This document shows, in pieces, positions 1 to 64,000 of a DNA stretch of 64,000 bases; position 1 is the first letter of the stretch, and the number at the start of each line of letters is the position of its first letter. Under the pieces are notes generated by a model, which ran no database searches, was not told the origin of the DNA, and saw only the letters and a program-made list of their open reading frames with translations. This stretch comes from Botryllus schlosseri. Lineage: Eukaryota. The stretch covers positions 28,460,001-28,524,000 of the forward strand of contig CM119372.1 in NCBI GenBank assembly GCA_051294905.1, in the 5' to 3' direction. A program made the translations under genes and the position numbers.

Positions 1-1642
1 AATCCTACTTCACAGCAATAAGTGGAAGGAAATTGAATCAAAAAGCTTAATGCTCTTCTGGAAAGGATTGAATATTCATTTTGAAGCCCAACCCAAAAGT
101 CTCCAATATCTTCCCTTGTGAAGTTGATTTTGAGATTTGAATCTTTACGCAGTCCAAGAAACTCTATTTTAGCTGACATGTCGTCATCGCAGATGCATCC
201 CTCTTCGATCGAAAATGGCTTACTAATCCACAAGTTCTTATGTCGTCCTTCCATTCCAGGATAGTACTTTTCAAGAGCGGTAACAATTGCATTCAGATGG
301 CTAGCAATAGCCTGAGTAAAGTCGCAATTCATATTTGGATCAGACTGCAAAAGCACGGTCAAATTTGTAAACATGCAAGTGTCGCCTTTTTGTATCATTC
401 TTTCATAAAATTGCATTTTGCTTTTGAAAGCAGCTACGTTGTCTTGAGTTGTGTGCAACCATACTGACGACCTCCTTGTAGCATCAAATTTAGGGCGTTT
501 ACTTCCAAAAAAGAAAATCAGCCAAGAAAGCCACCTTAAACAAGAAACAGTTGTTTTTCATTTGGTTGTATAAATATTTTCATTTCGTGCCCAGTTCCTG
601 CTCGAGTAACGTAGTCACTTCTTCTCGTAGCTGGAGCAAACGATTCAGGACTTTTCCGCGCGATGACCACCTTACCTCGGTGTGTAACAGCAGAACTTTA
701 TAATCAGCTCCAAATTCTTCACAAAGAGCAGCAAATATTCTCGGTGTTGTTGCATTTGCACAAATGTGATTTACAATTTTAACCACATCTTGCAACACTT
801 CTCGAAGCCCTGGTGGTAGAGTTTTCATAGCTAAAGCAAAGCGATGAATCAAACAATGTGTGAATGATACATGAGGCGCAATATTGTTTATTAATCCTTT
901 GAAACCAGATTTGTAACCAATAATCGACGGAGCACCATCTGTACAGATACCGACAAGTCGTTTCCAATCAGGTTTGTGTTTAAAAAAAAAAACACTTTCA
1001 CAATTTTAAAGATATCTTCTCCCTTGCAAGTGGTTTGAAGATGTTCCGAAAATAAATATTGCTCTTTTATGCTGTTTCCAGAGATATGCGAGCGTAAGAA
1101 ACATCTGTGGATCCATCCAATTGTAAAGAAAATATCGGGCTGGATCTCAAATATTCCACTACTTGCAGTAAAATATCTTCACTCATTTCAAGAATATGAC
1201 TCTTGATTGTGTCGTTTGAAAGTGAAATTTCTTTTAACTTGTTTGACTGCTGCTTTCCTAGCACCAAAGTAGTTGATTCTATGAGACGGGGCTTTATCAG
1301 CTCCTCGCCAATTGTGTGCGGTTTCTTTTCTTTTGCAATTCGTAAGGCAATGCGATACGACGCCTCTAATACTGCATTGTTTTGCTGTGCCCCCATTCCA
1401 CTGGAATCAAGGCGAACATTTTTCAAATGCTCCGATTTTCGCTCAAAAAACTCGACTGTCTTTCCTGCCAATTCACCATGACGAGATAGAAGTTGCTGCT
1501 TGAGCTTGCTCGGTTTCATACTTTCTTGAGACAACACTTTGAGACAAATCATGCATTGTGGTTTTTCAAGGGGACCTTCACTAACACTCGTAAATCCTAA
1601 CTTTAGAAAAGCTTCGTTGTAACTTCGCTTCTTCGGAGGCAT
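1..1642 (-). pseudogene. Disrupted Buster-type hAT transposase (ZBED5/SCAND3-like)
   Basis: ORF 1067-1642 has BED finger (PQCMIC..LS.ESMKPSKLK), KPHTIGEELI, LSNDTI, FSLQLDGSTD; ORF 580-852 has IHRFALAMK and [10 protein letters not shown]; frameshifts and stops between them. Confidence 0.9.
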
Positions 1643-1725
1643 TTGATGATGTCAGACTTGATTATACTGACTAGACTGGAACACTACAGCTTGCAATACT
1701 AACAGTACAGTACTACTACTACGTA

Positions 1726-2345
1726 CTACGGATAGATACGCAGGTCCCGTCGTTACGCTCCGGCAAGCAGTTACACTTGTTGCTGAACAATCTAAAAGCA
1801 GCATAATTGGTGGTGTTATAGTTCGCGACCCGAGTGCTGAAATTTAATGAAACTGGTCTTAATCGAGAGCTACTGCCGCACTGATTCCAAAAATACAAAT
1901 TAAAATCTTGACGGGGATATGGAACCACCTCAAAACAGCCCTCAAAATCCGAAAATCGGCATTGTTCCAACAATGGCACCACCGATGAACACGATGAACA
2001 CGATGAACGTATCAATTGCAATTTCACGATGAACACGATGAACACGATGAACACGATGAACACGATGAACGTATCAATTGCAATTTCATCAAGCGATTGT
2101 TCAGAACAATGCCGATTTTCATATTTCAAGGGATGTTTTGACGTGGTTCCCTTTCCCCGACAAGATTTTAATTTGTATTCTCAGAATCAGTGCGACAGTA
2201 GCTCTCAATTAGGACCAGTTTCATTAAATTTCACCCCTCGGGTCGCAAGTTATAACACCACCAAATATGCTGCTTTTAGATCGCTCAGGAACAAGTGTAA
2301 TTGCTTGCCGGAGCGTAACGACGGGACCTGCGAATCTATCCGTAG
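1726..2345. mobile_element. Foldback MITE inserted upstream of the hAT transposase
   Basis: ~245-bp imperfect inverted arms (CTACGGATAGATACGCAGGTCCC / GGGACCTGCGAATCTATCCGTAG); central 9-bp tandem repeat GATGAACAC; possible TA TSD. Confidence 0.85.
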
Positions 2346-3099
2346 GTTAGTAATCTATAGTACTACAATACAACAGCTTACAATAGTACAGTTGGCCCTG
2401 TCATTAATAATCACTAATGGTAAGCCTACTATGATGTCACAGAAGGTATATTGTGTAGAAGCGAAATGTAAACAAACTTACAAAAGTCTACGTTAGCCTA
2501 CATTCATATTTACGACTGATTTACGACTGAAGATATTTCAGTGCAACGTAATAAGTATATAAAGAAAAGCCTGAATTACCCCCCACAAATTGGTAAATTA
2601 TCCCTTTGGGGGTAATTACCCCCAGGTTAAGAACCACTGATCTAGTCGGCTGCATTGGTGGACTACAAGTCGAGTCTCCTGTCATGAATAAATTGAAAAC
2701 AGATCGAACAATGGGAGGCTGGAACATCAACGGAGTAATAGGCAACAATAATAAACAAAGTAACGAAAGAATTGAATACAATAAACATATATACAACTCT
2801 TGAAAGGTTCTGGTTCGTGTGAACACGACCATGTACAAAACTTTTCTCTAAGCACGAACGTTAACACAAACCAATGACATGACGTGACGTCATATTGCTC
2901 ATTGCAAACTATGTTTGAATTTATATTTGGCATATTGACCAAGTAGTTATCTATAATCCCCACAACAGTGAAGTTCAGTGACGTCACAGTCAGCTAACGC
3001 AAAAGATCGATGAGGGCACTTGAGGTACATCGACAATCCATGCCGATATCAATGTATATTGAATATGTACAAATGTACCTCGCTCAGTGAAAAGCTCAC

Positions 3100-3550
3100 C
3101 CTTAACTCATCCGCTAAGATTGATGCTGATCGATCAAAGGCCATTAATTCTGCCATCGGCAAACATCTGTTAGATAATCCGATTTGTGCGAATAATTATC
3201 GAGACGACCGATTTCGAATCGTTGGGCGGGGCCGTTCACAATTCCATTTATTTGCCTTGGAGTCGACTTTTATCAAAATACACCAACCAAAACTCTGTCA
3301 ACAAAAGGAGTTCGTGTAACACCTAAAAATAGTACATTGAACGCTCTCTCATTCGAAATTTCATGCTGGTGACGTCATATTTGTGATACGATTGTTGATA
3401 TACAATGTTCTTTCCAATTCTCTACTAGTTGCTGACGATTACCCCTGACGAGTGTCAGCCGAAAATATTCGGGTTCATTTCTACATGAAGATACTATTCA
3501 ATTGTATATTGAATTTCTGTACCTCCAAGAAGCTCTACAAATGTACCTGA
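3100..3550 (+). mobile_element. Penelope-like retroelement 3' fragment (end of GIY-YIG endonuclease plus pLTR)
   Basis: SAIGKHLLDNPICANNYRDDRFRIVGRGRSQFHLFALESTFIKIHQPKLCQQKEFV followed by a hammerhead motif; paralogous fragment at ~34380-34750. Confidence 0.85.
3441..3474 (+). ncRNA. Minimal type I hammerhead ribozyme
   Basis: ACCC-CTGACGA-G(TGTCAGC)C-GAAA-ATAT-TC-GGGT: full catalytic core, stem I ACCC/GGGT, 1-bp stem II, palindromic ATAT in place of stem III. Confidence 0.85.
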
Positions 3551-5709
3551 GTGCTTACGTGTTTGCTTATTTGAATTGATAAATCCTAATTTTTGACACG
3601 ACTAACGGAATTGGCAAAGATCTGAATCGATTTCGTCAGTTTGATAAGACTTCCATTGGAAAGTGCTTTTGTCTTTCCGTTCACGATGATGTCTGCCTAG
3701 TAGGCTATACCACCACAGTGGTAGTATCCATTATTCGGAGTATGCGTGGAGCAGAAAACAGTTGAAATGTTGTTTACCCTTGCTACGCTACTCACCAAAA
3801 AACTTAAAAATTTGAGGTCACTTTGACACTGTTGAATCCGAGCATTCCCACCCACTTACAGCAGGCATAAGTAAAATGTGGGTTCACAGCTAGCTAGACG
3901 AAATGGCAATGTAATTTGTCACCTGGAATAATTTAGAGTAGTTAAAGCAGTCTTCACCGCTACTCAAGTCGAAGTAAAACCGTGCGCGTCCATTCAATTA
4001 CAAGTGAAAGTAGCAATTTCCAACACATTCCAAACCTTTGTATAGCAGAAATAAAAACGCCTTTAAAGTATCTAAATAAGAACCTTTAGTGGATTTATTA
4101 TTAATAGTAGATTTTGTCGAGGCGTCACATACTTTCAGTGGTCAATCGAATTCCAGGTTATATAGTTTCGAAATTACCAAATGCATGCTTACAACTAACC
4201 CTCAATGACTATTTACAGTGCTGATAAACACGATTATTTGTAATGATATATTTAACTACCGTGATACAGCGGCTATTTTGTCATGGTCGTTTCGACAATT
4301 TCATTGAAAAAATTCATGAAAACCAACCCCAAAATTACTTTCTACCTTACAAAATAGCGTGTGCCTGAAGCAACTTCCAGTGGAAGTGTTCTGAAAACAT
4401 GACCACTTGAGAAAGTACTGAAAGTAGGCAAATCTTACTCAAGTACTTCATGAAATAAATCCTTCCTTACTGACCATTTCTTAATGATTATATATATCAA
4501 TCGGGATCGCAAATACCGAAGTCAACTACTGTGATTAATTCCAGACTTTTCCTTCGTATCTATGGCCACAAAAAGCGTCAGTATTTATATTGTATAAAAT
4601 ATAGACTGTGATCGCATTCTATTTTTGAAGCTGGCGTGATTCCGCTTGCTACTAGAAATGATACAGCCGGAAACACACAAATTCAAAATCTGAGATGTCT
4701 TAGTTAGTTAGATATATATATACATTCAGTTACTGCGTCGACAGATATCTTCAAGTTTTCCCCCTTTCTCGATCAGGTTACTAGAACAGGGATAGAAATA
4801 ACCTTAGGGGATGGATTCCCAGTCACAAAGGCATCCCTGACAACGAAATTGCAGAGAAAAATGCAAAATCAGCGGCATCGTATGTCCCGAATCATCAAAT
4901 TCTTGAGGTGTCCAATGTCCATCGGAGACGCGAAGTCACTTGTACGCCATTATATTTGCGGACTCTCTGGCAGGAACTGCATGCATGTGACAATAAAGGG
5001 ATGCATTTTAAACGTTTCCATGGTTGCGGTGCAACAAAAGTCGCCTTAATGCAGGAAAATCGGCTATTTCAAGATATAATGCCTGCGCTCCGGTCACTGT
5101 GCGCTAAATGCTCATTTATTTAGAATTGCGGATGTTCGGATAACTCGTTCTGTCATCGTTGCACTACCCAGCAAACACGAAACAGCCCATTGAGGTTAAA
5201 AAAACGTTTTTATTTGGTTCATATTAAAGACTAGCAGGATAGTTTTAAGTCGGTTTTTGTGTCGACGCGTTTTAACGCGTTCTTCACGCAAATCGGGATC
5301 GTTAATAAAACGTAGATAAAACTGTGTATCTACAATGCTTTAGAACGTACAATCGATGGTCAGAAAAACATCCTGAGATACTAACATCCCTGTATTCCCA
5401 TATTTAGGCATACCTGAGGGTGGCTGCGGACACATACACGTATCACAGTACACATTGCCTTTGATGAACTTATAATTCATACAGAAAACAGTGTCAACAA
5501 AACTCAAAGAAAATAATTCAGAACGAAACGATGTCGAAGAAGCGAATGAAAAAATAATCAAGCCAACTGATTATGTGTCTTCTTCATCTTCTGATGACGA
5601 GGATAAGACGCTGCTTTCTGCCTTTTTCCCCATAGAACCCTACAGAGAAACAACAACATTGAATGTTAAAGACATGCTCGATCCTGTTTAGATAGCTCTT
5701 AGTACTACG

Positions 5710-6320
5710 CAGTGTTGGGATGACTCGAGTCACTTTGCAAAAATGACTTGACTCGACTCGGCGCTCGAGATATATGGATTGACTCGTGACTCGGAGTAAA
5801 ATTCACGAGTCAATTTCAAGTAATCAAGTAAACGGTGTCAATTAAATCACCCTATATCTTATGTACGTTCGGATTTTTTGCGATATGTCGGTATTACTTG
5901 TGAGAGCAAACAGCCATTCACTGATCGCACCTTTCACTGATCCTGTTGTTACATCATAATTTAATTGACCGCAAACGAAACGGTCACAGCTTATGCTTGC
6001 GTTGTCGTCGTAGTAGTAGTTTATTCTGTTAGCAAGGTATCATTGTTTCTCAGACAGCACAGTGGTTAAATTGCGCGGTGCTATCTTTTACCAACTCTCC
6101 TGTATAATTTAAATCGAACGAATATTGTCTATGCGTCCCTATTCTCACGGAAGGGTAGTATATTGTCCCTTATCAATTTATTGCAACTTCTCGAGGCTTC
6201 GTATTCGATCCTCTGTTTCGGCTGATAATAGAACGTAGCGTGTAGCTATAAAGTTACTCACATATGCTATTAGCAGTTCTACGTGTGAGTGATAAAACGC
6301 CTTTTGCATTTATATTTAAC
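5710..6320 (+). mobile_element. Truncated hAT MITE (CAGTGTTGGGAT / GACTCGAGTC family)
   Basis: Similar to the left part of the complete copy at 55553-56496. Confidence 0.75.
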
Positions 6321-6321
6321 T

Positions 6322-7431
6322 TTATATTATTTGATTGAAGATAAATGACCGATTAATCCGTCTTTTACCCAGCAAAATGGAATGCGAGAACGTGTCGTCC
6401 GACATCCGACTTCGCGCCTGCACTCGCGAAGAGATCGTCGGCGATGAAACCTTTGCACAAAGTGATAGACGCGCTTTCACTGAACTCTTCGATATTGATA
6501 TGTCCAAGCGTTGATTAATCATGTCCTGGTCAAATAAGCCCAGCGGTATACAGCGACGGCCCACAATATATGCAACTAACATTATTTCATTGACCTAATT
6601 GTTTCGTGAACTTTGAAAAAATTTGAAAAGGTTGGCCACCCCTGCACAAACCATAATAGACTTTTGAAAACGATTGGCCACCCCTGCACTAACCATAATA
6701 GACTTGCAATGTTAAATTACATAACATTCTGTTGAATAACATTACATCGTATTACATTTGAATAACTGAACCATGACACTGAATTGGTTAATCGATTGAA
6801 TAATGATTGACAAAAATTTATTGATACCGTACATCAGGGGTGGCCAACCTTTTCGGCCAACGGGCCACATGAGATTTCCAAACCATTGCGTGGGCCACTT
6901 GAATGTTGATGTGCTTTTTTAGTCGTTCGATAGGAACGAACCGGATTATAGGTAACGGTAAAAAAGGACTCATATTACCACACATCAAAATCGTTAACAA
7001 TTATGTCATGAAAACATGTCCTAGTCGCGCAAAGCGCGAAAATATTATTAAAGTTAATGAAAGAATTAGGTCAATAAAACATTGTTAGTTGCATATATTG
7101 TGGGTCGACGCTGTAAACTGCTGGGCTCATTTGGCCAGGACATGATTAATCAACGCTTGGACGTATCAATATCGAAGAGTTCAGTGAAAGTGCGTCTATC
7201 ACTTCGTGCAAAGGTTTCATCGCCGACGATCTTTTCGCGAGTGCAGACGCGAAGTCGTATGTCGGACGACACGTTCTCGCATATTTGCCAATATAGCTAA
7301 TATCAATTCCGTAAATAAGACGTTTCAGGAGGAGACACCAATACTAAAAGCAAGAAATCGATTGGCAATAAATCGAGCGCAGCGCTAAAAAAATATCAAG
7401 ACAAATAAATCCTTTACGAGATATTCTACTT
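6322..7431. mobile_element. Two oppositely oriented fragments of a CAGGGGTGGCCAACC hAT MITE family
   Basis: 6380-6595 is the reverse complement of ~7065-7280; TIRs end at ~6644 (repeated ~40 bp later) and start at 6835. Confidence 0.7.
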
Positions 7432-8986
7432 CAGGGGTTCTCAACTTTCCTTGTATAACGGGCCGCATTTCGACAGCAAAAGACGCTGCGGGCCGCAGAA
7501 CTATGTTACCTTGCATTCATGGGCTACTATTAAATTTAGGCAATTGTAGCCGATTTACCAGTCGTATACCGGCATTTAGTACATTTCTATGCATTGTAAA
7601 ATAATAATGAACAGCGTTCGTGAGTTTGCAGCTGCTGCTTGTGAGAATATGTATCTTCTAGCGGCGCGTGTAAATCCCTTCATGAAGCGTGCATTACATT
7701 CGTTGTCAAGTCGGTATATGCAACTTCAAATCCTTCCACCAGAGAGCCGAACTCTTTGTTCCAATGCGTGGGCGAGCAAGTATAAAATTACTATAACTTT
7801 TGCGTTACAGAGACCATTATCACATTGAGCTCTGAGTGATATGAGAAGAAATCTGGGGTTTGGGGCATTTCTGAGCAAAACAATCAACATTTCTCCTTTC
7901 CGTTCATGCCTGGGGCACTGTACCAATAGTTACAGAAGTCAGCTTTGTCAAGTTGATATTTTTCGCTGGTCCCCTCCCCACGTTTGCCCAGCCAGTATTT
8001 CTCTGCATATATGTCCACTCTGATGAAATTCAACCAGATAATTAGTTATACAATGTCGGTGGATTCATCCAAGGCTGCGTAAAAGTAGTCTACGCGGCAA
8101 CGTGTTTCAGAACAGGCGATAAAAGATTGACTGATATTGATATTACTCGTCTGGTCAGGATTGAATCAGACGATTGCATCTTCGAAATTTGTCTGGTGAT
8201 GTTGTCCTTGCTGCTAAGTTCCGGAAACAGCAAATATTCGCAAAGTATGTTACGATTTTATTGAAATCACACCTTCTATATCAGATTTCTTGGGTTTAGC
8301 GATATTCGAAGCAATTTTAAACGATGCGTCTGTAACGTCGTCGGCAATCTCAACAACCGTTCGCAGTGAGTCAAACACTCTTTAAAAGTGTAGGCCTACT
8401 AAGAAGCGGGATTCTCTTGAACCAGAGTCCAGCCGAATAATGATTCAAAACAATAACAATCTGAAGTCGAGCATATATCAAGAAACGAGAGCACATTGAA
8501 GCAGTGGTTCTCAAACATTTTTTAGTCACGCCCCCCCCTTTTTGATAGGGAAAAATTTCGTGCCCCCCCTATCGTCATATAACAAAATGCAACCAGAATG
8601 CTAGCAATACAAACGGCTAGTTTGATGGCATGTAAGGTTATAGCCGTTGATCAGAGAATTCTCAAATATGAAATTCGGACTATACACAGAGAAATAACAG
8701 TGAATTAGGGATAAATTGCGCGCAGCGCGAAATTTTTTTCAGTTGACCGCACCTTCGCGCCCCCTTCAGATGCTTCACGCACCAAAGAGGGCGCGTGCCC
8801 CCAGTTTGAGAACCACTGTCTTCAAGAATGAGTAATCAAACGAAACAGAGACGGTGCGATAAAAGAGCTAAGTATCTAAATTAATTAGTAACAATAGCCT
8901 ACCGTGTCATTAGTAATTGCGTTTATAATGAAAGATGTCGCGGGCCACAAAATATACGTCTGCGGGCCGCGGGTTGAGAACCCCTG
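7432..8986 (-). mobile_element. Internally deleted hAT element with transposase remnants
   Basis: TIR CAGGGGTTCTCAAC; perfect 8-bp TSD TTCTACTT; minus-strand remnant DYFYAALDESTDIV. Confidence 0.9.
8502..8818 (-). mobile_element. ~310-bp hAT MITE (CAGTGGTTCTCAAAC family), nested
   Basis: TIRs; related copies at 26454-26764, 37096-37397, 61586-61896 and a split copy ending at 32620. Confidence 0.85.
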
Positions 8987-9394
8987 TTCTACTTTATGGT
9001 CATATACAAAGATGGCTCCTGGCTACGCCAACATGTCGGAACTGATATTTTAGTCATCAACAGCCTAAAGTCCGCGGTCAGGCTAACATTCGCACACGCT
9101 GCGCACACACGACAGTCCTGCTGGAGACGCGATAGTTCAGGCTGGTAACATAGTGTAGCCAGAATACCCTGCATGCCGCCAAACAATGTGTTGGGGTCGC
9201 TAATATTCTGGCTGCTCGTTTTAATATTTTTGATATGACGATAAAGGGGTGGTGGGGAAAATTTTAGCTATTGTCAAGGTAGCTTGTCAAAAAAGTTCGA
9301 GAACCACTGAGCTAGCTCAACATTTACATGGGGTGTAAGGTAGGCTACTGAACACATATAGATAGGTTCGAAGGTAAACATAAATGTTGCTCAC

Positions 9395-9554
9395 TATATA
9401 TGATCTTGTACAACGCGAGCTTGTTAAAAGCCTCCTTCCCAGATTTTCCAACACGGCTGTAACTGCTCCACACACGGGCAGTAGCGACCTTTTACATGAT
9501 GGATCTGACAGATTGGCCAATTGTGTCGCCTCCAACTGAGCTGAATCCAGCTAT
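9395..9554 (-). pseudogene. Relic exon of a DUF4806-like transposon accessory protein
   Basis: tttcag acceptor and gtgag donor flank IAGFSSVGGDTIGQSVRSIM*KVATARVWSSYSRVGKSGKEAFNKLALYKIIY, with one in-frame stop. Confidence 0.6.
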
Positions 9555-11489
9555 CTGAAATCATAATATACAAACAGAATTATTCAAGTGCAACGATCAT
9601 ACCCGACAAGGACTTCACAAAAAGACTTGGACAATTAGAAATATTTTAGCTTTTCCTGATTAGATTGGAATTACAGTTAGATATATTTCCGAATCAGAGT
9701 AGAATAAGGATTATAGCTACACAGCAGTTGTCTGCAAATTAGATTTAAATTAGAATTATAGCTACAGTTTGTATACAAATTAGATTAAAATGACTAAATT
9801 CGAGAAAACTCGGACATCGCATCAAGTTGCAAATCATGGTCCATTCTTATTAAGGACATGAGAATAGCAAATGTCTGTACCGTATCGAGTCACCTTCGAA
9901 AATCGATTAACCTGACTTGACGCGAGTCAAAATATACAATATGGCGGTATCGTATCTACAGGGGTTCTTAAATACTTTTGGTCATGAAACTAAAATGCGG
10001 ATATTCGACCCCCACATTGTTTTCAGAATATTAAAATGAATCTAGTGCACATAACTATCCCCGCAAAGCATGAAAATATAGTCTCAAGTTACTGAAGATA
10101 CCTCATTACTCTAAAGAACCCTATTGAGGGATTCTGGGTACAGCAGTTGCAGTTATTGCTTCACATCCACGAATCAAACATTGATACTTGGTTTGAGATT
10201 GAGTTTTTGATATCATTATAATTATCAAAGTCAGTCCGGTTAAAAATTCTAGACATACCGAGGGAATACTACGAAAGTATGTAAATCCACTTTTGCGATC
10301 GTCTCAGTGTGATATTGTGACAGTCCGGTCTGCCAAGTGGGAAGTTGCTTCTGCGTTGGATGAACTTTAAACTGCAATTGTATATCATGTTTTGCTAGCC
10401 ATAAGTCTCAGAAGTATTAGAAATATTCAGCCTCATACCTGCGGTACAATCTTTTTGTAGAACAGTTCAATTCACTTTCCGGTCAAGAAGTTTACCAATT
10501 TTGCCAGCTCTTACGCATCTGCTTGCTCTTCCGAAAAAAATCAGTGCTGCTGTTTCTGAAATCGAAAGCAGTAGGTGGTAATCTTAGCGCTGGCAACTCG
10601 AGCTCAAAATTTTGTTTAACCGGTCTCAATCGAAAGCTACTGTCACATTGATTTCAAAAATATAAATTAAAATTTGGTCCGGCCACTGGAACCCCCCGAA
10701 AATAACCCTCAATGTCCGAATCTACATTGTTTCTAACAATTGTATCGCCCGTAGGCAATAGTCGAATAAAGTCTCTTTTTGACTGTGACGCCAACAAGCG
10801 TCTCGGCAAAGTCGAGCTGTGTTCCCCATGAATAATTCAATGTGACCCGAATACGTCGAGTAGTTTTTGCATTTCGCATCATCGCGCATCCACGAATTTT
10901 GATTATACAAATGCAGCCTACCTACGCATATCACTGCGGAATTCGATATAGATGCGTACTTCCTTGCACATGGCAGATGAATCCATTCGGCTCTTTGTGG
11001 GTCATAAATTTCATCGGAACTGACAATATTATAACATAGTTCTAATGTGAATGAGACACCAGTGCGATAACACACTAGGTGTTCTCTGCGCATAACAGGC
11101 TAATTAACGAAACAGTGTTTATAGTGCATCATAGATAGATAAATTGTACCTATAATTGGGATGTTCGGCAGTTTGAAATCATACATTTGCGATATCTGCG
11201 ACGCCGATCAAAACATGGCAGCCAAAAACCACTTAGATCACACACCACTGTTTATGCCATTTTTAATTTGGTTGGGATGCCGTTTAGGACTTAGCTGAAT
11301 GAATTATGAGAATGAGCCGTTTTGTTAATCAGTCGGTTAATTGCAGAGAATAACTGGTGTGTTCTCATTTCTATTTGTCCAAATTTTTATATGCGCGACA
11401 AAAAATATGAAAGTAGGCTACTTGCATTTTAGGACGTATTCGCGTTTACAGCGATTGATGCGATGCAACCAACTCAAAGTAGCTGCAAC

Positions 11490-11663
11490 CAATGTTCCTT
11501 CCAATTTTTCAAGAGTCTGCACGCACTTAACTTGGACAACAGTGCGTAGCGACTAAAAAAAGGTCATCACTTTGATGTTTTGTGCGCAGCTTAAATTTTC
11601 TGTGCCCAGATACGGTGTCAGCATGTCGCAATTGCACACTTGAGCAGCTTACAGGGAACATTG
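11490..11663. mobile_element. Short hAT MITE
   Basis: TIR CAATGTTCC/GGAACATTG; TSD GCTGCAAC/GTTGCAAC. Confidence 0.75.
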
Positions 11664-12469
11664 GTTGCAACACCTAAAACTACGTTCCAATATTGCCAAT
11701 TCAAATAAAATTTAGGAACCATCAAGACCCGAATGGAACTATATAATTGTTTTGTAAATTGGCCAGCTAGCTTCAAATAAGTACACGTTGATGTTGATAC
11801 CTTGATAGTAAATTCTACAATATGCGTTGGCTTCAGTGCTATCATTTGTATTCTCAAATTTGTAAATGCGCTACGACGCGAAATACTAAAACTACTCGAA
11901 TAGGACGTATATTGGCATCACATCAATCTCTAGCAACATACTCAGAGGGTCACGGCCTCACCGGGAGCACGGCCTCACCGGGAGCACGGCTTGACTTCGC
12001 CGAGACGCTCAATGGCATGGCGTCACAATCGGTACCGTGCGTACCAAATGTTAATCGGCATTCAGCTCGGGCGCCCCTATTGTTCAGTAAAATGAAAATT
12101 TCCAACTTTGTGGGAGATTTTAGGGGGTTTCAGTGCCCGGACGAGATTTTAATTAGTCTTTTAGGAATCAGTGAAAAAGTAGTTGGTACAGCTGGTCGCC
12201 AGCGCTAAGATTATACCCAGTAGGCCGTGTCATATAATCTCCTACATGTTACGGTATGTTATCATAATATGATACGAAAATGACTCATATAAGCATAATT
12301 TTAGAAACTTACGTGGATAACTGCAGACGACCAAGCCATTGAGCAACCCATATAGTATGCAGTCCGGTACGGTGATTGTCCCTGATAACATGCTACATTA
12401 TAATGTTATAAATAGCTGAAAATGCTTGTATTATTATTATTACAGCCACCGAAATAGGCGTAATTTTCG

Positions 12470-13375
12470 GGCGCTTCTTCGATATACGCCCCAGATCGAA
12501 ACAGTGTTTCACATGTAACCAGCAAGTGTTTCCCATGAACACGATCAAATTTTATAAACGTCAAAATAAATTGTTTTTTGCCTGTGGAGAGACGGATATT
12601 AGGGTTGGATGTGGTCAAAGTTGGGGTTAGGGATATCAGGGTTGGGGCAGATTATGGTTGGGGGTAGGTGGAAATTAGGGTTGTGTTAGGGTATTCCAGG
12701 ATTAAAGCTGGGGAAGGGGGATATTAGGGTTGGAGGTGGGTTAGGGTCAAAGTTGGTGTTAGGGTATCCCAAGATTAGGGTTGGGGATATTATGGTCGGG
12801 AGAGTGTGGAATATCGTGTCCCGCACTCCAAACCTATTCTTGGGTTGCCCTAACCCTAACACAGCTCTAACCCCAACCCAGCTCTAACTAATATCCCCCT
12901 CTCCTCCAACCCTAATATCCCCATTTCCTAACCCCAACCCAGCTCTAACCCTAACTCTAAACCCATCTCCTAACCCTAATATCCCCCTCTCCTCCAACCC
13001 TAATATCCTCATTTCCTAACCCAGCTCTAACCCTAACCCTAAACCCATCCCCCAACTCTAATATCCCCCTCCTCAAATCTAATATCCCCCTCTCCTCCAA
13101 TCCTAATATCCCTCTTTCCCAACCCTAATATCCATCATTTCTCGAACCCTAATATCCCCCCTCTCCAACTCTAATATCCCCCTCTACTCAACCCTAAAAT
13201 CCTCCCTCCCCAGTCATAATATCCCCCTCTCCTCCAACCATAATATCCCCCTTCCACAACAAAGGCAAAAAACAATTTATTTTGACGTTTATAAATTTTA
13301 TTGTGTTCATGTGAAACATTTTTTGGTGTCATGGGGAACACTGTTTCGATCTGGGGCGTATATCGAAAAAGCGCC
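12470..13375. mobile_element. Foldback MITE (Merlin-like termini) with head-to-head telomere-like arrays
   Basis: GG..CC termini, ~115-bp unique inverted arms, perfect 8-bp TSD AATTTTCG; internal GGATATTAGGGTTGG units on the left and CCAACCCTAATATCC units on the right. Confidence 0.85.
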
Positions 13376-14036
13376 AATTTTCGAACTGTTTGCAGCAAGT
13401 CAAACAGCTCTCGGAGTCATAAACTACAGGGTATTCCTTCAAAATAGCATATTACTCGCTCAACTATGTACCGTACACCTAGTTTTTACCCACATCCGGT
13501 ACCAGTCGCAATTCCAGCTTCCAGAATTTAACATACACAACTACAACCACATTCCGAAACAGTCATCCCGCGAACGAAGCGCGAAGCGCGGTTCAAATTT
13601 CCAGAATAATCTAGAAGTCACGCTCGGATAACCACGTACAGTTAAGTGCACCCATTCGACTTATTTAGTTATATTTACTCGGAATAAAACTGGAACTCAT
13701 GCTCAGCTAGCGAAACAGACGAGACTCACGAGACAATGAATATAGGCTGTATATAATGATGACGGTAAATCAGAAAATAAGGTTTTCGACCAAGTAACAC
13801 GAATTTATACTGATGGCAGCACTCTATCAAAACGCAACGGTATCTACAGGTTCCAAATAGCTTCCCACATCAGAATACTTACCACCAAATTGGAATTCAT
13901 ACAGAATAATTTGATCCTCAAGATCATTTTTCCTACGTTTTTTAAACATACCTCTGAAACATAAAAATCGAAACCCTAAAATAACCATTCGAAACCATCC
14001 CGAAAGGTTTTTTTACGGTTCTGTGTTTGCTGGGTA

Positions 14037-14365
14037 TTCCCCAAACTGTCGACCACTTTCTTATTCTCAACTGTCCGAAATATGATTTGCAACGTGAGTT
14101 ACTCATGAATCCTGTCACAATCGTAACTTTTCGATTCGCAACGTTAGCTCTTACTTTTGCTTAAACTATTTGAGCCCGTGTAGCCGACTTTGCGATCTTG
14201 TTTTATATTCCTATAATAATGATCCGTATTGTCCACGCTCAACCAATTTCCATAGTATTTTGTAGTAGGCTAGATGGTCATGTCAAACCGTGACGCACGA
14301 GTCTTTTATAGATGATACCTGATGCCCCTAGATTTTTACAATATTAATAATATTAATAATAATAT
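14037..14365 (+). mobile_element. 3' end of a LINE (zinc knuckle, 3' UTR, TAA-rich tail)
   Basis: QTVDHFLILNCPKYDLQRELL resembles the C-terminal half of a LINE CCHC motif; ends in AATATTAATAATATTAATAATAAT. Confidence 0.6.
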
Positions 14366-15390
14366 TTAATGGACAGCACAAGAAGTTAACTTCACAGCCC
14401 CATGTAGACGAGCTTTCGTGGACCTGGCTATCCAGCTCTGGCCTGAAACCGGCAAGCGAAGGATTAATTTTCGCAGCACAAGATCAATCGCTTCCTACAA
14501 AATACTATCGCAAAAGAATTCTGAAGCAAAACACGGACGGCAAATGCAGAATGTGCCACAACCAAAATGAAACTGTAGCTCATCTCATGTCCGGCTGCGG
14601 TGCACTTGCAGCTACCGAATACACATGGAGACACAATATGATTGGTCACTACATTCATCTTGAATTATGCAAACATTTTAACATCAACACTTCGACAAAA
14701 AATTGGTATGACTACAGCTCAGCACCAGTGACAGAAGACGACCAAGTAAAATTTATGTGGGATGTAGCAGTTATAACTGACCGCGAAATCAGGAGCAACC
14801 GCCCGGATATGATAATCGAACTAAAAAAGACAAGAGAATGCTTGTTCATTCAACTGGCTGTCCCAGCTGATCACAATATACTGCAAAAAGAATCAGAAAA
14901 ACAATCGAAATACGCAGACCTCAAAATGGAATGCGAGAAAATGTGGCGATGCAAAATAAACATTGTTACGATAGTCATTGGCGCTACAGAGGTCGTAAGC
15001 AAAAAAACTAATGAGACATATCCGGGTAACGTTCGATTCGACATGATCCAAAAGATCATGTTATTGGGCACTGTGCATATTCTTCGGAAGGCCTTGAATG
15101 CACCACTGGACTAAAATTACACTTGTGAATCACAGGATGATTTCTGTAATTTCGATTCTTTAATTTCAATCATCTCTACCTCTGCTCTGTAACCCTTGCC
15201 AATTCTTCATCTACTGCAATTTTGTAATCTGACTTCTCCATGTATTGCATAGGAATACCAGTTTGACTGTATTACTGAAATTTTAAAAATTTACTTCAAT
15301 CTCGCCATTTTCCTTTGGGGCAGGTTGCTTCCCGGATTATGCTGTGTGTATTTACCAGTTCTACTGTGAATAAAGAAAATAATTAAAAAT
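14366..15390 (+). mobile_element. 5'-truncated RLE-type non-LTR retrotransposon (R4/Dong-like)
   Basis: LKPASEGLIFAAQDQSL; CRMC..ETVAHLMSGC zinc knuckle; RHN; RPD..Q.AVP restriction-like endonuclease; stop at 15114; A-rich end ~15370-15390. Confidence 0.85.
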
Positions 15391-15617
15391 AGCCAAAGGA
15401 GCACCCGATTCTCAATTATTGTACTTTACAAAATCTTTACACGAAATATTGTTGGGCTGACTAAAAAAAGGTCATTTTTTCAAATCGACTCCCGAAAGAC
15501 CCTCTCGAGTGTCCAGATTCCTGATTTCGCATCATTTAAGGCGTTTTTAGTTGTACCTGCACAGTGTACAGTGTACAGTGTACAGTGTACAACCACCGGA
15601 TTGTGAAAGCTGTAAAG

Positions 15618-16085
15618 CAGTGGTTCCTAACCTTTGATAAAACTATTGACTATTTTATTAATTATGCTACTCAACTACTGTACTGTGTCAAATTGTTTTT
15701 GTTGTTGTTGTTGAACAAAAGAACAAATGTTGTATCTTCTGTTGCTATAAAATTGAGTAAACAATTGACATAATACCAGAATATAGATACTAGAAAATGT
15801 GGGGAAAATATATAACTATAGGCAAGATAGGCTGACGACCATCCCTTTACATCTGCACAGCATGGGACGAGGTCCAGAGGTTTATAGCAGGAGTTGCGTC
15901 TGTCCCACTTAGGACTTAAGTCGCCCTCCGTCAATCGGTTTTCCTCGGGGACATCAATTTAAAAAAGATCATGGACCGCAGGTTGGAAACCACTGGAGGA
16001 CATTTCGGTGTCCTCGGGGGACATTGTTGATTTCCCGAAAAAGGAGGACAAATCCTCTTAAATGAGGACGTATATGGTAACCCTA
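15618..16085. mobile_element. hAT MITE (15618-15995) abutting the end of a TAGGGTTACCATA MITE
   Basis: CAGTGGTTCCTAACC/GGTTGGAAACCACTG; then GAGGAC repeats ending ATGGTAACCCTA; no TSD seen. Confidence 0.6.
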
Positions 16086-16419
16086 TTATGAATTTTATCT
16101 CGGAATGATATGACTCAGATAGCGGTCAGTATCTTGTGCTGGGAATTGTAATCAGCCGGATACCTATGTTTTTTCGGTTTCGGGTGTTGGGGCTAAGGTA
16201 AGGGTTACGGGATTGTTTCCTGAATTCGACAATGGCCAGAACCCAAACTGTGCAGTTTTTGCAAGCATTAGCCTGCAATAAAATATAAGAATCGTGAGAA
16301 CCATGGACCATGCGGAATTGAACGTGCCTTACTATATATAGATAATTATCAAGTTCATTGTTAATTTCTAGGCAACATTGTTCCGTATCAAATGTTCATG
16401 TGAAATCGATTCGACAGCT

Positions 16420-16535
16420 CAATTGCTCAATCGTAGCCCTTGATGGAACGTATTAAATCGGTCGATGTATTTTTGCTCTGTGGCCTTGCGCATGGTTGAG
16501 TTCTCGATGTTCCAGGCCAACACGTTGATGATCCA
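16420..16535 (-). mobile_element. Small GIY-YIG C-terminal fragment, probably a second Penelope-like lineage
   Basis: Minus-strand WNIENSTMRKATEQKYIDRFNTFHQGL fits the R..E..I..F.T...GL end of PLE endonucleases. Confidence 0.4.
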
Positions 16536-17178
16536 GGGTTGTCAGATTGGCCCTTTCGGTGTCAAATTCCATAAATTTGTCTCTTTTTAGAGGCAGTTGG
16601 TCCCCCAAAATATTGTTTTGCCCCTTATCCTTTCGTTTTCAATATTTGACTCTTTTTGGAAGTTGACACATATATTATCAAACTACCTATTTAAATAAAT
16701 CTCTGTCGAAAATTGAGCTGACAATCCTGACAATAATTATGCCAAAGCCAAAGATTCGAGTGTAGACACTATAGAAGGAAACTATTTGGAATTGTTTTTG
16801 TATAATGTAGACTCTGTTCCAATCGTAAATACAGATTGGTGAGCATGTAGTCGGAAAAATCTTCAACATGACTTGCCGAAAAAGTAGCAGAAAAACCTGA
16901 AAAGGAGTATCCTGATAGTACTTAATGATTGCTGGAAATTATAAAGAAAAAACCTCCAACATAACAAGAAAGGTTTTTTTGGGAAAACAACTAAAAATTA
17001 GGTATATAAGTTAGATAAGTCTCAAATGTAAAGAAACTATTCTGGCAATTTTTAGTATATATTAATAAATTTATTCATTAGAATTTTCATTACTTTCATA
17101 CTATAAAACAAAAAGTTATGTTTTACGATTTTATATCAAGTCGGAAAAGGCTTGCAATAGAATACCAGGTATTGTAGT

Positions 17179-18474
17179 CAGAGGTGGTCAGTAACGAAGT
17201 ACTCCTACTTTTTCGAAGCACTCAAGTGGTTTTCCTCTACTTCTGGTACTTACTCAAGTAGATCTGATTTTCGGTACTTCTACTTCTACTTCGTAATATT
17301 TTGTGATCTACTAACTTACTTTTCGCTATTTTCAGTTTGTCAAGTAGAAGTAGTTCAATCTTCCAATCAGGAAGATAGCCTGAGGAATTTCGGGGCCATT
17401 TTCACGGAGTATCAACATATAATTTTCATAAAAGTTTATAAAGTCCAGAATTTTCGTCGCGCCTCGCGCGCAGTGCTGGATACGGAGTAACCAATATGAT
17501 TTCACGAAAGTATCGGTGAATATAATTTAGGTAGAGGGTTGGCGTTGTTTCGTTCACACCACAATGTCGCCCTTCGTCCATATCAAATAATTCATCACAG
17601 TATATATGGGTCATCATTACGTTTGAAACTGATGTTTCGCAATCTAGCATTTACTTGTCATATCGTCATCTAGCATGTCCATGGCGTGTCCAAATCTGGG
17701 AAAGTAGACTCTGATATTTTTTAGTTTCAGAGCTATTTAGCATACCACCTTTGAAACTTTCTGGACTAAAAACATGAAATACATGTTCTGCTTTCAGAAG
17801 TAGTATTTATATTTCACTTTCAATTCCCAGTATCATATACTTTGAGTTATAATTATTATCAGTTCTTTTGTCTGGATAACATACATGTTGAGGTATAAAA
17901 GCAAGTGTAGTAATGCCTTTAATTTCTGGAAATAAAGTTACACAATATGGCATTTTTACGGTCCACTATATTTTTTATTTACGTTTACTAATCGTGCAAA
18001 GTGTTCACACCGTATCCTATAAGACTTCTCCGTATTGTTTTTCGACTAAACTACGGGCCTTGTAATATGGGGAATGGCGTCATACCATGCTATTTTCTAA
18101 AACGTGCTGTTCGAGAAAACACAGGATTAGCATCACATTTCCATATCAATACTATCATTTTCATCCCATGATGTGGACGAATACATATGCTATCGAAAAT
18201 TGCATACCTACTGGTATGCATCAATATGAATCAAGCTCGTCACCTATCGCATAACTCAATTTGCACCTTTTTACAATCCATGTGAACGAATTAGGATCGT
18301 TTTCATAACTACTTACTTACTTGAGTACTTTTAAAGTCAGTCAATTCTACCTGTACTTCAAGTAGTTTTAGGTTGCTTATGGAAGAAGTACTTCTACTCG
18401 TACTTGAGTAGATTTTTCCGTCGCTACTTCTACTTCTACTTGAGTAGATTTCTTGACTACTTTGACCACCTCTG
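17179..18474. mobile_element. hAT MITE with TACTT/AAGTA subterminal repeats
   Basis: TIR CAGAGGTGGTCA; perfect TSD ATTGTAGT. Confidence 0.9.
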
Positions 18475-19308
18475 ATTGTAGTTGGAACAACATAAAACTG
18501 GAATTCCAGGTGACTGCATGACTACATGCCTATGGGTGATGTTACAACGTTAATGACGTTGTTACCGTTATTATGTATTATTAACCACGTTGAGGTGGTG
18601 CGAATGGGGCGAATGAAAATCCGGACGAGTACGAATGGAAATCATGACTTTCTGCTTTGTTTCGCTAAACAATCCTCATATTTTCGTAATAACTGTTCGA
18701 TTAGCGCGAGCCCCGAGGATAGTAGTAAATACTAAATATCATCATTACAGACTCACATTCGCAAGTTACTTGGCGCAAATTTTTACCCCTTCAAGGGCTA
18801 TTAAAGTATGGACCGCAAGGGGTATAATTTTGGTTCCAACACGGTGCCAGAGCTATCTGATAATATGTATGTAATATTTATTGAATTTATTGCAAAAAAT
18901 CCTCTGATAGTTTTAACATATACAAGGTGTTGGGTACTGTAGCCCATAAGAGAGACACGCTGAAAATATGGCTTTATCATGAGAGTTCATGATAAGATTT
19001 GTCCGACTGGTTTTTATGGAAAACATGTTCGAAGACAGTTGAGATGAACAAGTGTAGGGGTGAACAACGAGCGAGTTCAGGCCTATGAGTCACATTCATT
19101 TCGAGGCCAACCACTTCTGCGTCTGGTGGGCACATGAAAACGTAAAGTTTTGGCCAACAAACCGCTTATAAATGCGGTGCTAAAAACATGAGCGGGGACA
19201 AAACCTTGGCCAAAAATTGACCGATGCTGGATGGCAATACCTTTCGATGTATGGATATGCTCCGTTGTTGGCATGGAATAGTCCCGTTCTTGCAATATGA
19301 GTAGACAG

Positions 19309-22300
19309 CAGTGGCGGCTCGTCCTATAGGGCAACTGGGGCATTGCCCCACCTAAAATTCGGTTCAATAACAATAATTTATCCTTTATAGACGCACAGCA
19401 ATCAATATATACCGACATCCCAACGCAAATCGCATTGTGCTTTCGCTTGTAAATGCCCATATATAGCGAAGTCTCTGCGAAAATCGAATTCTCTTCGCGT
19501 TTTCGCATTGAGAATGGCTAGGCGGGGCATGCTCCGGTAGCGCTCAAAACAAGCTTTCACTGTCTATTATCTCAAAGCCGCTTACAATAAAGAAACAATG
19601 ATTTGCTCTCTCCTATTCATAAAATTACCGAGCAGGTAGGGCAACATAGCCTCGTTGCCCCCGTCATATGCGTGGAGTCGGTCTTTGCTGGTATAGGTCC
19701 ATTTTGATGGTGTTTCACACCATGATAATTCTTGAAACTTGGTGTGTTCTGTCGTGATGGTGGTAGGCTATTTAACACTGCCCGAAGTTTCAGGGTTGGT
19801 ACAGATTAGGGCAGTAATTCCGTTTCCGAAATTGAGTGTGTGCTGATCCGTCATGTATCGCAAACAGATTTTACTCATAAGCCGGTATTGGTGTCCATTG
19901 ATTTTGACGATGTTCCATATCGAGATCGGTAATGACATTTGGCACGGTAAGTCTTAATGTTAGTATCGAACGCTGTACCAAGTTTTAAGTTTGTCACTGA
20001 ACTGTGTTAGTGGTAATTTATTTTCCTTAGTCGAGTGAGAGCTGACTCGTCATTTATCGCTAACAGATTTTACGCAAAGCCGGTATTTGTCTCTATCGAT
20101 TTTAACGATGCTCCTTACCTAGATCCGTCATGAGCTTTTGCACGGCTTGTATTGATTTTAGTATCGCACGCTGTGCCAAGTCTCAAGGTTGACACTCAAT
20201 GATTAGGGCAGTAATTTCGTTATCGAGGTCGAGTATGGTAGAGATGTGCGCCGATCTGACACTAAGCCTACCCAACGCATTGCGGATTTCACGCAAAAGC
20301 CGGTAACGTTAACTGTGTTCCATACTGAGATAGGTGATGAGACGATGATATCATGAAACGGTTTCCTAACATTCTCGTTTTGCATTCAAATACTTACTTT
20401 TATTTTATATTCTCCAATGTCAATTTCACCGTGAAATTGTGGTCTTCAAGCCATTTGCTTACAACCCCCTGTCATGCGCGAAAGCTATTTCGTTTTCGAT
20501 GAGGGCTAACAGCTGATCTGATCACTTGATCAGCCTTTTCCTCAGTAAATTTTACGCAAAATTCGGTGTTGGTCTGTTCCGAACAGGCTGTTCGTATTAA
20601 TTTTGACAGTACCATACCGAAAAGGGTCATGAGGCTACTTCTCGATGATGTCATGTAACAGTGTATTAAGTTTACAGCTTTCATTCACGTATTTATTCGG
20701 TAATATATTTTCAAATGCCGATTTAGCAGCAGGCTTCTAGACAGTAAGCCATTTGTGTTAGCCTATGTCACAGTCTCCAGTTTCAAGGCCAAAATCTCCT
20801 ATGTTGTTCCAAGACCGAAATTCCGAGGCTGCTTTCGTCTTACTTCTTCAAATTTAAAATGATGTGTTGGATTCAATATGGCAGGTCCAATCTATGAGAT
20901 AACAATGGCGTTTGTGTCTGAACTCGTTGACCTTTGCGGTTAGGCTGTATAGCAGGGGTCTCCAACACGCGGCCCGCGGGCCGCATGCGGCCCGCGAGGT
21001 CCTATTTTGCGGCCCGCGACCTGATTTGAAAAAATTCAGAAAAACGCTTAGTAAATCATGTTGAAACGCTAAAATTGATTTCAGTTGAAACATAATGTTG
21101 TTGTTTTACAAAGTGAGCCATTCTATGTGCCCACTATCACTATTACTCACTAGTTGATACGGCTTCGGCATGGTAATATCATTCCATGGATGAAGAATTT
21201 GCTGGTACGAATGGGCATATTGCCTTGACGTGCAATGGCCCACCACTGCCAAGACCGAGACGCCTGCAAAACGACTTCGGGCGCTCCAAAAGACCATGCT
21301 TTACGAGGAGATAGTTGTCTAGCAAGTAGGCCTACCGTGTATAGCTAACCCCAATATTGATTCTTCAATCCATGGGTGGCCAATCTGCAGCAGTAGAAGG
21401 AAAATTATGCGGCTGTCGACACTTGTAATAACAACCCTAAGTTTTCGCAGATACCCCCTGCATCAGCTGTATCTGGGAATCTGATCACATTGGCCGAGAA
21501 AGGATAAATATTTTATAGTAATATGTGAAACTATACTAATATTTATTGACGAAATTCACTCATGAACATGTAAAATTTTTCGCGCTTCGCGCGACTACAG
21601 ATTGGTTATCTGTGGCTCTTTACAACATAACTACTAACGATTTGGTGCGCATAGTAAGCCGATATGTGCATATAGATTAGTTCGGAGTGTACCGGCAATG
21701 GACATGGACATGATAACGTGGGTATTTGGCCCCAGCTAGTTTATCACGACTAACCACCGGTATGCGGCCGCAGGCTACATGAGTACGCGAAATGCGGCCG
21801 TGAATTACAAAAATGTTGGCCACCCCTGTTTTAGCGGCTAAAGAGTGTTGTCATTGTCAGGTATCGTGTACAGCTCATAGTCCAAAATATAATGACATTG
21901 ATGATCATGATACTTTTTGTTGTATTTGTGTTTGTTCAATAAAATATTAGTTCTTTTGTGGTGACTATAACCGTCGCCTATGTTAGAAAGCACAGCGTTG
22001 TAATAACGTAGAGTTATCAGACGTGGTTGTTGAACTGCGTTGCCTACTTTTATATCGATATTGATGTCATGCGGCCCGCGGCCTCCAGGAATTTGGAAAA
22101 GTGGCCCGCGACCTATTTTGAGTTGGCGACCCCTGCTGTATAGGTTATAGTCTTATGTCTGCAGATTGTTAGCCAGCGGTCAATTGCGAACATGAATCGT
22201 GTTGAATTTCTGATCCTTACGCCGTTTATGCAGTTTCCTTCAGAGCAATAATTAGAGGTAAAGAGACACGGTCCTTATCAGCCTAAAAATTGTCCTTCGA

Positions 22301-23190
22301 TCTAATTGCACGCGGGAGGAAAGCGCACTCTTACCTGTTTCCCAACATATTTCGATAAAAATGAAGGGCTGAGGTATAAGGGAGAATAAGGACGCCTTGT
22401 TATACACTTTTACAATGCTGGTGCCAGAGGCAGTTTATCTAGTTGGAACAAAATTGGGTATCGTGATCTGAATCATGTGGTCTCTACTGCAAACGGTGTC
22501 TCGATATTACCCGATCGTCGACATTACTCGGTTAGAGTTGACTGGCTTATATTCCAATGCATCTTTTTTTCGAAGTAGAAACCAGTGGTGAACTTTCAAA
22601 ATTCCTATAGTTGAAAAATCGCTTTCTATCAACTTTGCTGCAGTAACTGGCTTTTTTAATATCATATTGGCCACTCCGATTTCATACGAAGAATCCAAGC
22701 GTGGTTTCAGCACATTAAAACGCATCGAGACTTCTCTTAGAATCGGGATGTGTAAAGATAAGGCTCGATGAGTTATAGTAGACGTGCTCAGGATTCTCAG
22801 CGCTGCCATTATGGGTATTCCAGATATCAATGAATTGGTCATTGAACACCTTGCAACTATGAAATCACGCCGCGTGCAATACGCCTACTGATACAAACGT
22901 TAAAATATGCAGGTATGAACTACTGTACTTCATATTTTCTTCCGAATAATTTGAAGAGTGTCAGCTCGAAAAGCTTCGGGTTTTAATATATTTCTGTCAT
23001 GAATATATTAATAAAATTTGAAATGCGTAAGCCTAGTTAACCATGCCTAATATCTATTCACCATCCAAACTGTGTGACGACCACGAAGTCACATTTTCAC
23101 GTCGTAATACACTATTGTGACGTCATTTAGACTAGTAACGTCGCATGCACCCCTTGCCCCACCACCCGATATTGTCACGAGCCGCCACTG
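19309..23190 (+). mobile_element. Non-autonomous hAT (Tip100-like) element
   Basis: TIR CAGTGGCGGCTCGT; perfect TSD GTAGACAG; dimerization-domain remnant ATPISYEESKRGFSTLKRI...VIEHLATMKSRR at ~22660-22890. Confidence 0.9.
20953..22135. mobile_element. Composite hAT MITE, copy 1 (nested)
   Basis: TIR CAGGGGTC; TSD CTGTATAG; internal extra terminus ending 21827; inverted copy at 31290-32499. Confidence 0.9.
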
Positions 23191-23208
23191 GTAGACAGTA
23201 GTTACAGT

Positions 23209-24298
23209 CAGCACCGTAACTGCCGCACCCCAAGCCCGAGCTCAAAGGGGGCCCAAAATTATTTCGTGAATTAGCATAAATCATAGAGTATTTCTTTGAC
23301 AATTTACGCATTTTTTTCGAAATTTTTTCGCGCTGCGCGCGAATTCAAGTGGCCATTTGTCTTTATTATTGGGTATTGGGCCATTACCGCGCCACGACCT
23401 ACCCAGACATACAATCAAGTTTTGGGCCATATAACATGCGACTCCAAGAAGTGTGCCAGAACGATCGGCAGCGAGAAAACCTTGGCCGAAAAGGTCTATG
23501 CCCTTATGCTGACCGAAGATTTCGTTATATATACAAAATACATATAGGTTTAATTGTCCATAGGCGCCTAAATGACTGGCGCCGAATGTTGCTGTCTTTG
23601 CAATCTGAGCCTCACAAGACAAATACCATCCCGCAGGGAAAAGTTTTATGCCAGTGAAGAAATACCAATTTGAAATCGTGTCTGTCTCTTAGTGTAGAAG
23701 CTCACGTTTGGGCGATTGTATATTTTTTGTTATAGCAGACTGGAAGTCACGAAATAACATCATGTAACGAAGTCATATCAACGGGTCCGCCCGCCGAAGA
23801 TGTTTAATTATTATTTACGGCCCCTCCCGTTTTCAAGACACTTCACTCGGCTCTACCGGTGAATCTAATTACGTGAGTAGAGAGGACAATAAATTGATAG
23901 CATAATATATTTGCAATCGCCGATCTGATTGACCGATTTTATCATAAATGATCGAAAATTTTCGCGCTTCGCGCTGCCTCATAATACAGTGCAGATGATT
24001 TCGTGACAAACACGAACAACGTGATGGGGGGTCGTTTTACACCCTATGGGGGCCCAAGACCCACGTTTTTGGGGGCCTGACGAGGTACTGTTTCGTTCCT
24101 GCCAATGGGTATACGCCCGAAGATGTTTAATTATTATTGAGTCGTCCTACCTTTTCAAACACACCTCACTCAGCTCTACCGGTAAATCTGATTACGTGAG
24201 CAGAGAGAAGATAACTCCAGAAGTTCGGCCTATAACCCTATGGGGGGCCCAAGACCAAAGTTTTTTGGGGGGCCTGACGAAGTGCTATTACGGCCCTG
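23209..24298. mobile_element. hAT MITE
   Basis: TIR CAGCACCGTAA/TTACGGCCCTG; perfect TSD GTTACAGT; related reversed fragments at ~57340-58545. Confidence 0.85.
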
Positions 24299-24649
24299 GT
24301 TACAGTAGTACAACTGCGACACGCAGAGGAATTTATTTCCAACTAATTCGAAATTGCGTGCGCCAGACATGTTTTGTAGAGCTGGGTAGTGTAGAATTGT
24401 GCTGTGCGCGTTCTGTCTGTCATACATGTCCGTAAAATCGTAGCATACTACTCTAATAATGATAATGAATTCCTTTTCATGGGAGAGGCTCGGGTCGCGA
24501 GATGCCACTAAAACTCAGATTTTGGTGGTAGTCTAAAAAGCTGATTTACCGTTATTGAACTGTTATGAGTTCTCAAGTTAGATTGAGCTAAAAAGCAGAT
24601 CACACAGTATCGTGAGTTTATTTGCTCTTCTCGTTTACTCGCGAGACAG

Positions 24650-25220
24650 AAAATTGGAAATCGAAAAAAAAACAGAACACAAGTCGGAGCAACGTATCAT
24701 AAGGTAGCAATCTCTATGATGTGCCTACTCTCATTGATCGTTTTGGACCTTATTTTCCAAGACATACGGTAAAAGCCTCAACACAAACATGTGGGTTTTC
24801 ACTGTTTCGACAAACTGGAACCACTGGTACCTTTGTGTCAGCTCTCAAAAATGATTTCTGCCAGCAATCATTTTTCACTCGTGAAAAATACGCCGTATTT
24901 TGGATAGGAGTGCAGAACAGATTTCAAGATCTGGCCATCCAAGCAATAGTAGACATTCTTGTACAAAACCCAACAACTTGTGTCGCCGAGAAAGGTTTTA
25001 GTGAAATATAGTTGAAATCAAAACGAGCGAAAAAGTTTCCTTTTCAATGAGACACTTGATAGCTTGAGCTACATAGAAGCCAATTTGTTGCACATCTGAA
25101 CAAAATGTTGTTAAGTATCGTCATCATATTTCTGTATAACAAATTTAAGTTAGTTTGTTCGAATGATATTCATTATACAAAAAAAGTGCGAATGGAACTC
25201 AAAAAGGTTCAAAAGCACTG
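24650..25220 (+). mobile_element. 3' remnant of a Buster-type hAT
   Basis: FW..VQ.RFQDLA..A...LV..PTTCVAEKGFS dimerization motif; degenerate TIR AAGGTTCAAAAGCACTG. Confidence 0.7.
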
Positions 25221-25355
25221 CTTCAGACCACTAGTTTCGAATAAAGCAAATTACCACAAAGCGACTCTCTATGTGGTAATTTGCTTTATTCGAAACTAGT
25301 GGTCTGAAGCAGTGCTTTTGAACCTTTTTGAGTTCCATTCGCACTTTTTTTGTAT
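25175..25355. repeat. Perfect 84-bp inverted duplication with 13-nt spacer
   Basis: 25175-25258 is the exact reverse complement of 25272-25355. Confidence 0.95.
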
Positions 25356-25408
25356 TTTTTTTTTGTATATTGAATATCGAATAAAGCAAATTACCACAAA
25401 GCGACTCT

Positions 25409-25692
25409 ATGTGGCGAGATAGCGCAGCGGTATAATCCGCGGCTGCAACACCAATGGGTGCGGGTTCGAGTCCGACCAAGGTCGACTTCCGAATTCCGAT
25501 ACCTAAGTGTTGGAGGTTTACCTAGGCTCCTCCTCGCCACCTCATCCGCGTCAGCGGTGTCTTACAAAAGCCTAGAGGTTGGCCGTGCTATAAGTCGGCA
25601 GTTACGGAAAATAAGAAGAATATCGGTCTGGTGTTAATGACCATAGTAGTTGACAAACACCATGAATACCCGAAAACAAACAAACAAACAAA
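25409..25692 (+). mobile_element. tRNA-derived SINE
   Basis: A box TAGCGCAGCGG (25420-25430), B box GGTTCGAGTCC (25463-25473), (CAAA)n tail, 14-bp TSD CACAAAGCGACTCT. Confidence 0.9.
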
Positions 25693-25726
25693 CACAAAGC
25701 GACTCTCAACTGCTTAGGTTCTAATG

Positions 25727-27120
25727 CAGACCTAGGCAAAGTGCTGCCCGCGAAGCTATTCTGTGTGGCCCGCGAAAGGTTATTTGGAATTCAAAACATA
25801 AAACTTGCTTTTTGAATGACTAAAACCATAGGCTGTATCCACTGAGCAGGAAATTCGATTACTTTGAAGCCTGTTCATTAATATGTCACGATTACGCTGC
25901 CTACGTACCTCACATGCGTATTCCAGATTAAAAATAACGGCAATGTGGCAAAGTTTGAGTAGCAATTAAAGTCACAAGAAATCACTCTTTCCGTATAGTT
26001 GAGTTCAAACCTTCTTTGTTGCCATTGTCACATTTCGCATTATACGGTATGTGTTTCAAATTGCTACGTGATACGTTTCCAAGTCCCTAATTCGTAAAAC
26101 AAGTCAAACAGTACTCGCCATTACTATATCACTCATTATATCTATCACCCAAAATAGATGTCAAAAAAAGAAAGCCTAAAACTGAAATTCAAAGAAGGTC
26201 CAGAGCAATAAATATTTGTATACTGGAGTCAGGGGAAAACCCGTCCTTTTAGCTTTTGCCGAGGATGTCGTCGAGATTAAGGATTTTAATTAATGTGGGT
26301 CTTATGACAAAAACACGAAGCACTTAGTAAAAGGAAGGCGAATTTCAGAAAAACAGCAAGCTTCGCTCAACATCAAGGCTATATAAGCTGCACACTGCTC
26401 GGAAGGCAGCGACCGAGACAATAAGTTTTTACTATCGCATATACATTTCAGTGCAGTGGTTCTAGAAGTGGGGGGGGGGCGGGAAAGCATCTGAAGGGGC
26501 GTGCGAAGCCGCAGTTTAATGATATTTTTTCGCGCTCAGCGCGATTTACCCCCGGCTTATACTTGTTGCTCTGTGTTTTGTCCGACTTTTATCTTTCAGA
26601 ATTCTCTCATCAACAGCCATAACCTTCCATGCCAACCAACTATCCGTTGGGATTGCTATCATTCTGATCGCACTATTTAATATTTTGCGATATATCTTGA
26701 TAAGGGGCGCGAAATATTTACTATCATAAAGGGAGGCGTGCCTAAAAAAGTTTGAGAACAACTGTTTTAGAATCTTAATAGAAGAACGTGGTTAGGGGTT
26801 TAAAGAGAGTTAGAAATGTATCATGTTAACATTGTTTCGAATCATGACGGCTAATAAATATTTTTTTAATAACCGTCACTTTCTCTTTACCTAACATCAA
26901 CACATTCATTAAGCATCAGTTATTAACATCAACACATTCATTAAGCATCATTTATTAACAATGTAATTTAGAAATGAAATTACATCATCATCAGCAAGCA
27001 CTTGGCTGAGAAATGAAATTAAAACACGCTGAAAAATTTAGCTAAATTTTTTCACTCGGCCCGCCAACGTATTTTTTACTTCTCATTTGGACCGCGGAGG
27101 AAAATAATTGTCCACCCCTG
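25727..27120. mobile_element. hAT MITE containing a nested MITE at 26454-26764
   Basis: Termini CAGACCTAGGCAA / TTGTCCACCCCTG; perfect TSD TTCTAATG. Confidence 0.85.
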
Positions 27121-27326
27121 TTCTAATGCAACGCCGACAATGCCCGAATTGAAGTTGTCAAGGTTAATGGCTACAAAGATATGAGGGCCACAATTGATTT
27201 GATCATTTAATTGAACTTGACGAACATTACGGTGGGTCACTAATCCACGCCCTTACTATATGCTATGTAAAATTATTCTCATTTACCAGCAGGTACGAGT
27301 ATAGAGTACGTAAATTGAATGTTAGG

Positions 27327-27792
27327 TAGGCTTACCATACGTCCTCTTTTAAGAGGATTTGTCCTCTTTTTTGACTTTCTTGAAAGTGTCCTCGGAGGAC
27401 GCCCTTTTGTCCTCTTTTTTGAGATTTTGTCCTCTTTTTCGAAAATTTAGGAAATTGCGAGTGATATGCCGCAAATTAGCGCAGAAGTGAAGCTCCGGCG
27501 GGTATTTCGGAGGGAAAAGTGGTGATTTCAGCTCTGAGTGGAAATGAAGACCTTTTTTTTTTTTTTTTTTTTTTTTTTTAGTCATCCACCTGGTAATGTG
27601 GAGTGAAAAACGTGTTTTTGAGCTCTGAGTGGAAGTGATGACCTTTTTTTTTTTTTTTTTTATTTTTTTGTTAGTCAACCGATCATGAAGCGGGTGAAAT
27701 TTACTGTTTTTGAGAATTCTTCTCCGGTTATGCTTGACTGAAATTTTTGAAAAAGTGTCCTCTTTTTTCATTTCCGAAATATGGTAAGCCTA
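27327..27792. mobile_element. Young hAT MITE present only in duplication copy A
   Basis: TIR TAGGCTTACCATA; TSD ATGTTAGG; single empty ATGTTAGG site at 62419-62426. Confidence 0.95.
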
Positions 27793-28216
27793 ATGTTAGG
27801 CTGAACGAAATTTTGACCAATGTTAGGGCACGGAAATCATGTTGAAGGTATATATGCGTAGCAGAATTTTACTAGTAATTTGTGGAAAGCTAGGGGATAC
27901 AATCATTAGAAGTCGCGAAGAAGTTAGGTCACTTCTATAAGACTTCTCTAGCTAAAGTCAATACGGCAACATACGTTGAATTGGGACTCAATTCGGTATC
28001 ACTTTCCTTATCGCCGACCTCACTGCAATTGCAGCGATTTAAAAAGCCCAGAAAGTATAATGAGCTTAAAAGTTGCAGCAAAGATCCGATGAATGATGGA
28101 TGACTGATTCGTTGAAGAGGAAGTGTAAGAAAAGTCGCCATTGAGAATGCATTGAACTCTCGAAATTGCCATTGTGGCATTGTCGTGGAGCGCAAAGCAT
28201 AATAAGGCTATATAAG

Positions 28217-28901
28217 CAGGGCATGGTATGGTATGGTATGGCATTGAACGAAATTTCGGTATGGAATATGGAAAAATGCAAGTATGGTATGGTATGGAGA
28301 TTTCCCATGATATGTAATGCTTTTTCCATCCTTCCATACTTTTTCCATACTTTGACAGTGTTGCCAGAATCATGACTTTGATCCTACTTTCGATTTGTCA
28401 AGTTCATTGCATACCTCAGAAAATCGCTCACTGTCTATGTTCATATCTCAAATTGTGATTCATGACTCACCCACCCTGGACGATATTTATTTGAAGACAA
28501 CAAAGTTGCGCAACGCGCATATGAAGGAAAATAATATTAATAATAATTTTTCAATCTAAATATCATAAAAACGAATAATATTCGACCGCTTTCGTGTTAC
28601 AACTTGCATTTCGTTTATCGTGACTTCCACTCCGTAAACTACCTATGGAGTTGTAAAATCGTAGACTCTGACAATGTAAAAGTTACATGAACATTTTGAT
28701 CAATTTGTTGAACTTGTAAATAATTTTCTGCGCTTTGGTACGATTATCATCACGCAATGTCCATTTGACATAACCGCATTGTATTTCAAAGAAGATTGCT
28801 AAGTATGGTATGGAAAATTGCCAAGTATGGTATGGAGCGATTGGGGTGGGTATGGAGTATGGAAAATTTCCATTCCATTCCATACCATATACCATGCCCT
28901 G
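28217..28901. mobile_element. hAT MITE with (TATGG)n subterminal repeats
   Basis: TIR CAGGGCATGGTAT; degenerate TSD TATATAAG/ACTATAAG; duplicate at 62779-63491. Confidence 0.85.
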
Positions 28902-29779
28902 ACTATAAGCACCACTGTCCTATACCTTATCAAAACCATACAATACAATCTGGTATCGCTGCGTTCATACAAATCCCGGTGGATTTCCAGCGGATTTGAT
29001 TGTCGCTATTGTTCATTTTCTGGAGAATGCAGTGCAACCTGTACTCACTCTCCAATGTATGCATTTAATATCCTGTAATCGAATACCGCTATGGAACATG
29101 AGTAGGGCATTGTGATGTGAGGCGTTTCATTTAGGACTGTGTTTTGTCTCATAGGATATGCTCTTACGAGTATCTATATTCTTCGGTGTGTAATTTTTAC
29201 AATGCGTCGTTCAGTGCATTCATAATAAATTGATTTCAATACAGAATACCTTCCGAATTAGTAAAGCTGTGGTATAGAATAAAATCTGTAACGGATATGA
29301 TATGAATCGTGAATAATGTATCATGATAAACGAAATTGTGGCGTTTTCCATTCACAAGATTTTTTTTCAAATCTTATAAGACGATTCCCATTAGGTTGTA
29401 CAGTATCGTAGATGCGAGATCGCGGATGTCTTATTCAGAAATTAAATGCTTACGGAGTACGCTTACGGCAACCTGGAAGCCTTTGAGGAGCCCAAAATTT
29501 TCTCAGAGTCACAAGAACTAAAATCGACTACATTACACATCTAACTACAGTCTACACATACTATGGGTTACTGGTGGACAAAATGAACTGTGTATCAAGA
29601 GTGTTAAATGAACAAAACCCCTAAAGTAGATTTTCCCACTAAACGAAAACATTATAACGAACAGTTATTGAAAATCAGTGTAACTACCTAATCCTGATTA
29701 TAAATATTGCACATAGAATCGGCATCTCAGAAAGACGGACTTTTGATTTCGAAGCCTAACCTTTCGTGAGTATATGCCA

Positions 29780-31100
29780 TTTAACACAGCGTATCATCAC
29801 AACATTCACAGGTCAACTATGGACCGCGCCTAATTGCCTGCAGCCAATGATGTACAAGCGAGGCGCGTTATCACTTATCATATGTATAGAGTTGCGTGTG
29901 TCTTAACCTCCTCGATTCCATGAGACTAGCTCAAGGAAAACTGTGAATTATTCTACAAGGAAATACAATGTTATTTTGATGTTTAACATTGGCTACCCCA
30001 ATGGAGGTTCGACAATAACAATTAGAAATGCTTTTACACTCGGTGCTCTTCCTGGAAATAGCACTGCGGAGACGACCACGGTGGAATAGTAACATTAGGG
30101 TCGGACTAAAATTAAGACCGACGTATATGCCACTGAGGCCGAATCAATGCACGCCTTTACACATTATGCGCAAAAATGAACAATGTAACCTACTTTATAT
30201 TTCAGTGTCGTGGTAATTTTTCAGTAAAAATATCATTCTATCTGCCAAATAAATACATGACAATTCCGCCGTTGTCACAAAAACCACCATGCATTAATTT
30301 AGGCGCTGTGCACTAAAAGTCAGTATATTGAAGCGTGTCTTTCAGGTCCGACGTTACCAATAAATTTGTACCAATTTATTGTCTTTATTCCATTCGAAGG
30401 ATTGGAATGAGTCGTTACAAAGTATCATTGAGACGTGACGGTGGTGACTCATAAATTATTCGTCAAGTCAATATCTTATAAGAGAGAGGTTGTAAACTTC
30501 AGTCATCAATTTCGTTTGAACCGTGGTACAAAATTACAATAATGTGTCTCGAATATCTAGCTGAAAAGTTGGTTACGAGGGTTGAATAGGAATGATGTAA
30601 TACACTACATTACTTTCACTGTACGCGGCCATACGACCATACCGGTACATCACGTGCTGCCATGTTAAGAGTCCCCCTGTTATATGCACTAGCTCAGATG
30701 GATTGCCTGTTGATCCATAGAGTAGTATCGTATGCACATTCTGACCAATGGTGCAGAACCCGATGTGCATCATTCGGATTTTATCTCTAGGGCCAATGAC
30801 GAAATTTGAGTCTTTTATCGTGAAGCGATATTGTCGTGCTTCGGATTGACTCCTATATTTTCGCAATGCCGAACATGATACCATTTTATAGTTAATATTC
30901 AATCCGCTTCCATCTCAAATCATTACAAAAGATTTCTACAGAAGAATGCAAGCAATTTACTTTTGTTTGTCAGTTATGTACATACCGAATGCGAATGTAA
31001 GAATATATTTTTATACATGGAACGGAAAGACCTCATTTGGCCTTCGGAATCCCAACTGACGTTACACAATCGAAGGGAAGGATCTTCAATTACATCTGAT
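29780..31100 (-). pseudogene. Highly decayed hAT (Tip100-like) transposase remnant
   Basis: Degenerate minus-strand motifs (GTLNMAAR, YYI, SRRLRHT) in the expected order; no intact ORF. Confidence 0.4.
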
Positions 31101-31289
31101 ATTTTAATTCAATCTCAGTTATGGATAAACTGATGAATTCATTTGCTCTACCTGAACAATTTTTGCGAACGATTTCAGAAGGCCATAGGCATATAGAGGC
31201 TTGTCGAAATTCTAGTTTCAGATAGTTTCATGGCATGGAAGGTTAAGACTGTTGATGAGAAAAATATGAAATTCGAACTATATATAGAG

Positions 31290-32499
31290 CAGGGGTCGCC
31301 AACTCAAAATAGGTCGCGGGCCACTTTTCCAAATTCCTAGAGGCCGCGGGCCGCATGACATCAATATCGAGATAAAAGTAAGCAGCGCAGTTCAACTATA
31401 GAGATCTACAATCTCTTTAGCTCAACAACCATCGTTTGATAACTCTACGTTATTACAATGCTGTGCTCTCTAACATGGGCGACGGCTATAGTCACCTCAA
31501 AAGAGATTTTTTATTTTATTGAACAAACACAAATACAGCAAAGAGTATCATGATGATCAATTTCATTATATTTTGAACTATGAGCTGTACACGATACCTG
31601 ACAACACTCTGTAGCCGCTAAAACAGAGGTGGCTAACATTTTTGCTATTCACGGCCGCATTTCGATTACTCATGTAGCCTGCGGCCGCATACCGGTGGTT
31701 AGTCGTAATAAACTAGCTGGGGCCAAATATCCACGTTAAACTGTCCATGTCCATTGCCGGTACACTCCGAACTAATCTATCTGCGCATATCGGCTTACTA
31801 TGCGCACCGAAATCGTTAACAGTTATGTTGTAAAGAGCCACAGTAAACCGTTCTCTAGTCGCGCGAAGCGCGGAAAATTTTCATGTTCATGAGTGAATTT
31901 CGTCAATAAATATTAGTATAGTTTCACATATTACTATAAAATATTTATCCTTTGTCGGCCAATGTGATCAGATTCACCGATATAGCTGATGCAGGGGGAT
32001 ATCTTCGAAAACTTAGGGTAGTTATTAAAATTGTCTACAGCCGCATAATTTCCCTTCTACTGCCGCAGATTGGCCACCCTTGGATTAAAGAATCAATATT
32101 GGGGTTAGCTAGACACGGTAGTCTACTTGCTAGACAACTATTTCATCGTAAAGCATGGTCTTTTGGAGAGCCCGAAGTCGTTTTTCAAGCGTCTCTGTCT
32201 TGGCAGTGGTGGGCCATTGCACGTCAAGGCAATATGCCCATTCGTACCAGCAAATTCTTCATCCATGGAATGATATTACCATGCCGAAGCCGTATCAACT
32301 AGTGAGTAATAGTGATATTGGGCACATAGAATTGCTTACTTTGAAAAACAACAACATTATGTTTCAACTGAAATCCATTTCAGCGTTTCAAAATGATTTA
32401 CTAGGCGTTTTTCTGAAATTTTTCAAATCAGGTCGCGGGCCGCAAAATAGGACCTCGCGGGCCGCATGCGGCCCGCGGGCCGCGTGTTGGTGACCCCTG
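31290..32499. mobile_element. Composite hAT MITE, copy 2 (inverted relative to 20953-22135)
   Basis: TIRs; perfect TSD ATATAGAG; interrupts a CAGTGGTTCTCAAAC MITE ending at 32620. Confidence 0.9.
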
Positions 32500-33279
32500 A
32501 TATAGAGTAACAAGTATATGATTAAGACGTAAATCACGCGCAGTGCGAAAAAAATTCGGTCGACCGCTGCTTCGCGCCCGCCTTCTGATGCTTCCACGCC
32601 CCCCAGTTTGAGAACCACTGCGCCGGAGATTTCTTCGAATTTTTGAAATTATGTGCAAAAATAATTCTAATCTATAGCAAACGCTCAATAATCTAAATCG
32701 GGCGAAGTTTGTACATTTTTTGCAAATCAAAATTGCTCTCATGCCCGCAATCAATATCCCCCGCTATTCGCTTTACCCGACATATTGCGTGCCTTGCAGG
32801 CTGAATTCGGTTTTGCACAATACGTAGATTGATCGCAGAGAAGAGCAGTGATGGAGATGCCTGTGTGACAATGCAGTTTTCAAATCCTCGTTGTCTTCCT
32901 AATCACAAGCGAGAAATGAACTCCTTAAGAAGTCATGTTCATGTTCACGTTTACAAGTTCGAATTACAAACATACTCATCCAGGCATCCACATTGCGATT
33001 GTTACGTATCGTGCCGGCACCGCCGGTAAAATGTAGGCTCGGGGCGCAACGTTACGTTACAGGCGACGAATTTGAGAATTGAGAAGTAAAATTTATTAAT
33101 TCATATCAGTTAACAAATTTCCCCGCCTGTTGAGGGTATTATCCCCGTTTGTTGGAACTATAATTGAAATGCGGGTGGCTCTGCCAGTAGCACTATTGAG
33201 GTATTACTATCCTCACACGTGATATTACACGATATGCGTGGAAATGCTTTCGGCATTCTAGTATACGCCTCTACGCCTC

Positions 33280-33842
33280 CGTATTTGTTAGTGGCGATCG
33301 TGATTGGCCTCTTTGACGCCACGGTTAATTACATCGACAATGTGGTCGTGTGCAGACTTTAATGTCAAGCAAATCTTTTGAAATTAAGCGCAGCCCGAAG
33401 TTTAAACGAGATCGCAGCAGGCAAGTTATGTGGTAGCATGAGGTAATTGCTGAAAATTCAAAACCTCACACGGAAGCGGAGAAAGTTCTTCATCCGGCCT
33501 GCACTAAAATTTTGACAAAATGTCTGGGACCAAAGCTGAGGAAGAATTGAAAACGATTCCAATGTCAAATGATACCGGTCGTAGACGTATTTGTGACATG
33601 CCCGCAGAGATAAAAGATGCCCTCATTTCTTTGAAGCAGAGCAAAGCTTACTTGACTGCTCCGAAAAGGTAGAAGTACTTCGATCAGAGACGATCTCTGT
33701 ACGACTGTGGTTGCTGCTAAATATTCTGTTAGTTTGCCGGTGCTGTAGGCCGAAAAATGCTTAGAACTACTGTGCTATTGTGCCGCGAACTATTTTTCAC
33801 TTTCAAAGGTCGCAACGAGGTGAAAAGGGTTAATAACCACTG
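33280..33842 (+). mobile_element. Deleted Buster-type hAT remnant
   Basis: KPHTEAEKVLHPA and LKTIPMSNDTGRRRI in different frames; TIR GGTTAATAACCACTG. Confidence 0.75.
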
Positions 33843-34047
33843 TACCAAACTATACACGAAATTCACCTCGCGTGGTCAGTAAAAGCAAATTGATCTGCGA
33901 TAGATATGGGATCAAAAATATTTAGTAATATTTGATCCTGCTACAGCCTACCCTCGCACAGCATTAAACCCACAAATTTGAACCATGTATCTTCAGGAAA
34001 CCAACATTGACAGACAAACTCTTACGCTAGAATTCATTTACCTAGAC

Positions 34048-34167
34048 CAGACCTGGGCAAAGTGTGGCCCGCGGGCCAAATGCGACCCGTGAAGCTATTC
34101 TGTGTTGCCCACCAACGTATTTTCTACTTCTCATTCGGCCCACGGAGGAAAATAATTGCCACCCCTG
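34048..34167. mobile_element. 120-bp deletion derivative of the 25727-27120 MITE family
   Basis: Same termini; perfect TSD ACCTAGAC. Confidence 0.9.
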
Positions 34168-34379
34168 ACCTAGACGAAGAAAAATAAACCTCATGGGCAC
34201 CGTACGGATAACATACGGAGTTTAGAGCTTGACGGCATCCGCAATATCTTACTTGAATATGTCGCTGCATCGAGAGAAAATACCGCAATTCAAATAAAAA
34301 AAGTCAACAGAGCCTACCGAACGAACAACTAAAGACGTCTTTATCCATCTATCATGGATTCGTCCTATTTCCACCTGCT

Positions 34380-34750
34380 TCCAAAAGCAATTGATTTCTG
34401 CGGTCAGTGAGTGTTACGACACAGTTAAAACTATCATGATATATTCTGTTTGCGCGAAAAATTATCGAGATGACAGGTTTCGCGTCGTCAGGAAAAGGAG
34501 AAGCCGTTCGCACTTTCATATGTATGACTTGAAGTCTGTTTTTATCAAAACACGCCAACATAGTTTGTGCCAACAGCAGTACTTCGTGTATCAAGTGAAA
34601 GTAGTACACTGAAGTAAAGCGATCACTTCATATTTCGAAATTTTATGCTTATGACGTCATATTGGGTGCTAACAATTACCCCCGATGTGTGTCATCCCAA
34701 AATACCCCGCTTTATTACAATATGAATATACTATTGAATTCGGTATTGTA
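34380..34750 (+). mobile_element. Degenerate Penelope-like 3' fragment
   Basis: CAKNYRDDRFRVV...VFIKTRQHSLCQQ, homologous to 3100-3500; hammerhead core decayed at ~34675-34710. Confidence 0.8.
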
Positions 34751-35048
34751 GAACGAAGTGTCTTGGTTACTTAGATACAACGCAATAATCGTTATCCGCC
34801 TACTGTTAAACAAGCTCCTAAAATCCGGTTGGCAAAATAATACAAAAGCCCTATTGTCTACTTCGTTTTCAATGTAATGACTAACATATGGAATCTAATG
34901 GTACATATTTCCTTAATATTAGAATATAAGGCGGCATCTTACAACGAATTTCACTCGTCTGTTTTATTCGACTGCTGTGTATGGTAAAAATGTGCGCAGT
35001 AGCAATGTGTGTAATAGCAATAGTTTGAATAAAGGTTTGGCTATGTGA

Positions 35049-35055
35049 TATATAG
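35049..35055 (+). promoter_or_regulatory. Candidate TATA box of the peptide gene
   Basis: TATATAG upstream of a possible short non-coding exon (weak donor at 35093, acceptor ..CATACAG at 35403). Confidence 0.3.
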
Positions 35056-35437
35056 CTGAACTGAGTATTCAATGATAACTCAATAATTTCTGGTAGACGT
35101 TCGTTTTATATTCTTTCAATAATCTCAGAAGCTGTCGTTGTACTCTGTCACTCGGTTTGAAGTGGCATGCAGATATTTCTACTTATACTTCAAACTTGTC
35201 CAAATGCTAAATTCGTCATTAGTCGATGTTCATGTTCTTCAAGTTTATCGGTCATCAACATAGTTTACTGTCAGCATTTCTTATGGAGTGGACTATGCCG
35301 GTCCTATACATTTCACCTGCACCGTGTACATACACGACAGTGTCAATTATCTCATTCATCCCTCTATCTCCAAGACAACTCCATTGTTTTATCACGCATA
35401 CAGATAGGAGATTTGAATTTGAAAAATAACTGACGAT

Positions 35438-35523
35438 ATGAGGGGACTAGTACTTGCAACTTTTCTGGTGCTGGCTATGGTGACATCGAGCCATGCATGG
35501 CTTCATGTTCACTTTCATTTTGG
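35438..35523 (+). CDS. Plicatamide-like peptide precursor, coding exon 1 (signal peptide + WLHVHFHF-G)
   Basis: MRGLVLATFLVLAMVTSSHA|WLHVHFHF(G); hydrophobic signal with S-H-A at -3..-1; donor GG|GTAAGA, phase 2. Confidence 0.85.
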
Positions 35524-35948
35524 GTAAGATTTATCAATATACATATCTTCTATCATAATTGATCTTTGGAAACGCCTCGCACATTGCTCCAAACGCCTAC
35601 TCCATTCCATATAACAGATTTATGACATCATCAATATTGGTCGGTCGTTTAAATTCACTAACAAGCGACCCTCACGTTCCGACATAACCCATATGCGATT
35701 GCAAGATCGAGCGGAAGTTGAAAGCAAAATGAATAGGCGCTATGTTACGCTTTATTTACTCCGCTTCGTTATAAGGCCGGAAAAGATTGACCTGACTCCC
35801 CGCACTTACGATCTTAATTCTTATTAAGACACTATTACTTCAATCGAGTCGCAGTGATTCGTGACATTGGCAAAATACTTTTCCACTTTCCATAGGTGCT
35901 ATTAATGTCCACTTAATTTACTAGGGTTAATGTTTGCTTACTTTGCAG

Positions 35949-36047
35949 GGATGAAGCAGGAGAGCCTGGCGAACATGAAAAGCCGGAGGAGCACGAGGGT
36001 GAGAGGCATGAAGATGTTCATTTTCACTGGCGTCCTGCGAGTAGGAG
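35949..36047 (+). CDS. Precursor coding exon 2
   Basis: Acceptor TTACTTTGCAG, 99 nt, (G)DEAGEPGEHEKPEEHEGERHEDVHFHWRPASR(R); donor AG|GTAAGA. Confidence 0.85.
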
Positions 36048-36465
36048 GTAAGATTCAACGATATATAAATATTTGAATTGTACCATTGTACAAAGATTGT
36101 ATCGGTCGAAACATCTCGTACATTACCTTAGATGCCTCATCTATTCCTCGCACCAGATATAGTCACCGTCAATATGATTTGGTATAGGTCGCTGACGACC
36201 AACCGAGGGATCGTCAGCGCATTCTGGTAAACCAGAAGTTGAAACTAAAATCAGAGGGAGCTCTGTGACATGTTATTTGCCTTGTTCTGTTATCAGACTG
36301 GAAGAGATTGTGCTACCTCGTCTTAGAAACTCATAATTTTCATCATTGAGGCATTATCATATTAAAGGCACGCGAGTTTCGGGACAATGGCTTAATACTT
36401 TTGCGCATTCCAGATGCCAATGTGTCCACCTAATTTACGAGGGTCAATGTTTGCTTACTTTGCAG

Positions 36466-36521
36466 AGATGAAGAGGGAAAGCACGAGGAGCACGAACATG
36501 AGAGGCATGAAGATATTTCAG
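36466..36521 (+). CDS. Precursor coding exon 3
   Basis: Acceptor TTACTTTGCAG, 56 nt, (R)DEEGKHEEHEHERHEDIS(A); donor CAG|GTATTA. Confidence 0.8.
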
Positions 36522-36586
36522 GTATTATTCCATATTGTTTCTAAAGATAATGCAAATCCATCATTTTCGCTATACCCTATTCACAG

Positions 36587-36651
36587 CCATGCTGAGGGAT
36601 ATCATCCAGCAACATCGTAACGACGGGAATGCGGCAAACTCCTTTCAGTAG
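36587..36651 (+). CDS. Precursor coding exon 4 (to stop)
   Basis: 65-nt intron ending TTCACAG; (A)MLRDIIQQHRNDGNAANSFQ*; the four exons total 306 nt = 101 aa plus stop. Confidence 0.7.
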
Positions 36652-36990
36652 GAAGAATGCAGTCTTGATTTAATATCTCAAACCGGCGCAATCATCGGAT
36701 GTGATTAAGAATAGAAAAAATACATCATGTAATTCAAAGCAACGTGATATATTTGCTTCCTACCTTCGGGTGTTCTATGAAGGACTGAAATATTTCTGAA
36801 ATGGGTTATGACAGAGAGAGAGAGAAAGTATTTATTTTCATCCAACCGAAATACCCAACAAACTGGCAGCAATAACAGTGGTACAGAAAATAGGCACGTA
36901 CTGGATACGGTATTAAATAGGAATGGTCGATCCGACCTTTCATATAAACTATATAGTCTGATCCCACCCGCCTCAAACATCCCTCTACAC

Positions 36991-38090
36991 CAGGGGTGGG
37001 CAAACTACGGCCCGCGGGCCGCATGCGGCCCGCAACACCGTTCTGTGCGGCCCGCGAGAGTCTAAAAAAAGTTTTTTTTAAATATTGATAAAATGCAGTG
37101 GTTCTCAAACTTGGGAGCGTAAAAGCATCAGAAGTGGGGCGCAAAGCTGAGCTCAACTGAAAAAAATGTTCGCGCTCCGCGCGATTTACCAACAATTTCA
37201 TGATTCTTGCTCTGTATTTAGTTTGAATTTCACATTTAAAAATCTCTCATCCATAGTCGTAACCTTCCATGCCATCAAACTATCCGTTAGGTTTGCTAGC
37301 AACCTTGTTGCATTTTGTGATATGACGGTGAGGGGTCGCGAAATCTTTCATCATTACAGGGGGAGGGGGCGTATCTTAATAAGTTTGAGAACCACTGTTC
37401 TAAGGCAAATACTTCCTATATTATTTTTGATGTTTAATTTCTGGCGTGACAGCTTGATCTCAAGGCCCACACAGTTTGAAAGGTTTCAACTGCTAAACAT
37501 CACAGATATCCTAAACGAGATTGACATAATTCGGATCACGAGTAGAATTTCAGATTGGCCACTCCAGCTTTATTTATTTTAGTGATGTGCTTATAAAAAA
37601 CGATTCGCGCGTATCTTAGGTAGATTCGTTTTCTGTATGCGTAGAATTGGGGCATTTATATTTTATCTACACATAGTAAAAGCGTGTTTGAAGCTACCAT
37701 GGTTATGATTCTGTGAGCATTGTGTGTCCTGGAACTGAACCAAAAGAGAAATTAGTAAATGTATGAACAGATCGCTGCTCACAGATTTAAATTTCAATCC
37801 TGTTCTAAGAATCGGGACAACCGACTTTCATCTCTATAGTTTTGACAAATTGGTTATTGAGCTCGACCAGACTATGAAATCTCGCCACTATCTTTCTGAC
37901 GCGTGTACGATATCACCAAAGCAATGTTTGGTTTGTTTCAATTAAGCACATATATTATCTCCATGTCCTCACTATATAATCAAATACCAATATTGCGTTT
38001 TGGTTTATAGTCTCATTTTATATAGTGCGGCCCGCGAATGGATTCAGATGTTGAATGCGGCCCGTGAGCTTAAAAGTTTTCCCATCTCTG
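36991..38090. mobile_element. hAT MITE with nested MITE at 37096-37397
   Basis: CAGGGGTGGGCAAA / TTTTCCCATCTCTG; perfect TSD CTCTACAC. Confidence 0.9.
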
Positions 38091-39423
38091 CTCTACACAG
38101 ACAATTTTGACCATCAGGTTGGAGTACAGCAGTACAGGCTCGGATTCACATACAAGCAAGGCTGTAGAGTCGCTAGATTTTACTACCGACTCCAAAATCC
38201 GACTCCGACTCCAGGCGTTTTCATTATACCGATTCCAACTCCGACTCCACGTCCACACATATTCAATATACCGACTCTGATTCCGGCTCTGACTCCGACT
38301 AGTTTTTCAAGATAACTCCGACTCTGACCCGACTCCAACGGTATTACCAATTTACTTCAAAAATTAGATGTCGCAGTGACGGTTAAATGACTATCAATAA
38401 CCATTAGGCATGTGCAAACATATGATTAACGATGGCATACAAAGTTGTTTTATTGTGACACAAAAGTATTCTTTATGCAATTAACATGAAAGAATGCCTT
38501 TCAAAATATCCTTCCTTTTTCATGTTTTATAACATGGACTCTCTAATGCCCTTATCTGTATGAATCATTCAACGATGACATAGATCCAATCCTGTATCAA
38601 TAAAATGTAGATAAAACAATCTTGGTGTAGCTCTTGTGTATGAGTCGGCAACTAATACGGCATGTAACTTACTAATTTTCTCATTACACACTATACTGAT
38701 TACAAGCACACACACTCTCGCTACTAGTAAACATTCGTCAGAAACGAAATTTGGGAAGTAGTCAAATAGCTTATGTCTATCTACATGCACTTAGTCAAGT
38801 ATTCAAGGAATAGGACTTGCAGTCTTTCTTAGTCATTTGTTCGACCCAAGCAACTGAACTACACTACAGATATTTTTAATTTTGTCCAGTGGGAAGCAGC
38901 GTAGGGTGTGTGGCCATGGACATTGAAGATGTTCGACATTTGCTGTCTTGAGGGATTATTTAATGGAAGTATCAAGTATAAAAAAAAACTTGAACATTAG
39001 TTACACATCTGCCAGATAATATAAACATTCCGTAATTTCCTCAGAATTGTGTCGCGAGCCGGATGCGGCCCGCGAGCCACATGTTTGATACAACTGGTGT
39101 ACTGTACACTGTACAGTAGGGTTGTTCAGATTTGAAAAATTGTCCGGAAACTGCGTTCGCCGTATTCCAAATGATAGTTTAGTATATAAAAACACTTTTA
39201 TACGCGATTTTGGTCATCTTCATCCTGACCTTCCTTCCCCTCACAGCCCCCAAAGATCCACTGGGCAATTCTCCTTACTATACGTGGTATGTATGGTTGA
39301 CTATGTCACCGGTTTATTGCTTTGTGACGTTATCAGATGAAAACGGCAGTTTGGAGATAGGATTTTGCAATAAAATAAATATGTTTTTAAAATTGTACTT
39401 AAATGCAGTCCTATAGAGGCCAG

Positions 39424-42400
39424 TAGGGTTGTCCAAAATTTGAAAAATTTCGAAAATGCTGCGTTGTAATGTCTTATTCTATAGATTATTGATTAAAAAC
39501 ATCAACAAGCCTGAAAGAAGCTCTCAGGAACGTCGTTAAGATTTCTTACAAAGCGTTTGAAAGTAGCTGCCAAAGAGTGGGCGGGCCACCGACGGCGAAA
39601 TTGCAACTAGGCGGGCAATGACGAAACCACGATTCTTGATTGGGTAATCGGTTATGCTTCAATGATGACGGCGGCTGTCAGCTCTGATTTGGGTGCTTCA
39701 CCGTGTTTGACAGAAGGAGTAGGTTTTGCTGCTGCTGAGTCTGTTGGTGACGGCTGTAATACTGTAAAAGCGTGTTGTGGTTTGATGAGTCAATAGTAGT
39801 AATGTAACAGTGGTTCTTCGAATGTATCAGTTGTAGCAGTAGTTTCTGTTTTGTGGAGGTCGAGTCTGTTAGTAGAGACGGGAATTTGTAAAGCGCATTG
39901 TGGGTTGATGCATCAATAGTTGTAATGCAACACTTGATCCTTGCTCAATGTTTTAGTTGCAGCAGCATTTTCTGTTCTGATGAGGTCGATTTTGTTAGTA
40001 GTGGTTGTGGTTATGTACAAGGGCATTGTGGGTTGGTGAGTTAATAGTCGTAATGTAACACTTGTTACTTAAATGTTTTAGGCGTAGCTGTAATTTATGA
40101 TAGAAGGCAAAAATATTACTGTCATGGCAGAGGCAAAACGGCGGAAGACTGTGCACTTGCCACAGAGAAGAACAAGATCTCGATCTGAGCATTACTTGGT
40201 CGGATATGCTTGCGATTACATCTGTGGCTCGAGATTACCAACCTTGCGAGAAGTAATGAGTTACTTTCTGCATCTGAAAGACCATTGCCCTCAGTCAACC
40301 CCTACTCGTGAGCTATGTAATGTGGTGGTTCATCATGTCATGACAGTGTGGCAAATGGCGAGAATTGCCACAATACTTAAAGGAAATGCGGTGAAATTAC
40401 TTGAAAAACTGAACAAAAAATATATTTTTCTGAAGGCGACCATGAAACGGGAAAGTGATCCCAAGGGTAAGAGGAAAAAATTCACGGAAGATTTGGACAA
40501 GTTGTGGGATATTGGAAGTACAGATGCGATAGCAATAATACAAAATGACATTTATCTATCACATGATAGAAAGCTCGAAGACATTGCATTCTATGAAGAT
40601 CAACAGCAATCTCGCAAATGCATAATGTTGGGAAGAGACAAGATTCTCGCTAAAGACATCGAAAAGAAAACAGCAACCATGGCGGATAGAACTGTTAAAA
40701 ACATTCAACATGACTCAAGTGATGACTATGTTGTTTTAGCATCTTCTTCATCTTCAAAAGAGGGTGATAGTTTGAGTTCAAGTTCTGATTATGATGCTGA
40801 TGTTGGTCTTGGCACCTCGACAGCCATTAAGCTGATGGCACCTAAAAATATTATGAATAATACCCATGTGTCCCAAGCTCTGGATCGATTGCAAATAACA
40901 GACAACAAGGCAACAATGCTGATCGGAGCATTTATTACGGCTTGTGGCGGTGACATAGCAATGTTCTCTCTGTCAAGATCTTCGACAAAGAGAGCCAGGG
41001 AAACAAATCGTCTTGAAATTTCCAAGGATATTTCAGAAAAATTTGCAGAAAATAAACCTCAACATGTTGCTATTCATTGGGATGGAAAGCTCACAAGAGG
41101 ATAGATTAGGAAATCGGTATGAGGCTCTGTCAATTGTCCTATCTTGTCATCCTCAATACTCAGAAGGAAAACTACTTGGCATTCAAAAGATGCAAAATGC
41201 TGCAGGTCAGACGCAAGCAGAAACCACTTTCAACATAATTGAAAGTTGGAATATAAAAGATGCTGTAACAGCTTTGGTTTTTGACACTACAGCAAGCAAC
41301 AGCGGCTGGAAGAAGGGTGCGGCAAAGATTCTTGAAGACCTTCTAGGAAGGAAGGTGTTCTACCATGCATGTCGGCACCATGTGTATGAGCTGGTAGTGA
41401 AAGACGTTTGGAAATCTTTATTTGGAAAGGCCACAACTGGACCAGAGAATGCATGGTTTGCCCACCTTAAAAGGAACTGGAGCAGTCTTGACAGGGAACA
41501 GCAATTCAAGACTCTGACTATTCCTCTATGTTTTGCTGAACGAGCTGCAATGATAGTTGATAAGTTCAAGCTACTGTTGAACAGAAAAGATTTTTTCACA
41601 CGGGATGACTACAAGCAATGTGTGACTAATGCTCTTGCTCTTCTCGGTGCAGATGAAGATATACGTCATCACAAACCTGGTGCAGCACACCATGCGAGAT
41701 GGATGGGTACAATTCTGTATGCTCAAAAGATGTTCATGTGGGCCGACCAATTAGATTACAAATCTGAAGAAGTTGAACTGCTGCGCCGCTTCAATTTATT
41801 TTTGGTTCTCTTTTATATCCCTGCGTGGGTGGATTCAAGCATTGGTCGTGATGCAGCTGGTAATGACTTGAGATTCGTTCAGCACATGTTGAGTTATAAG
41901 GAATATGATGAGCAAGTTTCCACAGCTGCTTCACGAAAGCTTTTGAAGCACGACTGGTATATTGTTGAGGAAACCGCTGTATACGCCTTGTTTTCACCGA
42001 CGGAAAGCAAGGAAACCCGGGAAAATATGGCAAAGGCGCTCCTGCAAGTAGAGCGAACTTCCAGTTTCTGAAGGGGCCCACCCTCATTGAATGCAACTAT
42101 ACAGATCAACAAGGACAGTACGTTGTCTGACCTTATTGGGCCCCAGTCGTGGTACATATTTGAAGTTTTTGAATGCTCTGGGGATTGGCTGCGTCAACCG
42201 GTTGATGATTGGCACTTTTCAGATTCATTCAATAAAATGAATTGCTACGTTAGTTCTGTCAAAGTCGTTAATGATGCCGCAGAAAGAGGTGTCAAGCTAA
42301 GCACAGACTATGCTGCAATCTTGACTGACAATGAACAGCAAAGAGACAGTTTGCTTCAAGCTGTGGAACAGCATAGGAAGATTTTTGGAGACAGCAGGAA

Positions 42401-43128
42401 GTCTACTCTTATCAAAGGCCAGTGATCTGCAACACTGACCCTGCGATATACTTTTTAATGATGCCTTTTGTAAATAGCATTTTTGCCTTTGTTAAATCTT
42501 GAATAAAAAGTGTAATATGCGATCGTTTTAGAGAGAGACGTCGACTTACCATAACAAGCCATAAGGAGAAATTGACTACTGGTTTGCAATTTATGAGTTA
42601 CAGTCGTTGTCAACTGGTATGTTTTAGAAGGCTCGAAGGTAGCACGATGCATGCATCTAGTTCATTCTTATCTTAATTGGCCAAGCTCCTGTGCAAGAAG
42701 TAACAAAACTGTTATACACAGTGTTCAGGTAGAAAATATATTACTGGATCGTTATGCTGTTGTCGATGGCAGCATTAACAACGTCAATTTACCATATCGC
42801 CAATGCCACGAACAGAAATGGCTGCAAACCAACACAACAGAGTAGAACGAAATCGTGACCAGCAATGATCACAAAATCAGTATTTCAGCCAATCAGTAGC
42901 TTATTATTACAGGTTCCAACCAATCAAAATTCTAGGTTCGTGATTGCCCGCCCACTTCATCGATTCCCCGCCCACATGCAGACGGCTACTTTCAAACGCT
43001 TTGTAAGAAATCTTAACGACGTTCCTGAGAGCTTCTTTCAGGCTTGTTGATGTTTTTAATCAATAATCTATAGAATAAGACATTACAACGCAGCATTTTC
43101 GAAATTTTTCAAATTTTGGACAACCCTA
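39424..43128 (+). mobile_element. Full-length hATm-like transposon, copy 1
   Basis: Perfect 144-bp TIRs (39424-39567 / 42985-43128); imperfect TSD sharing GGCCA. Confidence 0.95.
40124..42425 (+). pseudogene. hATm-like transposase, nearly intact
   Basis: Motifs GSRLPT, IHWDGKL, LVFDTTASNSG, ACRHHVYEL, RDDY, PGAAHHARWM, VVNDAAERGVKL; one frameshift at ~41095 and one TGA at 42069-42071 where copy 2 encodes Arg. Confidence 0.9.
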
Positions 43129-44252
43129 GGCCACATGCATCTCAGTTTTGCTCTGCACAACCTGTCTATCATGTGAATGGGAAGCATGTCTTGGTTGCAC
43201 GGTAGACAATAGACATCGACTTGTTTTGAATCGTACATTGAAGAAGCGCCGTTGGGTTGCAAGTCGAGAACAAATGCAGATATTTTCTGCTAGTTTTCAG
43301 CCTGAAGATATTATATACTGGTATTTAATGTCAGTAATACTTTTCTGAACTTCAAATAATCTGTAAAATTCCGAGTTATCTTGTTTTATGGTAGACTGCA
43401 ATTAGGGCCCTTTTCATACCGGATTTACGAAACTCTTTCGGGAACAAGTTCCGAAACAGGCGATGTTCACATAGAGAAAAAATTACCGGAACAGTTCCGG
43501 AAAAAGGACGCGTTCATACCTATTTAGAGTTACCGCGAACTTTTGTTCACACAGGTCGTGTTTTCGGTAAATTCGCGGGAAATTATGGCCAGTATGAACG
43601 CGATTCTCCGTAACTGTTGATAGTTACGAAACCATGTCTGTGGGGTGTTCCAGTTGTAATATGCTTGTGGAAAACAATGTGGGAGAGGCATATACGTGAG
43701 ATGCGGAGAAGTTGGCTCCAACTTTTAGCTATGGGATGTTGCGGATATGCCTTCTCGAAGTGCATGGGACTCTATACTCAATATCTGTATCAGTAATAGA
43801 GCCCGAGTATGTTCCTGACTTGTATATTATCAACCGAAGCTGAGAGCAGAAACTGAAAGCCAGCAAAGAGGATAGAGTCCTGGGATGAAAAGAACCACCG
43901 ATCAGGCGATCACATCTGCGTACGAGCCTACGAGGTACGACAAAGTCAGTTTATCTTTGTGATTGCTGTATAATGGTTTGGGTAAATCTAATCTTATGTA
44001 CACTGTACAGAGAAACCAGGGAAATCGAGAAATTCGTGAGAGAAACATTTGGTATACTCTGCGACGAGCTTCGAGACCATAACGAAAAGCAGCAAGCAAA
44101 TTACACGAACTCAATTTCTCTTGCTTGCTGAGTAGCTGTCGCTCTTTGGCGGCTAGCCAATGAAGCCAATCGTTTATAGATCCAGGTAAACATATGTATT
44201 TTAAGAATGCAACTGTCACAAGTTGATTTTAATAAAAATTGCTGGTGCCTAG

Positions 44253-45454
44253 TAGGGCTAGCCACAATGATTCGAATACTCGAATCTGAATCGAGTATTA
44301 ACATAATTGATTCGAGGCGAGTAGTAAAATACTTCTTTTCGAGGGTTGCCGGTGAACCCAGCCCTCGGTAAACCCAGCCCTCGGTAAACCCAGCCCTCGG
44401 TGAACTCGGCCCTCGGGAAATTTTGTATTCACGGATTGAGTTAATCGAGGGAGATAACGCGACGGTGGTGGGAGGTGGGATATTAGGGTTGGGGGAGGTG
44501 GGATATTAGGGTTGGGGGAGGGGGGATATTAGGGTTGGGGGAGGCGGGATATTAGGGTTGGTGGAGGTGGGATATTAGGGTTGGGGGACGTGGGATATTA
44601 GGGTTGCCGGAGGTGGGATATTAGGGTTGGGGGAGGGGGATATTAGGGTTGTCGGAGGTGGGATATTTGGGTTGCCGGAGGTGGGATATTAGGGTTGCCG
44701 GGGGTGGGATATTAGGGTTGGGGGAGGGGGATATTAGGGTTGCCGGTGAATACAAAATTTCCCGAGGGCCGGGTTCACCGAGGGCCGAGTTTGTGAGGCC
44801 GCGCTTGCGCAATCGTGATCACGTGATCTGATCACGCCATGACTGCGTGATCTACGCATGCCCTGACCTCCTTACAAGATCGCCAAATCAGTTGATAATA
44901 ACATTATTAGTTTAATAATTCATAATAATACTTGTTAACACACTTAATTACAAAAGTTCCCGGGGGCCGAGTTCACCGAGGGCTGGGTTTGTAAGGCTGG
45001 GTTTACCGAGGGCTGGGTTCACTGGTAATCCTTTTCGAGTAGGTTACTGAAATTATACTGAAAGTTGATTTACTAACGAGAATTATACCATAGTTTTGAT
45101 AAACTTTACCACTGAGTAAACCTTGAAACCTTGATTGGCCGTGTCGCAACATACGAGATATAGTGCAAAGCTACGAACGTTGCTGGAAATAACACATTTC
45201 CGAAGTCATGACCATCCCATATAACACTGTCAAGCAGTGCAATGAAAACGGTATGGTCGAAAAAACATTAAAGTATCTTTAATGTGACGGACAATAGGTG
45301 TTATGTTCTTTATGGTGGCATAAAAAGTAGCCTACACATTTGAATTTTTGTCATGGTACATTGTGTTGTGATGTCATCATGATGATACTCGACTCGAAGC
45401 GTAATAAGTGATTCAGAATCGAATCATTCAGGTACTCAATTTTGCCCAGCCCTA
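44253..45454. mobile_element. hAT MITE nested in the Harbinger
   Basis: TAGGGCT/AGCCCTA termini; TSD GTGCCTAG/GTGCATAG; uninterrupted inverted relative at 51427-51942. Confidence 0.85.
44344..45030. mobile_element. MITE with 9-bp TSD (Mutator- or Merlin-like) carrying a telomere-like minisatellite
   Basis: TSD CTTTTCGAG; TIRs with 16-bp AACCCAGCCCTCGGTA repeats; ~12 copies of a ~23-bp GGGATATTAGGGTTGGGGGAGGT unit at ~44470-44745. Confidence 0.85.
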
Positions 45455-45853
45455 GTGCATAGTAATATTTCTATATTTGTCATGGCGGAATGTCAGCCAG
45501 TTTTTGCGTAGCATACCACTGCAAAAAGGTCAGACAAATTTGGTCTTGAATCATTATGTCAGAAAAAGAAGTCTGAAAGACCAATTGTTCTTGCCAAGTA
45601 GGCTACTTTCTGTCTCAAAAGTAAGACCCAAATTGATGGAAAATAGACTCAAAACTGGAAACTGAGCAGTCAACATAATGACTTGACTCGAGTCATAGAA
45701 CCATGAATCGAACTCAGCGCTCTGCTCGATGAGTTGGACTCGGATTTGACTCGGTGGTAAATTGAAAATGACTCGACTTTGATTTAGTCAAAACTATTGA
45801 AGTGGGATCGACTTGTGACTTGGTTACAACCCTGCTCACTTATTTTAATGAGA

Positions 45854-46006
45854 CCAAATTTGTATATTTTTGTAGTGTAGTCAGACATGTACATCAACCT
45901 ACTCATTTAGTTACTTTTAGTTACCAAAACCCAAATTTGTATATTTTTGTAGTGTAGTCAGACATGTACATCAACCTACTCATTTAGTTACTTTTAGTTA
46001 CTAAAA
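45854..46006. repeat. Two-copy 78-bp tandem duplication
   Basis: CCAAATTTGTATATTTTTGTAG...TTAGTTAC repeated at 45854 and 45932. Confidence 0.9.
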
Positions 46007-46125
46007 CTAAGTAGTTCTAGTTGGGGATTTGAAAAAGTGAATAGTTTCTGGTTCTAGTTGCGGATATTTGAAAGTGAGTAGTTCTAGTTCTAATTGCAGA
46101 TTTTGAAAAGTTGATAGTTCTAGTT

Positions 46126-46707
46126 CAGGGCCGGCCAACCCGTGGCCCGCGAGTGAATTTTCGAAATTAGTAGTATTATCAAAAATGCATTGCACAGATT
46201 GTGTATTTGCAAGGCCAATCAAAAACTTGATTAGTCTGGCCGCAACACTTGAGATGTGATGACTGAAATATCAGTTCCGACGCATTGGTAGATCTATGAG
46301 CCAGTCACATTTTGGTAGATCTTCGTACACTACAATAAAGCAGAATACTTTGGGATAGATTTATCAAAAGTAAAAATTTTCTACACGGTTAGCGCAACAT
46401 GTTGTCACTCGATTTCTTGCTTTAATATTGTTACCCCTTTGTGAAAATGAAAGAACGCCTAATGTATCAGATTGAGTCTAACAATATTCTCGGTTACAAG
46501 GCAAAGTGTCCTTGAACATATGCGACCTTGCGTTTGTGCTCTCAGAAACACCGTCGACTTTGAAGCCTTGGCTCAAAATGATTGCCGCATGTTGGACGAA
46601 GCTTTCGATATCGATATTTTATTATTAATTTATCACTTCAAAAGTGGCCCGCAAAATAGTTCGTCAATCGAATGTGGCAATTTGGCTGAAAAGGTTGGCC
46701 ACCCCTG
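46126..46707. mobile_element. hAT MITE nested in the Harbinger
   Basis: CAGGGCCGGCCAACC / GGTTGGCCACCCCTG; perfect TSD TTCTAGTT. Confidence 0.9.
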
Positions 46708-48690
46708 TTCTAGTTGCTAGTTTAAAAAATTGAGTTGTAGTTAAAATTGCGCATTTCGGAATTCCAGTACTTTGTACAAGTCTGAACGCTGTGGGTGGAT
46801 AGAAAATTACCACAGCAACATTTGTACCAAACATGCATTTGCTGCATTCAAGTTTTTCAGGATGACTTCATGATTGGGAGCCAGAGGGTTGCGTACTAGC
46901 CTACATAACTGATGACGCAGCCTATCCCTTTCAGCCCCGGCTCATGAAGCCTTTTCCCTGAAACACAGAGCATAAGCTAAAGCTAGTTTCAAATATGTAA
47001 TATAAATTTCCTTTCTGCTACCCTTAAAATTCACAATTGCTTTTTCAGAAACTTAGCAAAGCACACTTGAAGGTTGAAAGATTTTAGTCGACTGAAGGCG
47101 CGGTGTTCGGCTTTGCTCAGAAACTGCAATCCACTAAGGGCAGAATGATACAGAGGATGGTATACGCAATGAAGACAAGACCTGGTGGTGATCCAAGTAT
47201 CGCTGGCCCAGACGTCGGAAATGCCCTGTGTGACTTTCTCAATAAACAATGCTCTAGCTTAACCAGATGTGTTTGTGCTGTTTCATTTTATTCATGAGAG
47301 AAACTATAACTTAATGCACACTTGCACAGTTCCACCATTTTCATCAGTATCCTCCATCTATATAGACCTGCGAAATGATCAGATTAAGTTACACTTGCCT
47401 AACATAACAAAGGAATGACTTGGTTGCAACAAGAACATGAAGGCATAGGGTAAAACCAAATTATGGCTTGGATGATGTACGATGGTTTACCAGCCCGTTG
47501 GTACAATTTCAATTTTGGTTAGTGATTCAGAGCTAGGTACATCATTCTCTGCTGCCACTATCAAGGCAGATGTTACTGAATCCCCTTTTCAGTATGCGTA
47601 TACCACGGTGACTAACCTACGCACAGCATATCCGTAGTTAGAAACTTGCCTTTGATGTAACAAATTTGGTAAGGGTTAAGATCACCTACCAAATTAGTGT
47701 TGAAGTCCTAAAGTTTTCAGGCAACTCACCCAATACTGCATCATTTGGAGATGGTGTTCTACCTTTTTAGCCGTGCTGCTCTGTTTACAAAACCTCACAA
47801 AAAAGAAGCTAGTAGTCAGTGACTAGGTATTGTGAGCTTACAGAATATAAATCCAAGAATAATGCATTCCCAACACCATTACACAAGAAGACCAAAATGC
47901 CGCACGTAGCTGACCTCGAAATACAAGCAGCCTGAATGAACAGCGCGTTACCGTAACTAAAAGTTTGATTGACAGCGTTCCGGGAACCCAGCTGCGCCAT
48001 TCGTGTTCATACTCGGTCGGTCCCGTAAAAATCTCCGAAAATAAGCGCGTTCATACCGCCCCGAAACACCAGTGTTATGCTCACATAGAGGGGTTCCGGT
48101 AAACATTTTCGAGAAATGTTATTCCCGGAACCCCGGTCTGAAAAGGGCCTAGGTTGAAGAAGATTGTGTGAAACAAAGCGGAGAAGGGTTTTTCTGGACC
48201 CATCCTGAACAAGATTCAAGTCTGCTCACTATTTGGTCTGGTATTCTGGTCCCTATTTGGTCGGATATTCATCTGAACGTATTAGTCACTCCAAGGCACC
48301 TACTCTAGATCAGGTTCTACAGTATTTGCTATATCTAAAAGAAAATTGCCATAAGACTGCCACAACGCAGGTCTGTGTTCTTCTAAGTTAGAAGTTAGTT
48401 TAGATTGCCAAAGTATAGATTAGAACAAGAATACCTATAAGGCAAGCGCAGAACATTGTGTAGATGCATTGTTTCACACATTCTTCAACTGAATTGCAGT
48501 CTACTATGGCGCGCTTCGGCACGCTGTCTGAGTATAGACTACGTCGCGTTCCCTCTAGGGTCCGCAACAGCGAGTCGGCGGGTACGTTGGCTAGCACTTT
48601 ATTGTACGACAGAAAACATCAGCGGACTGACGGTAAAACATCGGATAAGATAAACAGCGTTGGTCGTACAGCGACGGTCGATCGTCAGAT

Positions 48691-48780
48691 AAAAAGGCGG
48701 CGGCACTCGTCATGTAAAAAGGCGGCAGCACTTTTCAGGTAAAAAGGCGGCAGCACTTGTCAGGTAAAAAGGCGGCATGT
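48691..48780. repeat. Four-copy ~25-bp tandem repeat
   Basis: AAAAAGGCGGC(A/G)GCACT unit. Confidence 0.8.
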
Positions 48781-49720
48781 ATCTAACGAAGGTCTTCTTT
48801 AAATAGTCAAAATCCAGACAGATTCGCGCACAACGATCAGCAATGATGGGTAATTGATGATCCGGCGTCGAGAGGGTATGTGCAGTACACCAATCCACCA
48901 TACTACAATAAAATAAGATAACTCGGTATTTTACCTATGATTTGAAGTTTGGAAAAGTATTACTGACATTACATACCTTTAAATAATATCTTCTGGCTGA
49001 AAACTAGCAGGAAATATTCGCATTTGTTCTCGAATTGCAACCCAACGCATCTTCTTCAATGTACGATTCAAAACAATTCGATGTCTACCGTGCAACCAAT
49101 ACATGCTTCCCATGAACATAATAGACAGGTTGTGCAGAGCAAAATGGAGATGCAAATGGCCTTAATAGGACTGCATTTAAGTACTGTACAATCTTGAAAA
49201 CATATCTATTTCATTGCAAAATCTCATCTCCACGCGGCCGTTTTCAACTGATAACGTCACAAAGCAATAAACCTGTGACATGGTCAACACTGCAGATCCA
49301 GTATTTAGGAGAATTGCCCCGTGGATCTTTGTGGACTTTGAGTTGAAGGAAGATCAAGATGAAGATGACCAAAATCGCGTAGAAAAGTGTTTTTATATAG
49401 TAAACTATCATTTGAAATACGGCGAACGAAGTTTCTGGACAATTTTTCAAATCTGAACAACCCTACTGTACAGCATTAAAGCACTGACTGGGCATTTAAA
49501 TACCGGTACTGCGTTCGTTAATATCAAGTCATACACTCGAATTCAATCTGGGGTGATTATTCAAGTGTAACTGCAGCAAGAGCGCGTGTTGCGACCTTGT
49601 CATTACACATCCGCTTTCTACTAAACACCTAACGGTTTGAATATTCGATATTGGTGCGCTCGTTGCCAATCCGTCCGGTGTCGATCAAGTTTACTGGAAT
49701 AAAGAAGGTTCTCCACCAAG

Positions 49721-51980
49721 CAGGGTTGTAATGACTCGAGTCACGGTTTTCTGATGACTCGACTTGACTCGAGTCATTTTCTCAAAATAAGGAAATGACT
49801 CGACTCGACTCGAGTCAATATGTGCATTGACTAGACTTGGGCCCGAGTCATTACACATGACTCGAACCAAGTCATATGATTCGAGACTCAGACGGCGATT
49901 ACGTTTCATTGTTATTTCGAAGAGTAGTAAATTACAAGCACCCTATTGGGAGTTCGTCTATTGCAGTGGTTGGTTGGTTGGTTTCTCCAGCGCCCCCTTT
50001 CAAAAATTGCTTGGGTCTGGCGCCCCCTATTTTAGGGACTGCAGTAAAAAACTGGGTAAGTGGCCGAAGTCCGGTATCGAGTTGAGACTTCACTGTTAGA
50101 ACACTCGACTAATTAACGGTCAAATTGTATGAGCTATTTTCATGAATCATAAATCCAGGTTGGTGTTATAACAATCATCGGGTAAGGCCTACGGGCTTAT
50201 AGCATTTGGTTCGAGATTGATGTACACATCCGAAATTCTCCTCTGCGATTGGCAATACGGGGAAGTTAATTGTATTGGTTTTGTTTATTGCTTTGTGTGA
50301 CTGCTAAGTCAACTGAGAATGTGGTAGAGATTTGCTCACATTAAATTTAGTACTGTACCAAGCTCTTAACTCTAACATGAATTGGGGTAACAACACTAAG
50401 CAGTATCATCCTTTATGATACGATGGAGAAATATTGTGACAATTTAATTTTATAGCTCTCAAATACAAGTATATTTAGTTAATCAATTTAGCCGAAAATT
50501 TTCCAATCATTATTAATATACAAGGGACATCACTCTCAAAAGTTGCACAGTAGCCTACAATGCCTTTTCAATTTCGACAAGTAGTGCGCTGCAGGATACA
50601 ATACCTAGTTCAAAACATTTTGTGGAAAATAACCCGAGCTATCGGTATAAGTATCAATTTATTAATAAACTCATCATTTCAAAACACCACAAAACTGCCC
50701 TACATTGAAAAGATAGTAAGGCGTCGAAACGACTTGGAGTAGCTGGCGTGACGGGAGAGTTACAACGGGGAATCCAAAAGTATGCCTAATTCCTTTTACA
50801 TGAATTAAAATAAACCACAGCATTCATGGAAACATGGTCGGTAGATATTTCGCGATGATCACAAAGAAAAACGTGATTTGACAGATTTTGTTGAGTGTTA
50901 GTTTGCAATGAGAATTCAGGGATATGAAGAACTATTGTTCTACTATTTAATCATACGTCTTTTCTAGCGTACACCATGTACTGCGGAGCCCTTTTCATTC
51001 AGGGCCCCCCATACGCCCCCTGAGCCCACCGCCCCCCATTTCACCCCCTGAGCGTTTCCGCCCCCTTCAAAATCAAAATCTCTCCCTGGGGGGCGCTGGA
51101 GACAAGGTTAAGAATTAATGGTCCATTGGTACTGGTACTTAAATATGCGACAAGAAACTATTGAAAGTGAGGAAAATTAGTAGGCTATATTATAAATGCC
51201 AACCATTCGATATCACAAAACAGAGTTATAACAGTGGGTTTAACAAGACTTTATCTGGAAACTGAGGAGTCAACACAATGACTTGGACTCGGACTAGAGT
51301 CATAATACCATGACTCGGACTCGAACCTCTGGTCGATGACGTGGACTCGGACTTGACTCGGTGGCGAATTGAAAACGACTCGACCTGACTTGAGTCAAAA
51401 CTAAAAAAGTGAGATTGACTTGTGACTAGGGCCGGGCAAAATCGAGTACCTGAGTGATTCGATTCCGAATCACTGAATATGCTTAGAGTCGAGTCGAGTA
51501 ATCGAGTATCACTCGTCATGACGTCATAACAGATTGTAATGTGTCAAAGTTCAAATATGTACCTTTTATGCGACCACAAAGAATATAATGCCTGTCATCC
51601 ATCACATATTAAAGATACTTCGGTATTTTTCGACCATACCGATTTCATTGCACTTGATAACAATGTTGTGGGATGATCATGACTTCGAAAATGTGCTATT
51701 TCCAGTAGCATTCGTAGCTTGAACTATACATCTCGTATGCTAGGAAACGCACAATCAAAGTTTCAAGGCGTTAGCAGTGAAATTAATATCAAAATTATAA
51801 GTCTGTTTGATAAATTAACTTGCAGTTGTGAGGAGCATATAATTTCAGTACTCTAAAAAATCGTCTTTTACTACTCGACTCGAATCATTAAAATGATTAC
51901 TCGAATTAGATTCGAGTACTCGAATCATTGTGCCCAGCCCTACTTTTGACTCGGAGCCTTGTGACTTGGTTACAACCCTG
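49721..51980. mobile_element. hAT MITE (CAGGGTTGTAA, GACTCGAGTC repeats) with nested MITE at 51427-51942
   Basis: TIRs; degenerate TSD CCACCAAG/CCATCTAG; nested element TSD CTTGTGAC/CTTTTGAC. Confidence 0.75.
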
Positions 51981-53717
51981 CCATCTAGCGAATGGAATAA
52001 ACACATAAATAGTGTCTGAATCTGGCCTTGCATAACTACTTGGCAACTTAATTCAGCGCCGTGCACTGTATAAGTGTACAATGCACCGTGTCAGTAACAA
52101 ATTGAACTACATGCCCAAAAGTGTCATTGCGCGACCTTTCAAATCGACATGTGCAGCAAGGTCACGTTTTTATTCTCTGGCGTCGCATATATATCTTCGT
52201 CTGAGGACTAATTAGTTAAATTGCTCGGCTCACATAGGCAACAGTCCCGTTTTGTGAAATGTGTAGTGATGAATCTTTTTCGAATCGCACAAGGCCATTG
52301 GTGATATGCTGAAGTGAAAAATTGCTGGTATGACGAATACCCACAATACACTGATTACAGAGTAGGCCGCGGCATATCTAGCCCACCTAGATTTGGCGCC
52401 CATATATGAACATGGTTAGAAAAGGTGGAGCCAAGGAGGCAACAATTCAGAATTTTGTGAACGATTACCGTATAATTATGTGAATTCAGCCAAAAATAGT
52501 AGCATAACATCTCATGGAATACATCGGAGCCGGAGCTACACTTCAAAGTTCAAACAACCGGCTTCAGCTCCGGCTCCGGCTCCGGCTCCATTTGAATTTT
52601 ATATAGATCTTCGGTTCCAGCTCCGGCTACGCTGAAAATGTACGGCTCTGTGACTCCGGCTCCTTGCTCCGGCTCCGTCTCCAAAGCCCTGGTCTTCACC
52701 GCCGCACTTGCTCGACGCGACCTCCATATTGTAGCTCCAATTCTTTATGTAGTACGTGAAAAATCTATGATATGTCACTCACTTTGCTTCCACAATCCAT
52801 ATGATACAACAGCACGGACTCTCAATGACATTTGCAACATATGTATGTATTTGTAATTTGTATAATCACCATACTGGTCGAGGCTCCGTTGTACGCTACA
52901 TATAGGCTACTGTGCCGTGCTATGCTTATGTCTTAATTATCATCTGAAACTAGCTACGATTGAACAATGAAGATTCTCAAGGACACACTCAAATTCACCA
53001 TGAATATTAGAAACAGGCCTCTACAATAAATTATCCGAAATAAGTTACAGCCATCCAATACGTCGTTGGCCAATGGGTATTGTCGCAGTACTGTACCGGC
53101 GTATGCACTACAAAAATGCTATCATTTTACATTCATAATAATGAGACACACTCGGCACTACTTTCGTTGTATCATTCTTGTGAATTGTGGATTCGTTAAT
53201 ATACAAATTATACATCTATATTAATTCCTCATTAGATCAGATGGCATTTGCACAGCAGGGTACCGGTATAGTGTACACTAGGGTTGTTCAAAATTAGGAA
53301 AATGTTTGGAATTATGCGTGTCCATCGCTTTTTCTGTAGATTATTGTTAAAAACAATAACGGGCTTGAAAGAAGCTCGCAGGAAAGCCGCTAACATTTGT
53401 CTAAATGCGTTTGAAAGTCGTTGTCGAAGAGTGGGCGGGCAACCGACAGCAGAGGCGGGCAATCACGAAACCACGGTTCTTGATTGGGTAATCGGCTAAG
53501 CTTCACTGATTACTGCAACAGCTGACTTGGATTCGGGAGCTTCGCTTTACTAAATTGAAAGTCTGTTTTGCTGAGGTAGAGTCTGTTAGTAACGGTTGTG
53601 GTTCTGTACAAGCGCGTTGTGGGTTGATGAGTCATTAGTAGTACTGTAACACGTGTTCTTTGAATGCTTCAGAGTCGATAGCAGTAGTTTATGATTTGGA
53701 GCAACAATAGTGCAGTC

Positions 53718-55420
53718 ATGGCAGAGGCAAAACGGCGAAAGATTGCACACATGCCGCAGCGAAGAACAGGATCCAAATCTGAGCAGTACTTGGTCGGATA
53801 TACTTGCGATTACATCTGTGGCTCGAGATTACCTACTATACGAGAAGTAATGAGTTACTTGCTGCATCTGAAAGAGCATTGTCCTCAGTCAACCCCTACT
53901 CATGAACTATGTATTGTGGTGGTGGATGATGTAATGACAGTGTGGAAAATGGCGAGAATTGCGACAATGCAGAAATCACATGTGGTGCGATCACTTCAAA
54001 ACCTGCACGAAAGATGGCGTGATCTGAAGAAGAATCCGAAACAGGAAAGTGATCCCAAGGGTAAGAGGAGAAAATTCACCGATAATTTGGACAAGCTGCG
54101 GGATATTGGAAGTAGAGATGCCATAACAACAATACAAAATGACATTTATCTATCACATGAAAGAAAGCTTGAAGACATTGCATTTTATGAAGACCAACGG
54201 CAATCTCGCCAGTCAATAATGTTGGGAAGAGACAAAATTCTGGCTAAAGACCTCAAAAAGAAAATAGCAGCCATTGCAGATCAAACTGTTGCAAACGTTT
54301 CACACGACTCAAGTTGTGATCCTTGAGGACCTTCTAGGAAAGAAGGTTTTTTACCATGCGTGTCGGCACCATGTGTATGAGCTAGTAGTCAAAGACGTCT
54401 GGAAATGTTTATTTGGAAAAGCAACAACCGGACCAGAGAACACATGGTTTGCCCACCTTAAGAAGAGCTGGAGCAGTCTTGACAGAAAACAGCAATTCAA
54501 GACTCTGACTATTCCTATATGCTTTAAAGAACGAGCAGCAATGACAGTTGAGACCTTCAAGCTACTACTCGCCAGAAAAGATTTCTTCACACGGGATGAC
54601 TACAAACAATGTGTGACTAATGCTCTTGCTCTTCTCGGTGCAGATGGAGATATACATCATCACAAACCTGGTGCAACACACCATGCAAGGTGGATGGGCA
54701 CAATTCTGTATGCTCAGAAGATGTTTATGTGGGCTGATCAGTTAACATTACAAATTATCTGAAGAAGTGGAACTGCTGCATCGCTTCAATTTATTTTTAG
54801 TTCTCTTTTATATCCCTGCCTGGGTTGCTTCCAGCATCGGTCGTGATGCAGCCGGTAATGACTTGAGATTCATCCAGGACATGTTGAGTTACAAGGAACA
54901 TGATGAACAAGTTTCCAAAGCTGCTTCACAAAAGCTTTTAAAGCATGACTGGTATATCGTGGAGGAAACCGCTGTATATGCCTTGTTTTCGCCGAGTGAA
55001 AGCAATGAAACCCGAGAAAATATGGCAAAGACGCTCCTGCAGGTAGAGCGAACTTCAAGTTTCAGGAGAGGCCCGCCCTCGTTTAATGCAACTGTACACA
55101 TCAACAAGGACACTACTTTGTCTGATTTTATTGGGCCACAGTCGTGGTACATATTTGATGTTTTTGAATGCTCTGGGGCGTGGCTAGCTCAACCGGTTGA
55201 TGTTTGGCACTTATCAGATTCCTACACCAGAATGAGCTCCTACATCAGTTCTGTCAAAGTCGTTAATGATGCCGCAGAACGAGGTGTAAAGCTAAGCACA
55301 GACTATGCTGCAATCTTGACTGACAATGAACAACAAAGAGACAGTCTGCTTCAAGCTGTGGAACAGCATAAGAAGACAGTTGGAGACAGCAGGAAGTCAA
55401 CTCTAATCAAAAGCCTGTAA
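53718..55420 (+). pseudogene. Deleted hATm-like transposase
   Basis: Homologous to 40124-42425; ~600-bp deletion at ~54315 removes HWDGK and FDTT; frameshift at ~54750. Confidence 0.9.
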
Positions 55421-55552
55421 TCTGCAACTTGTGCCTGACAATGCAACACTGATCTGCAACGTACTTTTTTATTGTCTTTTGTAAATAGTGCTTTTCGCCT
55501 TCATTCAGTTGTGAATAAAAAGTGTAATATGCGTTCGTTTATGGGTGAGACG

Positions 55553-56496
55553 CAGTGTTGGGATGACTCGAGTCATGACTTGACTCGAGTCACCTTTTTC
55601 GTATGACTTGACTTGACTCGAGTCATTTTGCTAAAATGACTTGACTTGACTTAACTCGGCGAATCAGAAATGTGGATTGACTCGTGACTCGGAGCAAAAT
55701 TAACGAGTCAATTTCAAGTCATCAAGTAATCGGAGTCGATAAAATTCACAAATCACTGTGTCTTGCATATGTTCGGATTGTTCGCGAGCAATCATTCAAT
55801 GATCGTGCATTTCACTGAGCCTCTATTGTTCTCTCACAAATAAATTGACCGCAAACGAAGTGATCGAAGCTCACAGCTTACGTTGTCGTAAACTAGTATA
55901 GTAGAGTAATTTAATAGCAAAATTTCTGTTCTCTGTTCTTACTTCTTACCCTAACCAAAGCTCTTGTTTTATTGAAATTGAATTCGAATATAGTTTATAT
56001 AGTCTTCAATCATTGGCGCAGGCTCGAATTGTATCATATCAATTTGTAAATGGGTAATGTATTGCATCTTATCAAGTCGTTTCTTTTTCTCTATTTTGGC
56101 TGGTAACTATATAAACTGAGGCTATGCAATGACTTACGTAGTTTAGCAGTTATACGTGCATGTATGAGCGATAGAGCGCCTTCTTGCGTGTATATTTAAC
56201 TCCATATTCGTTCGTCGGTTCAAAATCTATGATCACTTAATCTGTATTTCAGACAGCTAGCAAAATGCAATGACGTAATCATGCCTCATACTTCTAAAAG
56301 GCAACTTGACTTGAATTGTGACTTGACTCGTGACTTGACTTGACTTGACTCGACTTGACTCGAGTCTCCTCCAAAAATCGAGTGACTTGACTCGAGTCAC
56401 CTTCGAAAATCGATTGACTTGACTTGACTCGAGTCAAAATGTGCAATGACTCGAAATGACTCGTGACTCGAAGGTAGTGACTTGATCCCAACACTG
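55553..56496. mobile_element. hAT MITE nested in hATm copy 2
   Basis: TIR CAGTGTTGGGAT; perfect TSD GTGAGACG; empty site GAGAGACG at ~42533-42540 in copy 1. Confidence 0.95.
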
Positions 56497-59313
56497 GTGA
56501 GACGTCGACTAGTCATAACAACTAACAAGTACTACTGAGATGTTGACTCCTGGTGGTAAATTTTTGAGTTTCACTCACTGTCAGTAACTTTTGGAAAGGT
56601 TGAAGGTAGCAAGATGCATGCATCTAGTTTATTCGTATCTCAACTAGCGAGAGCACCTGTGCAATACATAGCACTTATACACATTCTGCAGGTAGATATT
56701 AACTTAGGCGGTTGCAATGTTGTACTATGGACTCTTGATGACAACATTAACAAAGGCAATATATCATGTCTGTAAAGCCACCAACAGAAACGACTGCACA
56801 CAGCACGCAAAAATCGTTACCAGCAGTGTTCACAAAGTCGGTCTTTCAGCCAATCATTAGCTTTATTATTACCGGCTTCAACCAATCAGGATTAATCGCT
56901 TCTCTTTGCCCGCCCACTTCATTGATTCCCCGCCCACTCGCCGACGGCTACTTTCAAACGCATTTAGACAAATATTACCGGCTTTCCTGCGAGCTTTTTT
57001 CAAGCCCATTATTGTTTTTTAACAATAATCTACAGAATAAGCGATGGACACGCAGAATCCCAAACATTTTCCAAATTTTGAACAACCCTAGTGTACACCA
57101 GTGGTTCTTGACCTGGCCTCCAGCGCCCCCCAAGGGGCTCTGGCGATTTTGAAAGGGGCGGAAACGCTCAGTGGGCGATATAGGGGGCGCTGGGCTAAGG
57201 AGAGTGATATTTGGGGCGCGATGGAAAAATGGCTTCACAGTAGATGATGATGTGGTAGTAGGACATATCCTTAATGGAGCTGCAATTTATTGAAATTTCC
57301 ACAGGTGTTTCACGCTCCAGCAGTCACGCAGAGATCGAACTTTACACAAAATGGCCGCGGCCAAAATTATTTTTAGAGTGCAGTGCCTTTTTAAGCGTCT
57401 ATGGACAATTGACTTATATACATCGAAATTTACGGTCAACATTAGGGCAATCCTCTTCGGCAAAGGTTTTCTCGCTGACAATCTTTTTGGCACACTTCTC
57501 GGAGTCCCATATTGGCAGGAACTTCATATGTGTTCGCGCATCTTGGCGTGGTAATGGCCGACGCCGAAATGCCTATTTCTAATTTACATAATCATGCGTG
57601 TTTTTTTCGTGGAGGAGTCGTCAAAACATGATGAGTAATTTATGTTCATTCACTGAAATAATTTAGGGCACCCTTCGAGCTCACCCCTCACCCCTCGCGA
57701 TATTGGGTTTGGGTTGCAGCAGTTCCGGTACTGGTAAGAGGTCAAATCCAGTGGCTCTTTTCGGGACTTAAGTATTAATCGCGCTCGAGGACAACTCAGC
57801 AATAATTAACCATATAATAATTATATGAGGTAGGCCTATATTCAGGGTCAAATCTAGGTTGTTATAACAACAATCGGGTACGGTCTCATACAATGTTCCC
57901 TCTAATTTTTGACGAGTCTGCGCAAACACGCCAACTCACTGCGCAGGCCCATAGACAACAGTGCGCAACTCGGCCCCCCCATATGGTGATAAGCCTAATT
58001 TCTGGGGGCATCCTCCCCCCCAGACCCCCCTTCGGACCTTACGCTTTTTGCCGCTACTTTTCATCTATATTGGGTGTCCGCTTAGTGGGTGTATAGCCTG
58101 GGCGCGCGAAGCGCGAAAAATTTATATAATTCATGATTGAATCGGTCAATATGATCGGGAATTGCATACATAATGCTATCAATTTTTATCCTCTCTCTGC
58201 TCACGTTACCAGATTTACCGGTAGAGTTGATCGAATAAGGTGTGTTGGAAAAGGTAGGACCCCTAAATAATAATCAAATATCTTCGGGCGTACCCGATGG
58301 TAATGACTTCGGTACATGATGCTCTTTCGTGTCCTCCTATCTGACGTGTCAAAAGATATTGAAATCGTCCAAACGTACTAAACTGAGACGTACACGACTT
58401 CAAATTGTTATTTCTTCTTTGAAAAAGTTGCATAAATTTCCAAAAAATTACTTCATGATTTATGTTTATTCACAAAATAATTTTGGTTCCCCTTCGAGCT
58501 CGGGCCGCCCAATTGGGGGGTTTGGGGTGCGGCAGTTACGGTCCTGTGCGTAACACCAGACGTGCGTGTATCCATTCGAGTCACATGATTCATTGATTGA
58601 ATCAAAATACAGCATTTACATTTAGATTTATTGCATTACACCAGATAATCACATTATGAGTGACGATGGGGAACTACGCTCTAAACATGATGTGGTCTGG
58701 ACTTGAAGTTAAGCCATTGAGGGCATTTTTTTCTCAGAACGCCGTCGCGTTTGGGCTTCTGCTTAAATATTTTTGGGATATGCACCATAGCACACGTGCT
58801 ACTTTGTGGTGTCGCAAAGGGCTAAGAAGCATTCACCCGCAATTGCGATAAACCTCGACATCATGGATATCGCACGTGTTCTGTGGTGCATATTTTGAGG
58901 GTGTTTTGGCTACAGTTCGAGTGCGGTGGCTTTCTGAAGAAAATGAATGCTATTCTTTTGCATATTTTGCTTCTCTACATATTTTGCAGAGCACACCTTT
59001 ATCGCTCGAAAAATAAACATTCTCACCTAATTTCACAGTTTTTTTCTTCCGTTTTCACATGCCCCGACAACAGCTATGTTAAACTAGGGTTGCCATATGT
59101 CCGAAATTTCCCGGACTTTTCCGTAATTTCACTGTAAAAACTGCGTCCGGTAGGAATTTCTAAAATACGCCTAAATGTCCGGAATTTTGAAGACTTGAAG
59201 TAAGCTAATTTTTTTTTATAAATCATAAACAAGATTATTTTTGGACAGATTTATGCTACATGAAATTTTTCTTCGCGCTGCGCGCGATTTAGTATCAGGA
59301 ATATTGGTTTTAA

Positions 59314-60765
59314 TCCTTTGTGGACTAGCGTAACAAATTCGGTACATAGCGAATTACATCATTTTATACCGACTTTACGCATACTTGACACAGCCACGAC
59401 GGCCGTCGCAGATAGTACACATTCCGAACTTACCTTTAGCGCCTTTTAAAATAGAGTGTTTGGAGTGCAAGGTGGGTGTCCCGGACGTTGTTTATTGCAT
59501 TGGCATGTCTAAGTGAAATCGGTGGACCCACGTTCTTTGCTGCTTCGCGGTCGAAGGATTTGGTGAGTATATTCGTTTATAAAAATATGTATAGGATTCT
59601 TTACACCAGAAATAACATAGCCAGAAGTGTTTTGGATCAATAATGTGTTATTTTACTTGGCAATGTTGAAAATGAGGAGTGATGCTAATTTGCATCATTG
59701 GCCTTTTGTTGGTAAACTCTGACAACATTCCTACTACTATAAAGTTTCTGATATCATGTCCCAAAATCGATGGAAGCAAATCAAATCTTTCTTGCTCATT
59801 GTTCATCCCGCATAAGGTGATTTTTGCAGTAGGAACTGTGCGATCAAACAGACTGTCTGGCTGACAATTCAGTATTGGCACTGACAGCAGGACAAGAAGG
59901 AGAGGGAGATTTGAAGTAATGGAAGTTTCTCTGGACGGCGTTAGTATTCAGGCAGTAAAGTGGTATGACAATCGCAGTGTGCTATTGGCCAGTACCTTTG
60001 TCGAAGCAAATCATGTTAGGAAAATTAAAAGATGGCACAGGAGACGAAGTAACGCTCACAGGTGGACTACCCATTCATTATCGAACAGTACAATTCATTT
60101 ATGGGTGGGGTTGATCTTCTGGATACCTATTTGGCTTATTACAGAACATGTATCCGGTCAAAAAAAGATCACATGTAATTGTACTTTCATGTGTCGTCAA
60201 TAGTTAGTTGCTGTACAGGCGGGACTGGGATTTTCTGCAATTTCCGAAATAGAAGCAAAAAGGTCTGCTTGCTTCCAAATTATATGCAGAATACCTGGTA
60301 AAATATGGAAAATTAGTGACCGGAGAAAAAGAGGGTGGCCATCCCTCTGTATCCAGCAGGAGTATCATAAGACAAGGAAAAGAGGACCAATAAAGCCCAC
60401 CCAAACGTGACCAAGTGGGTCACACGCCTGCCGTGGACACCAGGCAGAGATACAAGAGACAAACCTGCAAAGAACAATCGGCTATAAAATGTGTCAAATG
60501 TCATGTACATCTGTGCCTGAACAAAAACTCTAACTGTTTTGCTTATTTTCAACAATAATTTCAATTGTCAAAACTGCCCTGTTTTGTTTCGATTTTTTGT
60601 CGCGAAAGCCTGACGTCGCAAATTTGCGACAAACATTTAAAATAATAAATAATGAAAAAAAAATTAAAGTTTTGTTGACCAATGTCTAAGTTGAGGCAAA
60701 ACAATTAAAGTTACGCATAGAAATAATTTTTCCAATCATAGAGAATATATTCAGTCCACAAAGGG
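59314..60765 (+). mobile_element. Internally deleted piggyBac element
   Basis: TTAA-(T)CCTTTGTGGACT ... AGTCCACAAAGGG-TAA; remnants GTVRSNR, KWYDNRSVLLAS, YNSFMGGVDLLD and C-terminal CVKCHVHLCL...CF. Confidence 0.9.
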
Positions 60766-61085
60766 TAAGAAGACTACCACCCTCGCAAAAATGGCGATCA
60801 AAAATAAATATAAAATGACGTTCATTTACAAAAATAAGTCTGATTGTAATCGCAATTACAAGATGACGGTATATTCATAGAGTCGGTTTAGGGCAGGCCG
60901 TTTGGAAGCTTTATTCAAAGATGGCGGTTCTAAACCTGAGGGTAGTTTGCCTTTATTCTGGGTTTCGCGAAGATATTGAAGCGAACGTAATTAGCTTCCC
61001 AAATAGGCCGTGACTAAGTCTGGGCAAATGTGCTGACATTTAATTAGTAATCAGCTCATCAAATGTTGAGCTGGGCCACGGCACA

Positions 61086-64000
61086 TTTGAGTAGCAATTA
61101 AAGTCACAAGAAATCACTCTTTCCATATAGTTGAGTTTTAACCTTCTTTGTTGCCATTGTCACATTTCGCATTATACGGTATGTGTTTCAAATTGCTACG
61201 TGATACGTTTCCAAGTCCCTAATTCGTAAAACAAGTCAAACAGTACTCGCCATTACTATATCACTCATTATATCTATCACCCAAAATAGATGTCAAAAAA
61301 AGAAAGCCTAAAACTGAAATTCAAAGAAGGTCCAGAGCACTAAATATTTGTATACTGGAGTCAGGGGAAATCCCGTCCTTTTAGTTTTTGCCGAGGATGT
61401 CGTCGAGATTAAGGATTTTAATTAATGTGGGTCTTATGACAAAAACACGAAGCACTTAGTAAAAGGAAGGCGAATTTCAGAAAAACAGCAAGCTTCGCTC
61501 AACATCAAGGCTATATAAGCTGCACACTGCTCGGAAGGCAGCGACCGAGACAATAAGTTTTTACTATCGCATATACATTTCAGTGCAGTGGTTCTAGAAG
61601 TGAGGGGGGCGGGAAAGCATCTGAAGGGGCGTGCGAAGCCGCAGTTTAATAATATTTTTTTCGCGCTCCGCGCGATTTACCCCCGGTTTATACTTGTTGC
61701 TCTGTGTTTTGTCCGACTTTTATCTTTCAGAATTCTCTCATCAACAGCCATAACGTTCCATGCCAACCAACTATCCGTTGGGATTGCTAGCATTCACATC
61801 GCACTATTTAATATTTTGCGATATATCTTGATAAGGGGCGCGAAATATTTCACTATCATAAAGGGAGGCGTGCCTAAAAAAGTTTGAGAACAACAGTTTT
61901 AGAATCTTAATAGAAGAACGTGGTTAGGGGTTTAAAGAGAGTTAGAAATGTATCATGTTAACATTGTTTCGAATCATGACGGCTAATAAATATTTTTTTA
62001 ATAACCGTCACTTTCTCTTTACCTAACATCAACACATTCATTAAGCATCATTTATTAACAATGTAATTTAGAAATGAAATTACATCATCATCGGCAAGCA
62101 CTTGGCTGAGAAATGAAATTAAAACACGCTGGAAAATTTAGCTAAATTTTTTCATTCGGCCCGCCAACGTATTTTTTACTTCTCATTTGGACCGCGGAGG
62201 AAAATAATTGTCCACCCCTGTTCTAATGCAACACCGACAATGCCAGAATTGAAGTTGTCAAGGTTAATGGCTACAAAGATATGAGGGCCACAATTGATTT
62301 GATCATTTAATTGAACTTGACGAACATTACGTTTGGTCACTAATCCACGCCCTTACTATATGCTATGTAAAATCATTCTCATTTACCAGCAGGTACGAGT
62401 ATAGAGTACGTAAATTGAATGTTAGGCTGAACGAAATTTTGACCAATGTTAGGGCACGGAAATCATGTTGAAGGTATATATGCGTAGCAGAATTTTACTA
62501 GTAATTTGTGGAAAGCTAGGGGATAGAATCATTAGAAGTCGCGAAGAAGTTCAATCGGTATCACTTTTCTTATCGCCGACCTCACTGCAATTGCAGCGAC
62601 TTAAAAAGCCCAGAAAGTATAATGAGCTTAAAAGTTGCAGCAAAGATCCGATGAATGATGAATGACTGATTCGTTGAAGAGGAAGTGTAAGAAAAGTCGC
62701 CATTGAAAATGCATTGAACTGTCGAAATTGCCATTGTGGCATTGTCGTGGAGCGCAAAGCATAATAAGGCTATATAAGCAGGGCATGGTATGGTATGGTA
62801 TGGCATTGAACGAAATTTCGGTATGGAATATGGAAAAATGCAAGTATGGTATGGTATGGAGATTTCCCATGGTATGTAATGCTTTTTCCATACTTCCATA
62901 CTTTTTCCATACTTTGACAGTTTTGCCAGAATCATGACTTTGATCCTACTTTCGATTTGTCAAGTTGATTGCATACCTCAGAAAATCGCTCACTGTCTAT
63001 GGTTCCTATCTCGAATTGTGATTCATGACTCACCCACCCCGGACGATATTTATTTGAAGACAACAAAGTTGCGCATCGCGCATATGAAGGAAAATAATAT
63101 TAATAATAATTTTTCAATCTAAATATCATAAAAACGAATGATATTCGACCGCTGTCGTGTTACAACTTGCATTTCGATTGTCGTGACTTCCACTCCGTAA
63201 ACTACCAATGGAGTTGTAAAAACCGTAGACTCTGACAATGTAGAAGTTACACGAACATTTTGATCAATTTGTTGAACTTGTAAATAATTTTCTGCGCTTT
63301 GGTACGATTATCATCACGCAATGTCCATTTGACATAACCGCATTGTAATTCAACGAAGATTAACCGCATTGTAATTCAAAGAAGATTGCTAAGTATGGTA
63401 TGAAAAATTGCCAAGTATGGTATGGAGCGATTGGGGTGGGTATGGAGTATGGAAAATTTCCATTCCATTCCATACCATATACCATGCCCTGACTATAAGC
63501 ACCACTGTCCTATACCTTATCAAAACCATACAATACAATCTGGTATCGCTGCGTTCATACAAATCCCGGTGGATTTCCAGCGGATTTGATTGTCGCTATT
63601 GTTCATTTTCTGGAGAATGCAGTGCAACCTGTACTCACTCTCCAATGTATGCATTTAATATCCTGTAATCGAATACCGCTATGGAACATGAGTAGGGCAT
63701 TGTGATGTGAGGCGTTTCATTTAGAACTGTGTTTTGTCTCATAGGATATGCTCTTACGAGTATCTATATTCTTCGGTGTGTAATTTTTACAATGCGTCGT
63801 TCAGTGCATTCATAATAAATTGATTTCAATACAGAATACCTTCCGGATTAGTAAAGCTGTGGTATAGAATAAAATCTGTAACGGATATGATATGAATCGT
63901 GACTAATGTATCATGATAAACGAAATTGTGGCGTTTTCCATTCACAAGATTTTTTTTCAAATCTTATAGGACGATTCCCATTAGGTTGTACAGTATCGTA
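61086..64000 (+). repeat. Segmental duplication, copy B (continues past the window end)
   Basis: Matches 25954-29410, lacking the 27327-27792 MITE and ~60 bp near 27926-27988. Confidence 0.95.

Follow-up and report, generated by a model that had tools for sequence, protein, structure and literature searches.

The locus at positions 35438 to 36651 of the window (the whole analysed stretch of 64,000 nucleotides from Botryllus schlosseri) raises two questions. Is there a gene that has escaped the open reading frame track, and, if so, is its product the precursor of a peptide like plicatamide? The first-pass annotation answered both in the affirmative. It proposed a hidden gene with four exons and GT-AG introns, coding for 101 residues in which the octapeptide WLHVHFHF (the core) follows a signal peptide. 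Reading the exons from the sequence and joining them by script yields exactly this frame (306 nt, 101 residues). The intron donors are GTAAGA, GTAAGA and GTATTA, and the acceptor is AG in all three introns. No + strand open frame of at least 90 aa covers the gene, so the track would indeed miss it. The mRNA has no ATG upstream of that at 35438 (none within 35372-35437), and the start context is GACGATATGA. The features of the gene are as follows.

35438-35523, 35949-36047, 36466-36521, 36587-36651, + strand: the four joined exons (coding parts)
35372..35437, + strand: 5' UTR, minimum extent, from the 5' end of the spliced X6 contig
35438..35497, + strand: exon 1, codons 1-20, predicted signal peptide (n-region MRG, hydrophobic core, c-region T-S-S-H-A)
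35498..35523, + strand: exon 1, codons 21-28 (core WLHVHFHF) and the first 2 bases of the Gly29 codon
35524..35948, + strand: intron 1, GT..AG, phase 2, joint seen in RNA
35949..36047, + strand: exon 2, with the last base of Gly29, an acidic Glu/His-rich module, the second motif VHFHW, then RPAS-RR
36048..36465, + strand: intron 2, GT..AG, joint seen in RNA
36466..36521, + strand: exon 3, second acidic Glu/His-rich module
36522..36586, + strand: intron 3, GT..AG, 65 nt, joint seen in RNA
36587..36651, + strand: coding part of exon 4, conserved C-terminal tail, stop TAG at 36649-36651
36652..36742, + strand: 3' UTR and poly(A) site (A-run of the X5 contig; the X6 contig ends at 36738)

The RNA evidence comes from four runs of four studies (X5, X6, X14 and X23). 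Run X23 was picked by its species label, not for containing the gene. All three junctions of the first-pass annotation, which had staked its model on spliced transcripts, occur in RNA at the predicted positions, and a poly(A) end is seen as well. The joint 35523/35949 is covered by 248 raw X23 reads and by contigs of X5 and X6, the joint 36047/36466 by 375 X23 reads and by contigs of X5, X6 and X14, and the joint 36521/36587 by 291 X23 reads and by contigs of X5 and X6. The X6 contig (459 nt) is spliced and spans 35372 to 36738, while the X5 contig (384 nt) has an A-run past 36742. The hexamer variants AATAGA (36710) and AATACA (36719) are both located upstream of the poly(A) end. In X23, 3189 of 12,895,792 reads fall on the window gene. 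The gene is confirmed as real, polyadenylated, strongly transcribed, previously unannotated and protein-coding.

Minor joints were also observed in X23, e.g. from 35497 to 36466 (6 reads, not GT..AG). The variant X23 joints near 36517 are attributed to differences between paralogues or alleles.

The gene has an internal duplication. Intron 2 is about 70% similar to intron 1 (secondary blastn matches), and exons 2 and 3 also cross-match. Thus, exon 3 with its upstream intron duplicates exon 2 with its upstream intron.

The first-pass annotation had named a non-tunicate source, with the protein matching an unrelated family, as a reason to drop its claim. In this genome, GT2 matches are followed on the same strand by GH6 matches, which lie 3.3 kb and 20 kb further downstream. 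The best match of the GH6 exon is a cellulose-synthase-like (CesA-like) protein from Styela clava (81% identity), and the other named top matches are CesA-type proteins of Molgula, Ciona, Clavelina and Oikopleura. A GH6 domain on CesA is described as a tunicate peculiarity in the available part of PMC7464555. The GT2-GH6 arrangement and the CesA matches therefore indicate a tunicate genome. The nearest named relative among the matches of the GH6 exon is Styela, and the source is read as a stolidobranch, probably a styelid. COX1, sought as a guide to the mitochondrial code, is absent from the assembly, and two intronless HSP70 proteins had no exact counterpart in the protein collection.

The gene is a member of a family of six intact paralogues and one fragment, which lie within 0.31 Mb of one chromosome. 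A whole-genome search returned six copies of exon 2 and seven copies of exon 4, one of the latter with an in-frame stop. All six paralogues have an open frame, exon lengths of 86 or 89, 99, 56 and 65, and identical exon phases, with a CDS divergence among them of 14-16%. Four copies are young; one of them was read from the genome-search loci L003 and L013 only. Their starts and the duplicated segment that carries the gene are as follows.

C2:28495438 (window), 28529582, 28627518 and 28732518: starts of the young gene copies, 97-99% identical (tandem copies or uncollapsed haplotypes)
27988..59738 of the window, no strand assigned: segmental duplication unit carrying the gene, 97-99% blocks, interrupted by insertions

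Blocks of this unit recur twice more at 97-99% identity in the 264 kb examined. The four young copies code for two distinct proteins. Core positions 2 and 8 are the only ones at which these proteins are not identical, and the remaining three CDS differences among the copies are synonymous.

The coding frame is clearly under purifying selection. Between three divergent lineages, dN/dS is 0.28-0.43 for the whole CDS and 0.16-0.25 for exon 2. For the acidic exons, it is 0.14-0.25 in most comparisons, with a value of 0.73 for exon 3 in one of three. Within the CDS, the variant sites of X23 comprise nine synonymous and three non-synonymous ones (hand count from the read table). The leader is the most conserved segment among the paralogues (18-20 of 20 residues), and all copies retain the 21-residue C-terminal tail. 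The core is no more conserved than the remainder (pN of 0.13-0.22 versus 0.10-0.15 for the rest). Since the acidic exons are under purifying selection, the "pro-region" has a function of its own. The acidic follower, with its second VHFHW motif and its conserved tail, may be more than a discarded extension.

In all six paralogues, the predicted signal peptide is directly followed by W-[L/F]-H-V-H-[F/L/I]-H, so that the core is conserved among the homologs at hand, as the first-pass annotation needed it to be. Residues W21, H23, V24, H25 and H27 are invariant. Position 8 of the core is F in two genes, I in two, C in one and N in one. A Gly follows the core, and then D-E, in five of the six genes; the paralogue at C2:28423127 has N-C-W where the others have x-Gly, with D-E next. 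At the DNA level, sequences encoding W-[L/F]-H-V-H-x-H occur six times in the 495.5 Mb genome, always in genes of the family (reversed control: three). The surrounding 264 kb, read in six frames (528,000 codons), contains the more general pattern hydrophobic-hydrophobic-H-hydrophobic-H-hydrophobic-H five times, compared to a mean of 0.15 in 20 shuffles, and all five occurrences are in exon 1 of the gene family. Given this shuffle control, the open frames in six paralogues and the lack of an upstream ATG, chance is excluded.

Searches for relatives were made with exon peptides. An HMMER scan of 1.84 billion representatives, with the exon 1 open frame (34 aa) as the query, gave a sole match (E 3.3e-4) to a leucine-rich repeat-like protein of 567 aa, which is unrelated. 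The 44-aa open frame around exon 2 gave no match among longer proteins, and an alignment of exon 2 from three paralogues had 903 word-sharing candidates among these, none at E <= 1. The three exon peptides match no Pfam family. When the libraries were queried with exons 1 and 2, no clavanin or clavaspirin precursor was returned. No homologue outside this genome was found in libraries that include proteins from Styela clava, Ciona, Molgula, Clavelina and Oikopleura, which is weak evidence with queries of 33-44 residues.

What, then, is the product? We tentatively favour the reading that this gene, one of six tandem paralogues, codes for a small secretory prepropeptide with a short N-terminal active peptide that is switched by pH and metal. 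The product of the family is read as the precursor of a tunicate His-rich defence or metal-binding peptide. The family itself is read as a relative in kind of a plicatamide precursor, possibly a homologue, and not as a plicatamide gene.

The signal peptide is predicted from one basic residue, a hydrophobic stretch of 12 residues with a hydropathy peak over residues 3-10, and the subsequent T-S-S-H-A. Small residues at -3 and -1 place the predicted cleavage site after Ala20, by the -3/-1 rule. This rule would equally admit a cut after Ser17 or Ser18, and the X-X-His N-terminus would then be gone. A cut after Ala20 would leave W-[L/F]-H at the mature N-terminus. Such an X-X-His start is of the Cu(II)/Ni(II)-binding type, and it would continue as alternating His and hydrophobic residues. 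This segment, with a computed charge of about +2 at pH 5.5 and about 0 at pH 8, would be the active part in the form of a short peptide that responds to pH and metal, and it may act on membranes as plicatamide and clavanins do. The Gly found in five of the six genes would be the amidation donor. The first-pass annotation had named this as a possible role of the Gly, which is lacking in one paralogue. By hand calculation, the C-terminal amide of the window core would have a monoisotopic mass of about 1120.57 Da ([M+2H]2+ about 561.29) and the free acid one of about 1121.56 Da. The Glu/His-rich anionic remainder would be a neutralising, metal-buffering pro-region, which parallels the acidic posterior peptide of clavanin precursors.

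ATCUN-type or His-rich metal-dependent antimicrobial peptides exist, e.g. the histatins. They resemble the predicted product by a His at position 3 of the free N-terminus and by H-x-H pairs, with no evolutionary relation. Given the predicted cleavage site, His3 and the H-x-H pairs suggest, by analogy, a Cu-, Ni- or Zn-assisted activity.

Precursors of clavanin and clavaspirin, His-rich peptides of Styela clava haemocytes, consist of a signal peptide (19 residues), a propeptide (10), the mature peptide (24) and a posterior peptide (27), as described in the available part of PMC8719109, and the mature clavanin is C-terminally amidated (PMC8719109 and PMC10608444, in part). In layout, the sources agree with the candidate: a signal peptide, a His/Phe-rich peptide before a Gly, and a posterior peptide, with no basic site between the latter two. 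The action of clavanins is pH-dependent, and the charge of the core likewise depends on pH by computation. The differences are considerable. Clavanins are cationic amphipathic alpha-helices of 23 residues after a propiece of 10 residues, whereas the candidate core has eight residues directly after the leader, alternates like a beta-strand and has a charge of about 0 at pH 8. Unlike the clavanin posterior peptide, the follower has 72 residues and an internal duplication (compared by layout). In its order of predicted signal, peptide, Gly and acidic tail, the protein recalls the clavanin-like layout of the first-pass annotation. The acidic part is itself conserved.

Styelins and botryllin, the morula-cell peptides of styelids, are made as pre-propeptides that are constitutive in cytotoxic blood cells and are cleaved to a short mature peptide, according to the available part of PMC9966394. 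Mature botryllin is a peptide of 37 residues with a net charge of +11. In contrast, the family product would be short and nearly neutral, or strongly acidic if uncut (compared by description).

The strongest rival explanation, which we consider unlikely without dismissing it, is that the acidic product of about 81 residues stays uncut and is a secreted or granule-stored binder of Zn, Cu, Ni or Fe that buffers or carries metal in the blood. The N-terminal His block would then be just another binding site. The predicted mature part indeed has 13 His and 22 Asp+Glu among its 81 residues and a pI of 5.3. The constraint on the two duplicated Glu/His modules (dN/dS of 0.14-0.25 in most comparisons) and the retention of the tail in all copies speak for this reading. 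Gly29 is followed by no basic or otherwise known cleavage site, and the dibasic RR behind the second motif is not constant, as it reads RTK in one intact paralogue. However, the amino acid differences among the young copies are confined to the N-terminal core. This core is hydrophobic and aromatic, which is unlike the rest, and its position coincides exactly with the predicted start of the mature chain. That it resembles a known free octapeptide of the same ascidian family would have to be a coincidence.

It is improbable, in our view, that the product is a self-assembling or cross-linking material protein, forming beta-sheet fibrils for clotting, tunic repair or encapsulation when its His residues are deprotonated in sea water or bind Zn. 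Designed heptapeptides with alternating His and hydrophobic residues form Zn-dependent amyloids, and in the core, His alternates strictly with L, V, F and F, the computed charge being about 0 at pH 8 and about +2 at pH 5.5. Exon 2 carries the second motif VHFHW, and the transcript is very abundant. The pattern, however, spans only eight residues, and the second motif has an acidic or small residue in two older paralogues (VHEHL and VHAHL). There are no repeats of the structural-protein kind, and most of the chain, being highly acidic, is probably soluble.

We give little credence to a precursor of the hormone or neuropeptide type, which would be cut at the dibasic RR (RRK in a paralogue) to give two or three signalling peptides. 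The signal peptide, the acidic spacers, the Gly after the first motif, the RR after the second one and the exon-wise modularity are what such a precursor would have. The loss of the dibasic site in one intact paralogue argues against it, as do the lack of a Gly-basic amidation site and of likeness to any Pfam family. Very high abundance in bulk RNA and recent tandem amplification suit defence or secretory products better.

A direct precursor of plicatamide in this genome, with the last core residue converted to decarboxy-dehydro-DOPA, is very improbable. The structure used for comparison is that in the available parts of PMC3039461 and PMC8719109, from which the following statements on plicatamide are taken. 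Plicatamide and the core are both eight residues long and share three His (positions 3, 5 and 7), while positions 1, 2, 4 and 6 are hydrophobic or aromatic in each. Phe6 is shared with the window core, which has four of eight identities; the WFHVHFHI paralogues have five. Both peptides would have His at position 3 of a free N-terminus, and the source is a tunicate close to Styela. Position 1 is Phe in plicatamide and Trp in the family cores. Plicatamide ends in a modified DOPA, whereas position 8 of the family, as predicted from the genes, is F, I, C or N. As it is never Tyr, the defining dehydro-DOPA end of plicatamide cannot form. The alignment proposed by the first-pass annotation holds at His3, His5, Phe6 and His7, and the Tyr-ending paralogs that it considered as direct plicatamide precursors do not exist among the six genes. 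Tyr is absent from the entire protein of the window gene. In the 495.5 Mb of the genome, nothing matches the exact plicatamide-coding pattern, and a relaxed Tyr-ending pattern has six matches versus 24 in the reversed control, none of them in the gene cluster. The Gly next to the core predicts amidation, not decarboxylation. Gly-dependent amidation is also the only modification that can be read, as a possibility, from the sequence, so that the label of a ribosomally synthesized and modified peptide (RiPP), which had been attached to the product, has no basis beyond it.

Two similar matches to the Tyr-ending pattern on C1 were considered as a second family. The one inspected is a polypyrimidine tract that precedes an exon of a fibrinogen-domain gene.

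That the locus is transcribed and non-coding, or open by chance, can be dismissed despite its short exons and the lack of a homologue in any library searched, because six paralogues with a CDS divergence of 14-16% all have the frame open and the exon phases identical, dN/dS is 0.28-0.43, the leader is nearly invariant and ATG 35438 is the first in the mRNA.

Returning to the prepropeptide with a short active N-terminus, short multi-exon peptide genes such as this one can be missing from the protein libraries searched even when they are among the most abundant transcripts. The origin of plicatamide and related dehydro-DOPA peptides in tunicate blood cells has been an open question since their discovery, and no plicatamide precursor gene in print was found in the literature searched. 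A text search of papers for the peptide itself brought up one match, an irrelevant beta-peptide written with 'h' prefixes. The cluster offers a concrete candidate family, expressed and conserved, whose predicted mature chain would begin with a core similar to plicatamide. It is conceivable, although we would not yet bet on it, that it represents the styelid gene family that is the source of plicatamide-type peptides, and that this species has shifted to Tyr-less, probably amidated, Cu/Zn-binding octapeptides. If this is true, plicatamide, and perhaps also tunichrome-like peptides with dehydro-DOPA, would be ribosomal products that are trimmed and modified post-translationally.

The first-pass annotation had proposed a hidden spliced gene of four exons, and joining these exons (window 35200-36900 was read) gives a product of 101 residues that is identical to the one predicted. 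The gene has the following elements, all supported by the sequence and, for the exons, by the joined reading frame and RNA junctions:

35438-35523, + strand, exon 1 (one RNA junction)
35949-36047, + strand, exon 2 (RNA junctions on both sides)
36466-36521, + strand, exon 3 (RNA junctions on both sides)
36587-36651, + strand, coding part of exon 4 (one RNA junction)
35438, + strand, start ATG, the first ATG of the transcript
36649-36651, + strand, stop codon TAG

The three introns begin with GTAAGA, GTAAGA and GTATTA, in this order, and each of them ends in AG. As had been stated, the ORF track misses the gene: on the + strand, no stop-to-stop frame of at least 90 aa covers it. Exon 3 with its upstream intron derives from an old internal duplication of exon 2 with its upstream intron.

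Four public RNA runs of the same organism (X5, X6, X14 and X23), each from a different study, were mapped to window 35200-37000. All three junctions were found in reads and contigs: 35523/35949 (248 raw reads in X23; contigs in X5 and X6), 36047/36466 (375 reads in X23; contigs in X5, X6 and X14) and 36521/36587 (291 reads in X23; contigs in X5 and X6). In X6, a contig of 459 nt represents the spliced form across 35372-36738; in X5, a contig of 384 nt passes into an A-run after 36742. Read depth in the introns is zero or near zero. In X23, which was selected by species label alone, 3189 of 12,895,792 reads fall on the mRNA of about 0.46 kb. The gene family therefore belongs to the strongly expressed genes, the count including reads from near-identical paralogs. 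At the 10% listing threshold or above, none of the four runs contains a variant of the core peptide (residues 21-28), so that WLHVHFHF is the form seen in RNA. X23 also has loose ends at 36047, 36464, 36467, 36521 and 36584, where hundreds of reads join exons of the window to exon versions that are absent from the assembly; 467 of them, for example, carry an exon 2 that ends in H-I-H-V-H-P-A-S-R-K. The sequenced animal thus expresses further alleles or paralogs, and in some of these a second motif with clean His alternation precedes the basic site.

The 495.5-Mb assembly was searched exon by exon, at the DNA level and with exons 1, 2 and 4, complemented by a local tblastn of 264 kb around the window. 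The family consists of six intact genes plus a fragment, and every member maps to contig 2 (40.6 Mb, the contig of the window) at 28.42-28.73 Mb. Exon-wise searches found no further member elsewhere in the genome; one extra exon 1 match (E = 4.45) is junk. Four copies (starts 28495438, which is the window gene, 28529582, 28627518 and 28732518) are 97-99% identical and lie within a segmental duplication of about 32 kb. The remaining members, found by the genome search, are:

contig 2, start 28423127, + strand, older copy
contig 2, start 28451623, - strand, older copy
contig 2, 28457813, fragment with exons 3-4 only and an in-frame stop

The two older copies have 76-79% identity over the gene. 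Exon lengths (86 or 89, 99, 56 and 65), phases and the open frame are kept in all six intact genes. The starts of the young copies 28627518 and 28732518 are exactly 105,000 bases apart. This spacing, together with the 97-99% identity, raises the question of whether all young copies are genuine tandem copies or whether some reflect uncollapsed haplotypes or scaffolding artefacts. Two near-identical ORF pairs without a Pfam family (28020-28397 and 62582-62959, both - strand; 28803-29078 and 63393-63668, both + strand) are about 34.5 kb apart and show the period of the gene-bearing segmental duplication.

It had been expected that homologs would conserve the core, and this is the case: W-[L/F]-H-V-H-x-H occurs in all six paralogs, with Trp1, His3, Val4, His5 and His7 invariant. 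The core variants are:

WLHVHFHF-G, two genes
WFHVHFHI-G, two genes
WFHVHIHC-G, one gene
WFHVHLHNCW, one gene

The corresponding DNA pattern has six matches genome-wide, only in these genes (reversed control: three), and a less strict motif of seven residues has five occurrences in the 264 kb, always in these genes (0.15 expected from shuffles). Comparison of the three divergent lineages gives a dN/dS of 0.28-0.43 for the CDS. The leader (residues 1-20) is near-invariant, and the core has changes at 3-4 of 9 positions. In the acidic exons 2 and 3, dN/dS is 0.14-0.25 in most comparisons, and the acidic part is therefore not free to drift; the value for the tail is unreliable, given its few synonymous sites. 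The four young copies differ by only two amino acid changes, both in the core (positions 2 and 8); their three remaining CDS differences are synonymous. In this one lineage, the pattern is suggestive of core diversification.

By inspection, the leader is of the textbook kind, with small residues at -3 and -1 of a putative cut after Ala20. If it is cut there, the mature chain would start with W-L-H, followed by alternating His and hydrophobic residues. A free N-terminus with His as its third residue is an arrangement that binds Cu(II) and Ni(II). After the leader, the protein has 81 residues with 13 His, 22 Asp+Glu, neither Cys nor Tyr, and a pI of 5.3. The computed charge of the eight core residues changes from about +2.3 at pH 5.5 to about 0 at pH 8, the kind of switch described for His-rich clavanins. 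The predicted leader, short His-aromatic peptide, Gly and long anionic follower form a precursor layout of the clavanin kind. According to passages of PMC8719109 and PMC10608444, the precursors of clavanin and clavaspirin consist of a 19-residue signal, a 10-residue propeptide, a 24-residue mature part and a 27-residue posterior peptide, and C-terminal amidation takes place. Our preferred reading, held tentatively and at somewhat less than an even chance, is a precursor of a defence or metal-active peptide with the N-terminal segment as the active part. Its main rival, unlikely on balance, is that the whole acidic His/Glu-rich chain acts uncut as a metal-binding protein, which is favored by the constraint seen in both the acidic exons and the tail, as well as by the lack of a known cleavage site after Gly29. 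A self-assembling material protein is improbable. A hormone-like precursor of several peptides is quite improbable, being weakened by the dibasic site, which is RTK in one intact paralog.

The gene had been assigned to a plicatamide-family precursor. What stands of this is the pattern of His at 3, 5 and 7 with hydrophobic neighbors, and an identity to plicatamide of 4/8 in the window gene and 5/8 in the WFHVHFHI paralogs; the Tyr-derived C-terminal residue that defines plicatamide is, however, missing in all six genes. The Tyr-ending paralogs that had been anticipated did not turn up among the six genes. An exact plicatamide-coding pattern has no match in 495.5 Mb, and a relaxed pattern ending in Tyr has 6 matches genome-wide versus 24 in the control. 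Of a pair of matches on contig 1, the one inspected corresponds to a pyrimidine tract that precedes an exon with a fibrinogen domain. The pattern search thereby came upon a fibrinogen-related-domain (ficolin-like) gene, one exon of which, at 27191950-27192450 (- strand) of contig 1, has a twin about 55 kb away and is apparently duplicated in tandem. Judged by sequence, the gene is not a plicatamide gene, because the Tyr-derived residue is missing, the coding pattern is unmatched and the Tyr-ending pattern is no commoner than in the control; a direct plicatamide gene is thus very improbable. The RiPP label finds no support beyond possible amidation. That the frame is non-coding deserves practically no credence.

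The window (GC about 40%) contains several other features. The long open frames at 40094-42425 (+ strand; 336+370+117 aa) and 53688-55420 (+ strand; 212+164+224 aa) are related and broken by frameshifts. They resemble copies of a protein from a mobile element and are located within or next to the duplicated unit; Pfam gave nothing above threshold. Arrays of 16-24-bp units at 12850-13259 and 44350-44742 contain telomere-type words (CCCTAA/TTAGGG-like) in opposite orientation between the sites. A 260-aa open frame at 14332-15114 (+ strand) has a weak zf-RVT match (E 2.5e-4, below the Pfam cut-off) and is probably a non-LTR retroelement remnant. Open frames of 141 and 194 aa at 580-1651 (- strand) resemble, by eye, a hAT/ZBED-type transposase remnant and have no Pfam family.

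To our knowledge, ascidians have one CesA gene. Contig 9 carries two GT2+GH6 cellulose-synthase-like loci (15025585-15029719 and 15068570-15088831, - strand), about 43-59 kb apart; a second CesA copy here, or else a GH6 gene that is separate from a neighboring GT2 gene, would merit attention. Two GT2 (PF13632) matches are followed on the same strand by the two GH6 matches, at downstream distances of 3.3 kb and 20 kb. The best library matches of the GH6 exon are GT2+GH6 proteins, first Styela clava (81% identity), then Molgula tectiformis, Ciona savignyi, Clavelina, Ciona intestinalis and Oikopleura. According to the abstract of PMC7464555, a GH6-like domain at the cellulose synthase C-terminus is exclusive to tunicates. 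The arrangement and the exon matches therefore show that the genome is that of a tunicate, as had been assumed, with Styela nearest among the named entries. The assembly contains no COX1.

In protein libraries that include five other tunicates, no relative was found with exon 2 against longer proteins, with an exon 2 profile from three paralogs, or with exon 1 in an exhaustive HMMER scan (its single match is an unrelated protein), and Pfam gave no family for the exon peptides; for such short queries (33-44 residues), this is weak evidence. In the literature searched (titles, abstracts and passages), no plicatamide precursor gene is described and the core peptide words are absent; passages of PMC4282715, which mentions tunichrome, name no gene. 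The gene may be a homolog, in a sister genus, of the precursor of plicatamide. The cluster could be the long-sought gene family behind plicatamide-type peptides, which we consider a somewhat unlikely outcome.
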